Shown here: positions 1 to 64,000 of the stretch, one piece after another
Layout: every line of letters starts with the position of its first letter
How positions within the stretch are numbered: the stretch's first letter is position 1
The notes under the pieces: generated by a model
What the model saw: the letters and a program-made list of their open reading frames with translations, nothing else
Databases searched by the model: none
Told to the model about the DNA's origin: nothing
Assembly: GCF_964204645.1 (NCBI RefSeq)
Contig: NC_134031.1
Span: 8,742,001-8,806,000 of the forward strand
Length of the DNA: 64,000 nucleotides
Direction of reading: 5' to 3'
Source: Tubulanus polymorphus
Taxonomy: Eukaryota > Animalia > Nemertea
Program-made: the position numbers and the translations under genes

Positions 1-690
1 ATCAAACTAAATGCCCAGGGACACCATACTCACTCGATGAAATTCTTGACAATTCAATATTCAATGGCTGCCGAACATAAACAGAAATCAATTACCTTTT
101 AACTCAGATTAATCATAGAGCATGTTATAAGCTACGATTCTGCTATTGCTTGTGGTCACAAAACATATGCCTAGGGCTATGGAGATACAATTTTATTATG
201 ATATTCAACGCCCCCTGGCAAACATATTCAGAAACTAAATTTTACACATCAGACGCATGAGGACTGATGTGACAAGGATGGCCGCCAATTGCGTAGAAAT
301 TGACTGATCGACTGAAATACCTGTCAATGTTTAAGTGATTCATTCCCGAAGTGTACCGATCACGACTCATCGAAAAATTGAAAACCATAAGAATGCTACG
401 GGTCTCAGAATCCAGAATAAAGATTACCTTTTTGAGCACAATAATCGGACGATTGTAATCTTGTGTCCGATTGACCCAGTCTTTTCTTGATTGGTCCCAG
501 AGGGATACAAAAGCATATGAAACATCGAGGAAATTTGCCAAAGGATCCTCAGTATGTCCCATGAAAACTTCACAAATGTTCAACTAGGGGTCCAGAAGTA
601 GTAGTATAGTAGTAGTATAGTAACGTAAACATGCTCCTGGGAAGCCCATATTCCCTCAGAAATTCTCCCAGACCCTGATGTAAAATTTCC

Positions 691-3600
691 CTAAGTGAAT
701 ACGACTGGATTCAATGGATCGGGCACTCGCATTCGAAAAGAACTAGAGGTCAGAAAAAGGTACACATGTTCTCGTGAAAACCTCTCAACCCGTACAGGGG
801 TCAGTCAGAAAATTACCACCACTGATTACCTAGTTTCTTTTTACCCAAAAGGCTAACTTACGTCGACAAGTGACTTGACGCCTACAAACGTATATAATCG
901 ACCCAATATTTTTTTGATAATGGGCCCTATACTAGGAGGCGTAAAACCTAAACAAGATCCTTAGATAAGCTACATACCTGACATTTCTTCGTATGCATAA
1001 TATGAAGGTGATAATCATGAAGAAGAATAAAAACACTCCTAAGACGATGGCCACTGTCGTTACACTTTTCACGTGTTGGGCAATAACATCGGCATGGTTA
1101 GCACCTGTGCGGCCTGATTCACCATCATCTACGTACGTATTGAGAAACATAGTATAAGATTTTTTCTGGTTGGGGTACGTTGATCGGGTTTACAAAATAT
1201 GCATAGGTACCAATATACATGTACATGGAAATAGCACTTTAGCCCGCCATTATACGCCCCTTGGTTGAGCATATACAGAAACCATGACCTTGAAACTCGT
1301 TACAATCATGGAATATGTCTACAACTTCACGGCCATTGATTGTGGCTATTGATTGTGGTTGGCAGGACGGCCATCGTCTGACGGCCATTTTTTCTTGTGA
1401 CGGGCCCTCAGGGTGCACATACACCTATGAAACACCAAGCAGAATTGTTCGAAGCGTCTTCAAAATTACCCTTGAAAATTCTAAATTGCACTAAATGATT
1501 TTGGCGAAAAACAATGATCACCAGTCATCGATCATGACTGGTCGGGCCAGTGCTTGGGCTGCAAATGGTAGATACATGCATACACCAAATATCAACACAA
1601 TCCATTGAATCCTCTTAAAAACCTCCCAGAATAACTGGATTCCTTCTACGAACGGATGGACAAAGGAAAAGACGAATGAACGACTGACTTACCATCATTT
1701 TTTGATATTATCGTTTCTCCGTAGAATTGATATTTAGCATGAAATCCCTGTAGCTCCGTTTTGGTGTTAGATTCGAATGTGATGAGCAAATGTCGACCAG
1801 TAGAAGTCATTGCACGGGGTAGTTTGTCTCCACAGAATCGACCAATCACAAGCGATGGAATTTGCCTTCCGTCATAAACAGTCACGTGATCTAGTTTATC
1901 ACTACACATGATTGGTCCATGTGATTCAAGGTTAAACGAATCGAACGCTAACGTGATCTTCATGCCCTTAGGTGCCTCGATGAGCCACTGACATTTCGTA
2001 TTTTTTGTGTATCGGTTTGGCCAATTTGGTGAGGCAAATTCCCCTTCATTTTCGGTCAAGATGGTCCCCTTGCAAGGCCATTCTAAATTCAGAATAATTT
2101 AAATCAATGAAATAAAGGAAAAGACGACTGTGATCGACACATCATATCATTCCAAACCTGTGTAGTAAAAAGCCCGGAAGCCCTGCGCCGTATTGATACT
2201 ATCAGCAGTAAAATGAACAGAAATTTTATTCGATGTAGAGGTCCATTCCGTGGTATCCACTGGTAAACATTGCTTGAGTGGCTGTCCCGGTTTCCCTGGA
2301 TCAATTACGGTTAATCTATCAACTTGATCGTTGCAATCTTCTGCCAACCAAGATTGAACCGCTAACTTCAGATGCGTAAAACGTATCCGTATTACCTGAA
2401 GGCATCATTAAACATCAAATACAACTTAACCCTGCGATTATCATTTCTTGAAAATGTGAATACGTGCATTATCAACCTTATTTTTGGTTGTCGATATATT
2501 CCATGTACAGTTCATTTTGTGGTTGTACTCCCGTGGCCAGTTTGGTGACGCAAAATCACCATTACGTGCGGTTAAAACTCCTCCACAATCTACAAAATTA
2601 CAAGGAAACATGTTGACATCAATAGATGTGACGATATTTGTATAACACAATTTATATTGATGTATTGGATATTAATTTAAGATGATTTTCGACTTACCGT
2701 TCAGTGGTTTCATTTCGAAATGATGGATGGCGATCAACCAACGTTTGTACAGACCTCCGACGTCATTTCCCGTTTTAGAATGCAAGAAACAAGTTCCTTT
2801 CACAGCCTAGAAAATCCATGTATTCGTATTAGAGTGGTGAGTTTGTTCTTACTACTGCACGTTCTCGACCTACATGCATTTATTTGATTGTCAAACGATT
2901 GTGGGTAAAAGAAGTATCCTGACATTGAGTATATAATATATACAAATAATAGATGGTGCATCCTTCCTCGAAAGGAATTCGAACCTAATGGAATCGCTAC
3001 ACTCACCCCCGCAACGCTAAGTCAAATTTTACGGAAGAACTATAAATGGCAAAACCCGGGGTAAGATAAGACGAATTTCTGATTGGCTATAATGACATGA
3101 TCTAGGCTGTACGTGTAGCTGCGCACTCAGTCTGGTGTGGCAGGATTTCGCACCGTGGTGAGTCTCGATGCCATCAGGTTCGAGTCCCTGCCGGAGGAGG
3201 ATATGTCAATGGTGATAGCAGTGCCGAGAATGAAAAGGAGAGAGAATGGTGATGACAGTGCCAAGAATGGAAAGTAGAGAGAAATACAGATACGATTCAG
3301 GCTCAATTCTGATAATGCTGACCTTGACAGTACTGCTATTGTGTATAAGCCGTAAGATAAGATACTGATGTTTAGATGCAGCAAAAAATACGTTAAAACG
3401 ATGTTTGATTGGTGGACACATCATGCGAATTTATTCGTACGGCGTCTGCGATATGTGATTTCAGACTCAAACTCGCATACTCCTCTCAACTTGAATCCTT
3501 TTAACTCGAAGATCCAGGAAGAAAGACACTAAATATTTGGATGGATATATGAAAGCTGTGGGTACTGGAGTGTGTAATGGGTAGTGTAGTGTGATCTGTG

Positions 3601-6600
3601 TGCGTTTGTGGCCAGCACACAGATCACATTGTTCATTGGGGTTTGGTTCAGGACTCGCGAGATTTTCAACAACACGGAAGTAACGTGTAATAAATGATGA
3701 CTTGAATTGCATGACTACCTACCACCCCTCATTATTGTTGGAAAACTAAACGTTCCGCACTGACTAAAAATTAGTAATAACATTTTAGAAATGGCCAGAA
3801 TTTTAACTTAGGTTCTATCTCATTTTTGTTTTACAATTGCGATTGGTATAATTTTTTTCTAAACGGCCGTTAAGGCTTCATGTTTCGTCTGCAATTCACT
3901 GCAAATAGTTACGCAACTACGCACATTTCAGTGTTTTTGGCAGCCGTACACTCAATCGGCACCGTTCGTGACTAGCTTCACTGCGGAATTATCATTAATT
4001 AACATCGCCTTATCACATCATCAACTTATATTGTGCCTTATAACCCTAACAGCCGAAATAATTGAAATGCACACACGATTTCTATCATTGAATATTGAGA
4101 GTGGCCATGTTTGTGTTCTGCTGCTTCGCGTAAATCCCGCGCGGTGGCGCAACCGCGCGGAGTGGGGCCGATACGTCCAGCATATATATGTTGAGATTTT
4201 CTCCTATGAAATGTTCTTCTGGCTCCTTGTCTCCTATGTTGAACCACACATTTTAATTCACTCTACTCGAAATTGCTGCGCTCGAATATTCATACAACTC
4301 TCGAACTTTTTTGACCAAAATTACGTTCAAACCCATCTCAACTTCAATATCTGAACGGCCTCCCGGCAGTAAACACAAGTATCGATGCATATGTTTATTG
4401 CTTTAATTACTAGGCTATCGGTAGTGATACATAGAAACATTGAAACAGTGATACATAGAAAATCCACGCTACACATTGAGACAATACACCGCTCACGGAG
4501 ACATTCAGTACGTACATAATCTCCAGCATGGCGATTCTAAAACCCGAAAAAAAACAGCCCGTTGCCCTAAACATGTCTATTGATTTTCTATAATTGAATG
4601 TTAGCATGCGGTTACACGTTCGTTTTGTCTACTTTTTTCGCGCCGAAAAAGTTTTTATGATCGTTCATTTTTCTCTGCACCAAGTAAAGGTTTTGGAGGT
4701 AAAAGGAGACAAAATAAACCTTACTTTACCGGAATTTATTTTTATTTAGCGTCTTATGTCAAACATATGGTGGCTGATTCGGGCCATGCTAAAAAAATTT
4801 TCTGTACGGCTAAAGGAACGATAAAAAAATTTTCACATTGGCTCGTTTTTTTGTTTTCTCGCGCGAGAATTCAAAACTTTTGGTTTTCTCGCGCGAGAAA
4901 ACTAAACATTTTGGTTTGAAAAATGTTTCTGACTGGCTAGAAGCTGGATAAAAAATTTTTACAATGGCCCATTTTTTGTTTTCTCGCGCGAGAAAACCAA
5001 AATGTTTTGGATTCTCGCGCGAGAAAACCAAAAGTTTTGAATTCTCGCGCTCTAGCCGTACAGAAAATTTTTTTAGTATGGCCCGAATCAGCCACCATAC
5101 AAACAAGCCATGTGGGATCGATACTGAATAGTTTATTGGTTTTTTGGCCAATTTCGTAAAAAAACCCAACTCGAATTCCGCTTAACTCTACATTCCGCTT
5201 TGATTTTTTTTCCTGGTCCCAAATGAATTGAGTTTGTCGCGATTCATAAATGATACACGTACAAAATTTACTCAATCACTGGCGTCAATCACTGATTCGG
5301 GCCATTACATAAAATACCTGGTATGCAAATAAGGGCGCCAGAACGCCAGAACGCCAAAACGAACTTTCAGGGAAAATTGGACGTTTGATTTCGTTTTGGC
5401 ATTCTGGCACGCTGATTTGCATACCAGAAATTTTTCGCTATGGCCCTTATCAGCCACCATACTGGCGAGCAAAAAATCATGCAACGAACGAGTTTTTGGA
5501 TGCCACAAACATGTTCAGAACAACACGAACTTGTTTTCATGAGTACGAAAACTGGTTTGTTCAACAAAATTAAAATCACGACTTAAATTAGATGTGGACC
5601 CTCTGTGGTTTGAATTATCCGCTATTAAGTAGAATGAGTAGAAACAAACAGTTAAATTATTTGGCCGATTCTCAACCAAGCATTTACCGAACAAATGTGC
5701 TGGTTTGAGCAGATCAGTTTATACCAGTCTTAACATATTTCATGAAACCTCAATTGCTCAAATAGTCAGCCAGCCAACCTTAAAAAACTATCCTAAAATT
5801 CGACGATCACGGCATTTTTTGTTACAGCTTGGCATCCGGGCTCATTTGATAGCAGAGTATCTGGGCTATCATGTGTGGTGGATGCCTTTTACAATTTTTT
5901 CGTTTTTTGGCCTACAGGGGGCGTTAAAGTCAGACATTTTGAAATTAAAACATCTTCATTTTCATTTGGCAGGGAAATACACTTTAAACTACTTTTGCTA
6001 AATAATTAGAATATCTCATCTTAGGTTTGGAGTAATTTTACAATCTAAACCTTTTCTGAGTCGGGGGATTACAGCGAATATAGCGCATCGTTAATTTTAT
6101 GGATATATTTATTTGTTACCTAGTTACAGCAGCAACAATCGTGTAATATTCACTTGAAAATAGCAATTTCATATGAAATATTCATTTTAAAGGTTATTAG
6201 CTCAAATATTGATGTTGTTAATGTTTTTTGTTGATTACTTTGATATTTCTTTAAACTTAATTATAACTCGTATGTACTTGGTCAATATCGGGATTAACTG
6301 TTTATTGGTTTCTATGGTAACAGCAATTCAAATCTGCGTTCTTCATCCGTCAGGTACCGGTATTTTGGGCGTTGGGTCTTTCGTGACATTCCATATGTCC
6401 TCAAACATGCCAAAAGTCTTCGACCATTTATTGGGCCGCTTATTACTACGTCTTGCTAACAATTGAATTGCAACAATGGTAACCATTGTTGCAATTGCAG
6501 AAAAATCGCGTAATTTGTCCACATTCTTGACGTAACCAATGGATTATTTGAGTATGTGTTTAATTAAAGCCATTATTTAATCTTTTCTCTTTAAAATTTT

Positions 6601-9600
6601 AAAATCATTCCATATTCGTTCACGAGTAAATTATAACTAAACGTTGTCACCATGGTAACCATATATTATATGCATTTATTTGAAAAAATTCCCATAAGAT
6701 TTTCTCCCATATCTTTTGAAAGCAAATGTGCCCGCTCGGCGCTGTGCGACTAAATTCGCCGCGCATAGACGTATCCCCCGACTGTCTTACAGCCGTCTCG
6801 TGCATCCAGCAAACCCGACAGTTAAAAAATCATTTCTCGCAAACTAAACATACGATCTGTTCCAAACCTTCAATCGAGTATATTCGAGGATCAGAACCTT
6901 ATTTTCGAAACCGTTGAAACGAATAGCGAAAGTGTCGGCGAGATGGTAAGGCCTCGCAAAAAAGTATACGCTTGTTTCTTATCAGCCCTTTTTCGGAAGG
7001 TGTCAAGAGCGGCAGATTTTTATTTTCACCTCCCTTTTTAAAACAAAGAGAAATAAAAAGCCTTATTCCAAACGATACGACAATTTTACGTTACCGAACT
7101 GCTCACCTGCCAGAGTACCGGTAGCGACCGTGAGACAAAAACATAACAAAATGTTATCTGGTTGTTATTCGGGATGCGCGGGGAGTGTTTTGTTTTTTTT
7201 AAAGAAATGATTTCTTGATGCAGGATGCACATTTTAGTAATCTATATTTTGGGCAACGATTCGGCTAAGTAGCCATTATCAGGCGTATTGGGCTAATAAA
7301 AGTTTGTGTGACTAGTTCTCATTTTCAATTGAGCCGAATAGAGGAGAATATCGAAGCTACAGTGTACATTTATCTTGATACGCAATTCAGGAATTTGTGG
7401 CTTTAGGTTACTGTAGTATATACTGAACAGTTCCACGTGCGTGATCGTTATGTAGGGCACAAAAACTAAAAATTAGAGTAGCTATGATTTAAAGCACCTT
7501 CGATACTAGGAACAACACATTGAGGCTTTATAGGAGTTAATAATTGACTGTACCATCTGAACCCCGGAATCAGTTGATTTTACGATCCGAAAGCGAAATT
7601 ATCGAAATGAATGGATTGTTTTCCCACGAATAAATGATGAGAGCGCTATTGTGAATATTCGGTATTCGGTCGGGATCAAGGTGAAAAAAAACAGTTACGA
7701 GAATAGTTCCTGGATTGTTATTGGAGTTAACGTTTCTCGTTGAACCATGAAAATAGTTGCGGGAGAAAATCAGCTTGTGTCCTCAATATATCAGTGCTTC
7801 ACACTATAAAATTTTTCCACAAAAATGTTAAATGTTAGAAATTTCACTGTGCGTGTAGTAGTTTGGTGAAGACAATTACCTGATAATCGAACGATCTACA
7901 AATAAAATCACTTTCTTTCACACACAACTCGGCGCATCTATCTGGTGACACGCGATTGTAATGTTTTTTATTGCTGCCAGAAAGGACAGCAAATGGTGTC
8001 ACGTAGAAGTAAACCAACCATTTTTCTAGAAAATGCAATTAAATCAAATGGATACATTTATCGAATAAGGAAAGATTTTTTGTGATCAATATATTGGAAT
8101 TCTATAGCAGAATCTTTCGTATGACACTGACCTATCATTTCGAGGTGAAATATATCGGCACTTGGCTGTAGTCCATGAACATTAGCGGTCATGTATTCGC
8201 TGGTACCGCACATACCATCGGATGGGCGGAAGTCAAAACTCATGCATCGGAAAGTCGTCTCATTAAGACACTTATCGGCGCACTGTTCGACCGTTAGTCC
8301 TAATTTCTTGAACAGATAAACCGATGATCGGTGGAGTGGTCGCAAAGATCCAAGGCCATAGTTTATGAACTTAGCCAGGGTCCCTTCTAAAAAGAAAATA
8401 TCCCGAAACAAATGTTAGATCTGCAATATAATCGATTTTCGGATAATAGGTACCAGGTAACAAGATGATCTAACTCGGCAAATGTTATTCTATGTATCTT
8501 TGCGTGATTTATTCTGCACGCTGATGCATGTCTGCATTTGGAACACCGGCTTTACTTTTAGTTGAAAACGTGGCCCCCAATTAACCACCCCCCTCCCTCC
8601 TCCGAAAACATATATATCTTGTACTTATGTGAATGATATTACCTCTAAGAAACGATTCAATCAATATGGATTTGCTTACTATACGTAGCTCAGAAGAAAC
8701 TAACTGCTTTCTGGTCCTATCAAATATATCAGTTTTCCATAATGAATATGTATGTAAATTTTTTAGAAATTGCCTCTCGTCTCCGTAGCTATTACTTAAC
8801 TAACGCGTATCTTGTAAGCCTGTATATGCTGGCTTAAAATGTAAAGATGGCACTACTACACGCTCAGATGGAACAGCACATGACTCCGACACGTAGATAT
8901 TTAACGTCATTCACGGGGGCTACACATTTTTGTTTGCTTCCTTTAGTTCTGTTACCTGTGGCTTCCATGGGTACATGATATATTCAATAGGTGAGGCACT
9001 CAGTCTCAATGGACACAGGTTATATTATCTATATTCCCGGGATCCCACATGGTCTCTACGACAGGAGATCAAATGATTCGTACATTCTAAAATTCTCCAC
9101 GGCTGATGGACGAATCGAGGCGTTTGAAGTTCTGGGGCCGTTTTATAGATGGGTATTAACTAACTCAATTTCAAACCCTCAGGTTAAAAATTAAACCAGT
9201 CTATAAAACCTTCCCCTAGACTAAAGCCACCATTGGTTCCCATGGCTTTCGCTCAGTTGGTAAATGTATAGCCAGGGAGGTGGGGAGTGAACCTCCCTGC
9301 TAGCACTCGCACCGGAAGCATAGTCAACGAGTCGTTGAAAATTACAAGGCCGACGTACCACCGGCTTGATCAGGAGTTCGACTCCCGTATGGATAACATA
9401 TTTTTCTTATAGCTACTTGTCAAGTTTCTATGATACATATATCGTACAGGTATGATACATATGGCCTCCACGGGCACAGGCAATAGGCCTATAGTTGTGG
9501 ATGCTCATTGGCGGATGAGCCGTAGTTTGTAAGGGCATGGCTTAGCCAGATTCCTGAGTTCCCACATTTTTCCACGGGTACGCGATTTCACATATTATAT

Positions 9601-12600
9601 ACATGATATACAGTATATCTGTTTATTTTACAGGATCTACTGAAGTCAGGGGCATTGAATCGAAGCTATTACAATCATTACTGCACCTGGAATGCGTTCG
9701 TAATAATCTAACTGTGATGAATAAAGCCTTGCTTGGTTGATATTGTCCACGTGAGATTCTCGTTCAGACAGCCAACACTCCTTCGTGTAGAGCAGGTACC
9801 CGAAAGCGCGACATTTGAACACAGTTTCCAACGCACAATACCTAGCACATCCTTCCAGCGTAAGCACATTATGGTGTTTCGAACGGGAGTGGTATCGTAC
9901 ATTACTGCTTGGCAACTTCCTTTGAAAATTCCGAAGATAATTTGCTGAAATAAGATAAACATTACCTGCACATAGACCTTTTACAATCAAACATGAGGGA
10001 TACCTTTCAAAAGATCACCTCATTATACATGTATAGATCATTCTCTAAAGCCTAGAAATAGAAGTCGAATTTGGGAATATTTCGTATTTTCTACCACCTA
10101 TATTCAACATCTATACAGGGACAAGGTTTTATGTAAAGAACTAGATCTATTCAAAATCAAGGAAATACATTATTTTCTTATCTCGGATTCGAACCTCGAA
10201 ATTACAAAATTGGGATCCATTCAGGCACTGAGCAATTTTCAGTTAATAAACAATATCTATTTGAATTTAGGCCTATATGGTTATGGAAACAAAAAAAATT
10301 CGAATTGAAAGGATGGAAATGAAATATGTTAAATCGTCTGGGATTCGAACTTTAATCTGACTCGTTCATACAGAAAAATAATTTGCGAAATATAGCTACA
10401 AAGCAGCGATAACGGGTTTTTGCCTAGCAGCATCATTATGCAAACCTTTGGAAATTATGATTAGAAATTTAGAAAATTGTGTATTGTAACCTGATATGAC
10501 TGGTACAACTACGTCAATGTATTTTATCACTGTAAAGCCGGGCGCACACCTTAAGACCCTACAAATTACTTTCGATATGATATAGTTCTGATATATTGCC
10601 CATGTCCTATAAATATTGTACCTATGTTACATCATTTCATTCCATGATTCATCTTCATTTCATCTCCTCATACATTTCATGTAGAGAGTTGAACCGTCGG
10701 TCAGTTTACCATAATCAGGTAAGGAAATCCGATCCCGACGGTGAGATTCTTTACTCCCATCCTTAAGATTACCCCTCCCTCGATATTTGCCATTCTTACC
10801 TACACTCGGACCAGTCGGTAATAAACGTTCCATATATTTGAATTCACGATTGGACGTTTCAATATTTTCTCCTAAGGAACTTGGACAGTTATTTCACGGA
10901 CATGAGATCACCTATAGCTGAGTTAATCACCTATATATCAGTTCGAACAAGCACTAATGACGCTATTCAATTAACGCCAATATGAAATTACGCCGCAGAT
11001 TCAAACCAAAAACCACGGTGGTTTCGAATATAATGGAGTGGAAACCAAGTTCTATTTCAATGGAATTCCAACCAAATGATGACAGGCACTGTCGGATGTG
11101 AAAATATTGAAATATTTTCATATCCGAAATAAAATCTGTGTTGTAAATGTAAATGTTATACTTAAACTCATCCAGATAATTACAAGTTCCTAGTTTCTCC
11201 AATGCTAGGAAACATGAAATATCCAGACACTTAATACATCAACAGTGGAACCTCGGAAATATTCAGACACTTAATACATAAACAGTGGAACCTCGTTGCA
11301 ACACCTTCACAGGACCAGAAAATATGTTCGTTATGACCGAAAGCCGGTTTTAACGAGGTTCCACTGTATTATACAAAATTTGATCCTCTAATTACGTTTG
11401 TTTGACGTTTCGGTAGAAAAAAAATTAGAAGTTGCTAAACCCATTACCGCTCTTGTCAAATGTATACAATCAAATAGCCCTGCATTAGTAGTGAGTAACA
11501 TATGACTAGACTTAAGAAATAAACAGATACGTAAACTATTTGGTTGCTTTAGACAGTGATAACCATTTTGACGTACATTACATCGTGGAATTGGCTAATA
11601 CACAATATTTTGAACATAACAGTATTCTCTTTTCCACGAAGTCATGTCACGGTGACACCTATCGGCTCGCTTAATACTTTGATAAGAATGCCCACAAACA
11701 GTGGCCTACTGGTTATAAGAGAAGCTGGTTTGGAAAGAGAAATGGTAAAAGCTGGGACCCCCCAAGTGACGTCACCAAACGCTCCAAAAAAACAAACCAA
11801 ATTAAGGGGTCCAGGAACACCATGCCCACTTGGGAAGTAGTTTAGAATACTCAACAATGTGACGGTTTCAATATTCAAAGCCCCTGGTGACCATATACTG
11901 AAACCAATGACCTTGAACTAACCACAATCATACAACATGTCATGAGCTACAATACACATTACAAAAATATGCCTCGGTGCCAATATAATAAGGAAATACA
12001 TAGTTATTCCGCTATTGAGTACCCCCTGGTGACCATATACAAAAACCAATGACCTTGAAACTCATCACTACACTTATAGAACATGTCATGAGCTACAATT
12101 TTGCAATTGATTGTGGTAACAAAATATGCCTAGGTAGCAACAAAACATGGAAATACTGATTTACTGCGCTATTCAACTTCCCCTGGTCACAATATACAAA
12201 ACCCAATGACATTGAAACTTACCACATTAACAGAACATGTCCTGGGCTAAAACTCTGCAACTGATTGTGGTTACAAAATGTGCATACCATAGGTACCAAT
12301 ATAAACAGACAAATTGTATTTGATTCAATATTAAACTCCCCTGGTGACGAGAAGTAACAAGAGCCCCAAGGGGCACTATGGCCAGCCTGTCGGCTTTTCA
12401 TAAAATGGCAAATGATGATGCATTCTGTGGGTTGAATTTGTCAAAATACACTCCCAGCTCAGAGTCAATACCTAATAATTTACACAATACAATCGTAGAA
12501 TACAAACGTAGCACAGTCAGCGACTGGATCTGGCAGGAACAAATACCTCAGATAAATCTTTTCCCTTGGTCTTGTTGATTTTAATGCGGAATAGAATTGA

Positions 12601-15600
12601 ATTTTCTGAAATTTGCTCAATAATACAAAATTGAATTGGATTTGATGTTTTTATCTGTTCAATAAGGTAAAATTGAATTGGATTTGATATTTTTTTAGAG
12701 AATAAAATTTGATTGAATTTGTAGTTCGAGCACATGGCTAATTAGCATATGAAAAAGCTATTTTTCCCGGACTTTGCACAATGGTCAATGATATTTTCTG
12801 TAGCGCTGATAAAAATATTCCTCCCAAAAACCAAATCACCTAAAGCTTTCACAGAAATCGATCTTGAAATTCAATTTTAGATCTGAAAATAAAACCCGGA
12901 AGTAAAACGGTAAACGATACCGCGGGTTCACGTGAACACCTGCTGATTTCTGCGGCTAAGCCAATCATAGAGGAGTCTTTGCTTTCTGATTGGCTTTTCA
13001 AAACCAATATTTTTGATATTTTTAACATTTTTAAAACCAATATCATATAAATTCTAACGAGGCCCTCTTTCAAAATTCAGCTACGTAGAGTTTGGAGAAT
13101 GGATAATGCTTTAATCAATGATTTGTATGAATATATGGTCAGTTGCACAGTCAAAGAGCCTCAGCTCTGGAAACCATGTCATTTAAATTCGCTCCATTTG
13201 TATAGTAATCGGCTCAGCCTACGGCTGGCCTAAAACTGGGTAACCCCATTCCACATGAAGAGATATATGGCAGTGCTAATAATAATCAAATATTAAAACA
13301 ATAATTTAAAACCTGTTGATATTATCCTCAAAAATCCTTTTCCCAACTAACGAATGAAAACCGATTAAGATGGCCGCCAATTGCGTGATATTCGATTGAT
13401 TGCAAACCCATTTGATATGCCCCAGATCCCTCCCCATAGAATACACATCACAAATTTAAATGAAAAATGACAAACCATTAGCAAGCTACAGGCCTCGGAA
13501 TTTACGTTAGGTCAAAACCTTTTTGGGCACACGGGATCTAATCGATCTAACCTTTCTCATGCTGATGGACCCTTGAGAGATACAAATATATGTGAGAGAT
13601 CAGGAAAATTGATGGAAATGCCCTCAAAATTTCCCTTGAAAACTTCAAAAATGTGCTGATTTCGTCGAACAATGGCTGCCAGTCGACCATCTTGATTCTG
13701 ATCGGGTCAGTTTTTTGGCTGAAGATGCATCTAGGGTAGATACATGTATACACCAAATATCAATTCTATCCATAGAAGCACTCTCAACTTCAAAACTTCC
13801 CAAAATAACTGGACGGACGACGGACGAAAAGGGAACGCGTAATAGCCCACTGAGACCAAAGTCCCAAGTGGGCTAAAAAGGAGAGGACAAAACCAACCAC
13901 ACAATAGCCTCCATAACAAAGGTAAAATACAGACCAGAGGAATACTATAAGAGCAAACGTACCAGCAATAAAGCCATAAACCAGAAACTGATATTTCTTA
14001 ATCTGAGTGGTCACAACTATGCAAGGTGACGCGTCCCACACAAACGGAGCAATCTAAATCATGTTTTGAGCGCAACTTAACTCTCGTGGAAATGCGCTAA
14101 ACGAAAGCGCTGAAACTGATCAGAAAACCGGAATTTATAGATTTTCTCCATGACCGATAAATCTCACAATGTGGGGACTAACGTCATTTAAAGGAGATCA
14201 AAACACAGATGAGATAATAGAGAATCAACAACCGCAGCCAGCCAACTGAGTTTTCTCTGCTTTAAATTCATTCATTCATTTATTCGTTATTACTCTTTTT
14301 GCGTTTCTTCTTTCTTTCCTTACTTGACACTTGAATGGTTTAATTTCTAAATATGTAACAACTGATGCAATAAAGGATTACAAGTCCACCAATTCTAGGG
14401 CTCACGGCCCTCTAGCTCATACACGACAGGCAACAGGATACACATTCCGGAAGAGGCACATAGCCTCTGGTCCACATATAGTGGGCCCCGGGGCACCCAG
14501 CCTTCCAGCCCGCAAAAGGCAGGCAACAATACACGCAAACCTATGAGGCAAACATCCTCCGGTCCACACATATTGGACTCGGGGCAAACAGCCTGAAAAG
14601 CACACAGCCTCTAGACCACACACAATGGGCGACCACTCATAGTGGACTACCCCCATGACCACACACACTGGGTTACTCCGGACAGCAGCCTCAGACAACA
14701 CACATAATATAAAGTCGCACAAAATCATAAATTCTACAAGAAGTAGACAGACGCTGAACAAAGCTAAGCTGTAGACAACCAGAACGTAAAGCATGTCATG
14801 CAGCAAGGAAAACCAATGCCAAACTGATTTCCTCCGTCAGTCCACAGCGCCTCGTAGTGAGAATAGGCTACGGTATATATAATCCAAACTAGTTTCTAGT
14901 CAAGCTCCTTTAGACTAATATATTCTTATAAACTACACTTTATAAGCTGGACACGTAATCAATCCAATTCATAAAGCCATTTAACAGCCTAATACAAGCC
15001 TTTACCAATCTATACATATTACTTTAGAGGGGGCGAACTGAGGGGCCAATCAAAATCTACACATAAAATTTGTGGTCATTGGGGCTAAGTAGAATCCTAG
15101 AATATTTGGCACAAAGTAAGTACAACTGTTTATGATGATTATAACGATTGTTATAATAATAGAAACCCCAAATATGGGGTTCGAAACAATTTCCCATCAC
15201 CACCTTTACGCGAGTGTCTACCCCGGTACATACAATGGATTTGATTGTAAGGGGTTTGGCATCGGATCGGGTTTAATCTATTGGCTTGATTCGAATCCTA
15301 GAATGATGATCTTTCATCGGGTCCAGTTACACCCAAGTGATATCAATGGACCATCGACAAGTTCGATCAATACTTTTAATGATGAAGTGGATCATTCTTA
15401 CAGAGCCTTGACTAGTAAGAAGAGAACAAATTAATGTATTATTACAGGTTTCTGCACAGAGCTACACTGTTGAAGGAACATATAATTTCAATGTAGCCCT
15501 AATGGGATTCGTATCTCGGCATGTAAATTACGAAATGTGGGATTCGAACCGGCGATCAACTATTTAAATCAATAAAATATATTTGAATTAATTGATAAGA

Positions 15601-18600
15601 TATCGACACTTGCAGTTTTTTGTTTCAACGAACTTAGTTGGTTTGAGAAGAAGCTTTTCTATGAAGATTGAACACCCCTGACGGACATATGAATGAATCA
15701 ATTACCTTCAACCTCAAAATGATAACGCTTCGCTTGAAATTTAAACATTGCATTTCTTTACCTCTGGCGAACGTAATGAGATCAATATAACAAATTTGTT
15801 GAAGCTATTTCTATCAGCCTTCGGCGAAGAATCTTAATAGACCTATTATCTTTTTCCCAGGGCCTAGTCTGTCAAAGCATTCGAGTTAGAGCAATAAATA
15901 CTTACTTTCATAATGGTCAACATTGAGTGCTGGGGTGAGCAAATTACTTGAGTTGTAAACATCAGATGAATGCAATGTGCACTCAAATTCTTTCGAATTG
16001 AAATCTACTGAATGGCAATAGAAGGAAACTTCGGCTTCACATTCCGCTATACAACTGGGCAGCGATAAGATGTCCTTTAGTACCCTGTTGACATATGTTA
16101 CCCGCGTAGTTCTGAGTTTCTTCAATGGGATAACCAACCATCGTAGTCCTATCCCTATAATATCAAATATAATGACTAGGGGTTCAGGGAAAGCATATCC
16201 ACTTGGTGAAATGCTCGACAATCTGACACCTTTAGTATCCAATGGCCCTCTAGTTTTAACCAATGCGGTAATCGATGGGGTTGAAACTCACCACAATCAT
16301 TGAATATGTCGTGAATATTTTGCAATTGATTGAGACATGGACGTATAAACTAAATTATACGTCCATGATTGAGGTTACAAAATGTTAACAGGCACCAACG
16401 TATGGAAATATATAAGCCTGCCACAATATTCTACTATTCAATGGTGAACATAGAAACCACCTTGAAACTCACCACAATCATAGATCATGTTATGGGCTAC
16501 TAATTTGCAATTGATTATGGTTTATAAAACATGCCCAGATATAAAATATGGAAATACCATCTTCCTCTCCCCAAAAGAAATTTGAATTTTTCAGCTATCT
16601 CGGATGACGCCACCTCCAAACACCATGTTGACAGGTGACATGCATGAAGTCATTTCCAGCGCACTCTTGGTGACCCAGTTCCAAAGGGCACTAGGATTGC
16701 TGTTTTCATATAGGTCATAAGGGTTGATTTCAAGAAGGGTTGGCAATATCCCCTTCATCGTTCCACTGTCTATTCTGATATCTGTGGTCCCTATAACCTA
16801 CGGTTTCACGTATGTATTTATGTAACAAAGCATCTGACATCAGAACATTGCAGAAAAAAATCAATGCAGGAGATTTGGGGTATCACATACCGGCCAATTT
16901 AATTCAATTGATACCTTGAAAAAAAACTAAATCAATAGCTGGAGTAAATATAGTCTAACAATATACCTTGACAAATTCTGCATTCGCATCCAACGCACCC
17001 CCTGGGCACGGGCCTGAAATTAGGTCAGCATAAAGAGACACCCACGGCCTGGCTGACAACAGACTATCTGTTACGTTTCCTCTTGAACATCCCGAAATGG
17101 AATACAGAGTAATTGACAGCTGAAGTCCAAAGCAGTTTCTGTCTTCGTTTTTCGAAAAGTGCACCTCAAGACTTGACACAGGGGTCCCAACCTACCGAAC
17201 ACTCCCTAGATCCGCCCTTTAAAGTGAATGCAAGATACCCCGAGTCCCAAGTGTCAGAATTCAGACCCTTTTGGCACAAAAAGTGGCCTCCTTGTGTTGA
17301 TGATGTGCCTTGGAATACATTCACAAGCAAAACGTCAGGACAATTGAGCAAAGTATCTTTAATGTCCCTTTAAAGCCTAAAATGAATGTTTGAAAGTGCT
17401 GATTGTGGCGATAATAGCAACAACCGCCAATCGGCCATCTTGATTCCGAGCGGGCCATCTTTCGGCTGTATTTAAGTCTAGGATATCATTGATTCAAAAA
17501 TAAACCAAATATCAAGACAATCCGATGGACGACAATGAACGCAATAACCCTGTCCTTAACACCAAGTGGACCGATAAGTATGATATCAGTATTAACTATG
17601 TCGAAAATAACTCGTACCAAAATAACCTTTTCATGTCTCAAGCAATTGGCAACTTACTGCTAGCGTGTTTCGTATCTTTAGTTGCATTGACGAGTTCATC
17701 GGTCGGGGCATTTGCGTTGATGTTGTGAAGAGTGCACTTTTCCACCGAATGGTCATAATCGAAAGAGCGACAATTATAACCAGTTTCCATAATACATCGT
17801 TTAGCACAGTTCACCAAACTCAAATTGGGTAAAATCACTGGTGATCGGGATTCCAATTCCATATTTGCTACTTTCCGAAATATATTTCGGAAAATGTCTC
17901 CAAAATCATTAATGGCGTATCCTATAAAAAAGCAACAAAATACAACTTGCTCTATTGATCATCGTCATATTTTCAAACTTATTGTTATGTGTTTAGCTAT
18001 GTTTCTTTTGAAGATAAGTTTCATTTCTATACATCGAGCTAATTTTGATATCATCTAACAAAAAATAGATCAATCGAGCGCTGCGGAAAAGCCAAATGAC
18101 ATTGGAATGCTAATGTTTCGATTTGTTTTTGTATTTCTGATGATAAAAATACGTAGGCCTTACGTATACACATTAGACATTTTAGGTGATTCTGTTGGCA
18201 TCCTGTTTTGATAAATCAAATATAACCACAGGTAACCCATATTTTCACCATATAGCCATTAGCTAGACTAAAACCTTCTATCATACCAGAGGAAAAACAC
18301 CTAAAAACTTATCACCAAAAATGAAAGCCACCCGCACATTATCAGCTGTATTGTAAACTACAGCAATGTTAAAGAATGGAATTTGATGTTTGTACAATAT
18401 AGACATATATGATTTGTTTTTACTGCTGCATCATTACCATATGATCTTTGATTTGTTTCAAGTACCTTGATACTTTCCTAGAACGCTTTTTACGTTACAA
18501 AAAGCTACACATAATGCACACTTATAGGTAATTACTTTGCTAAAAACACTTCAACAATTATGTGTCGGTATTCGAGTGGCCGTAGGATATTTGGGGAAGC

Positions 18601-19179
18601 AAATTATGACACATAAGTAGGCGAATTTCATCGGTGAATCCGTTGCGTTTAATGTGTCATTAAACGCGATGAGAACTTCAAAAGTCGGCGAATCGATTCC
18701 CATGAATCAAGCGTGTTTGAAGTCATCGCCAAATTTTGGTAGCCGATTGCTAATTTCGCTGAATGTGGAATTTCGAATAAATTCGGCGGAAAGATATCAG
18801 ATTACAGTACATGGGGTAAAAGCTAAATGAATGTATTATTCACCGCCCGGGATAATTTTTCTGCATCGATGTTCGTTTGTTCCAAACTTTTTCACGGTAC
18901 GTTCATCGCTATCAGAACGCAATGTATGAACAGCAAATTGTTTATTTTGTCAATACATTATACGAACGCACATATAGGGCCTACCGCCTTACCTTAAATA
19001 TATATTTCTGATGTCGTGAAACCTCAAAATTCTGAAACTTTTCTTTATGAAAACCCATACTCACACGTAAAAAGCCTCACGTAAAACCTGAAAATATAAG
19101 GAACGCGTGCAAAAGGGTACATACCTGGTGAAGTGAGACAAAGAATTATGAAAAACGGTCGAATTGCGAAATAGTCCAT
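691..19179 (-). CDS. Multi-exon type I membrane protein: signal peptide, 5 PAN/apple domains, 2 CUB domains, TM, short tail (about 783 aa as modelled)
   Basis: Manually built phase-compatible GT-AG exon chain: 19179-19125 (MDYFAIRPFFIILCLTSP), 17921-17658 (PAN, CAKRC..CRSFDY..C), 16154-15906 (PAN), 10871-10800 (linker), 9944-9687 (PAN), 8386-8132 (PAN), 8025-7880 + 2806-2698 (split PAN), 2589-2477 + 2395-2158 (CUB, CGG..FASPNWPREY..CTW..GFRA), 2082-1693 (CUB, FASPNWP..CQWLI..GRFCG..GFHA), 1128-978 (TM VAIVLGVFLFFFMIITFILCI followed by RR), 742-691. The first, linker and last exons are the least certain. Confidence 0.8.
4766..5099. mobile_element. Foldback/MITE-like element with about 45-bp terminal inverted repeats (TIRs) and internal palindromic TCTCGCGCGAGA units
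   Basis: TATGGTGGCTGATTCGGGCCATGCTAAAAAAATTTTCTGTACGGCTA at 4766 is mirrored by TAGCCGTACAGAAAATTTTTTTAGTATGGCCCGAATCAGCCACCATA ending at 5099. A related inverted pair spans 5292-5461. Confidence 0.65.
11283..11367. mobile_element. Tiny Tc1/mariner-pogo-type MITE remnant
   Basis: CAGTGGAACCTCGTT...AACGAGGTTCCACTG inverted ends, followed by TA on the right. Confidence 0.5.
11800..12350 (-). repeat. Copy of the dispersed HINE/Helentron-like repeat family
   Basis: Reverse complement of the terminus CCCAAGTGGGCATGGTGTCCCTGGACCCCTAGTT and internal CCCCTGGTGACCATATAC...ATGACCTTGAAACTCA units also seen at about 1-600, 1150-1640, 16260-16560, 42630-43865 and 52600-54571. Confidence 0.65.
12355..12900. 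repeat. Dispersed repeat with an inverted homologue at about 39710-40365
   Basis: GAGCCCCAAGGGG...TTTCATAAAATGGCAAATGATG...CACTCCCAGCTCAGAGTCAATACCTA...TTCCCCGGACTTTGCA-like blocks occur as reverse complements in 39710-40365. Confidence 0.65.
13300..13880 (-). repeat. HINE/Helentron-like element, 5' end in reverse orientation
   Basis: GGACGGACGACGGACG microsatellite followed by the TAGCCCACTGAGACCAAAGTCCCAAGTGGGCTAAAAA hairpin; the body matches 42630-43150. Confidence 0.6.
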
Positions 19180-20866
19180 ATTTCAATCAATATGATGCAT
19201 TTGTACGCATAAAACCTGACTGTAGTATGATTGTGTGTGCGTGTGTGTTTACGATAACGATGTTTTATATTGTTTCCGGCTACCGTACCTAACGAGAGCA
19301 AGCAAGTGACCCAAATTTTAAATTTCTATCCATTCTTTCTCGCCCGATTCCCTCAGATACGAAGACTATCGGGCCGATGGCTCAATATCATTGTCGGGAT
19401 ATTCCCCATATTTCTACATAAGGACCATGCATGTACATACCACAGAGCACAAAATTACAACTCAAAAAGTACAGTTATGCGCAATGGTATTTACAAATTG
19501 CGATGTATCTACATTGTGTACGAGGCGTTTTTGTGAAAAAACGTGAATGATCTCAGTGAAGGGCCTTGGAAATTTTTGTTTTCTTGGTATAGATCGAAAG
19601 AAAATACAGGTTTGAGGCATAACTTCGGGCTCACGTGTTTGGAAACATTTTCGCCTTGGGGCAATTCTAACGGTCGTTTCCATATGTAGTGTCTAATGGG
19701 GTCTACCCCTAGCTGTACTGTGTCATATCTAGAAGAGCTTTGGATATATACTTTGATCCAGTAATTGAATACATTTGTGCCCGATGATAAGATAGGAATT
19801 TAAAACGTAGCCTAGTTCAGTATCCAAAAAACAGTAAATTTCTTCCTTTTTAGAAATGCACGCCAATTACATGCCCGGGCTACCCACGGGTTTTTAAGTA
19901 AGGGGTTCCCACTGAAAAGGCTGGGCACAGCTTTAAAAAGTGATTATTTCACATATGCCTACAAAAAGCATAATAATATTCCTCCCAATGTCAAATGAAG
20001 GAAAATGGACTAGGTCTGATATTCGAAACATTGACTTTGAGATGAATATTCCTCCAAACCTCTATCGCGATATAATATTGATGATACGGGTGTAACTGTT
20101 TTTAGAAAATAGTATACTATAGCGACAATCAGACACATTTAGACAATTTGAGTGATATGATACACGGTATTTGAGGGTCTGCGACAATTTTAGAAAGTTA
20201 AATAGTTGTTGTACAGGTTCTAATACTGAGCCTAATATGTCTTCACAGCAATTGGTTGTTAGAATGCATCTTCCTTTTTCTTGACTTGATCTTGAGTCTT
20301 TGACGGCTGGTTGAAATTTTGTTTCTTGATTGATTAACGCTGGGAGGTCTAGATCAAATTATATGGTTAATCAAATCAATTATTTTTCAACCGCAAATTA
20401 ACATTTGATATTGATATTAATAATCAATATTACTTTTTTATATAGCGCAATCATTGTAATCATTGCACTTTACATGAGTATAATATTAACACGAGCTGAA
20501 GAAATCGTAATTGAAATGCGTGGATGGAAATCAGGTTGAAAGGTATCAGGGGCGGGGAGATCTGACGAAAAGAAATAAACGATAGTCTCACGCCCTACCT
20601 CAGCTTTGTCTACGACGCGCGCATTGCTGGTATTGATTCTCTTGGTAACAGGTAAAAAACCCCGGTAAATATCCGTTAGGTAAATAATCCCCATAATTCA
20701 GTTATAAAGAAGAAAATCAAATTTGTAATGTAATTGTTGGTACGTATCAAATTTGAATTAACAGAAGACTCCTCTAACCGGAATATCGTTTGCGATTCAC
20801 TTCAGCATCGGTTGGCATTGAAGTGATAATTTCTTGAATAGGATTGGTCGGTCTGCTCCGTCAGCC

Positions 20867-23800
20867 ATGTCTAGGCCAAGATCTAAGTCCCTCAAGTCCG
20901 CTTCATCGTACAATCAAAATAGATTAACGCTTGCTTCGCCAAGCAATAGGAAGAGTCGTTCTGTTTTGCCAGGACTGAAAACTAAGTCATTCAACCCCCC
21001 CTAATGCAGAGTCTACGAACTCTATCGGGCAAGAAGGTAGTAACTCACCAGTGCCAGAGCCGGGGAGACGGCATCCGCAGTCTAAAAGGAAACTACGATC
21101 AGGCAAAGCCTCGAATGCCCCCGGCCTGAAATTCACCGCCACGTGCAGGGTTTGTGGTAAATGCGTTAGAAATATCATGGCCACAATGATTTCTATAAGA
21201 ATGATATTAGAGAACATGTGTTCAAAGTGTAAATAATTTATCAACAGTTGCAGCCTCTAGGCTGTTTTCCCCTGATGGCCATAATCTTAATCGGTCAACA
21301 ATTGCAGCCTCTAGTAATAATTTGAATCGAATCGACCCAATTTTAGATAGTGTTCTGGCCCAAGTGTTACCCTACTAGTGTACCAAGTTTGAAAACAATC
21401 AGTCGAAAATTGTGGCCTCTAGGCTGTTAAGGTCGTTCTTCATGTCGGCCCCTGGTGGCAATGATTTGAATTGAATCAACCCAATTTTAGATAAGATTCT
21501 GGCCGAAGTGATATGCTACTTGTGTACCAAGTTTGAAATGAATCGGTCACCAATTGCAGCCTCTAGGGTGTTAACGTCGTTTTTCATGTTGGCCCCTGGT
21601 GGCCATAATTTGAATCGAATCAACCCAATTTTAAATAAGGTTCTGGCCCAAGTGATTTCCTACTTGTGTACCAAGTTTGAAATGAATCGGTCAACAATTG
21701 CGGCATCTAGGCTGTTAACGTCAATTTTCATGTCGACCCCTGGTGGCCATAATTTGAATCGAATCAACCCAAGTGATATCCTACTTGTGTACCAAGTTTG
21801 AAAACAATCGGTCAACAATTGCGGCCTCTAGGCTGTAAACGTCACTTGCGGCGGCGGCGGCGGCGGCGTACTCAGACAGGGGTAAATCTATATGCCCCTC
21901 TCAACTAAAGTTGAGCCGGGGGCATATTAAAACGCTACAAAGGTAGGTCTGGGGCCTGTATATCTTCCCTGGTGCAGTCTGGGGTTGAGCAGAAACTAGA
22001 TGATCTGAGATCTTCCCAGGAGGAATCTGTTGAGGGTGTTATTGCCAAGGCATTAGTCCCATTGCAGGGCAATTCTGTGGCCAACAGGTCTCGACCCCGT
22101 CTTTGTCGTGAGGGGGGTTCAAGGGAGTCCTCTCCCGTCGATGATTCTTGTCGTTATCAGTCGGACGTCATCTCAGTATTGGCAGAGGAGGATCTCGAAA
22201 AGGACAGCATTTACGGAGTAAAGGGCAAGGTCATGTTAGTTCGGATCCAATGTCGATCCTCCCCGGGTATCTCACGTCTGGTTAAATCACATCGGAGGAG
22301 GGATTTGTACATCAGTGTTGAGTCCGGGAATTCAATTACCTTCTGCAAATTTTTTGATTACTGAACCCGGTGAGGATGGGAGTGTATCCCAAGACCAAAG
22401 TTTAGTGCCACTCTCTTGGACTCAGACTATGGAATTGGTTTCCAAGTCTCTGGGGATCAAGGTTTAGTCTTCAGAAGAGACGGGAAAATCCCCTGTATTA
22501 GATTCGGCGTTCGCCAACATTTCGTCGATTTCCCGGTCGATCTCGACTGTTGCGGCTTTGCCGGCGCGCGGATGGTCTGATTGACAACCGTTGAGAGAGG
22601 GATAATCAGTCCCTTCTGAAAGTCCCCTTTTTCGACATAGGTCGCCGACGCCAACAGTACCGTTGGCCGGAACCCGACTTTGACAGACGGGGTCGCGTTC
22701 CCTCGGTGGATCAATCGGTTTTTACCTACCTAGGTACAAAGCTGTCCGGATCGGGGTCGCACAGACCTCGCACTTTGTTTCCGGCAGAACATTGAGCGGA
22801 GATAGCACTTGCGTCAGTTGATCAAGTGTTGAGATCACAGCAGCTATTATACGTCCTACTGCCTGGTAGCATTGCGTTAAGCCCTCACTACAGAGGGCGA
22901 CGCTTCAGAGGAGGACATAGCGGCACTCCTCAGGTCGTTCGACCGCCGTACCGTATGCGATAATTGGACGCTTTCAATTAAGGGATCGGCAAAATGTGTT
23001 CAGGAGCGTAGGGGAAAATATGTTGACGCCCTGAATCTGCCAGATAATCAGATCACGATGCTTTGTTGAAGGTCCCAATCCAAGCGACAGAGTGTCACGT
23101 CTGCCAGAACTCATTTCCGTGGAGGTGTTCAGTCCTTTAGGTGTCAGCGAAATTCAAAATGGGCTGCGTCCGGGAGGGGCCAGATCCCAAAGTAGCAATT
23201 ACAGCTCAAGTCTTCCCCCTTCGTTCCTCCAGTGGGGGGAAGGATAAAGTCCTTTGCCAAAAAATGGAGAAAGATAACAAGGGACAAATTCGTGAGGAAA
23301 GTTGTACAGGAGGCTTATCAGATACCGTTCACCTCACCACCTCCAGTGAGTGGACATTTTTCCCCTAAACCCCCGTTACAGTCGTCCGATCGACATCGGG
23401 CGATGGTGTCAGAACCTTGTTGAGAAAGGCAGCGATCGAGGAACTACCGCAGGTAGATGTAAGTCATGGATTCTATTCAAATCTGTTCCTGGTACCAAAG
23501 TAATCAGGGGGTTTTCGTCCAGTACTGAACCTAAGAAATCTCAATCAGTATAGTCCCGATCAGCATTTTCGAATGCAAATGTTAAGATCAGTTCTACGAA
23601 CGGTGCGGCCAGGCGAATGGCTCGCTTCTTTGGATCTAGCAGATGCATATTTTCACATATTTCACTTTCTCGTTTTCGGCCTGAAGCCAGCGCTTAGGGT
23701 TTTCACCAACACAGCGACAGGAGAAACTATTGAGAGTGATTCACCTAGCTACAGAAACTAGGGTTTGGAGCTACACTGGACCTCAGGCAAGGGTTGGCTT

Positions 23801-26020
23801 TACCTTCCAGAGAGAGGGCAGAAGCCCTGGAAAAAAACTTGCTTCAGTTGATGTCATGAGAAAGAGTACTGGTCCGAGTGATGGGCATGATGTCATCTTG
23901 TATAGGTGTCACCCCCCTAGCGCGGCTACAGTTGCGTCCGATTCAACTGTATCTTCTCTCCCATTGGAACTCAGTTCTCCAACCATTCAATCTGCAGATT
24001 GTTCTGGACAGGGAAATTAGGGATCACCTCATGTGGTTGACAGATTTGGGCAATATTCTCAGCGGAATGAAGATCATTCAGCCGTTTGCGACAGACGCAT
24101 CATTGGAGGGGTGGGGAGCCCTCATAGAAGGAAGTTGTCTATCGGGAGTGTGGTCAGAGGAGAAGACCCGATATCACATAAACTGACTAAAGGCAGCTTT
24201 TTGGTTCTGAGTGAATTTCGGGACAGAGTCGGGAACAAACAGGTGCTCCTTCTGACAGACAACACAACAGTAGCATCTTATGTCATAAAAGGAAGGGGAC
24301 TCACTCCAATGATCTTTGCTTGTTGACACACAGGCTCCAACTGTGGTGTCATCAAGAGAAAGTAGGGCTGACGGCCCGTCACATAGCAGGGACAAAGAAC
24401 ATTGTACCCGATGGCCGGTCCAGGAAGGATAAGATCTTTCCGACAGAGTGGACGCTCAACCGAGGGGTCTGGGTTTAGTTTTTCAACTAGATAAAATCTT
24501 TCTATGTGGTCGGGTCTACAATTTTGATCGTTTACACTCAGTGACAGTTACGAACTATACCATTCAACACCAGGCCACTGCCACGGGAGAACGCAAATTC
24601 ATTCTTTCTTTTAACAAACTCAGGAAAACGCAACAAATTTCAGACTGACTAAGCAAGTTACAAAGCTATCTTATGTCAAATAACAGAGAAAAATGAAGTG
24701 CAAGTCGAACCACTAAAACATCGTCGCAAAATCCCGACAACAAAAATGGGACAGGCCTCTCATAGACTTATCCGCGGCAAGTCTCAACCATCAATTTCCG
24801 ACGTACGTCGCGCCATAGCCGGGTCTGGGCAGTGGATGCCTTATCAATCCCTTGGGGAGGTCTACTGAGGTACGCATTTCCACCTATAGCCCTTGTCAAG
24901 AGGGTAATTCGGAAGGTTCAGGAGGACGATTGTATTCTGATTCTGGTGGCTCCGTGGTGGCTTCGACAGCCGTGGTTTTCGGAGATTCTGGATCTGCTGG
25001 TGGACTCGCCTCTCCTCCTTCCAAACAGATCAGATCTTTTGTATCAGCCTCACAATCGTTGGTGGCACCCCAATCCGGATGTCCTGAAGCTAACTGTCTT
25101 CAAATCATCCAGTCGCGTTGGGGTTGAGGCAGGGATTTCTAGCTAGGTTGCTAAGAGAGCAGCAGAAGCGAGACTACCAGGGATGCACATGAAGCCAGAA
25201 TTCGTATTTTCTTTGAGTGGTGTCGGCAGCACAATTTGGTCCCGCTGCAAGCTATTTTAGCTCAAGTGGCCTCCTGTTTCGAAGGATTGTTCGAGAAAGG
25301 TCTACAGGTTCGCACAATAACGGGCTATAGGACGGCAATTTCTGTTGTTCATCCAGGCTGGGGTGGGTGGTCGGTTGGAAGACATCCTTTCATGTCTCAA
25401 ATGATGAAAGCGTTCTTTGTAGCTAGGCCCCGCGACGGACGTTAGTACCAGCTTGGAATATCCCTCTAGTGTCGATGAAGTTATGTCTTTTCCCTTTTAA
25501 CCGCTGGCTTAGGCGGATATCAGAGCGTCCCGGTTAGAGTCAGTTGTTTCTTTCGTACACGAAAGGTAGAGTGAACCCCTGTGTCAAGGATACTCTCAGT
25601 CGGTGGATAGTGGATACTATTCATTGGGCCTATTCCAAGTCATCCCTTAAAGAGAGAATAAAATGCAGGGCTCATGATGTCAGAGGTTTATCCAAATCAT
25701 GGGCGTTGGCTGCGTCAGTACCGCTGGATGATATTATAGGGGTGGCTTACTGGAACGCGGAATCTACGTTTACGGCATTTTACATGAGGGATGTGGGAAG
25801 TCAGAGGAATCACTTCGCTCTAAGGCGGCGGCGCTTTCCTCTGGCGGATCTTAGTTGATTTGTATTGATTTGGAGAGGGTTTGTTTGTTTTGTACATAGT
25901 GTTATTACTTTTCCCTCCTCCAATCGAACTTCAGTATTTCTAACTCATTGGTAATTCTAGCTGGTAAGGTAGCTACCCAGTGGATAAATTTCCCCAAGTG
26001 AAAATATTATCCACTAGTAG
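20867..26020 (+). mobile_element. Degenerate DIRS1-type tyrosine-recombinase retrotransposon (gag-like, RT, RNase H, adenine methyltransferase-like, YR)
   Basis: Fragmented ORFs in DIRS order. RT: GGRIKSFAKKWRKIT (23232) and GEWLASLDLADAYFHI (23573 ORF). RNase H: TDASLEGWGA and LLTDNTTVASY. MT: YAFPPIALVKRVIRKV..ILVAPWW..QPWF (24832). Integrase N-terminal: TITGYRTAIS. YR: TLSRWI..RAHDVRG..W..ESTFTAFY (25544). Many stops, frameshifts and deletions; the ends are approximate. Confidence 0.9.
21240..21932 (-). mobile_element. HINE/DINE-1-like non-autonomous element with about 150-bp internal tandem repeats, inserted in the DIRS
   Basis: Repeated unit GGCCATAATTTGAATCGAATCAACCCAA...TGTACCAAGTTTGAAA...CAATTGC(A/G)GCCTCTAGG, then (GCG)n, then the hairpin ATATGCCCC..CTCAACT-AA-AGTTGAG..GGGGCATAT. 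Confidence 0.7.
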
Positions 26021-26144
26021 CGTCCCAAGGGGGCTAAACACTTAGATTCAAACAGGTCCAACTTGATGATCTTAACCGCCCAAGAATGCCGTTGGTCCCA
26101 CGTGTCCTTAGCACTATCAGCCTGTTGCTGAATTTGGGCGGAAA

Positions 26145-26370
26145 AATAGCTGAATTATGAGCGAAAATGGGCTGAAAATGAGCTGGAAATGAGCAGAAAA
26201 TTGTCTAGCTGAAAATGAGCTGAAATAAGGGGGAATTTATAAGTGCCTGAAAATTCAGCTAGATTTCAGCTCAAATTACGCCTGGCAACAAAAGGCTGGA
26301 AATGAGCTGAAAATGTGCTGGAATTTCAGTGTCTTCTATTTCAGCTCATTTTCAACTCAAATTCATCCAG
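26145..26370. repeat. Cluster of short direct and inverted AAATGAGCTG / CAGCTCATTT motifs
   Basis: Many imperfect copies are visible in both orientations; they resemble subterminal repeats of a DNA transposon. Confidence 0.5.
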
Positions 26371-27175
26371 AAATCCTGAAAATTTTTTAATCATGTTATC
26401 ACAAACAAAAAAACCTTCACCATCTAAACTTGTGTTTTGATGAAATTCTGCTTGAAAGAGGAATTTTACATAGGAGCCTCATGATTCATTAGGTATGGTA
26501 ATGCCCCATAATTTGATTTGATTTCAGGAGCCTGTCATGGTCAACATCTGCCGAATGCGTACGCAGTAAGAGGACCTGGCCACCACAATTCAATCCCGAC
26601 GAGCTTTGGGAGCATATTAAATGAGATAAATCAGCTGGCACCTTAAGAAAATTACATAGTATGGCAGTACAAAGAGCAACCTTAGTAGTGACATAGGCCT
26701 AGCCTTATAATGTGAATTCTATGTGTGATGATTTAATAAAGATTTTCAAAGTAAAAATTATTCAAGTCTTATTCGGATTTTTAGTCTCGACTGTGGGCAT
26801 TTTTTGGTGGAATGTGAAAACCTTATTGCCAATAATCTTCTGAAACGTAATGGGTAGGGATGAAAATATGTGATGCTACCAAGGGTACTAAGGTTTTTCA
26901 CGAACGCCACGCAACGCAATTTTCATCGCAAATCCTAGAGTACCACCAAATTTGCAAAAATCTCCGTATACACTAAAATCCACGCAAATAAGAGGAGGAA
27001 GAATCCAGCTATAGAGGCGTTTAAGTAATATATTGACGCAATATATCAATCTGCAATTAGGTTTTACTATTGGACTGGTTCCCGTTGCGTAAAAATTGCT
27101 AATCACTATCGCGAATACCACACGCAACGCACACTGATTTTCATCGCAAATGGTCTCGCAAACTTGCGTAACGTT

Positions 27176-30100
27176 TTGATCTTAAAATAGGGATTGTCCC
27201 CATTATTTATTTAATTGGCTGGTAAATTTTGTTTGATTTTTCGATTGAGTGTCCCTTACAGACCCACCACACCTGCCGGGAGCGAAACAGGGGGTTTGAT
27301 TTTGAAATCGGAAATCGAAGTACAGATATAGATGTGTGATCGGCGGTCGAGTTAACAGAATATTTTCAAATCGAAGTACATAATTGGAAATTCGGTTCCG
27401 GTTCATCCAAACAATCTTCCATTCAGTCTGAACCGGCAAGCGACTGATTGGGATGAATTTTTCTGGCTGCCTAATTACTTTAATACTAATCTATTACTAT
27501 TTAATACAATGAGATTCTGGAAACAGCTATATTACAAGATCATTTTGTCCATTTTTATATTTTTTGGTCGTTTTCTACGTGTAAATAGTCCGATAGTTTA
27601 TTGTGGTTTTTTTTCTCGGGTAGATGTTGATGTAGAAGTCTTCTAAGTTGATGATCCCGCGTGTTGACTAGATAGGAAGAAAGCACATTTCGAAATGCAA
27701 ATTTTCCAGATGAGAGTATGGCCCTGGGGTATCCGAAGTGTAGTTGTATGAAACCGACGGTGCAGCTCCAATGAGGATGGGTTTCTCCGTCAAGGGGGAC
27801 GCAGTTGGTACTTCACATCTGGTGCTGAATTTGCCTAAAAGTATAAGTTTTACACTGGGAGCAGTTATGTGTTTCTAATATACAGTGAGTTAGGTCCGTG
27901 AATGTATCGCAATCAAACGGACAGTGCTATGCGTATTGATGGACCGTCAGTAAGAATGCGGCACAGACACGTGAATATTGAATACATGTTTGTACACTTA
28001 CATATATCAGGGAAGTGTGATGTCTCATCACACTTCCCTGCATATATACAGTCTTGATCGGGTTTTATTGACATTGTCACGATTAGGTTTTTGGTAGCTT
28101 TTAATGAGACTGATGTCAAGAGGCAACTTTCCAGTCACCATTGCGCGTAGATAGACTGAGCTTGCTATCCTAAGATCACAAACGGAGGCAGCGTTCCAGC
28201 TATCGTGGCATGAGCCTGAGTTTACAGTCAAAACATCAGAAACAGTAAACTAATAAACTAATGCGTATGTGATGATATAGAGCAAAAGTGGGCAGACAGT
28301 TCTATGCGTATTGATAGACCGTCATCCCTGTTCGATCTAAATCAGAACATACCTCAAGTGTCAAAGTCGGGATATGTAGGTGTAAGTAATAAAAAAGGCG
28401 TTGGGTTTTATTAATAGACTACGCTAATGGTGTCGATTGTGATTCTGTTTACTACGTTCAGTCCGTTTGCATCCAGGTGTATAAGTACATTGTTAAGAGT
28501 CCAAATATGAAGGTTTTGTTGAAGCATGATTTCTTGGTTTAGGCGATCTATTAGCGAGTTTTTGAAATACATTATAGTGTTGATGCGGCCAGAGCCTTGT
28601 TCTAAATTGTAGTGATTTTTGTACAAAATGGATTGTGCGAGAAACAAAAGGTAGTTCGCGAGTGTGCGTTTGAAGAAATCTCGTTCTATTGTTTTAGTAA
28701 TTCCTGTGTAGACGATGTCTTGAGTGATATTTATTGGTGTGTCTAGTATGCGTTGAATGATTGGTTGTATAGATGAATATAATTGCTGTGCTTCTGTGCA
28801 TGAGAATACTACATGGTCATTCGTTGCCGCGCGTCCACAAATTTTACAATTTGGATCAGTTTTTATTTTCCAAAGTACTAGTTTTGAAGCTGTTGCCAGA
28901 GTATTATGCAGTAATTTCCAATGAATATCACTAAATCGTCTATCAATATGATTATTATAAACTTCATTCCAAATTTCCGGCCAGTTCAGATCAGCATTTA
29001 ACATTTCAGTAATTTTGGTTTGCCCTATCGGTGTGATTTGATGGAGATTTTTTAATAATAGAATTCCATAAATTTGAGATGATAAAAGTTGTCCTATAGT
29101 ACACACTATATTACCAAATTGTACATAGATTTTTGGTAATTCATCGGGATCTAAATTTTGGTCAGACAGAATTAGTTTCCAATGTTGCGGTATCGTATTG
29201 TATATACATGTGTGTTTAAATTTATTTGTTAATGGAATTTCGTTAAATGCTTTGTAGTTGCCACGATTATCGAATAGATGTCGTAGATTGGTTATACCGT
29301 GATGTATGTATTCTGTGAAATTGGTTTTCTTGTTGAGCTTAATTTTTGGGTTGCCAAAAATAGGTTTTTGCAGAATTTCGGTAATGGTCTCAGTTGTAAC
29401 TAGATGTTGTTGAAAAACTGTCCATGATTTTAATAGATGTCTGTAGTAGTCATTTGTAATGACTTTTTTGGGTATTTCATTGTGAATGATGTTTGAAATA
29501 TTCCAGCCTGGGCCTAGATATTTTTGCAGATTGTAGTTGATAAGTGGTTTCCAGTGTGTTGGTTTTAGAGCGTGGTTTATCATCGTCTTAATTGCCTGTG
29601 TTTGTTGTCTGTATTTAATGTTGTGTAAGTCGAGACCTCCGTGTTCGATTTTTTTATGTATTATGTCTTTACTGACAAGGCGTTTTCCATTATCCCATAG
29701 GAAATTGATGATTTATGGTTCAAAGATTTTGATATATTTATCTGGAATTGGAAAAATCTCGGAAGTGTACCATAATATAGGTAGTATAAAAGAGTTTATG
29801 ACAACCTTTTTGCCATGTAAAGATAATTTAGTTTGGCGCCAAAGATTTATGATATTTTGAATTATTTTCGGATTCCAGTTTAAATCATCAGTATTTTCAT
29901 TGCCGAAATGAATTCCATAAATTTTCATGGATTTCTTCCAATTTAAGTCTAAAGGTTTATCGTTTCTAGCTTTCCAAGATCCTATCCACATACACTCAGT
30001 TTTATCTTTATTAATTTTTGCACCCGATGCTCTTTCAAACAGAGTTAAGGTTGTAAGGACTTGATTCAATGATTAGAACTAAGTCGGTTAGACATAATGT

Positions 30101-31577
30101 AGTGTCATCTGCAAATTGTTTGATTTTAATTTCTGTGTCATCTGGTAGTTTTACTCCTTTGATATTGTTGTTTTCGCGTATTTTAATTGCTAATGGTTCC
30201 GCTGCTATTATGTAGAGTATTGCGCTCATGGGACATCCCTGTCTTACGCCTCTTTCTAAGGTGAAGGGTTTAGTTAAGAAGCCGTTACTTTTAATTCTGG
30301 ATTTTGGATTTGAATAGCAAGTCTTGATGTACCGAATTAGATTTCCTCCAAAACCGAAAGATTCTAAAGTTTTAAACATATATGGCCAGTCAACACGATC
30401 AAAAGCTTTCATTTGATCGATGGTCACTAAAAATGCGTCTAAATTATCATTATTAACGTAATCAATTAAGTCTCTTATGATATGACCATTGTCTTGAATT
30501 CGACGTCCCTTTACGCTACATGTCTGGTCTGGGTGTATTATGTCTGTTAGACAGTTAATTAATCTGTTAGCGAGAACTTTTGTGAATATTTTGTAATCTG
30601 TACATAGTAATGAGATTGGTCTCCAATTTTTCAAGTCTGTTTTGTCATTTTTCTTATGAATTAATGAAATAATACCAGTTTGCATTGATTTAGAAAGTCT
30701 ATTTTCTTGTATACACGCATGTTCTAATTGTAGAAAGTCATTTTGGAGAGTATGCCAAAATATTCTATAAAATTCAATAGGTAGTCCGTCTATACCAGGG
30801 GATTTATTATTTTGGAAAGATTTGACTGAATTTGTTAATTCGTCGATTTCTATTTCGGAGTCATGCTGGAGTTTCTTTTGATTAGAAATTTTAGGTAGAT
30901 AACTCAGGAATAGATTTTGGGTTTCTAAATCCGTTTCTTCTTTTCTATATAAGTCTTTATAAAATTTTAGTTGAATTTTTTCAATGTCTTTTTGACCAGT
31001 TTTAATTTCACCCAGATTATTTTTGAGAGTCCTGATGTGATTCTTTTTAGCGCGCTGTTTTTCATAATTTGCAAAGAAGGTACTTGTTTTCTCCCCAAAT
31101 TCTCTCCACTCAATTTTAGATCTTATCATTGCACTTTTTGCTTTTTCAAAGTCGAAGTCACGAATACGCTTGGTAAGATATTCAATTTGATTTTGGTTAG
31201 TGTTTACTCCTAAATCAGAAAGTTTTTCGAGAATGAATAATTCAGATTCTAATGATTTCTTAAGATTGTTTTTAATTCTGCGGAGTTCTAATGCAAAATT
31301 TATAGATCTTTGTTTTATTTGAATTTTGCCCTCTTCCCACCATTCAATAATCGATTCATAAAACTGTTTGTGATTTTGCCATTGATTCCGAAATTCTGTT
31401 ATCATAGTGATGTAATTAGGGTTTTTAAGTAGTTCTTTGTTGAGATGCCAGTATCCCTTGCTACGTTTGACTTGAGAAGTGTTAATTGTCAATTCGACGA
31501 TCTTGTGATCGGAATGAATATAGTTGATATGTTTCACCTGTTCTATGTCTGGCTGTAAAGTGTCTGATACATAGAAT
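27176..31577 (-). mobile_element. 5'-truncated L1/Tx1-clade LINE with long 3' UTR and 17-bp TSD
   Basis: Flanked by CAAACTTGCGTAACGTT (27159-27175) and CAAATTTGCGTAACGTT (31578-31594). An AATAAA on the minus strand at 27206-27211 lies about 30 nt before the end. Confidence 0.85.
28411..31577 (-). pseudogene. LINE ORF2 (end of APE endonuclease, reverse transcriptase, C-terminal Cys/His motif), frameshifted
   Basis: SDH endonuclease end; KSPGIDGLPIEFY; NWRPISLLCTDYKI; IDQMKAFDRVDW; GVRQGCPMS; QFADDT; CKICG..TNDHVVFSC. Split into ORFs 30035-31537, 29713-30069 and 28411-29583. Confidence 0.92.
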
Positions 31578-32339
31578 CAAATTTGCGTAACGTTAGCGAA
31601 TAAGGTCCCGGGGCTAAGTTGTAGATATCGATCATGGTGGTCTGTCGCCGGTTTCTGTGAGCACATCTTCGCCATCTGCCACTGTGATACAATACTAAGA
31701 ATTCGACTGTAAGACATCCTCCACAGGTTAACTAAGAGCTAATTTTAAAAACTTTCAGGGAATGGGTCAACAAATGTAAAACCCAGAACAAAGGCTTCCG
31801 ACAAAACACACTGAACATAATTCCGTTATTTAATCATCTTTATTTGTTAAACTATTCATTATCAAATAAAACAACATCTAAATGAAAAATATAAATTATC
31901 AAGGTATGAAGGAAAAAGAAGATACTGACCTATGCGGTTTGTTTTTAGGCAGAGGTGCGCCTATGTTAAGTAAACGATGCTGAAAAAATATCAAAAACGT
32001 ATATGATCATAAAAAATCGTATTTTAGTTGAATTGAAATTTAGCTCACCTTGCAGGAAATGGGTCGTCGAGTGCCGTGTTACTGCCCTAAGTGTGATGGG
32101 CTCCTCGTGAATAACAAAACAAGAAACCGTCAGAGAAATGGAGGTATAATAGATTGTGACTTATCAGTTAGAAAAAAAATATTATAAATTTTGAATCCAG
32201 ACCAAAAGATATCAATACAATACAACATCCTGGGCTTGCATTTCAAGTGTCAATAGAGGAGGATCAATCGAATGAAAATACTGATGATAATGACTTCAAT
32301 GGCGGAAACGATGACTTCAATGGCGGAAACGATGATGAT

Positions 32340-32483
32340 GGTGGTGGTGGTGGTGGTGGTGGTGGTGGTGGTGGTGGTGGTGGTGGTGGTGGTGGTGGTG
32401 GTGGTGGTGGTGGTGGTGGTGGTGGTGGTGATGGTGATGGTGATGGTGATGGTGATGGTGATGATGATGATGATGATGATGAT
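32340..32483. repeat. Compound microsatellite (GGT)n-(GATGGT)n-(GAT)n
   Basis: Directly visible; it explains the poly-G/P/T/V ORFs in the track. Confidence 0.97.
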
Positions 32484-33597
32484 CCCCCTATAGTACATGG
32501 CCTCACCTAGTCCTCTCAACACGCAGGACCAATCTCCAAGTACACTACCACGTAAACCTTGGGGGTACTGGTATTCCAAATTGCATTCCTGCTTATCCTG
32601 CTTTGACTAGAAAAATTATAGGTGATGTTGCTCAAGACCAAAATTTTCGTTTCTTTGTAAAAGAGAGTTGTCTAATTGCATTTTGTTTGTTTGCAGTTCC
32701 TTTTTTAATTATTTTTACGAGTCCATTACAGAATGTTTGGAATATTTGCAAGGCTTACGGCCATAAAACGTTTACTTCTCAACCGATCCCCACATTGTTA
32801 AAGGAAAATTCCACGGGACCAATGAGACGTGTAGATTCTGGACCAATGAGAGGTGGGACTATATCAAGCAGTTCATGAACCCCTCTAATCTAAAGTCAAC
32901 ATCTGTAGAAGCCCAATCGTATAGCTATTTCATTGCCTCTAGAGCGATCGGCGAGATTTATCAATTTACCAAGAGAGGATAGATTGTGTAAATTATGTAA
33001 TGTTTTTGAAAATTAGAGTTTAGAGCTGTTCAGAGTGTTAATAATGTATAGGCCTACCGGTAGGGCCTACCTAGAATCTCCCAATTGGGACAGCTAAACA
33101 AAATTCAGGACTTTTCCTACTGACATTATTCCAAAGGTTTCGAAATCCTGAATACTACTCGATTAAATTTATAATAGATTCGAATTTTTGTGTGTTTCGA
33201 TGTATCATGTGTATAGTATTTAGGGCCTATATATTGCTACACTATCAGGCTGCCCGGTCTTTTTCTTAATATTTCAGTAATGTGAATTTTCAAATGTATT
33301 GGTCGAATTGTTGTAGGCCCTATTGTAAAATTCTGAAGTTTGTAAATTTCACTCTGTAGCCCTACGTGTCGACCCGGAAAGGATGTATGAGTATAATGAA
33401 GAGTTTTATTGAATTGAATTGTTTAGCTTCGTTCCGTGTGCAGTATATAGAGTTTGCATTTTACTCGGGCCTAAATCCCCACATGACACCCTCAAAGCCC
33501 CACGGCCTGTGAAACTATAAAAAAACGAAACGACCCTTGAATTGAATTTAAGACTGTTGACACCAACGACACCGGGAGCCGGCCGAAGAATAATATC

Positions 33598-36500
33598 ATG
33601 ATTGGCATCATGAATATGAGTTTAGTGAACGAAAACGACGTGAAGGGAAGAAACAACTCGAAGTTCGACGGGGTCCAAGATAAGATTCTTCAGCGTTTGA
33701 CGAATTATGGTAGGCCTAATAATGTAGGCCTAATGTCTATTTCAACTAATGTCTATTTATTAATTGATGAGACCTGTTTTTCTGGGATATTTTGCTTACT
33801 TTTTGGGGTACATACCTCATTTATGTCTTAACAGAATGCCAAAAATCGCGGACAACAACTGAATATCCGATATATTTCCAGTTCTGTACCAATTAGATGG
33901 ATTGGCAAAAAGACTCCTTAAGTCCAGTTGAATGAGAGAGAAAATCCTCCATTTTGTCAAATTTCTTCGATTTGAACATTGTTACCATGCCTACGCCACC
34001 CTGATTTAGTTGTTGAGACCTCACAAGAAAAATAACTTCATTTCGTAGGCATGGTGACAATGTAAAAATTCAAGAAATTTCACAAAATGGAGGATTTTCT
34101 CTCTCATTCAACTGGACTTAAGGAGTCTTTTTGCCAATCCATCTAATTGGTACAGAACTGGAAATATATCGGATATTCAGTTGTTGTCCGCGATTTTTGG
34201 CATTCTGTTAAGACATAAATGAGGTATGTACCCCAAAAAGTAAGCAAAATATCCAAGAAAAACAGGTCTCATCAATTGATAAATAGACATTAGTTAGTTA
34301 CCTAATCGTTGGTGGTAAGCTTTTTATAATCGGATGGGCTGTGGTTTGTGAAAATATCCGATCGTGAAACTAAACCACAGACAGGTTACTGACTATATTT
34401 CAACCTGACTTGAGAGCATTCCGGGTGGCCTAGCTCGCTAATTTTTGGTAGTACATACCTGATAAAGGTCTTAATAAGACCAGAAAGGACAAGCAGTCGA
34501 CCTAAAACATCACTTTTTAATCCATTAGAAACTGTATTGAAGTATATCCAAAAAGTCTTCACTGAAAGGGGTTAAATGAAGAGAAGTGACTCCATGATTT
34601 GAAAGTTTAACAATATGTTTCCATGCCTACGTACCAAACTTCAGTTGGTAGGCATGGAAACATATTGTTAAACTTTCAAATCATGGAGTCTCTTTTCTCT
34701 CAGGAACCCCTTTCAGTGTAGTCTAGTACCTAGCCGTTGTTCCTGAAACAACGTCTAGGGCGAAAGTGCTCATATAAGGTTAATTTTCGTCCCTCATTTT
34801 GAGGGACGAGGCTTTGAGCGTCTATTTCACCCCTTAAAACACCATCAACTTTCCTCAAACTGACTGTTCTGTAATCAGATGGAAGTTTACTATTGTTTGT
34901 GCATAAATTTGTAATCCTAAGTAGCTTTTGACGATCGTAGTAGCTCAAAACTTTTGACTAGTCGCCTCAAAAAACAGTTGAAGTGAAGCACCATAACAAA
35001 TATGGCAGCTTTTCGTGGTGCATGATGGGAGTGTAAATTACGGATTCGAACTTAAACTTGGTGCCAATGCAGATATTATTCTTGTTTCAAATTATTAAGG
35101 TTAAAATTGACCAAAATCTTTGCGGTTTATCAACAAGAAATAACATTTAGAGAAATTTTAGAGAGACATATTGAATTTTCACATTTTATTAATTCAGTCC
35201 GTATTGGAAATCCCGATAGTGGCAATAAATTCAAATCAAATCAATAAATTCTCCGGTTCGCGATTAAAATCATCAAAAAATTTATTATAAAAAACGTTTT
35301 CAAAGTCAACAAGGTAACTAATTTATTTATTTTGGTACAAAGGTTTGATTTGACAATAAAATCAGTTGTTGCATTGCAATTAACAGGAGTTAACCTCTAT
35401 ATGATACTTTAGCGTCAGACGTTGTACGGAACGGTAACAACGACTGGTATTCAGACTACTTTCAGTGAAGACTTTTTGGATATCCTTCAAAACAGTTTCG
35501 AATGGATTAAAAAATGATGATTTAGGTCGACTGCCTGTCCTTTCTGGTCCTATTAAGACCTTTGTCAGGTAGGCTATGTACTACCAAAAATTAGCGAGCT
35601 AGGCCACCCGGAATGCTCTCAAGTCAGGTTGAAATAGACATTAGTCAGTAATCTGACTGTGGTTTAGTTTCACGATCGGATATTTTCACAAACCACAAGC
35701 CCATCCGATTATAAAAAGCTTACCACCAACGATTAGGTAACTAACTAGCCTAATATGATGATTGAAGAACACACGGCACGGGGGGCTTGGGCCTTTTTTG
35801 GGCCGGGGCCCAGGGGTAGTTTCTGGTTGGGGCTGGGGTAATTGATAGTAAAGTATCTGTTATTCTGCCATAAATCAGAGAAAAAACCCAATTGGTTATT
35901 TAGCCATGTACGCTAAAGTTTCCGCACCGCATCAGGACAGATGCAGCGGAAACCACTGCGCATCCACGGCAACTTCCGAGCGCTGGTGAGCTGTCAATCA
36001 AAGTAGGCCTTATACACATTATACATTATAGGTAGTTTTTCTTTCTTAGAATTGTGAATTAAGCTAGACAGAGGTTTTTGAGAAAATCAATTGAACTTAA
36101 ACTGATCATGAACTTAGGGAAAGTTGCCGCACATGCGCAGTGGGTTCCATTAGGCCTAATAGGCCAGCGTAGATGAGCAGCTTAAAAGATTAAAAAAGAA
36201 TTTTGTCATTTAAAAATCAAAAGATGTTTCGAACTCCTCTCTAAATTAGATCATCAAGGTGTGAATCAAATCGACCGGGACTCTGAGAACATGTTAATTG
36301 AGTAGATTTCTAATTGAGTAGATAATTAAACCTGCGGTAGGCATGGAGAAATATAAATGAAGAAGTCCTACAATTCGAATTTTATGTGATAGAATTTATC
36401 ATTTAGAACCATAGGCCTACAGTAGTACACGGATCAATTATTTGACTACTAAAATGTAGAAATATACTTTGAAAAATAGAATTATGAGGAGAAATATGTA

Positions 36501-39500
36501 ATGTTTCTACAAGAATTAAACGGTTCAAAGGTTTTGTTCTGGGTTTATTAAATTCGGATAAGAATATTAGAACGCGAAAGCTGATGTAATGTTTCAAAAA
36601 AGCAATAAATTATTGATTGTATTGAATTGAATTTGTCCCGCTGGACAGAGCTCTTCAAGAGGATTGAGCTCACCAGACGGTGCCACTGAATAAGGCCGGA
36701 AGTGATTCACCAATGAAATATGCTCCGCCCCGAGGGGTGTCACAAAAATAAGGGGTAGGCCTATAACGTAATCTTAATGAATTACAGTCAACCCCGCATA
36801 AGTCGTCATCGAATTAGTCGTATCGTCACGTCTCTCGTATAATTATTCTGGTCCCGATTTTTTCTTTCTTTAAACGTTATGAAATTAGGCCTATGCTTAT
36901 AACTGGTAGGCCCACTTCAAAAGTCGCATTTTCATGTTAGTCGTATCAATTTTACAAGCAAAATCATCTGATTCCATTCAAATTACCTCGTGTAAGTCAT
37001 AGCCCGATATGCCAGCAAATTAACTTTCTTGTGACGTTGTCTGCGTGGTGCACTTGGCAGCTTTAATTGATTGATTGAGGGTAGATTTCAGCAATATAGG
37101 ATCTGCACTGTCAGCTCAGGATACGACCGGGAACATGACGAACCATGCTGGAATATGAGCGTTGTATATACCATATTATCACGGGTTATTCACGGAATTC
37201 GTATAAAACTACGACTTTTAGATAATTAAGCTCCTAAAAATACGACTTACACGTGACTCGTACACATCACGTAAGTCGTAGAAAAATTGTCAGTCCCGAG
37301 GGCTACGACTTATGCTGGGTGGACAGTATAAATGCTTAAACTCTAGAATTATATTTACTGTTGTTTAATTTTGATACTGGATTAAACTTACACCAACATG
37401 TAGATTTAGGAAAGTCTGTGTTAGTTTATACAGTCGAACCTCGTTCTAACTACCTCGGAACTTATGAACCATTGCTTGTAACGTACGAAAAAAAAAACCC
37501 TGGCTAAATCCTTTGCATTTACAGTTAAATTTCATCGGAAACAACAACCCATTTTCAAATGAACTTTCGGTTATAACGACCTTAGTTTTTGAGTCCTATT
37601 ACATATTTTCAACGGTTCTAACGATCGCTAAGCCATGATCAATCACACTTGTTTGTTTATTGTCAGTTTAAAACCGTGAGACAGTGTTGCGTTATTTATC
37701 TTAGATTAGTGATACAGATTAACAATGTGTTGCTGGCTGCTACAATTTGTGGTACGGTAGTCGGTCATCGTTTCAGCCTGTTTACAGTGATATGCACACG
37801 TGCTTAATGAAAACGTACTTCGCAAAACGATTGAGACTATCAGAGAGAAATTGGGACTAAACGCTCTGAAGTTTTAAAATTGTTCTGATGTTTTAACCGG
37901 CATAGAGTTGTTATATTCATTTCCTTGATCTCTTTCCACTGCAGGTGTATTGTTTGATCAAACAGAATTGTTTTTATTCGAACAAGATTTTCTTCGGAAC
38001 ATTATGTTTTTTGTTTCAAAACGATATATTGTTCGAAGCGTTTTTCGTTCCAAAGAGCAAAATTTTGGAGCAAAAAAAACTAGATAGTCTTTGTTATAAT
38101 AAGTAATCTTAACCCTTTCAATACCACATGGTGTCTCCGCTGCTGTACCGCTGCTGTATCTGACACAAAAAAATATAGCATGTTGATAATTTCTGGGCCA
38201 ACAAAGTAGATATAAATAATTTGGATATAAGTGAACTTGAGATTAAGATGGCCATACTCCCAAGATGGCCGCCATGAAAAAATTCACGAAAAAGTTTCAG
38301 ATAAACTGCTCTGTCTCCCAGCAAAATGCACTGATCTATTCAATTTCAATTGAAATTGTATGCCATATATCCTTACTTTAGGTAGTAAAAAATTCAATGC
38401 AATAAAACAACTAAAAAATTTATTTTTCCACTCATTTACCCACTTTTCCACCGATATGCCGAAAGGCTGGATGTAGGCCTAAGGGGTTTCATTGGGGTAT
38501 AATTTCAGGCCTCAGAAAATTGTTACCTATGTATTTGACACTGATGTATTATATAGGCCTACCATGGTGTTGATAACCTTTGAGCTTACAAATAAGACAA
38601 ATAATTTGGATTTATGTGACCTTGAGGATGGACAGTTTCTGGTTCTTCACTATTGTTATTGGTGTCCAGGGTCTAAAAAATTGTCACTGATTTCATTTTC
38701 ATTATCAAAATCATTGCCGGCACTAAACCTATTTTCTGACTAAGTCTCATCATCTGAACTGCACTGTCATATTCGTTGTCACTCAATTTGTTCAGCACCA
38801 AATTCCAAGTCACCAGCATCACTGTCAGCATCATATACGAGCTGCTGAACCGTTTCATCCAGCCAAATTGTTTTTACCTGGCTGCTGCCATTTTGGATTT
38901 TATGGAGATGCCAGCACCGGCTGATGATAGATATGCCCTTCTAGAAGAAGGGTTGAGCGATACCGTATCACATATGGTACAGGTATGCTAGCTTGCCAAT
39001 TTGGGTTAATTCAAACAAAATAATCTTCTCATTCAAACACAAAGGCATAATTTGAACCTGGGTTTTCTTTGTATCCAATATCCATATCATGCCTTTCAGG
39101 TAGAAGCCCAACTTTCTGACCATGAACAGAACACTGCTTGTTTAGATCGTTTTGGAAATATATTCTGTCCGGTACATTTTTGATTACTCTATATCATCTA
39201 TCAGGATATTGAAGAGAAGACGACTTAGGATACTACCTTGTGTGACTCCACTAGTTAGACCGATTTATTCCAAGATGAGCTCCTTTGATTTTGGGCCACC
39301 TGTCTTCGTTCAGAGAAATCTGCTGAGCCATTTAAACGACCCATCATTAATACCGTTTCCGAATAGCTTATTTAGTAATCGCTGATGTTGGACCTTATCA
39401 AATGCTTTTTTGAAATCCATAAAGATTAATTGAGGCCACTGTCGATTTTCCAGAGTCAAATTACTATGTGGTCCAGTCATCCATGGTTTCAAAGTAGGCC

Positions 39501-42500
39501 TAATTGACTGTTTGTCGACCATCCTTTTATAAAACCGTGTTGACGGTTGAACAGGATTCTAAATTCCCTTCATTTTCATGGTATGGTTTGGCTGCATCGG
39601 GTGCACTTGATCGTGGTTGACACATTATCCAGACAAGATCAAGAGTAGAAACAAGGATGTGCAGAAAACCTGTTATTGCTGCTTTGCCGCTATATTTTTA
39701 AAATTGTATTTCAAGATCAATTTCTGTGAAATCTTTAGTTGATTTGGTTTTTGGGAGGAATATTTTTATTTGCACTACAAAAAATGTCATTGACAATTAT
39801 GCAAAGTCCGGGGAAAATAGCTCTCTCTCAAATTGGATCGATGACCTTGATATGCTAATTAGCCATGTGCTTAAACTGCAAATTCAATCAGATTTTATTC
39901 TGCAAAAAAATATCAAATCCAATTCAATTTTACTGTATTGAACAAAGAAAACATCGAATCCAATTCAATATTGTTCTATTGAGCAAATTTCAGAATATTC
40001 AATCTATTCCGCATTCAAATCAATGAGACCAAGGGAAAGGATGTATGTGCTACTTATGAAAACACAATTGTATTGTGTAAATTATAGGTATTGACTCTTG
40101 AGCTGGGAGTGTATTTTGATAAACCTTACCCACATAATGTATCATTTGCCGTTTTATGAAAGTTTATCTTAACGATTATTCTTAAGATTATTTATGAAAG
40201 TTTTTTTTATACAGTCGCTGTCTGTGCTACTTATGAAAACACATTGTATTGTGTAAATTATAGGTATTGACTCATAGGCTGGTAGCGTATGTTGATAAAC
40301 ATAACCCACATAATGTATCAGTTGCCAATTTATGAAAAGCTGAACATAGTACCCCTTGGGGCTCTGTATGAATTCAAGTTGAGCTGAGCCTGCTGTATTT
40401 GTTCACCCTGGGGAGTTGGGTATTGAATCGCCAGATAGTTAACCATTTCTCTCAAGTGGGCATGGTGTCCATGGACTCCTAATTTCTCCTAAAAGCCGCA
40501 GTTCTGGCAAGAAATAGAACTGTCCAATGCCTGAAATTACTGTTTTGGTTTTTAAGTACTGGTAACATACATGAACACTTGCTTGCTGAGAAAAATATTT
40601 TTGTGGCAGTGACGACTGTATTAAATTATAATTTAATTTCTTGATTGTATTTTCAGCTGATGCATTCCTAGATGATCAAACAACAGACTGCACGAATAAA
40701 CTGAATAAAAAACTCATGAAGAAAAAATTCAAAGTGTCTGAAAAAAGAAAAAATATAACATGTGGGAGTGAATCTAAAAAGAAGCGCCGAAAAATCAAAA
40801 AGAAGTTGGTTGAGTTAGCTGATGGAGAAAAGGTAGAGAAAACAAAATCACAAATTACTGGACAAGAAAGACATTTATCAGAATTGAAGAAAATCTTAGA
40901 ATCAGATAAATTTAGTTCGGTCATTGATACAAAACCTACAGATCATTCCACTACTACAAAAAGAAATAAGTTAAAGAAACCAGACACCAATTTGGTTGGA
41001 TCTGTCCCCGAAGTATTTGTATTTGAAGATAGGAAATTACGAAAGCCTTGTCAGGTGTGTACTTGAATCATCTCTTGAATTTTAAGAAACTATGTCTTTA
41101 GACTTGGAAGGAATGTTTATCCATATTATCCATATTCTAGGTGGATGAAAAACTGCCAGTACAACCGCAGACTAACTTAGTTGTTGATGATGCGAGGTTC
41201 GATCTGAAAAGAGCCCGTTTAGAAGTGCAAAAGTTTGGTATATCTGGATTCGATCAGGTCAAAAAAGAAATTGCCAAAGAGCAGTTCCTTGTAAAACTTG
41301 GTGCTAAGGTACAAGTTCATTAATATACATGTAAAACTAAATCTTCTTTCTTACTGTATAGAAACTAAATGTAGAACTGCATAAAAAGGACTAATTTTGT
41401 TCCAGCCCACCAAAAGACCGTATGTCAATTATAGAGTTTACCAGGAAATGGTGAAAAAGAACAAGGAGTATGATGCGGAAAAACAGGAAATGGTAAGATT
41501 TTTAGTGAATCTTCAGCATTTCCTCCATCGATCAATTTTTGGAGGCTCCCATCAATTATCAAATAAAATTTCATTTTATTTCTATTGATTTTGGGGTGAA
41601 AGGTTAATGCCTATATGTAATTCTCATAAAACCTTGTCAACCGGTACGCGCTAATAATGCCAGAAGTTAAAATGCCAGAAATAAAAATGACGGGTGTAAA
41701 TATGCCAGAGGTAAAAATGCCAGAGGAAATAATGCCAGAAGGGTAAATTGATTCAATGATTGTAAGAAACAAGTGTATCAAAACTTATTAACTATTCATC
41801 GAATTGTTGCTTTGATGTCACGAATTACAGCAAACTAACTCTTCGAAAACATTTTGATTTTGATTATCATACCTATTATTATACCTAGAAAGATAATTTA
41901 TCTGAACTGTGCATTCAATATCAGTGACGGATCCAGAGGCATAAGGGGCCGTGCATAAAGTACGTACGTCCGTAGGGGGGTGGGGGTTTCTTAAAATCCG
42001 TACAAAAGCGTACAGGGGGAGGGGAGGGGTCAGCTAAAAACGTACATACTTTCCAAGGGGGGAGGGTTGATATTAATAGTACGTACTTTGTGCACGAAAC
42101 ATAATGTGAATTTCACAAATATTCCCGTTTGCCGACGATCCTAAGTGTGTCTAGTGAAAATAAAATGAATATATTACTTGAAGTCTCGGGAATTCCCCAC
42201 TTTCAGTCTTTCATTTCGTTGCCATGGAAGATCGTTGATCAACGTCAGCAGGAACTCTGTTGAATCAGGGTGGATTTTGCCTTCTTTAAACCATTATTCC
42301 TGAAAATTCTGTTTTACGGGGGGGGTTACCCCTAAAAGTATGTACGGAAGGGGGGTTATAAAAAAACGTGCAATGAGCGTACAAGAGGGGAGAGGGGGTT
42401 AAAAATACCCGGAAGTCAAGCGTACGTACTTTATGCACGGCCCCTAATATGACTACCGCATTTCGACAACCGAGTGCCCAAGGAAACAGCTAAGTCAAAA

Positions 42501-45500
42501 AGGAAAAATGTTGACTACCGCATTAGCGGCAAGTGTGGTAGGCTAAATCCGCCACTGAATATGTAAACTCTGTGCATTAATTTCATTAATTTAGAAATGC
42601 GCTGTATATCATGACTATGTTCCCTTTTTTATCAGCCCACTTGGGACTTTAGTCCCAGCGGGCTGTTGTTGGAATACGGTTATTTTGGGAAGTTTTGAAG
42701 ACGCTTCAAGGTAATGTCTTGATATATGGTTCATACATGTATCTACCCTAGACACATCTTCAGCCCAAAAACTGGCCCTGTCAGATTCAAGATGGCCGAC
42801 TGGCAGCCATTGTTGTTCGCCAAAATCAGCACTTTTTACACATTTTTGAACTTTTTAAGGGAAATTTTGAAGATGCTTTAATCAATTACCTTGATCTTTC
42901 GTATGTATTTCAATCCCCCAAGGGCCCATCACCGTAAGAAAAATTGGGTCCATCGGACTAAGATGGCCATCCTATGACCTGTTTAGTGATCAAAAATGTA
43001 AATTTTGGCCTGAATTCTGAGTCCTGTAGTTTCCTATTGGTTTTCCATACCTCATTGCAATTTGTGATGGGTATTCTTATGAAAAGGGATCTTTTATACC
43101 CGAGACAGGTATTTTTGATCAGGCAATTATGACGCAATTGGTGGCCATCTTGGTGTCATCAGTACTCACTCGTAGGTGGAAAAAGGTTTTCCCACATTAT
43201 ATTGATACTTAAGCATATTTTGTTATCACAATCAATTGCAAAGTTGTAGCTCATGACATGCTCTATGACCATGATGAGTTTCAAGCCCATCGGTTTTGTA
43301 TATGGCCACCAGGGGACGTTGAACAATATTGTATTACAATAACTTTGTATTTCTATATTATATTCGTATCTATGCATATTTTGCTACTACAATCAATTGG
43401 AAAGTTGTAGTTCATGACATGGTCTATGATTGTGGTAAGTTTCAAGGACATAAATTATTCTATATGGTCACTAGGGGGCGTTGAATAGTAGAATAACTTA
43501 GTATTTCCCCATTTTATTGGTACCTAGGCATATTTTGTTACCATGATTAATTGCAAAGTTGTAGCTCATGACATGTTCTATGATGATGGTTAGTGTCAAT
43601 GTCATTGGGCTTTGCATATGGTCACCAGGGGGCGTTGAATAGTAGAATAATAGTATTTCCATATCATATTAGGACCTAGGCATATTTTGTTACCACAATC
43701 AATTACAAAATTGTAGCTGCTGAAATGTGCTATGATTGTGGTGAGTTTCAAGGTCATTAGATTTTTTCAAGGTCATTGGTTAACCATTGAATATTGAAAT
43801 TGTTTGATTGTTGAGCATCTGAAACCACTTCCCAAGTGGGCATGGTGTCCCTGGACCCCTAGTTTCAATATATTACAATATGTGCATTAATTTTTTAATT
43901 TCCAATGATCTAAAAATATTTTGTGTCTTAATATCATCTTGTGCAAATAAGCTTTTGTCAGACTTTATTTTATAAATTTGTGATTCTCTTTATTCTATAA
44001 ATTTGTCATTCATTTTTATGGACTTTCGCCAAAGCGAAGTCCATTTCGTTATGATAACAAACCAAAGGAAGAAAGTTTATTTTGTACCAAAGAAAAAAGG
44101 TTTCATACGATAAGTAATCGCATATGAAACTTTCTTCCTTTGGGGCTTAGTTTCCCTTCGGAACTTTTAAAACATTCAATGCAGTAATAAAATCTCTAAC
44201 CCTATTGAATTTCATTGGAATCCGTTGCTTATTTATCAATTTAGTTATTTATTTGTTGTTGTAACTACATTTCATTTCGGAAGAACACATGCCCCTTTAC
44301 GTATATTCATGCTTCACACATGTCCCTGACACATATACTTGCTGCAGTGTGATGTATTGATCCGTGCATGTATATGAAAAGTGCGCCTCACGTGTGGCCT
44401 AGTTAAAGTTTTCTCAGAAACTGCAAATGATTCAACTGCCAGAGTTTGTCGCGGCCGGCCATAAAAAGCTGTGAATTAAAGAAGGACAGTAAAATTGGGA
44501 AAGAGGGCAGTGAATTTTTGAAATTGTTCAATTTACGTAAGTTGTCTAACAAACTTCGTACACAGTGTATGGAAATCATTCACACCATGAACGTGGAGTG
44601 TCTATTTGAGTCAGTGGGAAAAAACCCACTACCATATTCATGATGAAGATCATCATGCAGTTGTGTGTGATAGTGGAGATCGTATCAATGAATAGACAGA
44701 TTTTCATGGAAACTTCTGGATTCAATCAAGGGGAACATCTTAGGCTTTTTTTATTACTTGGAGCACGGATTCTCTGGAATTCTGCCGAAAACTTCATGTC
44801 GAAGATAGGTATGCGTATCTGCATTCATAATTCAAAAAGACATTTTTTTCTTGATATTTTCCGTCCTTATTTTTGATCTAATTGTCTGAGAAAATCAGTT
44901 TTCTCCCAACATCAGAATTCAATCCAATAGTTTCACTAGTTTTCAATTGTTCTGCTTATAATCTCTATTCTAGAATACCTATATTTAATTTTGATGCTGA
45001 TTAAACGTACTCATGTAAATTTAGGAAAGTCCATATAAAGGATTTCGTTTCTTGTTTAATTTTTAGCCCACTTGGGACTTAAGTCCCAGCGGGCTATTGC
45101 GTTCACTTGTCGTCCGTCCGTTCGTCCGACCGTCCGTAGACGGAATCCATACGCACCATACGCAAAACCAAATGACCTTGAAACTCACCAAATCATGGAC
45201 CATGTCATGAATTACAACTTTGCAATTGATTTTGGTAACAAATTATGCATAGCTACAAATTAGTTATTGTATTATTCAACGCACCCTGGTGGCCATACCG
45301 GTATTCAAAAAGCTATGACCTTGAAACTCACCATAATCATAGAACACGTTATGAGCTACAACTTTCCACTTGATCGTGGTAACAAAGCTTAGGCTTAATA
45401 TGATGTAGGAAAACTTTTTCCACCTACGAATGAGTACTGATGACACCAAGATGGCCGCCAATTGCATCATAATTGGCTGATCAAAAATACCTCTCAGGTA

Positions 45501-48482
45501 TTAAAGATCCCTTTCCAAAGAATACCCATTACAAATTGCAATGATAAATGGCATACCAGTAGGAAGCTACAGGACTCAGAATTCGGGTATTGACATTTTT
45601 TGGCACCAAAATGGTCATAGGTCTTATGCTGATGGGCCATTGGGGGATTCAAGTATATACGAAAGATCAAGGTAATTGATCAATGTGTCTTCAAAATTTC
45701 CCTTAAAAGTTGTGTAAAAAGGGCTGATTTTAGCTGATCTGCCAGTGGGCCATCTTGATTCTGAGAGGGCCAGTTTTTTGGGCTGAAGATGTGTCTAGGG
45801 TAGATACATGTGTAACCCAAATATCAAGACATTACATTGGAGTGTCTTTAAACTTTCCAATATTACTGCTGGATTTCCATCTTGGGACGGACAACGGACG
45901 AAAAGTGAACGCAATAGCCGACTGGGACTAAAGTCCCAAGTGGGCTAAAAAGTGCTACTATAAATCGAATTCTTCACATCTCAGTGTGAGGCCTAGATAC
46001 TTCACTTTCAAATTGTCTCTTGGATTGAATAAAACCTTGTTCCTGTTCTGCAGGGTGCATTTTCTTAAGCATAGCCTACACCATTTTATTCAAAATTTAA
46101 TGATCCCTATCTGTTTTATATTTCGATCGGCTTCGACCAAGTTAGTTTCTTTGAATGAATGAATTATTTTTAGATGTGTTTTGCCAGTGGTTTTTTGTCA
46201 TTTCAGGATCGAAAACTAGGATTGAAAGTAAAAAAGAGTCACCCCGATACTGAGAAGTAAGTTCATTGTACAGTTTAGTGACAAATACAGTAAACTCTGC
46301 CTTATATTAGACTAATGAGAACTGGAGAATTTGGTTTTATTCTGAGTAGGGAGATTTGAGCCTGAGGCTTTGCTAGGATGAATATTATTGACAAGCATAT
46401 TATTCCCTTCAAGCCTCTTCATTACATGAAGTGTTGATACGTTTGTGAACCTCCCTCTTAAAGATAAATAATGCAAATCCAATTGACACCCTGGAAAACC
46501 ATTTGATAGAGGATCTTATTATTTCTTGAGGTCAAGATCTCATGATGCATGCTGATGATAGCTAAATATATCTTGTTAGCTCTTGTAGAAAATCCTTTGT
46601 TACAACAAGAGACATCAATAACAACGTCTTTCCTATTCAAGTTCAATATTTCCAGCAAAACCCGGGAGAGTGATAAACGCTGATTGGTGGCCAAAATCAC
46701 GTGCTATCAAGTGCGATATGATGCAAATATGGAAATCCAACACTCTCCAGGGCCTCAACAAGTTACAGAAAAACGGAAAATTGATTTATTCAACGATGTC
46801 ACTTTCTGCCATCATCTTGATCTTCTTTTCTCCTAAGACAGCGGTTCTTCTCCTGGGTCAGGTATCACGGCCATCAGTACCAAAACAAGTCACTTGTCGC
46901 GATGCAGAACTAGACCTTAATAGGCTCACCATCATTAGGATCTGTGACTTCTTGACCTTGACCGTTGGGATATGTGACTTTGCGATCCTGAATTTTCAAT
47001 GGGTACAGCTTGGATACTGGTCTGTTTGTCATACCACCCATTGTCTGAAGTGACACAGACCGCACAAACCCATCTGATCCTCTTTCTTACTCTGTCACAA
47101 TCCCCATCTTCCATTTCGACCTCGGTGCATCACTGTCTACGAGAAAAACATCCCCGGTTCTGATAACTTCTTTGTTCTATTTTCTGCTGGTTATACTCTC
47201 GAAGTGATGTCAGGCGTTCTTTCGACCTCCTGCTCCAAAAGTGCTAAAGAACCACAGCTAAATGCTTCGACCTGGCTTCCGCGAGACTCTCACTCAACAC
47301 AAACTCTGGATCATCCAATTCCTCCGGGGCTACATATGAATGAGGAAGAGTTGTATTTCTTCTGCCACACATGAACTGTGACCGATAAACGTGAGAAATC
47401 CCACAATAAATATAGCCAAAACGAAAAACTTGAATAGAAGAGTATATGTTTGCGCAACGTTTCATGATATAATTTAATTATCTACTGACTTCGGTTTCCC
47501 AGTTGAACGATAATGTTCCCTCAAAATTTTCAAAGCTCTCCTGCCATTGTTTTTGGCATCACGGATGACAAGGGTTAAACTCTGTCATCCAAACAGTTAA
47601 TCAATTCCGCATAAGCGTTCGCATTGTCATTGGCATTCGGGGCTTCAGTCTCTTGCCCTGTTGCCAGAATCAACACTTCATAAAGTTTTTGAAGTCAAAA
47701 ATCAAGTTTCTCCCAGGGGCGGTTCCAGGGGCATGTTGTGACCATGTCAACCAATAAAAAGGGCATATATTCTTAATTTAGGGCGGAAAGGCATATCAGC
47801 AAAATTTTTGAAATTTTACTATCATTTTAGAGCTTTCTGAGCATGGTAAATTTTGATACAGAGGAAAAATAAAAAGGCACTTTAAAATTCCAACCGTGTT
47901 GGTCGACACGGTCTCAATCCGCCCCTGTCTCCTGGGCCCATAACCCAGAACTTGGAGATTAAAAAATGCAACAACGTCTTGTTTCTGCTAAATCTACTAA
48001 TCAACTAATCTTTATTTCATCATATCATCATGCATAAATGAGTTATAGTCATACATGCACATGATCATCAGGAGGATGATGGAATATTTCTAACCAAATT
48101 ATGAAAATAACATTAGTTTACATTATGTAACAATGAAGGGCCTTGGCTTATTGGGCGAAGCGTTAAGAAATCCATGTATTTTAGGTTAAAAAACAGCCAT
48201 TTGGCTTATTGGCCGTGTCGGCTTAATCGCTGGAAAATACGGTATGTGTAAAGAGATTATATAAGCAGATCTAGTTAACGTAGAGTCTACTGTATTATAA
48301 TCCATTTTAATCATTTTCATTAATTATTTTTTGAGTAAATACATATATTTGTTTTCAGGTCAAAAAACAGAGATGAACTAGGTTTATTAGATGGACAAAT
48401 CGGACGGTATAAAGATGGTATTCAGTTCTTGTCGAAAGATGATATTGAAAAAGTAAAAAAATCTAAGAATAAAAAAAGATGA
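33598..48482 (+). CDS. C1orf131: C1orf131/FSAF1 (DUF4602, Faf1-like small-subunit processome factor) orthologue, 6 coding exons
   Basis: Phase-compatible exons 33598-33709, 40657-41054, 41141-41308, 41406-41492, 46207-46256 and 48359-48482. Family motifs: FDLKRARLEVQKFGISGF, LGAKPTKRPYVNYRVYQE, GQIGRYKDGIQFLSKDDIEKV. The start ATG is uncertain (33598, 33610 or 33616). Confidence 0.88.
33744..34296. repeat. Long near-perfect palindrome (about 250-bp arms, about 50-bp spacer)
   Basis: 33744-33995 is the reverse complement of 34044-34296 with few mismatches. The inner ends are CCATGCCTACG and CGTAGGCATGG. Confidence 0.9.
34291..35748. mobile_element. Foldback element with about 280-bp TIRs enclosing a further palindrome (34560-34718)
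   Basis: TAGTTAGTTACCTAATCGTTGGTGGTAAGC...AAAAAGTCTTCACTGAAA (34291-34567) is mirrored at 35460-35748. Confidence 0.8.
36785..37326. mobile_element. Tc1/mariner-pogo-type MITE
   Basis: TA|CAGTCAACCCCGCATAAGTCGT ... ACGACTTATGCTGGGTGGACAG|TA, with internal TAAGTCGT/ACGACTTA repeats. Confidence 0.7.
38113..38952 (-). mobile_element. Possible piggyBac-derived non-autonomous relic
   Basis: TTAA|CCCTTT start and AAGGG|TTGA end. A degenerate acidic N-terminus on the minus strand (MAAAR..DETVQQLVYDADSDAGD) resembles piggyBac transposase starts. Confidence 0.4.
39190..39560 (-). pseudogene. CR1/L2-like LINE reverse transcriptase fragment
   Basis: IFMDFKKAFDKVQHQRLLNKL..G..KWLSRFL followed by SGVTQGSIL on the minus strand; a second copy lies at 54767-55030. 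Confidence 0.7.
41922..42557. mobile_element. Small TIR element (CAGTGRCGGAT ends) hosting a nested MITE
   Basis: AATAT|CAGTGACGGATCCAG ... TAAATCCGCCACTG|AATAT. Confidence 0.5.
41945..42444. mobile_element. PIF/Harbinger-type (Tourist-like) MITE, 500 bp
   Basis: Perfect 24-bp TIR GGGGCCGTGCATAAAGTACGTACG, with a TAA target-site duplication on both sides. Confidence 0.88.
42628..43864 (+). mobile_element. Near-complete HINE/Helentron-like non-autonomous element
   Basis: 5' T-run plus AGCCCACTTGGGACTTTAGTCCCAGCGGGCT hairpin; internal GTCACCAGGGGGCGTTGAATAG repeats; 3' sub-TIR CCCAAGTGGGC and a CCCCTAGTT end. Confidence 0.7.
45060..45951. mobile_element. HINE-family composite with two inverted 5' ends
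   Basis: TTTTAGCCCACTTGGGACTTAAGTCCCAG..CGTCCGTCC at the left; GGACG..GACTAAAGTCCCAAGTGGGCTAAAAA at the right. Confidence 0.65.
46780..47400 (-). mobile_element. BEL/Pao LTR retrotransposon fragment (post-integrase DUF5641-type C-terminus)
   Basis: Minus-strand translation across stops and a frameshift: SQFMCGRRNTTLP, HFWSRRSKERLTSLRE, GDVFLVDSDAPRSKWKMGIV..GSDGFVRSV..NRPVSKLYPL. Confidence 0.8.
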
Positions 48483-48737
48483 ATATAATGAACAACCATT
48501 CTGTTTCTTTTTATGTGATACAGTAAAAGAAGTAAAACTTGATACAGTAGGATATCGTGGGCCTATATTTGCTGAACCTTCTCCCTGCATATACAATGTT
48601 AAGCATCATGGAGAGAGAAGCCTTTTACCCTTCCCCAAAACTCTGTAGACTACACAGAATGAGTTGCATGGCGTCCTGTTGCAATGCATCCTGCCGTTAA
48701 CTCCTGTGTGATTTTAAAGTTTTATTATAATGTCAAT

Positions 48738-49302
48738 ATTTTTTATCAGCTCTGCTGTGACCGAAGGTCGGCGGAGCTAATGGGTGAGCCGTCATCGTTG
48801 TCCGTCAGTTTGTTCGTTCGTGCATCTGTCAACTTTTTCTTCAAATCGCTACTTGTCCTACAGTTTTAATCAGATCAATTCCAAATTTGACATGAATGTT
48901 CTATGGACCAATGCCTATAAAGTTACAGAGCCACTTTTTGGATTCATCCCCCAGGGGGCGCCCCTGGGGTGGAGCTTCTATTTCTTCAAATCGCTACTAG
49001 TCCCACAGTTTTAATCAGATCAATTCCAAATTTGGTATGAATGTTCTATGGACCATGGCCTATGTAGTTACAGAGCCAATTTTTAGATTCGTCCACCTGG
49101 GGCTGGAATTTCTATTTCTTCAAATTGCTATTAGTCCTCCAGTTTTAATCAGATCAAGTCCAAAATTGGAATGAATGTTCTATGGACCAATACCTACAGT
49201 ACCCTTCTTGGATTTGGCCAAAAGGGGCCACCCCTAGGTATGTAGCTTCTATTTCTTCAAATCACACAGCGGAGCTATATAAGCCGATAGGCTCCTTGTT
49301 TT
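48738..49302 (+). mobile_element. HINE/DINE-1-like element with about 135-145-bp internal repeats
   Basis: T-run plus AGCTCTGC..GACCGAAGGTCGGCGGAGCT hairpin and a GTCC/GTTC microsatellite, three TTCTTCAAAT..CTA..GTC..CAGTTTTAATCAGATCAA units, then the 3' GCGGAGCT and CTTGTTTT end. Confidence 0.7.
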
Positions 49303-49544
49303 ATTATGAACAGGATTCGAATTGTACATGTACATACCGTACACGTGATAAGTACGATACTATGGAGTTCTGAAAAATACACAGTTACGCGAATAAGTGT
49401 GTGAAGTTTGCAATTGTGTCAAGTTAGGTAATTTTACCACCTGTCCTTTATTCTATAAATACAAGAAACATTACATATCTTTCATCGTCTTATCACATGC
49501 GAACAAAATAAACTTCGGTGGGAACGCTTAAGATTGCTTCTATA

Positions 49545-49765
49545 TTTAGGGTTTTCTGTTATTTCACAGAAAACCCTATTGATATCCGCGTGATTATTAG
49601 GGTTTTCTGTTACATCACAGAAAACCCTATTGAGATTCGCGTGTTTCTTATTATTATTAGGGTTTTCTGTTATTTCACAGAAAACCCTATTGATATCCGC
49701 GTGATTATTATTAGGGTTTTCTGTTATTTCACAGAAAACCCTATTGATATCCGCGTGATTATTAT
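49545..49765. repeat. Four tandem hairpin units TAGGGTTTTCTGT-N6-ACAGAAAACCCTA
   Basis: The 13-bp perfect stem recurs with variable (ATT)n linkers, and recurs again at 50281-50380. Confidence 0.9.
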
Positions 49766-50897
49766 TATTATTATTTTCTTCCACACTATTTTTACCAAAA
49801 GAAAATAGGCTTTGTTACCTTACCGCTGTTTCATATACAATCCATATAATATCGTTCAGCTCACTGAGATCTACAAATAGCCCGCGTGTTTTTTCACGAA
49901 TCATCGTTACAAAAGCGCTGTCGGGCCGTAAACATCGAAAATTATCCGTATGCTGGACTCACACTTGACATTCGGAGTAAGCGTTCGCTCTGGGGGAAAG
50001 GAGATCGTTCGCTGTGTCGCTTGAAGTGTTTATCGAGTTTTACGTGACCTTAAGGCTTTAGTATGGTGGCTGATAAGATAAAAGAACACGAATAAGCAAA
50101 TGAGGGCGACATGACGACAAAATGACAAAACTAAAATAACGCGAGAAAACAATGATTTTGATTTTGTCGCCCGCGACAATTCAATATTTTGGTTTTATCG
50201 CCCGCGACAATTCATTATTTTGGTTTTATCGCCCACGACAATTCACTACTTTGGTTTTATCGGCAGCGACAATTCATTATTCTGTTATTTCACAGAAAAC
50301 CCTATTGATATCCGCGTGATTATTATTAGGGTTTTCTGTTATTTCACAGAAAACCCTATTGATATCCGCGTGATTATTATTATTATTATTTTCTTCCACA
50401 CTATTTTTACCAAAAGAAAATAGGCTTTGTTACCTTACCGCTGTTTCATATACAATCCATATAATATCGTTCAGCTCACTGAGATCTACAAATAGCCCGC
50501 GTGTTTTTTCACGAATCATCGTTACAAAAGCGCTGTCGGGCCGTAAACATCGAAAATTATCCGTATGCTGGACTCACACTTGACATTCGGAGTAAGCGTT
50601 CGCTCTGGGGGAAAGGAGATCGTTCGCTGTGTCGCTTGAAGTGTTTATCGAGTTTTACGTGACCTTAAGGCTTTAGTATGGTGGCTGATAAGATAAAAGA
50701 ACACGAATAAGCAAATGAGGGCGACATGACGACAAAATGACAAAACTAAAATAACGCGAGAAAACAATGATTTTGATTTTGTCGCCCGCGACAATTCAAT
50801 ATTTTGGTTTTATCGCCCGCGACAATTCATTATTTTGGTTTTATCGCCCACGACAATTCACTACTTTGGTTTTATCGGCAGCGACAATTCATTATTT
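49664..50897 (+). repeat. Tandem duplication of about 617 bp
   Basis: 49664-50280 is repeated at 50281-50897; for example, ATGATTTTGATTTTGTCGCC occurs at both 50150 and 50767. Confidence 0.9.
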
Positions 50898-52610
50898 TGG
50901 TTTTGTCGCCCGCGACAATTCTTCTTTTTGGTTTTGTCGCCCGCGACAATTCAATATTTTGGTTTTATCGCCTGCGACAATTCAATATTTTGGTTTTATC
51001 GCCCGGAACAATTCATTACATTGGTTTTATCTCCAGCGAAAATTCATTATTTTGGTTTTGTCGCCCGCGACAATTCAATATTTTGGTTTTATCACCCGCG
51101 ACAATTCATTACTTTGGTTTTATCTCCAGCGACAATTCAATATTTTGGTTTTGTCGCCCGCGACAATTCAATATTTTGGTTTTATCTCCAGCGACAATTC
51201 ATTATTTTGGTTTTGTCGCCCGCGACAATTCTTCTTTTTGGTTTTGTCGCCCGCGACAGTTCTTTTTGGTTTTGTCGCCCGCGACAATTCATTATTTGGT
51301 TTTATATTTTGTTTGAGTCGCCCGCGACAATTTTTTTTGGTTTTGTCGCCCGCGACAATTCAATATTTTGGTTTTGTCGCCCGCGACAATTCATTATTTT
51401 GGTTTAATCGCCCGCGACAATTCAATATTTTGGTTTTATCGCCCGCGATAATTCATTATTTTGGTTTTATCGCCCGAGACAATTCATCATTTTGGTTTTA
51501 TCGCCCGCGACAATTCATTATTTTGGTTTTGTCGCCCGCGACAATTCACCATTTTGGTTTTGTCGCCTGGACAATTCACCATTTTGGTTTTGTCGCCCGC
51601 GACAATTCATTATTTTGGTTTTGTGGCCCCCACAATTCTTTTTTTGGTTTTTTCGCCCGCGACAATTCATTAGTTTGGTTTTGTCGCCCGCGACAATTCA
51701 ATATTTTGGTTTTATCACCCACGACAATTCATTACTTTGGTTTTATCTCCAGCGACAATTCATTATTTTGGTTTTGTCTCCCGCGACAATTCTTCTTTTG
51801 GTTTTGACGCCCACGACAATTCATTATTTTGGTTTTATATTTTATTTTTGTCGCCCGCGACAATTTTTTTTTTTGGTTTTGTCGCCCGCGACAATTCATT
51901 ATTTTGGTTTTATCGCCCGCGACAATTCAATATTTTGGTTTTATCGCCCGCGATAATTCATTATTTTGGTTTTATCGCCCGCGATAATTCATTATTTTGG
52001 TTTTATCGCCCGAGACAATTCATCATTTTGGTTTTATCGCCCGCGACAATTCATTATTTTGGTTTTGTCGCCCGCGACAATTCACCATTTTGGTTTTGTC
52101 GCCTGAACAATTCACCATTTTGGTTTTGTCGCCCGCGACAATTCATTATTTTGGTTTTGTGGCCCCCACAATTCTTTTTTTGGTTTTTTCGCCCGCGACA
52201 ATTCATTAGTTTGGTTTTGTCGCCCGCGACAATTCAATATTTTGGTTTTATCACCCACGACAATTCATTACTTTGGTTTTATCTCCAGCGACAATTCATT
52301 ATTTTGGTTTTGTCTCCCGCGACAATTCTTCTTTTGGTTTTGACGCCCTCGACAATTCATTATTTTGGTTTTATATTTTGTTTTTGTCGCCCGCGACAAT
52401 TTTTTTTTTTGGTTTTGTCCCCCGCGACAATTCATTATTTTGGTTTTATCGCCCGCGACAATTCAATATTTTGGTTTTATCGCCCGCGATAATTCATTAT
52501 TTTGGTTTCATTGCCCGCGACAATTCATTATTTTGGTTTTGTCGCACGAGACAATTCATTATTTTGGTTTTATCGCCCGCGACAATTCATTATTATGGTT
52601 TTGTCAGCCG
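50770..52610. repeat. 31-bp satellite TTTTGGTTTTRTCGCCCGCGACAATTCATTA with a 536-bp higher-order repeat
   Basis: The unit is directly visible. Near-identical ORFs start at 51461/51997 and 51737/52273 (offset 536). The array resumes at 54572-54660 after a HINE-family insertion. Confidence 0.95.
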
Positions 52611-52611
52611 A

Positions 52612-54571
52612 AGAAAATTTTGAAGACGCTTCGATCAATTACATTGATATTTCGTTTATATTTGAATCTACCAAAGGCCCATCAGCATAAGAAAATTGGG
52701 TCGATCTGACTCAAGATGGCCGTCCTATGACCTTTTTAGTGTCCAAAAATGTCAATTTTGGCCAGAATTCTAGGTCCTGTAGCTTCCTACTGGTTTGCCA
52801 TTTCTCATTGCAATTGCTCATGGATATTCTTTAGAGAGGGATGTTTTATACTTGGGACAGGTATTTTTGATCAGCCAATTATGACGCAATTGGCGGCCAT
52901 CTTGGTGTCATCAGTACTCATTCGTAGGTGGGAAAAAGTTTTTCCACAATTAATTGATACCTTAGCATATTGTGTTACTATATTCAATTGGAAAGTTGTA
53001 GCCCATAACGTGTTCTATGATTTTGGTGAGTTTCAAGGTCATTGGTTTTTGTATGTGGCCATCAGGGGGCGTTGAATAATACAATAACTTAGTATCGCTA
53101 TATTATATTTGTACCAAGGCATATTTTGTTACCATGATCAATGGCAAAGTTGTAGTTCGTGACATCGTCTATGATTGTGGTGAGTTTTTAAGGATATTAG
53201 TTATTCCATATAGTCACCAGGGGGCGTTGAATAGTAGAAAAGCTTAGTTTTTCCTTATTAGATTGGTACCTAGGCATATTTTGTTACTATGATCAATTGC
53301 AAAGTTGTCTTTCATGACATGTACTACGATTGTGGTGAGTTTTAAGGTCATTGGGTTTTGCATATGGTCACCAGGGGGCGTTGAATAGTAGAATAACTTA
53401 GTATTTCCATATTAAAGTTTTGAAGACGCTTCAAGGTAATGTCTTGATATTTGGTTTATACATGTATCTACCCTAGACACATCGTCAGCCCAAAAACTGG
53501 CCCTGTCAGATTCAAGATGGCCGACTGGCAGCCATTGTTGTTTGCCAAAATCAGCACTTTTTAAACATTTTCGAAGTTTTCGTGGAAAATTGTGAAGACG
53601 CTTTGATCAATTACCTTGATCTTTCGTTTATATTTGAATCTTCCAAAGGCCCATCAGCATAAGAAAATTGGGTCGATCTGACTCAAGATGGCCGTCCTAT
53701 GACCTTTTTAGTGCCCAAAAATGTCAATTTTGGCCAGAATTCTAGGTCCTGTAGCTTCCTACTGGTTTGCCATTTCTCATTGCAATTGCTGATGGATATT
53801 CTTTAGAGAGGGATGTTTCATACCTGGGACAGGTATTTTTGATCAGCCAATTATGACGCAATTGGCGGCCATCTTGGTGTCATCAGTACTCATTCGTAGG
53901 TGGGAAAAAGTTTTTCCACAATTAATTGATACCTTAGCATATTGTGTTACTATATTCAATTGGAAAGTTGTAGCCCATAACGTGTTCTATGATTTTGGTG
54001 AGTTTCAAGGTCATTGGTTTTTGTATGTGGCCATCAGGGGGCGTTGAATAATACAATAACTTAGTATCGCTATATTATATTTGTACCAAGGCATATTTTG
54101 TTGCCATGATCAATGGCAAAGTTGTAGTTCATGACATCGTCTATGATTGTGGTGAGTTTTTAAGGACATTAGTTACCAGGGGGCGTTGAATAGTAGAAAA
54201 ACTTAAGTTTTTCCTTATTAGATTGGTACCTAGGCATATTTTGTTACTATGATCAATTGCAAAGTTGTATTTCATGACATGTACTACGATTGCGGTGAGT
54301 TTTAAGGTCATTGGGTTTTGCATATGGTCACCAGGGGGCGTTGAATAGTAGAATAACTTAGTATTTCCATATTAAATTGGTAACGAGGCTTATTTTGTTA
54401 TCACAATCAATTACAAAATCATAGCTGCTCACATGTTCTATGATTGTGGTGGGTTTCAAGGTCATGGGATTTTGTATATGGTCACTAGAGGGCGTTATGT
54501 ATTGAAATTGTTAGATTGTTGAGCATTTGAAACCACTGCCCAAGTGAGCATGGTGTCCCTGGACCCCTAGT
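52612..54571 (+). repeat. Internally duplicated HINE-family block inserted in the satellite
   Basis: 52612-53415 is repeated at about 53584-54375. The block ends CCCAAGTGAGCATGGTGTCCCTGGACCCCTAG, after which the satellite continues. Confidence 0.75.
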
Positions 54572-54766
54572 TTGGTTTTGTCGCCCGTGACAATTCAATA
54601 TTTCGGTTTTGTCACCCGCGACAATTCATAATTTTGGTTTTGTCGCCCGTGGTTTTGTCGGAACATTAAGTTTTTGGTCGAACAGTGTGTTAAGGTTGTT
54701 TTGGAAATTTACTCGGTCTGGTATATTTTGGATTACTGTGTATGTCATTTGTCAGGACATTAAACA

Positions 54767-55167
54767 GAAGACGACTTAGGATACTACCTTGCGTGACTCC
54801 ACTAGTTAGACCGTCTCATTCCAAGATGAGGCGTTCCGTTGATTTCGGTTACAAGTTTCCGTTCAGAGATAACTGCTGTGCCATTTGGGCGACCTATCAT
54901 TGATACTGTTTCCTAATAGCCTGTTCAGTAATGGCTGATGTTGAGCCTTATCAAATGCTTTGTTGAAATCCACCGTTGAACAGGATTCTAAGACTGTGCA
55001 GAAAACCCGTTATCGCTGCTTTGCAGCTATATTTATTATTATTATTTTCTTCCACACTATTTTTACCAAAAGAACATAGGCTTTGTTACCTTACCGCTGT
55101 TTCATATACAATCCATATAATATCGTTCAGCTCACTGAGATCTACAAATAGCCCGCGTGTTTTTTCA
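54767..55167. repeat. Mosaic of a CR1-like RT fragment (54767-55030) and a copy of 49770-49895 (55031-55167)
   Basis: GAAGACGACTTAGGATACTACCTTG matches 39217 onward; TTTTCTTCCACACTATTTTTACC...GCCCGCGTGTTTTTTC matches 49773 onward. Confidence 0.75.
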
Positions 55168-56551
55168 ATTTGGTTGCATTGGATTTTTAGATTCTTATAG
55201 ATTTCTAGCAAGTTCATTAGATAATTTATCAAAAAGTTTAGTTGATAATGATTTTATAATAACTCGATATTATCCAAATGACCAAGATTTTAAATTATTG
55301 AGATATAAAGGTGCAATTCCTTATTCATTTTATAAAACGCACAATGATTTTAATGTAACAGAATAATTAAAAGATCAATTTTATGATCAATTAAAAGAGG
55401 AGTATGTGAAAGACGAAGTGTTTAATAGATCATTAAATATTTGGAACCATTTTAAGATAAAAATTCATGGTGAATTAGTTGATTTATATTTAAAATCAGA
55501 TGTTATGATATTGGCTGACATATTTGAAAAATTTAGAGAAGTTAATTTGAATCATTTTAATGTTGATCCTTGTTATTGCTACTCTAGTCCTGGTTTAACC
55601 TGGCAATGTGGTTTAAAATATACAAATGTAGAATTAGATTTATTAAAAGAACCAGATATGGTTTTATTATTTGAAAAATCAATTAGAGGTGGAATTAGTG
55701 GTGTTATGGGAGATAGATATTTTAAAGCAAATGATGAATATAAATTATTATATATTGACGCCAATAATTTATATGGTTGGGCAATGATGCAACCTCAACC
55801 ATATAAAAATTTTATATTAACAGAAGTTGAAAATGATGATAAAACTAATTGGGAAAGCGCAATTATGAGTTTAGAAGATGAAGCACCAATTGGTTATTTC
55901 TTTGTAGTTGATTTAGAATATCCTGAAAATATAAAGTTTAAAACAAGAAACTTACCTTATTGCCCAGAACATTTAACTGTAGATGATAGTTATTTAAGTG
56001 AATACCAGAAGAAAATAAAACCGAAAGATCATGTTTTTACAGAAAAATTAATACTTACTCAAAATAATAAATACAATTATATTGTTCATTATAGAATGTT
56101 AAAATTTTATCTAAAACAAGGAATGAAATTAAAGAAAGTACATATATATATTGAATTTAATCAATCGAAGTGGTTAGAAAAATATATAGATTTTAATACT
56201 CAACAGAGAACCATATCAAAAACAGATTTTGAAAAAGATTTCTTCAAATTAATGAATAATAGTTTTTATGGTAAAACATGTGAAAATATTATAAATAGAA
56301 ATGATATTGAATTAGTAAATAATTCTGAAAGATTAAGACATTTACAATCAAGTCCTAGACATTTAGGAAATAAAAGATTTGAAGATTATCTAACAGCAGT
56401 TAAATTAAAAAGAACTTCAATGAAATTTAATAAACCAATATTTATAGGTTCAACTGTTTTAGAAATATCAAAATTATTAATGTATGATTTTTATTATAAT
56501 GTTTTACAACCACTTTTTGGGGAAAAGCATATTGAAATATTATATTTTGAT
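55168..56551 (+). pseudogene. Protein-primed family B DNA polymerase (N-extein; N- and C-termini missing)
   Basis: One frame through a TAA at 55364: FLDSYRFLASSLDNL, KGAIPY, ExoIII LYLKSDVMILADIFEKFR, SIRGG, motif A YIDANNLYGWAM, motif B KLMNNSFYGK, KPIFIG, then motif C broken at ILYFD. Confidence 0.93.
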
Positions 56552-57195
56552 TCTGTAACAGCTGACACCCCAATATTATTAAAATGTAATAATAAAATAT
56601 TGGTAAGAAGAATTTCAGAAATAATTCCAAAACAAAATGAATGTTATATTTTATATGGTGAAAAAGAATTAATACAAATAAATGGATTAATGGATGTTTG
56701 GACAAGAAATGGATGGAAAAAATTAAAGAATATTATTAGGCATAAAACAAATAAGAAAATCTATAGAGTTAGAACTAAATTAGGATTTGTAGATGTTACA
56801 GAAGATCATAGTTTAATTAAACGAAATGGTGATGAAATAAAACCAACTGATATAAAAATTGGAGATTAATTATTACATAAAAGATTTTTCCAAAGGATGA
56901 ATCATATGTCATTTGATGAAATTATTGATAGTATTTATAACATAGAACCCGAAACATTAGAAGAAAAAGAATATTTTATCAAAGGATTTTTCATGGGTGA
57001 TGGTTCAGCAGGTGTGTATAATTATGTTTGGGGTAATAAATATTGTTGGTATTTATGCAAGACTTAAAATTATTAGACAGAATTAAGAAATTCTGTGAAG
57101 AAGTTTATCCAAATAAAACATGGATGTTATGAAATCATCAGCAGTTTATAGAATACTTGTAAATAATCCTAAAGATTTTGCTATAAAATATATAT
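56552..57195 (+). mobile_element. Intein (Hint N-terminal domain plus LAGLIDADG homing endonuclease), degraded and C-terminally deleted
   Basis: Starts SVTADTPILLK immediately after YFD. Block B: VDVTEDHSL (TxxH at 56798-56809). Then IKIGD*LLH, and in-frame FIKGFFMGDGSAG (KGFFMGDGS at 56981-57007). After frameshifts: QDLKLLDRIKKFCEEVYP and DVMKSSAVYRIL. Confidence 0.88.
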
Positions 57196-58035
57196 ATTCT
57201 GGTGTATGATCTTCTATAGAAAATGTTTTAAAAATTTCATCTAGATAATTTAATTTTGGATCTATGAGAAAATTTCTAGTTTTATCTTCACTCCATAAAT
57301 TCTTTTGCCATCCACATTCATTACAAAATAACACAGTACCTTCTTGTCTTAAGGTTGCATAACTACATTATGGACATTTTCGTTTATAATTTATTGGTAA
57401 TAGATCTTCATTAAGCTCTTGGTATTTTCTTACGTTTTCTTTATGTTTTATTGTTCTATTATGTAGATTTGAATTACTTGTTGTAATAATCAATTTACAA
57501 TATTTACAATAATATGTTTTTCTTGTTAATTCATTATATTGTTTTTCTAACTTTTCAACTGTTTCTTTATTATCTGGTAACGTTTTCTCATATTTTATTT
57601 TTCTAATAAATTATTTTTTCTTTCATTGAATTCAGTTTCAAATTTATTAGAAATTTTATCTATATGTGCTTTACGAAATTGATGATTCTCCCAATCTTCT
57701 ATATTTTCAGGGCTATATTTTATTCGACAAGGCTCACAGAAATGATATTTTATATTATCCTTGTCATAGAATAAGAAAGGTCTTTTCCAAATAACTTCAG
57801 GTTCAACTTCAACAGAATTACTATTACTTTCGTTACTATCAACATTAACTGTTGCGCCATTAATTTTACACTTCTCTGAATGTTTTTTAACATAATTTCT
57901 TGAGAATAATTTATTACATTTTGGACAGTTTATTTTAGGGGGTTTATAATTTTCATCATGTTTTTTCATATGTCGAGCCATATTACTTTTTCTTAGAAGT
58001 TCACCACAAATTTCACATCGTATCTTCTCATCCAT
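57195..58035 (-). pseudogene. Viral multi-zinc-finger protein (four C2H2-like fingers plus a C4 ribbon)
   Basis: CEIC..H..H, CPKC..H..C and CEPC..H..H. After a frameshift near 57597: CKYC..H..H, then CP*C-x11-CNECG (stop at 57368-57370), continuing into ORF 57146-57334. Confidence 0.7.
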
Positions 58036-58104
58036 TTATTAAGGAAAAATTTTATTAAAATTAATTTTTAGTGATGAGCGGTAATTTTTTTTATGTTATA
58101 AATA

Positions 58105-58863
58105 ATGGTAGAATTAAAAGAATACAGAATATTTGTTGATTCTAGAAAACTTACAAATTATAAATCACATAATTTACTAGTACAATTAGATAGAGAATTT
58201 AAGAATTGTGTTGATTTAAAATTAGTTAATATAAGTTTATGTAACTCATTTTACAATATATCGGATAAAAGTCTAGAACATTTGATTTTTTCAATCTTTT
58301 ACAAAAAAATGAATGAATGGTATTTTATATATTTAAAACCAGGATTATATAATTTAGATACATTAGCACAAGAAATTAATTGAAAAGCTCGAGCTAAATT
58401 AGGAAGTGATTCCGGATTTAGTATTAGAATTTTAAAAAGTGATAGTTCTAATAAAATAAAGATTAGGTTAGATAATAACGAACAATTTAAATTTACAGTA
58501 AGAAAACCTTTAGCTAAACTGTTAGGAATTAACCCAAATATTGTTACAGCACACGCAGAAGGTAAATCAAACTTAATACCTTTTACACATTTTTATATTT
58601 ATTGCAATTTGATTGACCCAACAAAAACATTTGAAGCAACTAAAGATACAATTTGTAATTCTGGTTTATTAAATATTTTACCATTAAAAAATGTTAAACA
58701 ATTTGGAACTCAAATAAATTATAATTTAACTGAATGTGATTTCAAACCTTGTATTCCACGTTTCAATAATTTTAAATTAGAAATAAGAAATTACAATGGA
58801 TATTTAATTGATTTGAATAACTTTCCTGTAATTTTTGAATTAGTTATAAGATGTAGAGAGTAA
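58105..58863 (+). pseudogene. Minor capsid (penton, single jelly-roll) protein with one internal stop
   Basis: ORFs 58105 and 58609 are one frame across a TGA at 58381. Polinton penton-like motifs: NSFYNIS, PGLYN, LAKLLG, YIYCNLI, IRNYNGYLIDLNNFPVIFEL. Confidence 0.75.
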
Positions 58864-58878
58864 TTTTTCATTATATAA

Positions 58879-59235
58879 ATGAATATAACTGTTGGGCCGA
58901 GCATATGTTTTGGATTTGATTTTAAACGTGAGAAAGAAATGAAATTTAACATTAATGATGTAATTACACATATCAAAAATATTACATTTTCTAATGAAAC
59001 AACATTTGAGTATGAAACAACAATAGATAAAGAAACTTTTAATGTAGAAAAGATTACTAATTTAATTAGAGAATCTTTAATATTTTATGAATTAGATGAA
59101 GATTTTATCATCGATGATATTAAAAAAATAATAATTGAAATATATACAAATGAAACTAGTAATGAAATAAATGTTGAAATAATCATCACTAAGATAACTA
59201 AATATTTTGAAGATAGTAATTTTTTTGATAAATAA
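58879..59235 (+). CDS. Viral hypothetical protein, acidic, 118 aa
   Basis: Intact ORF preceded by the shared TAAATG motif. Confidence 0.65.
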   Translation: MNITVGPSICFGFDFKREKEMKFNINDVITHIKNITFSNETTFEYETTIDKETFNVEKITNLIRESLIFYELDEDFIIDDIKKIIIEIYTNETSNEINVEIIITKITKYFEDSNFFDK

Positions 59236-59457
59236 ATGAGTGATAATAAGTGGATAATAACTGGATTATATAATGGAGCATTACTATCAGTTGGAACTGT
59301 TGGTTATTCAATGGTATTAAAAAAAGTATTCAAAATGGGAAGTGTTAATGTTGATAGATTTGATATAAATGATATTTTAAAGTTAACATTAGCAGTTACT
59401 TTATCTAATTTAACTATTGATTATTTGGAAAAACAAAAATATATTCCTCCCATATAA
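59236..59457 (+). CDS. Small hydrophobic viral protein, 73 aa
   Basis: Intact ORF abutting the previous stop (TAA ATG); two moderately hydrophobic stretches. Confidence 0.7.
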   Translation: MSDNKWIITGLYNGALLSVGTVGYSMVLKKVFKMGSVNVDRFDINDILKLTLAVTLSNLTIDYLEKQKYIPPI

Positions 59458-59481
59458 ATGCATAATTTTTTTGCTAAATAA

Positions 59482-59904
59482 ATGGCTTCTGCAATTATAA
59501 CTATTATAGGATCGGCAATTGTTAACGCTTTTGCATTTGCTGGTGGTGGTTATTTATTTAAACATATTGATAAAAATGGATCATTAACAGAACAAAAAAG
59601 ACATAACTTAGCATTAGAGAAATATGATAAAGCTGCAGAAGAATATAGAGAAAAGAGACAAAACTATATGGATTACATCAATAAAGAATTAATTGATCAT
59701 AATATTTCACATAGAGATTTTCTATCAGTTGATGATGCAATGAGTTTATTTAACGCGGTAACCAATAAAGAAAAATTACATCTATACAAACCTAAATTAT
59801 CAGATTATTATACCCCAAGTAAAGAACAACAGAAATATGAAATAATATGGATTTTAGGCGGAACTGTTATTGTTATATTTGTCGCTTATAAATTTACTAA
59901 TTAG
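59482..59904 (+). CDS. Viral protein with hydrophobic N-terminus, helical middle and C-terminal TM, 140 aa
   Basis: MASAIITIIGSAIVNAFAFAGGGYLF..EQKRHNLALEKY..IIWILGGTVIVIFVAY; motif upstream. Confidence 0.75.
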   Translation: MASAIITIIGSAIVNAFAFAGGGYLFKHIDKNGSLTEQKRHNLALEKYDKAAEEYREKRQNYMDYINKELIDHNISHRDFLSVDDAMSLFNAVTNKEKLHLYKPKLSDYYTPSKEQQKYEIIWILGGTVIVIFVAYKFTN

Positions 59905-59923
59905 TAATTTTTTTTCTAAATAA

Positions 59924-60358
59924 ATGGATGATAAAGTTGATAATATTGATATTATTCCTCATGATATAAATAAAACTAAATTAAAAATATATTTAGAAAA
60001 ACAAATATTAGAATTTGAAAGTGACTTAAAGATAAAAAAGAAAAAATATCTAAAAAGTAAAATTATATTTTATTTGATTATAAGTGGTTCGGTTACAATT
60101 AGTTCTGTAATAACATTTCTAGCAATATTCAGTCCTTTAACACCTTTAGCTATATCAATTGGTGTATTAGGATTAAGTTCAAGTGTTTTAACCGGTATAA
60201 GTTCAAAATTAAATATAAAAAGTAATAAAGAAAAAATTAAAACTAATATAAAAGAAATTTATAAATTGAAGAATACACTAGATTATATAATAAGTTTAAA
60301 TGGTCATATAACAGTTGAAGAACAAGATAAATTATTAAAAGAATTAATAGATTATTAA
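59924..60358 (+). CDS. Viral two-TM protein flanked by coiled-coil-like segments, 144 aa
   Basis: IIFYLIISGSVTISSVITFLAIF and LAISIGVLGLSSSVLTGIS; motif upstream. Confidence 0.7.
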   Translation: MDDKVDNIDIIPHDINKTKLKIYLEKQILEFESDLKIKKKKYLKSKIIFYLIISGSVTISSVITFLAIFSPLTPLAISIGVLGLSSSVLTGISSKLNIKSNKEKIKTNIKEIYKLKNTLDYIISLNGHITVEEQDKLLKELIDY

Positions 60359-60374
60359 TTTTTTTATGATATAA

Positions 60375-61763
60375 ATGGTAGATAGTTTTCCAAAAGCTTT
60401 CCGATATAATAAATCAATTAAATATAATATTCCTGCAATAGATTTTAATAAAGATATTACATATAGAAATGAAGTTTTAGATTCATTAACTAATTTAGAA
60501 ATTTATGTTACTGAAACTAATAATTTTAATGCAAAGATGGAAAATATATTTCATGTATATTTAATTGATTTTAAAAAATTGAAAGATGAAAAACAATGGT
60601 TATTAAAATCTAATATGAAGTATTGGCAGAACCAATTAAATTTAGCTGTTTATTGTGCAACAACAGGTTGTGGAATTAGTTGGAATGATCATTTGAATAA
60701 TTCTAAATATAATTTAATTCAAAGTTTATTTAGATTTCATACATACTTTCAAATAAGATTAATATTAAATGAATTAGAGTGTCCTTAACCAGGGTCTAGG
60801 TATTTTAAAGAATTAGATAATAATATTAATTTGTCAAAGTTTTATAAAATTTGTAATGAATTTAATATAGATATAAATAATTCTGATTTTAGAACGAAAA
60901 TTGGAACAATAAGATCACTTCCTTGCCCTAAAAAGATTGCAGAATATTGTGCACTTCCCATACCATCTAATAGTTTTTATAATATCTATAATAATAAATT
61001 AGGTTATGGTAAAATAGAAACTAAGGATTTAGAAACATTAAATTTCAATAAATTACCGACATTTAATGATAATTTAAAACAAGAAAACAATAATGGTTGG
61101 GTTTATTTCATTTTAGAAAATAGTGAAGGTTTTACTAAATCAGGTATAGAAAGAATAAATCAATCTATTAGAACTTATTTGATATGTATTTTAGGTGCGC
61201 AAGTTGAAACAAGATCCCCAATAATTGGAAATTTAAATACATCATTTGATACACAGAAACCTTTCAAAGTATTATTTGAAGATTCAATTCATAATGATAA
61301 AAATAGATCGATTCCGGAAAACATTGTAAGATATCAAAATTATTTAGATAAATCTCATGTAAGACTAAATTATTGCATAGGCCCTAATCTATTAATTATT
61401 TCTAATGATTTAGTATTAAAGATGGGAAACATAATTGGTTACAATAATCTAATTAAAACTGCAACAATAAATAATTCATTTGGATTGAATGATATAAATA
61501 AAAAGATAATTACTGCTCCAAAATTAATGGAAGGTGAAAAAAATAAAAAACATATTCAATCAACTGAAACTAAAACTAATAATATTAAATTAAATAATGA
61601 TTCTAAAATAAAAGATTACAATACATCAGAAAATATTAAAACCGATAAAATTCAACATGAAATAATTAAACTAAATGATGATAATAAATCCCATGAAAAT
61701 ACTAAATTAGCTTTAACTTGTATAGGAATTGTTATAAGAGGATTATTATATTTTAAATTTTAA
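60375..61763 (+). pseudogene. Viral protein of about 460 aa with C-terminal TM and one internal stop
   Basis: ORFs 60375 and 60831 are one frame across a TAA at 60786 (ECP*PG). Contains WQNQLNLAVYCATTGCGIS and ends LALTCIGIVIRGLLYF. Confidence 0.75.
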
Positions 61764-61779
61764 TTTTTTTATTATATAA

Positions 61780-63204
61780 ATGGATGTAGAAGGTGGAGAA
61801 GATATTGGAATGGATCCTTTTGATGAACCTGGTATAAGTGATGAACAACCACCTGATTTTGATGAAACAAGTTTTAATGACGGTAATGAGCCAGGATATA
61901 ATAATAATTTAAATATGCCTGATTATATTAAAAATGCAGAATCACAATTAAATCCTGAAAATTTAAACAGTTTAGTAAAACAAGATTTAGATAATTTAAA
62001 CAAAATACCCAAATTAGAACGTATAATTGAAAATTCTAAACTTAACATAAATGATGAAGACGTTGGTCTTTAAGCATATCAATTAAAATTTTTAGATAAT
62101 GGTAAATGTTATTATCGTTTGAAAGGTGATTATTATATTGATATCACTTCTAAAAATAATAAAAAAATTATAGCGGAATCAACTTTGAAAAGTTTAAAAC
62201 CAGATAAAATTAAAATAATAAGTAATAGTAATGAAATAACTGATGTTACACAAAAAGAAATAGATGATAATATAGACGTATTTAAACAAAGAATTAATGA
62301 ATTATTTGAAACAATCAAAAAGAAATCAGAAACAGAAACAACTTCTGAACAGAATATAACTTCCAAAAATAGTAAACTTAAATCAAATAAAGTTCCAATT
62401 GAAAAACTTTTACCGAATGGATTAATTGATGCAACAGATCAACAATTAGAAGATTTAAATATATTTTCTGATGAAGCAATTAGAGAAATTATTAGTATAA
62501 GAAATGCATCCGATAAAATTGCGCATGAAAAAGAAATAAGAGATTTTAAAATTAGATTTTTAGAAAAAGAATTAACTGATAAAAATAAAGAAATAGAACA
62601 ACTAAAGTCTGATTTAGATCATCAAGTAATTGATGAAATAGAGTATAGGCAAAAAGAATAACGATTAGAAAAAGAAATTAATAATTTAAAAGATAATTTA
62701 GAAGTACAGAAAGAAGAAATTAAATTATTATTAAAATCATATGATTATGATATTAATAGATTAAAAGTTATTTTTAAAGATTTATTGATAAAACCAAATT
62801 CTGAAATATCATTGAAAGATAGAATAAAATTATTATTTAAGTTAGAAGGAATAACAATTTTTTCAATTCTAACAGCTGTAACTATGATATTTACAACAAT
62901 TGGTTTAGCAATATCAAATGCTTTGAAATCTACTCCTACTCCCAATAAACCAGATAAACCCCCAGATAATAATTCTGTACAAGATAAAGTTAAAGATGGT
63001 TTAAAGAAATTAGCAAAATATTTATGGGAACTATCTAAAAAATCTGCTGCAGCTTTACCAGGAATTATTGCATCAATTGTTGGTTTTATATTGAAATCTG
63101 CAGGTAATATTCTTAACTTTGCTGCTGAACATATTATTTTATTTTTAATTACAGTTGTAAGTGCTATTATTTTTGGGCTAGTGAATATGATTAAAAATAA
63201 ATAA
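61780..63204 (+). pseudogene. Viral protein of about 470 aa (acidic N-terminus, coiled coil, hydrophobic C-terminal helices) with two internal stops
   Basis: ORFs 61780, 62119 and 62785 are one frame across TAA at 62071 and 62659. C-terminus: GITIFSILTAVTMIFTTIGLAI..LPGIIASIVGFIL..IILFLITVVSAIIFGLV. Confidence 0.75.
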
Positions 63205-63224
63205 TCAATTTTTTTGTTAAATAA

Positions 63225-64000
63225 ATGAGTGGGAGTTAGATAAGTCCTTCTAAGATTTCTAGAATATCTAATGCTATTAAAGCAGAAAGATCACATCATA
63301 TAATTACACATAATCCTTCAAATATTAATCCCGATGAAACTTTATATGTTAGAATTCCTAGATTAACACAAAATACTTTTTATGTTCCAAATAGTATTTA
63401 TTTATCAGCTGATATAAAAGTAACTGGCCATGATAATAATTATGTTGTTGATAATGTTGGAAGGTATTTGATTAAAAAATTAACTATAAAGATTGGTCCA
63501 GAAACAGTTTTCTCATTAGATGATTATAATTTATTTATGCATTATAAAGATTTATGGTTAACTAAAGAAAATAGAAATAATATGATATTTCAAGGCATCC
63601 AATCAGGAAACCATAATAAATTAAGATCAGGAGCTAATGACGCAATAGTAACTCGTGCCACAGATAATTTGATTAAAAAGATTTATGGAAGCAAATATAA
63701 AATCCCATTAGACTTTGAATTGATAAATAACAATGCACCTTTATATAAATACGCAATTCAAGAAGATATTATATTTGAGATAACATTTGCTCCTGTTAAT
63801 GAAATTGTATTATCTAGCGTTGTTAAAGATATGGGTTATAAATTATCGAATATATGTTTAGAATATAACACAGTAACTAATGAAAATATTGCAAGTATAA
63901 TTCAAACTCAATACAATCAAGGATTTTCATTATTATATGATTATATTGATAAATTTAAAACTGTAACTATTAATGCAAATGATGAAATAATAAATGAGAA
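63225..64000 (+). pseudogene. Major capsid protein (double jelly-roll type) with a stop at codon 5; continues past the window; absent from the ORF track
   Basis: ATG at 63225 and TAG at 63237, then open to the window end: IITHNPSNINPDETLYVRIP..VVDNVGRYLIKKLTIKIG..YKDLW..FQGI..YKIPLDFEL..YKLSNICLEY. This resembles, from memory, MCPs of invertebrate Polinton-like elements. Confidence 0.75.

Follow-up and report, generated by a model that had tools for sequence, protein, structure and literature searches.

The locus and its host context

The window, by which we mean the whole 64,000-nucleotide stretch of DNA that was analysed, joins host chromosomal sequence to part of an AT-rich element (22–24% G+C, compared with about 38% on the host side). 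At 1649..17958, on the minus strand, lie the exons of an intron-split gene that encode one CUB domain (Pfam E 1e-29) and four PAN domains, the latter matched by PAN_1 in four separate frames. These domains account for 5 of the 70 host-side frames scanned, and none of the 70 contains a giant-virus gene. Proteins that combine CUB and PAN domains are typical of animals. A decayed non-LTR retrotransposon with RVT_1 and zf-RVT matches occupies 28414-31576 on the minus strand, and a tandem array of roughly 31-base units extends from 50100 to 52700. Because CUB and PAN exons, a retrotransposon and tandem arrays occur together on the host side, the host is very likely an animal. Among the known copies of the gene described below, the one in the window is alone in having an animal-like host shown by its context.

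The element is cut at its left end near 55163-55167, and its right end lies outside the window. On the plus strand, 55157..56551 encodes a 5′-truncated Polinton-type protein-primed PolB (pPolB) whose last residues, YFD, form the first half of motif C. Similarity to an intact relative, P0002, begins at 55157 (tblastn, from P0002 residue 718), and a stop codon is present at 55364-55366. The 5′ end of the polymerase is cut by a very high-copy repeat at 54800-55167, where the read depth is about 4,600 and 1,856 reads run elsewhere behind 55167. No Pfam family matches the window's own extein; the fragment is called a pPolB because its relatives P0002 and P0125, to which its extein is 57% and 47% identical, pass the PF03175 cut-off. 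The extein is 84% identical to the intein-free protein P0245. Another pPolB of the window's family, P0253 (61% identical to the window), carries the name Sulfurimonas sp. in UniRef and probably represents DNA of a eukaryotic element that was binned with bacterial sequence. The family also has an Endonuclease_7 insertion, at another place in the polymerase.

The rest of the element, at 57193..64000, contains a zinc-finger gene (57598-58035, minus strand), small tandem open reading frames on the plus strand, and a possible capsid gene at 63240-63998. The Capsid_N match of the last (E 0.0034) is below the cut-off, and the frame has no PDB match, no relative in viral contigs and a model pLDDT of 31. 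The window stops short of the element's right end, and no rve integrase, A32 ATPase or protease was found within the window. Beside pPolBs of 39–40% identity, such genes are found in other contigs: rve and Pox_A32 in L059, Peptidase_C5 in L060 and a capsid gene in L058. The viral contig L058:3-12044 pairs a pPolB of the window's family with a Sputnik-type major capsid protein.

An intein interrupts motif C of the polymerase

Motif C of the polymerase (YFD|TDS) is interrupted at 56552 by a Ser-initiated LAGLIDADG intein on the plus strand. A single frame reads KHIEILYFD|SVTADTPILLK, with Ser1 encoded at 56552, and 56552..57192 contains the decayed N-terminal portion of the intein, equivalent to some 60% of an intact allele of 337–354 residues. 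Block A with Ser1 (SVTADTPI, 56552..56575) was placed by frame reading and motif alignment. Block B (VTEDHSL, 56795..56815) provides the conserved Thr and His; its TEDHS core is invariant in 19 of 19 aligned inteins. The first LAGLIDADG helix, block C, reads EYFIKGFFMGDGS (56969..57007) and includes GFFMGDGS at 56984-57007. Endonuclease block D (DVMKSSAVY, 57123..57149) follows in a shifted frame, recovered as a tblastn piece, 57123-57155, aligned to P0002 residues 1380-1390. The motifs SVTADTPILLK, VTEDHSL and GFFMGDGS, which had been picked out in a first-pass annotation of this DNA, are thus encoded where they were reported. With Ser1, the block B Thr and His and the first helix all present in the window, the insert is, by its motifs, a class 1 intein with a LAGLIDADG endonuclease.

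Profile and homology searches agree with that annotation that the YxD|TDS site of this Polinton-type pPolB is occupied by an intein. The N-terminal splicing region matches TIGR01445 with 33.8 bits (E 5e-8; cut-off 24.5), while the Pfam Intein_splicing match is weaker, at 19.5 bits, and falls under its cut-off of 35.8. The best PDB sequence match of the insert is the intein endonuclease PI-PkoII (E 1.4e-5). Intact relatives provide further support: the upstream frame is 59% identical to the pPolB-intein protein P0002 over 642 columns that take extein and intein into one alignment, and the intein itself is 63% identical to that of P0002 in one comparison and 64% identical, over 169 columns, in another. 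A search pattern for the junction matches once in the window and in none of 100 shuffles. It has no match in viral contigs and one in metagenome contigs, L061, a broken pPolB-intein gene.

Sequences from other runs establish that the junction is real. Contigs of two of these runs bridge 56551/56552, one from X4 (56363-56590) and two from X2 (56489-56754 and 56408-56598). Runs X6 and X7 contributed no matching sequence. A third run, X5, consists of raw reads from another sample under the same species label (1,934 million letters in total, with 2,333 reads on 56380-57330). In X5, 134 reads follow the extein as far as 56551 precisely and diverge from it beyond that base, and depth falls from 537–552 (56476-56539) to 218–264 (56572-57019), about half, past the junction. 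Intein-free alleles were sought and found: the four closest intein-free proteins, P0245-P0248 (71–84% identity), read YFDTDS, such alleles rejoin exactly at D|T, and the group of P0125 has both forms. Since the reads leave at 56551 and the intein-free relatives read YFDTDS, the intein is inserted in motif C after its first Asp and directly before the Thr.

The X5 depth over the intein resembles that over the downstream genes (218–301). Uncalibrated as it is, the depth, taken with the number of letters read, suggests tens to hundreds of copies. Five variant sites at 56488-56533 occur in 53–56% of X5 reads, which is the share of depth lost at the junction. From the equality of these two shares it seems that this species has its intein-free copies in a diverged sister family, and the window's own family looks near fixed for the intein.

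Decay of the window copy

The intein in the window is dead and can neither splice nor cut. An in-frame stop codon at 56867-56869 (plus strand) is missing from 235 of 242 X5 reads and is therefore private to this copy or to a few copies. Two frame breaks in the endonuclease region, near 57057 and at 57115-57120 (57056..57122, plus strand), appear as tblastn frame changes relative to P0002; across this region other copies vary in length, as judged from reads and contigs of other runs. A deletion break at 57192..57193 marks the point beyond which the second LAGLIDADG helix, the intein C-terminus and the C-extein are missing. A tblastn search of the whole window with P0002 recovered no blocks F and G, final Asn or TDS C-extein, and the resemblance to intact alleles stops short of 57192. 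Past 57192, 124 X5 reads run into different sequence, and 150 join at this point, coming from different sequence, so a deletion in the window copy evidently took the C-terminal half of the intein together with the C-extein.

Among the X5 copies, 9 of 13 variable intein sites are third codon positions (p 0.009, for the best-supported rows, which were those listed), and this excess implies that the intein frame was under selection while the family diversified. Of the changes private to the window copy, 2 of 5 are at third positions. Base composition does not date the intein: its GC3 (0.13) equals that of its extein (0.13), but the inteins of giant viruses are just as AT-rich (GC3 0.08–0.13).

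Intact relatives

Five public protein clusters, P0002, P0005, P0125, P0136 and P0137, are full-length pPolBs with a complete intein. They make up 2 of the best 120 matches in one intein search and 5 of the best 120 in another, the other matches being mostly RNA-primed PolBs. Two further pPolB inteins, in P0259 (the same gene as L061) and P0317, are partial. P0211 and P0215, though tagged PF03175, were counted as RNA-primed PolBs on their sequence and other domains. All five intact clusters have Ser1, VTEDH, two LAGLIDADG helices with their Asp, YD in block F, a final Asn and Thr+1, and PF14528 or PF05204 is over its cut-off in P0002, P0125 and P0136. A model of the P0002 intein, built on a 19-row alignment, has a pLDDT of 88, and its best fold matches are endonuclease-bearing inteins (Foldseek, best E 2e-16).

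The first-pass annotation had predicted that complete copies would resume with TDS after an HN dipeptide. The return to TDS is borne out, since all five clusters end N|TDS; HN is not general. The penultimate residue is His in three of the five and Ser and Lys in the other two, and Lys also occupies this position in Mimivirus.

The intein is uncommon in the pPolB family. It is present in 4 of the 120 best extein matches and in none of 150 family representatives at 50% identity. This background was drawn from a profile search that included the P0259 extein, so that polymerases were ranked, and further pPolB inteins beyond the yield of this search may have been missed.

Age and spread among polymerases

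Within the window's pPolB family, inteins and exteins have diverged to a like extent (intein/extein identities of 47/46, 44/44 and 44/40%), and the two trees have the same branching order. Because the intein tree mirrors the polymerase tree and the divergences match, capture of the intein was likely a single, old event. In the extein tree, which has 94 rows and uses 55 of 148 new representatives, all 7 intein rows fall in one 38-row clade, apart from 56 intein-free rows. They are scattered among intein-free rows of that clade, so that 7 rows need 7 changes. Such patchy presence could reflect repeated gain, or equally an intein-bearing ancestor whose descendants lost the intein precisely and repeatedly; the number of changes does not separate the two.

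It is conceivable that a single entry was followed by inheritance and loss alone, homing among Polinton copies having stopped. The agreement of the trees and divergences would follow from such a history, as would the finding that none of the 150 representatives outside or beside the clade carries an intein. We nevertheless consider it rather improbable, for three reasons. The first comes from the P0125 group, whose copies are 94–99% identical. Among the 15 of its 136 members that were listed, 7 intein-bearing sequences could be compared with 8 intein-free ones (6 members and 2 close relatives). All 10 fixed differences lie between 7 residues before and 44 residues after the site, in about 1190 extein residues. 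A difference tract confined to the insertion site is the footprint that homing predicts if flanking donor sequence is copied along with the intein. Secondly, both endonuclease helices keep their Asp in all five intact clusters, and precise loss alone would not preserve an endonuclease. Thirdly, a related intein occurs in a pPolB family that cannot be aligned with the window's: the P0005 intein is 42–54% identical to other pPolB inteins, while its polymerase does not align with theirs. A further jump is needed to account for it, although the nested position of the P0005 intein is not forced (p-AU 0.325). The intein has thus likely spread between elements by cut-and-copy homing.

Motif C itself has drifted in the pPolB lineage that includes P0125 and P0317 (P0260-P0362 and P0234-P0241; 97 rows, among them near-copies). 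The tally is 40 DCDS, 25 DTDS, 13 DTDA, 8 DTDG, 5 other, 1 interrupted by the intein and 5 unscored. DTDS is kept in 138 of 141 scored family representatives and in none of the 8 intein-free copies nearest P0125. A bolder inference is that the drift in this lineage might represent escape from endonuclease cutting. Against this, 13 of the 14 closest relatives of the window keep DTDS, and the drifted rows are not independent.

Origin of the pPolB inteins

From 247 extracted inteins, those of 315–440 residues were thinned at 80% identity to 124 rows, and a more careful tree was built from 52 of these rows around the pPolB group. The set was gathered by similarity to pPolB inteins, which biases its sampling, and the tree is rooted with distant inteins. 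In the 52-row tree all 7 pPolB inteins form one clade (100/100), as they do in the 124-row tree. The clade has a long stem (0.47) and is nested within branches of RNA-primed PolB inteins supported at 97/93, 99/89 and 100/98; the deep branches of the tree are short. The exteins of RNA-primed and protein-primed PolBs give no blastp match to each other, which implies that the intein moved between the two kinds of polymerase, and transfer between an RNA-primed and a protein-primed PolB is the best reading of the tree. A transfer between the PolB of a large DNA virus and a distantly related pPolB, as the first-pass annotation had suggested, is therefore upheld.

The annotation had further expected the intein to nest with the alleles at the YGD|TDS site of nucleocytoplasmic large DNA viruses, for which we take pol-c to be the label. 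It does fall among the PolB inteins of large DNA viruses, but the Mimivirus group is rejected as its sister (p-AU 0.004). Two ASFV-like PolB inteins are placed as sister to the pPolB clade with support of only 86/94; their polymerases are those closest to PDB 8YWG, an entry reportedly linked to African swine fever virus. On the other hand, a one-residue deletion and a GFPLI end are common to the pPolB alleles and a group of marine giant viruses, and this group is not rejected as sister by the AU test (p-AU 0.495). The donor may have been ASFV-like or a member of the GFPLI group. Capture of the intein once, long ago, from a large DNA virus seems likely.

The same annotation had taken the intein as a sign that a giant virus shared this host. 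A recent transfer from such a co-resident virus would agree with the fact that, pPolB inteins aside, its closest relatives belong to large DNA viruses. Indeed, 17 of 20 contigs with the GFPLI end bear names of giant-virus metagenome-assembled genomes, 19 of the 20 have a long PolB with YGD|S...KN|TDS, and the 4 scanned all match PF00136. The window intein, however, is at best 49% identical to RNA-primed PolB inteins, compared with 63% to the P0002 intein. The single pPolB clade with its long stem, the co-divergence of inteins with exteins, and the lack of giant-virus genes among the scanned host-side frames also make a recent transfer very unlikely. One old capture followed by co-divergence fits these data, so there is no ground for placing a giant virus in this host, and that part of the earlier proposal must be given up.

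In T4-like PolBs (P0036, P0037 and P0052), YGD|TDS is occupied by inteins of the same family, whose branches fall among those of the giant-virus alleles, and P0036 is closest to 903-residue phage polymerase entries in the PDB. The direction of transfer might then have been the reverse, Polinton or phage inteins having seeded the alleles of giant viruses, a proposal to which the GxPLI end of these phage inteins (checked in P0036) and the short deep branches lend some credence. It is nonetheless extremely improbable: the pPolB inteins are a small clade under three well-supported branches of RNA-primed PolB inteins, the phage inteins are nested in the giant-virus GFPLI group (100/97), and the best matches in prokaryote genomes are at most 38% identical over their full length. 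Phage records gave two matches, both weak and partial. The same intein family also occurs at D|TDG in type II topoisomerases (P0003, P0025, P0027, P0034, P0066, P0081, P0092, P0096 and P0110), which is another jump to a look-alike motif.

Finally, the lack of a C-terminal splicing region in the window copy might raise the thought of an assembly chimera or of a non-splicing fusion of Hint and endonuclease domains, but the same layout is intact in five independent clusters, intein-free alleles rejoin precisely, and the bridging contigs of independent assemblies (X4, X2) refute a chimera, so this idea has virtually no chance of being correct.

A model for splicing and homing

We conclude, with a probability of roughly 80%, that the window contains the decayed front part of a LAGLIDADG intein in motif C of the pPolB of an animal Polinton-type element, and that intact alleles of this intein are predicted to splice and likely to home. 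The route of splicing and the steps of homing that follow are those of established intein chemistry. Splicing of an intact precursor would begin with an acyl shift at Ser1, aided by the block B His; transfer to Thr+1 and cyclisation of the last Asn would then rebuild DTDS. Since the insert separates the catalytic aspartates of DTDS, the polymerase would need splicing.

The intein may have entered pPolBs through one old ectopic homing event, from the RNA-primed PolB of a large DNA virus, made possible by the YxDTDS coding sequence that the two polymerases share. Thereafter the endonuclease would cut the DNA of intein-free motif C, and repair from an intein-bearing copy would spread the intein; a multi-copy Polinton family would be a supply of empty targets within one nucleus. 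The intein may thus have persisted with the pPolB lineage for a long time as a presence/absence polymorphism, maintained by homing among numerous copies that were dispersed, or replicated together, within the nucleus of one host. The second, unalignable family represented by P0005 would have received or donated the intein in at least one additional move.

A stronger version of this model is that a homing-intein lineage, old and still alive, inhabits animal genomes after its capture from a large DNA virus; that it runs through the full homing cycle in multi-copy Polintons, where it converts copies lacking the intein; that it has passed between two pPolB families unrelated to each other; and that its endonuclease drives escape variants of DTDS. 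It is possible that all of this holds, but we propose it tentatively, at somewhat less than even odds.

Comparison with known inteins and polymerase insertions

The inteins of Polinton-type protein-primed polymerases, as a clade derived from a large-DNA-virus allele, are apparently undescribed. We found no description of an intein in a Polinton pPolB in the open literature, the scope of which leaves aside subscription papers, supplements and intein databases. The accessible text of PMC12220804, PMC13768754 and PMC8502044 describes no pPolB intein, and PMC2777158, likewise available in part, was used for the motif alone. In the portion available of PMC5784728, inteins are stated to be absent from metazoan genomes, and Iridoviridae are given as intein-bearing viruses. 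The present locus puts an intein family on an animal chromosome, although the gene that carries it belongs to an endogenous virus-like element and not to the host. The locus is a fossil trace of past DNA exchange between large DNA viruses and Polintons. Where near-identical copies of a family include both alleles, the homing cycle could be tested within a single genome, and intact alleles could be a source of Ser/Thr inteins and LAGLIDADG enzymes, which are presumably functional in the cells of animals.

Insertions of other kinds are known in Polinton polymerases. HNH and VSR nuclease insertions in pPolBs are reported in the accessible text of PMC10748475, where the words intein, LAGLIDADG and homing do not occur. 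One sentence in the available part of PMC11071308 suggests that such insertions stem from intein invasions, with no splicing domain shown. As far as these texts describe them, the HNH and VSR insertions are nuclease domains with no splicing domain, whereas the pPolB inteins combine Hint and LAGLIDADG domains and lie in the catalytic motif. They give direct support to the passing suggestion, as worded in that part of PMC11071308, that inteins invade Polinton pPolBs.

Chromosomal inteins in viral-like DNA polymerases have been described on nuclear scaffolds of Klebsormidium, Tetrabaena and Hondaea (PMC10710043, main text). Like the intein in the window, these lie in eukaryotic chromosomes inside polymerase genes of endogenous viruses. 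Their hosts are algae and a protist, and that main text contains no occurrence of Polintons, animals or metazoa. In fold, the P0002 model resembles inteins of known structure that join Hint and LAGLIDADG domains, namely TliVMA, PhoVMA, PI-PkoII, PI-PfuI and PI-SceI (Foldseek E 2e-16 to 2e-9, best TM 0.66), but these are at most 19% identical to it and reside in different host proteins.

The closest parallel is with the YGD-TDS site, known from the RNA-primed PolBs of mimiviruses and phycodnaviruses (Mimiviridae and Phycodnaviridae; PMC6316209, in the part available). The pPolB inteins share with these alleles their position in motif C, Ser1, TEDH, two LAGLIDADG helices, the final Asn and Thr+1. 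They are also of similar length, 337–354 residues as against 351 in the Mimivirus allele (P0194), to which the P0002 intein is 44% identical. In contrast to the viral alleles, they reside in polymerases of the PF03175 type and not in RNA-primed PolBs (PF00136), they have YFD, YMD, YLD and SSD, in addition to YGD, as flanks, and they form a clade of their own; the window intein, moreover, sits in a multi-copy element of an animal chromosome. The giant-virus intein site is thereby extended to protein-primed polymerases, and homing can evidently pass from one polymerase to another when the two have little more than one motif in common.

Follow-up and report, generated by a model that had tools for sequence, protein, structure and literature searches.

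Mavirus and the EMALE virophages of Cafeteria are small viruses with double-stranded DNA, found integrated, and carry a protein-primed family B DNA polymerase (pPolB) and an rve integrase, as does the family of elements described here. Among animals, entomopoxvirus-associated polinton-like viruses (PLVs) are reported to be tied to a poxvirus and to occur in insect occlusion bodies; the capsid of one lineage is placed outside the Maverick groups, near Polinton-3_NV and the PgVV group (Barth et al. 2024, PMC11296320). For vertebrate Mavericks, helper dependence is presented as a hypothesis only (PMC8097293). It is still debated whether animal polintons and PLVs act on their own or need a large helper virus, and a fixed promoter signature repeated gene by gene provides a direct sequence handle on the matter. 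Vaccinia late promoters are described as TAAAT(G) over the ATG, with a T-rich core 5-7 bp upstream and a T at the 10th nucleotide (PMC11980589, PMC5294985).

We analyzed a 64,000-nucleotide stretch of the nemertean Tubulanus polymorphus (the window; contig NC_134031.1, positions 8,742,001 to 8,806,000), which contains a decayed, left-truncated, multicopy endogenous PLV. The fragment has a GC content of 21-27% and is set off from host DNA by a GC step. Its left end abuts a high-copy host repeat (as seen from read depth, together with reads whose ends hang loose at 55163/55167), its right side continues past the window end (64000), and its gene order is colinear with that of a relative locus, L001. 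Read depth indicates a copy number of ~50; germline copies in this number are compatible with autonomous spread too. The material comprises the 8.8-kb fragment of the window and partial relative loci, the longest being 11.5 kb and none complete. Across the window and its colinear relatives we find the PLV hallmarks: double jelly-roll capsid, A32-like ATPase, own replicase, and integrase. The pPolB remnant lies in the window itself, and the rve integrase and, outside the window, the A32-like packaging ATPase (PF04665) are found in relatives, which also carry a deoxynucleoside kinase. The features of the window are as follows.

55164..64000, no strand: decayed PLV fragment (GC step, loose read ends, depth, colinearity with L001)
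55164..56551, plus: protein-primed family B DNA polymerase lacking its 5' part and interrupted in frame by a stop at 55364 (PolB motifs in translation)
56552..57190, plus: intein at the polymerase motif-C site, right end approximate
57149..58035, minus: C2H2 zinc-finger gene, likely a single gene broken near 57597 and 57370 (homolog L001:11054)
58033..58053, minus: promoter-like element 1 (T5, 6-nt spacer, TAAATG), pointing away from element 2
58082..58107, plus: promoter-like element 2 (T8, 6 nt, TAAAT-AATG)
58105..58863, plus: conserved gene, candidate for the single jelly-roll minor capsid protein, in-frame stop at 58381 (weak DUF5901 match)
58861..58881, plus: promoter-like element 3
58879..59235, plus: 118-aa ORF, function unassigned, its final codons carrying element 4
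59217..59238, plus: promoter-like element 4, within the upstream coding end
59236..59457, plus: conserved hydrophobic protein, 73 aa
59463..59484, plus: promoter-like element 5
59482..59904, plus: conserved 140-aa protein, hydrophobic at both ends
59905..59926, plus: promoter-like element 6
59924..60358, plus: SLATT-like two-helix membrane protein, 144 aa (match below family cut-off)
60356..60377, plus: promoter-like element 7
60375..61763, plus: family-conserved gene, ~440-460 aa, lacking any known domain, in-frame stop at 60786 (1321 homologs)
61761..61782, plus: promoter-like element 8
61780..63204, plus: conserved coiled-coil protein, hydrophobic segments C-terminal, stops at 62071 and 62659
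63206..63227, plus: promoter-like element 9
63225..64000, plus: gene for the double jelly-roll major capsid protein, with a stop at 63237 and truncated where the window ends

A capsid relative, P0001 (78% identical to the window's), was modeled from an alignment at pLDDT 87, and the model is closest to viral double jelly-roll capsids of solved structure (E values of roughly 1e-15 to 1e-19). In the fold search with this model, virophage capsids fall below iridovirus and chlorovirus capsids, the mavirus major capsid protein appearing at ranks 49-50 (TM 0.51). The adenovirus-type cysteine protease of most Maverick/Polinton group 1 members has no counterpart among 40 cluster representatives of 144 relative ORFs, all from partial loci; with this lower capsid rank and no protease among the representatives, the virophage combination of virophage-type capsid and maturation protease is not seen. 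Capsid scans of a viral contig collection returned no relative. The element probably belongs with the PLV/polinton elements known from corals, hydrozoans, and bivalves that lie outside the main Maverick groups.

The polymerase relatives P0057 and P0060, which bear the same intein, match PF03175; the window's own polymerase segment gave no match in the PF03175 search. The intein retains a LAGLIDADG-like remnant broken by stops at 56867 and 57065, and the polymerase part beyond it is absent from the window. Elsewhere the intein family occurs in large-virus-type proteins, namely RNA-primed PolB and topoisomerase II; the intein tree does not resolve the sister group or donor, and the promoter motif is absent from the loci of a close intein-bearing PolB (L169, L170). 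Among the other genes, the conserved 442-aa protein encoded at 60375 has no match in PDB, NCBIfam, or PHROG, and a single distant relative gives a weak VLTF3-like match (E 7e-4).

The sequence-only reading had proposed that nine gene starts share poxvirus-late architecture, and all nine strings are indeed found at the positions given, each with a T-run, a spacer, and TAAAT (9/9). The spacer from T-run to TAAAT measures 5-7 nt in every case, and T occupies both the 9th and the 10th nucleotide before TAAAT at all nine starts. TAAATG is exact at eight of the nine; the exception, 58105, has TAAAT-AATG, its initiator being displaced 3 nt upstream. Intergenic gaps are as tight as had been described (0-24 nt in 7/7 tandem cases; 69 nt between the divergent pair), and in several tandem cases the TAA preceding the T-run doubles as the stop codon of the upstream gene. 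Enrichment over a composition-matched background is also borne out: we observe 10 composite sites in 55140-64000, compared with 0.55 +/- 0.76 (maximum 4) in 500 dinucleotide shuffles. These ten are the nine starts and one internal out-of-frame site at 62106; the 55-kb host flank has two. Bare TAAATG is unenriched in the element (22 vs. 19.5 +/- 4.2), and its signal is positional, marking 8/9 starts versus 14/315 other ATGs.

Relatives retain the signal: across the 15 loci nearest to the element (L001-L015), 57 of 67 starts have it. In the grouped set of relatives it marks 55/64 starts and 77/2196 other ATGs, and in relatives' loci at 36-44% GC, 14/16 starts and 12/697 other ATGs. T peaks sharply at -12, the 9th nucleotide before TAAAT (49/55), with 40/55 at the 10th. 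Head-to-head pairs in six loci keep the signal with their ATGs 19-30 nt apart, so that its behavior is that of a compact DNA promoter rather than of a stop-start overlap or an AT artifact. These data support a real, conserved promoter-like element of fixed spacing. More distant relatives have a different, TATA-type signal that resembles asfarvirus late promoters.

Several other roles for the motif were ruled out: a spliced-leader acceptor, since AG is absent before the ATG; a Pol II TATA box, which would be too near the ATG; stop-start coupling, since of 37 tandem starts in relatives just 1 has a TAA that also ends the upstream gene; and Kozak context, T at -3 being a poor base in animals, which argues against a translation signal. 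A pure terminator role was likewise rejected. TTTTTNT, which had been suggested as a terminator, lies within the T-run at 7/9 window starts, and this reading is not needed because the upstream T is kept at 13/13 divergent starts of relatives, where no gene ends.

Our comparison with poxviruses is against published vaccinia late-promoter descriptions rather than poxvirus sequences. TAAAT(G/A) on the start codon is found in the window at 8/9 starts exactly and at one with a 3-nt shift, and at the 57/67 starts of close relatives; the T-rich core 5-7 bp upstream and the T at the 10th nucleotide are found at 9/9 window starts. Scans for the motif and for the MSV199 domain retrieved phages, large-virus bins, and iridovirus-like records, with no locus recognized as poxvirus. 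Poxviruses are not alone in placing TAAATG over the start codon, because iridovirus-like genomes also have it (61/141, 44/104, and 107/365 starts), mostly without a fixed T, and some of their starts are nearly identical to those of the window; the initiator therefore does not fix the helper family. The iridovirus-like signal consists of AATAAA at a variable distance from the ATG (116/141 and 89/104 starts) with near-invariant AA at -5/-4. In the element's relatives, only 31/64 starts have an AATAAA no more than 15 nt from the ATG, and T stands at -5 in 44%. T at -12 is present in 49/105 iridovirus-like starts versus 49/55 in relatives (P = 6.5e-8, Fisher's test). The fixed upstream T favors a putative helper that is pox-like rather than iridovirus-like. 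The claim of a pox-type promoter keeps its agreement with the published vaccinia description and the fixed T, and loses the exclusivity of TAAATG; pox is still the closest fit, without being diagnostic.

Since every visible start is pox-late-like, it is likely that a large DNA virus turned the element on. We consider it reasonably likely that the ~20-nt elements are late promoters for the RNA polymerase of a large DNA virus that would replicate in the cytoplasm of the same cell and transcribe its late genes in the poxvirus manner, a dependence like that of virophages. The proposal of helper transcription is strengthened by the conserved motif and by the relatives' partial loci, where an RNA polymerase family is represented in 0/40 cluster representatives (144 ORFs) and its catalytic motif in 0/144; the pox identity of the helper is weakened by the TAAATG of iridovirus-like genomes. 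Helper transcription is also favored by the other locations of the intein family, in large-virus-type PolB and topoisomerase II proteins, and has precedents in the helper-matched promoters of Gezel-14T, mavirus, and the EMALEs. Under this model each gene would be transcribed singly, starting within TAAAT, and the virus, with its own polymerase and capsid, would multiply inside the helper's factory or next to it. It would integrate into the host genome by its rve integrase, and the provirus, like that of mavirus, would lie dormant until its cell is infected by a helper. A large-virus polymerase present in the same cell may have been the source of the intein, and TATA-type lineages may track a different, asfarvirus-like helper. 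A wider generalization is tentative, and we would sooner doubt than assert it: that polinton-like proviruses in invertebrate germlines are widespread endogenous virophages whose promoter dialect records the helper, poxvirus-late (T-run, TAAATG) here and asfarvirus-late (T-run, TATA) elsewhere.

It is unlikely, in our judgment, that the element is instead autonomous in the nucleus, with host RNA polymerase II, perhaps aided by an element-encoded factor, starting at the signal or upstream in neighboring genes. A TATA-like word on the ATG would place the Pol II start ~25-30 nt inside the ORF, the ATGs of divergent genes are just 19-30 nt apart, the T at -3 suits a Kozak context poorly except where transcripts begin in the A-run, and there are two lineage-specific signals, each like a large-virus late promoter. 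Autonomy would agree with the ~50 integrated copies, with the several conserved genes that have no known function, and with the VLTF3-like match in one distant relative. Some PLVs are described as autonomous lytic viruses, and core genes of coral polintoviruses are expressed in RNA-seq, in an account whose relevant part does not mention a helper (PMC11131425).

Less probable still is the same helper mechanism with a virus of the Pimascovirales type, such as an invertebrate iridovirus, in the helper's place. The iridovirus-like starts with TAAATG (~30-43%) would fit, and their variable AATAAA and lower frequency of T at -12 argue against it. The deoxynucleoside kinase that relatives carry is a type of gene found in the iridovirus core set, but its nearest matches gave no named relative. 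Several of the closest large-virus inteins sit in PolBs with a motif B that we take to be Pimascovirales-like. For the Mavericks of vertebrates, activation by iridoviruses has been raised as a hypothesis (PMC8097293).

That intact copies have an RNA polymerase gene of their own in a part beyond the fragments seen (8.8 kb here and up to 11.5 kb in relatives) appears very improbable. Such an arrangement exists in yeast cytoplasmic linear plasmids, but genes for replication, integration, packaging, and capsid are already present in the window and relatives, where no RNA polymerase appears in the representatives or ORFs searched. Finally, a pattern produced by AT-rich composition, stop-start coupling, or a terminator before each ATG is largely refuted and scarcely credible: the low GC, the overall TAAATG count, the frequent TAA stop, and the TTTTTNT words would suit it, but the shuffle test, the retention of the motif at 36-44% GC and in divergent starts, and a TAAATG frequency of only 83/977 starts in motif-selected viral loci speak against it.

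If right, the wider generalization about promoter dialects would point to pox-like viruses that await discovery in aquatic invertebrates, and animals might then possess an antiviral system that is inherited. The promoter signature predicts the transcript start and suggests the type of helper polymerase to seek in host sequencing data. Two promoter dialects in one capsid family would, if true, show helper switching, and dialects of this kind would flag unsampled large viruses of invertebrates.

Compared with known systems, the element differs from the vaccinia late promoter in that the published T is at the 10th nucleotide, whereas the relatives peak one base closer (9th), and in that the predicted promoter sits in a non-pox genome rather than a pox genome. 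Coral, hydrozoan, and bivalve PLVs and polintons are, like the element, described as endogenous and multicopy in invertebrate genomes; the parts of those texts consulted (including PMC11131425) contain neither promoter analysis nor a helper link. The likeness to entomopoxvirus-associated PLVs is one of description, the main text on these (PMC11296320) being without the word "promoter." Gezel-14T (PgVV) and the Tetraselmis PLVs are reported to depend on, or to be reactivated by, a giant virus, but their hosts are algal; Gezel-14T shares its helper's promoter, an early AAAATTGA motif in contrast to the late TAAAT type here. Mavirus and the EMALEs have a protist host and a virophage-type capsid, whereas the element has an animal host and a capsid whose modeled relative ranks virophage capsids below those of iridoviruses and chloroviruses; the motif of CroV is reported as TCTA, unlike TAAAT; and reactivation, predicted for the element, has been demonstrated for them. 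In mavirus and the EMALEs, as described, promoters match the late motif of the helper and clades differ in promoter motif.

At about position 55164 the GC content drops from about 39% to 21-27%. The element that begins here includes a protein-primed PolB, truncated at its 5′ end and bearing an intein, along with a zinc-finger gene, a capsid gene that runs off the window end, and seven other genes. Stops interrupt the polymerase and its intein as well as five more of the genes. A capsid relative at 78% identity gives a confident fold model (pLDDT 87), and this modeled protein matches double jelly-roll capsids; the colinear metagenome relative L001 supplies further genes (rve integrase, A32 ATPase, and deoxynucleoside kinase). 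Gene content, stops, predicted capsid fold, and colinearity with L001 together identify the element as a decayed polinton-like virus (PLV). The deoxynucleoside kinase is found in two relatives that use the start motif described below (L001:10343-10981 and L006:2898-3380). The gene at 59924-60358 encodes a SLATT-like membrane protein; the SLATT domain is frequent in antiviral systems and has also been noted from polisuviruses. The product of 60375-61763 (L001:2996-4321) has 1321 homologs, some of them on contigs as long as 1.47 Mb, and this unannotated protein family is a useful marker for the element's virus family. The content of the host flank is as in an animal genome, with domain names taken from translations:

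1646-2098: CUB-like exon
9646-10014: PAN-like exon
28411-31576: LINE reverse transcriptase
50770-52605: 31-bp satellite, 58 copies
52937-54496: 154-bp repeat

In a WGS run from another study with the same species label, read depth across 28 element bins ranges from 74 to 1022 (median 327). For 15 low host bins, hand-picked as single-copy, the median depth is 6.8, and the ratio implies about 48 element copies (11-150), the read likeness cut-offs of the two depth sets being different (90 and 95). T-run lengths differ among genomic copies (at 58085, 58104, and 58863), and in a subset of copies the DNA upstream of the 58105 gene is different.

The sequence-only reading had proposed a poxvirus-late-promoter architecture at nine gene starts (58035, minus strand; 58105, 58879, 59236, 59482, 59924, 60375, 61780, and 63225, plus strand), and all nine start strings are present there. 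Eight read TAAATG and the ninth, at 58105, TAAAT-AATG; T-runs are 5-8 nt long, the spacer to TAAAT is 5-7 nt in 9/9, and the ninth and tenth nucleotides before TAAAT are T in 9/9. This composite motif occurs at 10 sites in 55140-64000, whereas 500 dinucleotide shuffles give 0.55 ± 0.76. By itself, TAAATG shows no enrichment in the element (22 versus 19.5 ± 4.2 in dinucleotide shuffles); it precedes 8/9 gene starts versus 14/315 other ATGs. Tandem gene gaps in the element are 0-24 nt.

A capsid scan yielded 28 metagenome loci, which have TAAATG at 63/139 first ATGs. The 15 loci closest by capsid have it at 57/67 starts and the remaining 13 at 6/72, five of these six lying in L023 and L027. Grouped counts omit five near-duplicate or short loci (L003, L013, L015, L020, and L026). 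L023 and L027 were assigned to group A on the strength of their motif, though their capsids branch with group B, which makes this grouping post hoc. Group A has TAAATG at 55/64 starts versus 77/2196 other ATGs, with T at -12 in 49/55, A at -18 in 76%, and G at +4 in 41/55. The motif is real and well conserved. A pure terminator role does not explain it, since T at -12 is present in 13/13 divergent as well as 31/37 tandem starts; nor does stop-start coupling, TAA being the upstream gene's stop in a single tandem start among 37; nor does AT composition, the motif being kept in loci of 36-44% GC (14/16 starts versus 12/697 other ATGs). The motif places T at -3, the unfavorable base in an animal Kozak context, which fits a transcription start inside the A-run. 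Six loci have head-to-head gene pairs whose ATGs are separated by 19-30 nt, and every ATG of such a pair has a TAAATG of its own. Overlapping bidirectional promoter-like stretches of 19-30 nt have one A-run/T-run core common to both strands:

L009:2017-2046, both strands: bidirectional promoter-like stretch
L010:788-819, both strands: bidirectional promoter-like stretch
L011:370-399, both strands: bidirectional promoter-like stretch
L013:213-238, both strands: bidirectional promoter-like stretch
L002:5548-5568, both strands: bidirectional promoter-like stretch

Group B has TAAATG at 1/51 starts. In five of its nine loci, picked by eye (L016, L018, L019, L021, and L025), TATA lies ≤14 nt from the ATG at 20/29 starts versus 113/913 other ATGs; in L019 (49% GC) TATA is near the ATG at 8/16 starts versus 18/385 others. 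The distance from TATA to the ATG is 0-10 nt, and a T-run frequently precedes the TATA by about 10 nt. By eye, unscored, this signal resembles the asfarvirus late promoter, described as TATTT plus TATATA in PMC5294985 and PMC11788076. L019 also gives a weak hit to a VLTF3-like late transcription factor (6522-7049, E 7e-4, below cut-off).

Which helper the TAAATG signal points to is less clear-cut. PMC11980589 gives the vaccinia late promoter as TAAAT, in most cases with a G next that overlies the start codon, plus a conserved T at the tenth nucleotide upstream; according to PMC5294985, a core containing T lies 5-7 bp from TAAAT. The nine window starts fit both of these descriptions. Vaccinia is thus described with its conserved T at the tenth nucleotide, whereas in the relatives T peaks at the ninth (49/55; tenth, 40/55). 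Among the matches listed in a motif scan of viral contigs, TAAATG is found at 83/977 starts in 79 loci. The top long locus among those matches, L029, has it at 7/14 starts and carries MSV199, DUF3627, Erv1, and matrixin, a content that we take to be iridovirus-like. Other iridovirus-like loci have TAAATG at 61/141, 44/104, and 107/365 starts, and some iridovirus-like starts are nearly identical to the window's. The motif still fits a pox-like helper but is not pox-specific. Iridovirus-like starts (L029, L155, L156, and related loci) typically have AATAAA ≤15 nt from the ATG at variable distance (116/141 and 89/104 starts) and near-invariant AA at -5/-4, and T at -12 in 49/105 versus 49/55 in group A (P = 6.5e-8, a guide only, as starts are not independent). 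Because of these three differences, the element's signal is closer to the pox than to the iridovirus-like one, the pox side being published descriptions rather than poxvirus sequences. AATAAA at most iridovirus-like start codons is a genome-wide feature, absent from the signals described in section 9 of PMC5294985.

An own RNA polymerase would argue against transcription by a helper. Clustering 144 ORFs (≥100 aa) from the 28 loci, all partial, gave 40 clusters, and a scan of a single representative per cluster found no RNA polymerase family. The catalytic DxDGD-type motif is in 0/144 relative ORFs and in none of the window's six frames. The intein (56552-57190, plus strand), with a LAGLIDADG-like remnant, sits at the motif-C site of the protein-primed PolB. 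Among the best 120 of 156 homologs, those nearest to the window intein belong to other protein-primed PolBs (59%-68% identity), and nearly all others are in RNA-primed PolB or topoisomerase II of large-virus type; in a tree, the window intein clusters with three protein-primed PolB inteins (support 0.976). Homing requires that donor and recipient share a cell, and we infer that this distribution fits co-infection with a large virus.

Under such a pox-like or other large-virus helper, each gene would be transcribed monocistronically by the helper's late machinery, replication would take place next to the helper's factory, integration would proceed via rve, and the provirus would stay silent until a helper infects the cell. 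Any antiviral role is speculative, and the present copy is broken. The accessible text on coral polintoviruses (PMC11131425) reports that core genes are expressed, a finding that speaks against a strict dependence on helpers, and the word "promoter" is absent from it. It is likewise absent from the accessible texts on PLVs associated with entomopoxviruses, which do exist (PMC11296320), and on a PLV framework (10.64898/2026.06.19.733378). Searches of openly accessible main texts listed no animal-endogenous PLV for which pox-type promoters had been reported. Vertebrate Mavericks have been hypothesized to be activated by iridoviruses (PMC8097293), and further literature on the subject comprises 10.64898/2026.10.13.758929, PMC8906413, and PMC4542343. 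Helper-matched promoters are described for mavirus, EMALEs, and Gezel-14T (10.1101/2025.10.09.676808; 10.1101/2022.07.28.501842), and in Halocafeteria an unseen helper was deduced from such promoters (10.64898/2026.07.28.741278). The system is of a known kind, an endogenous and probably helper-dependent small DNA virus, and its setting is new.
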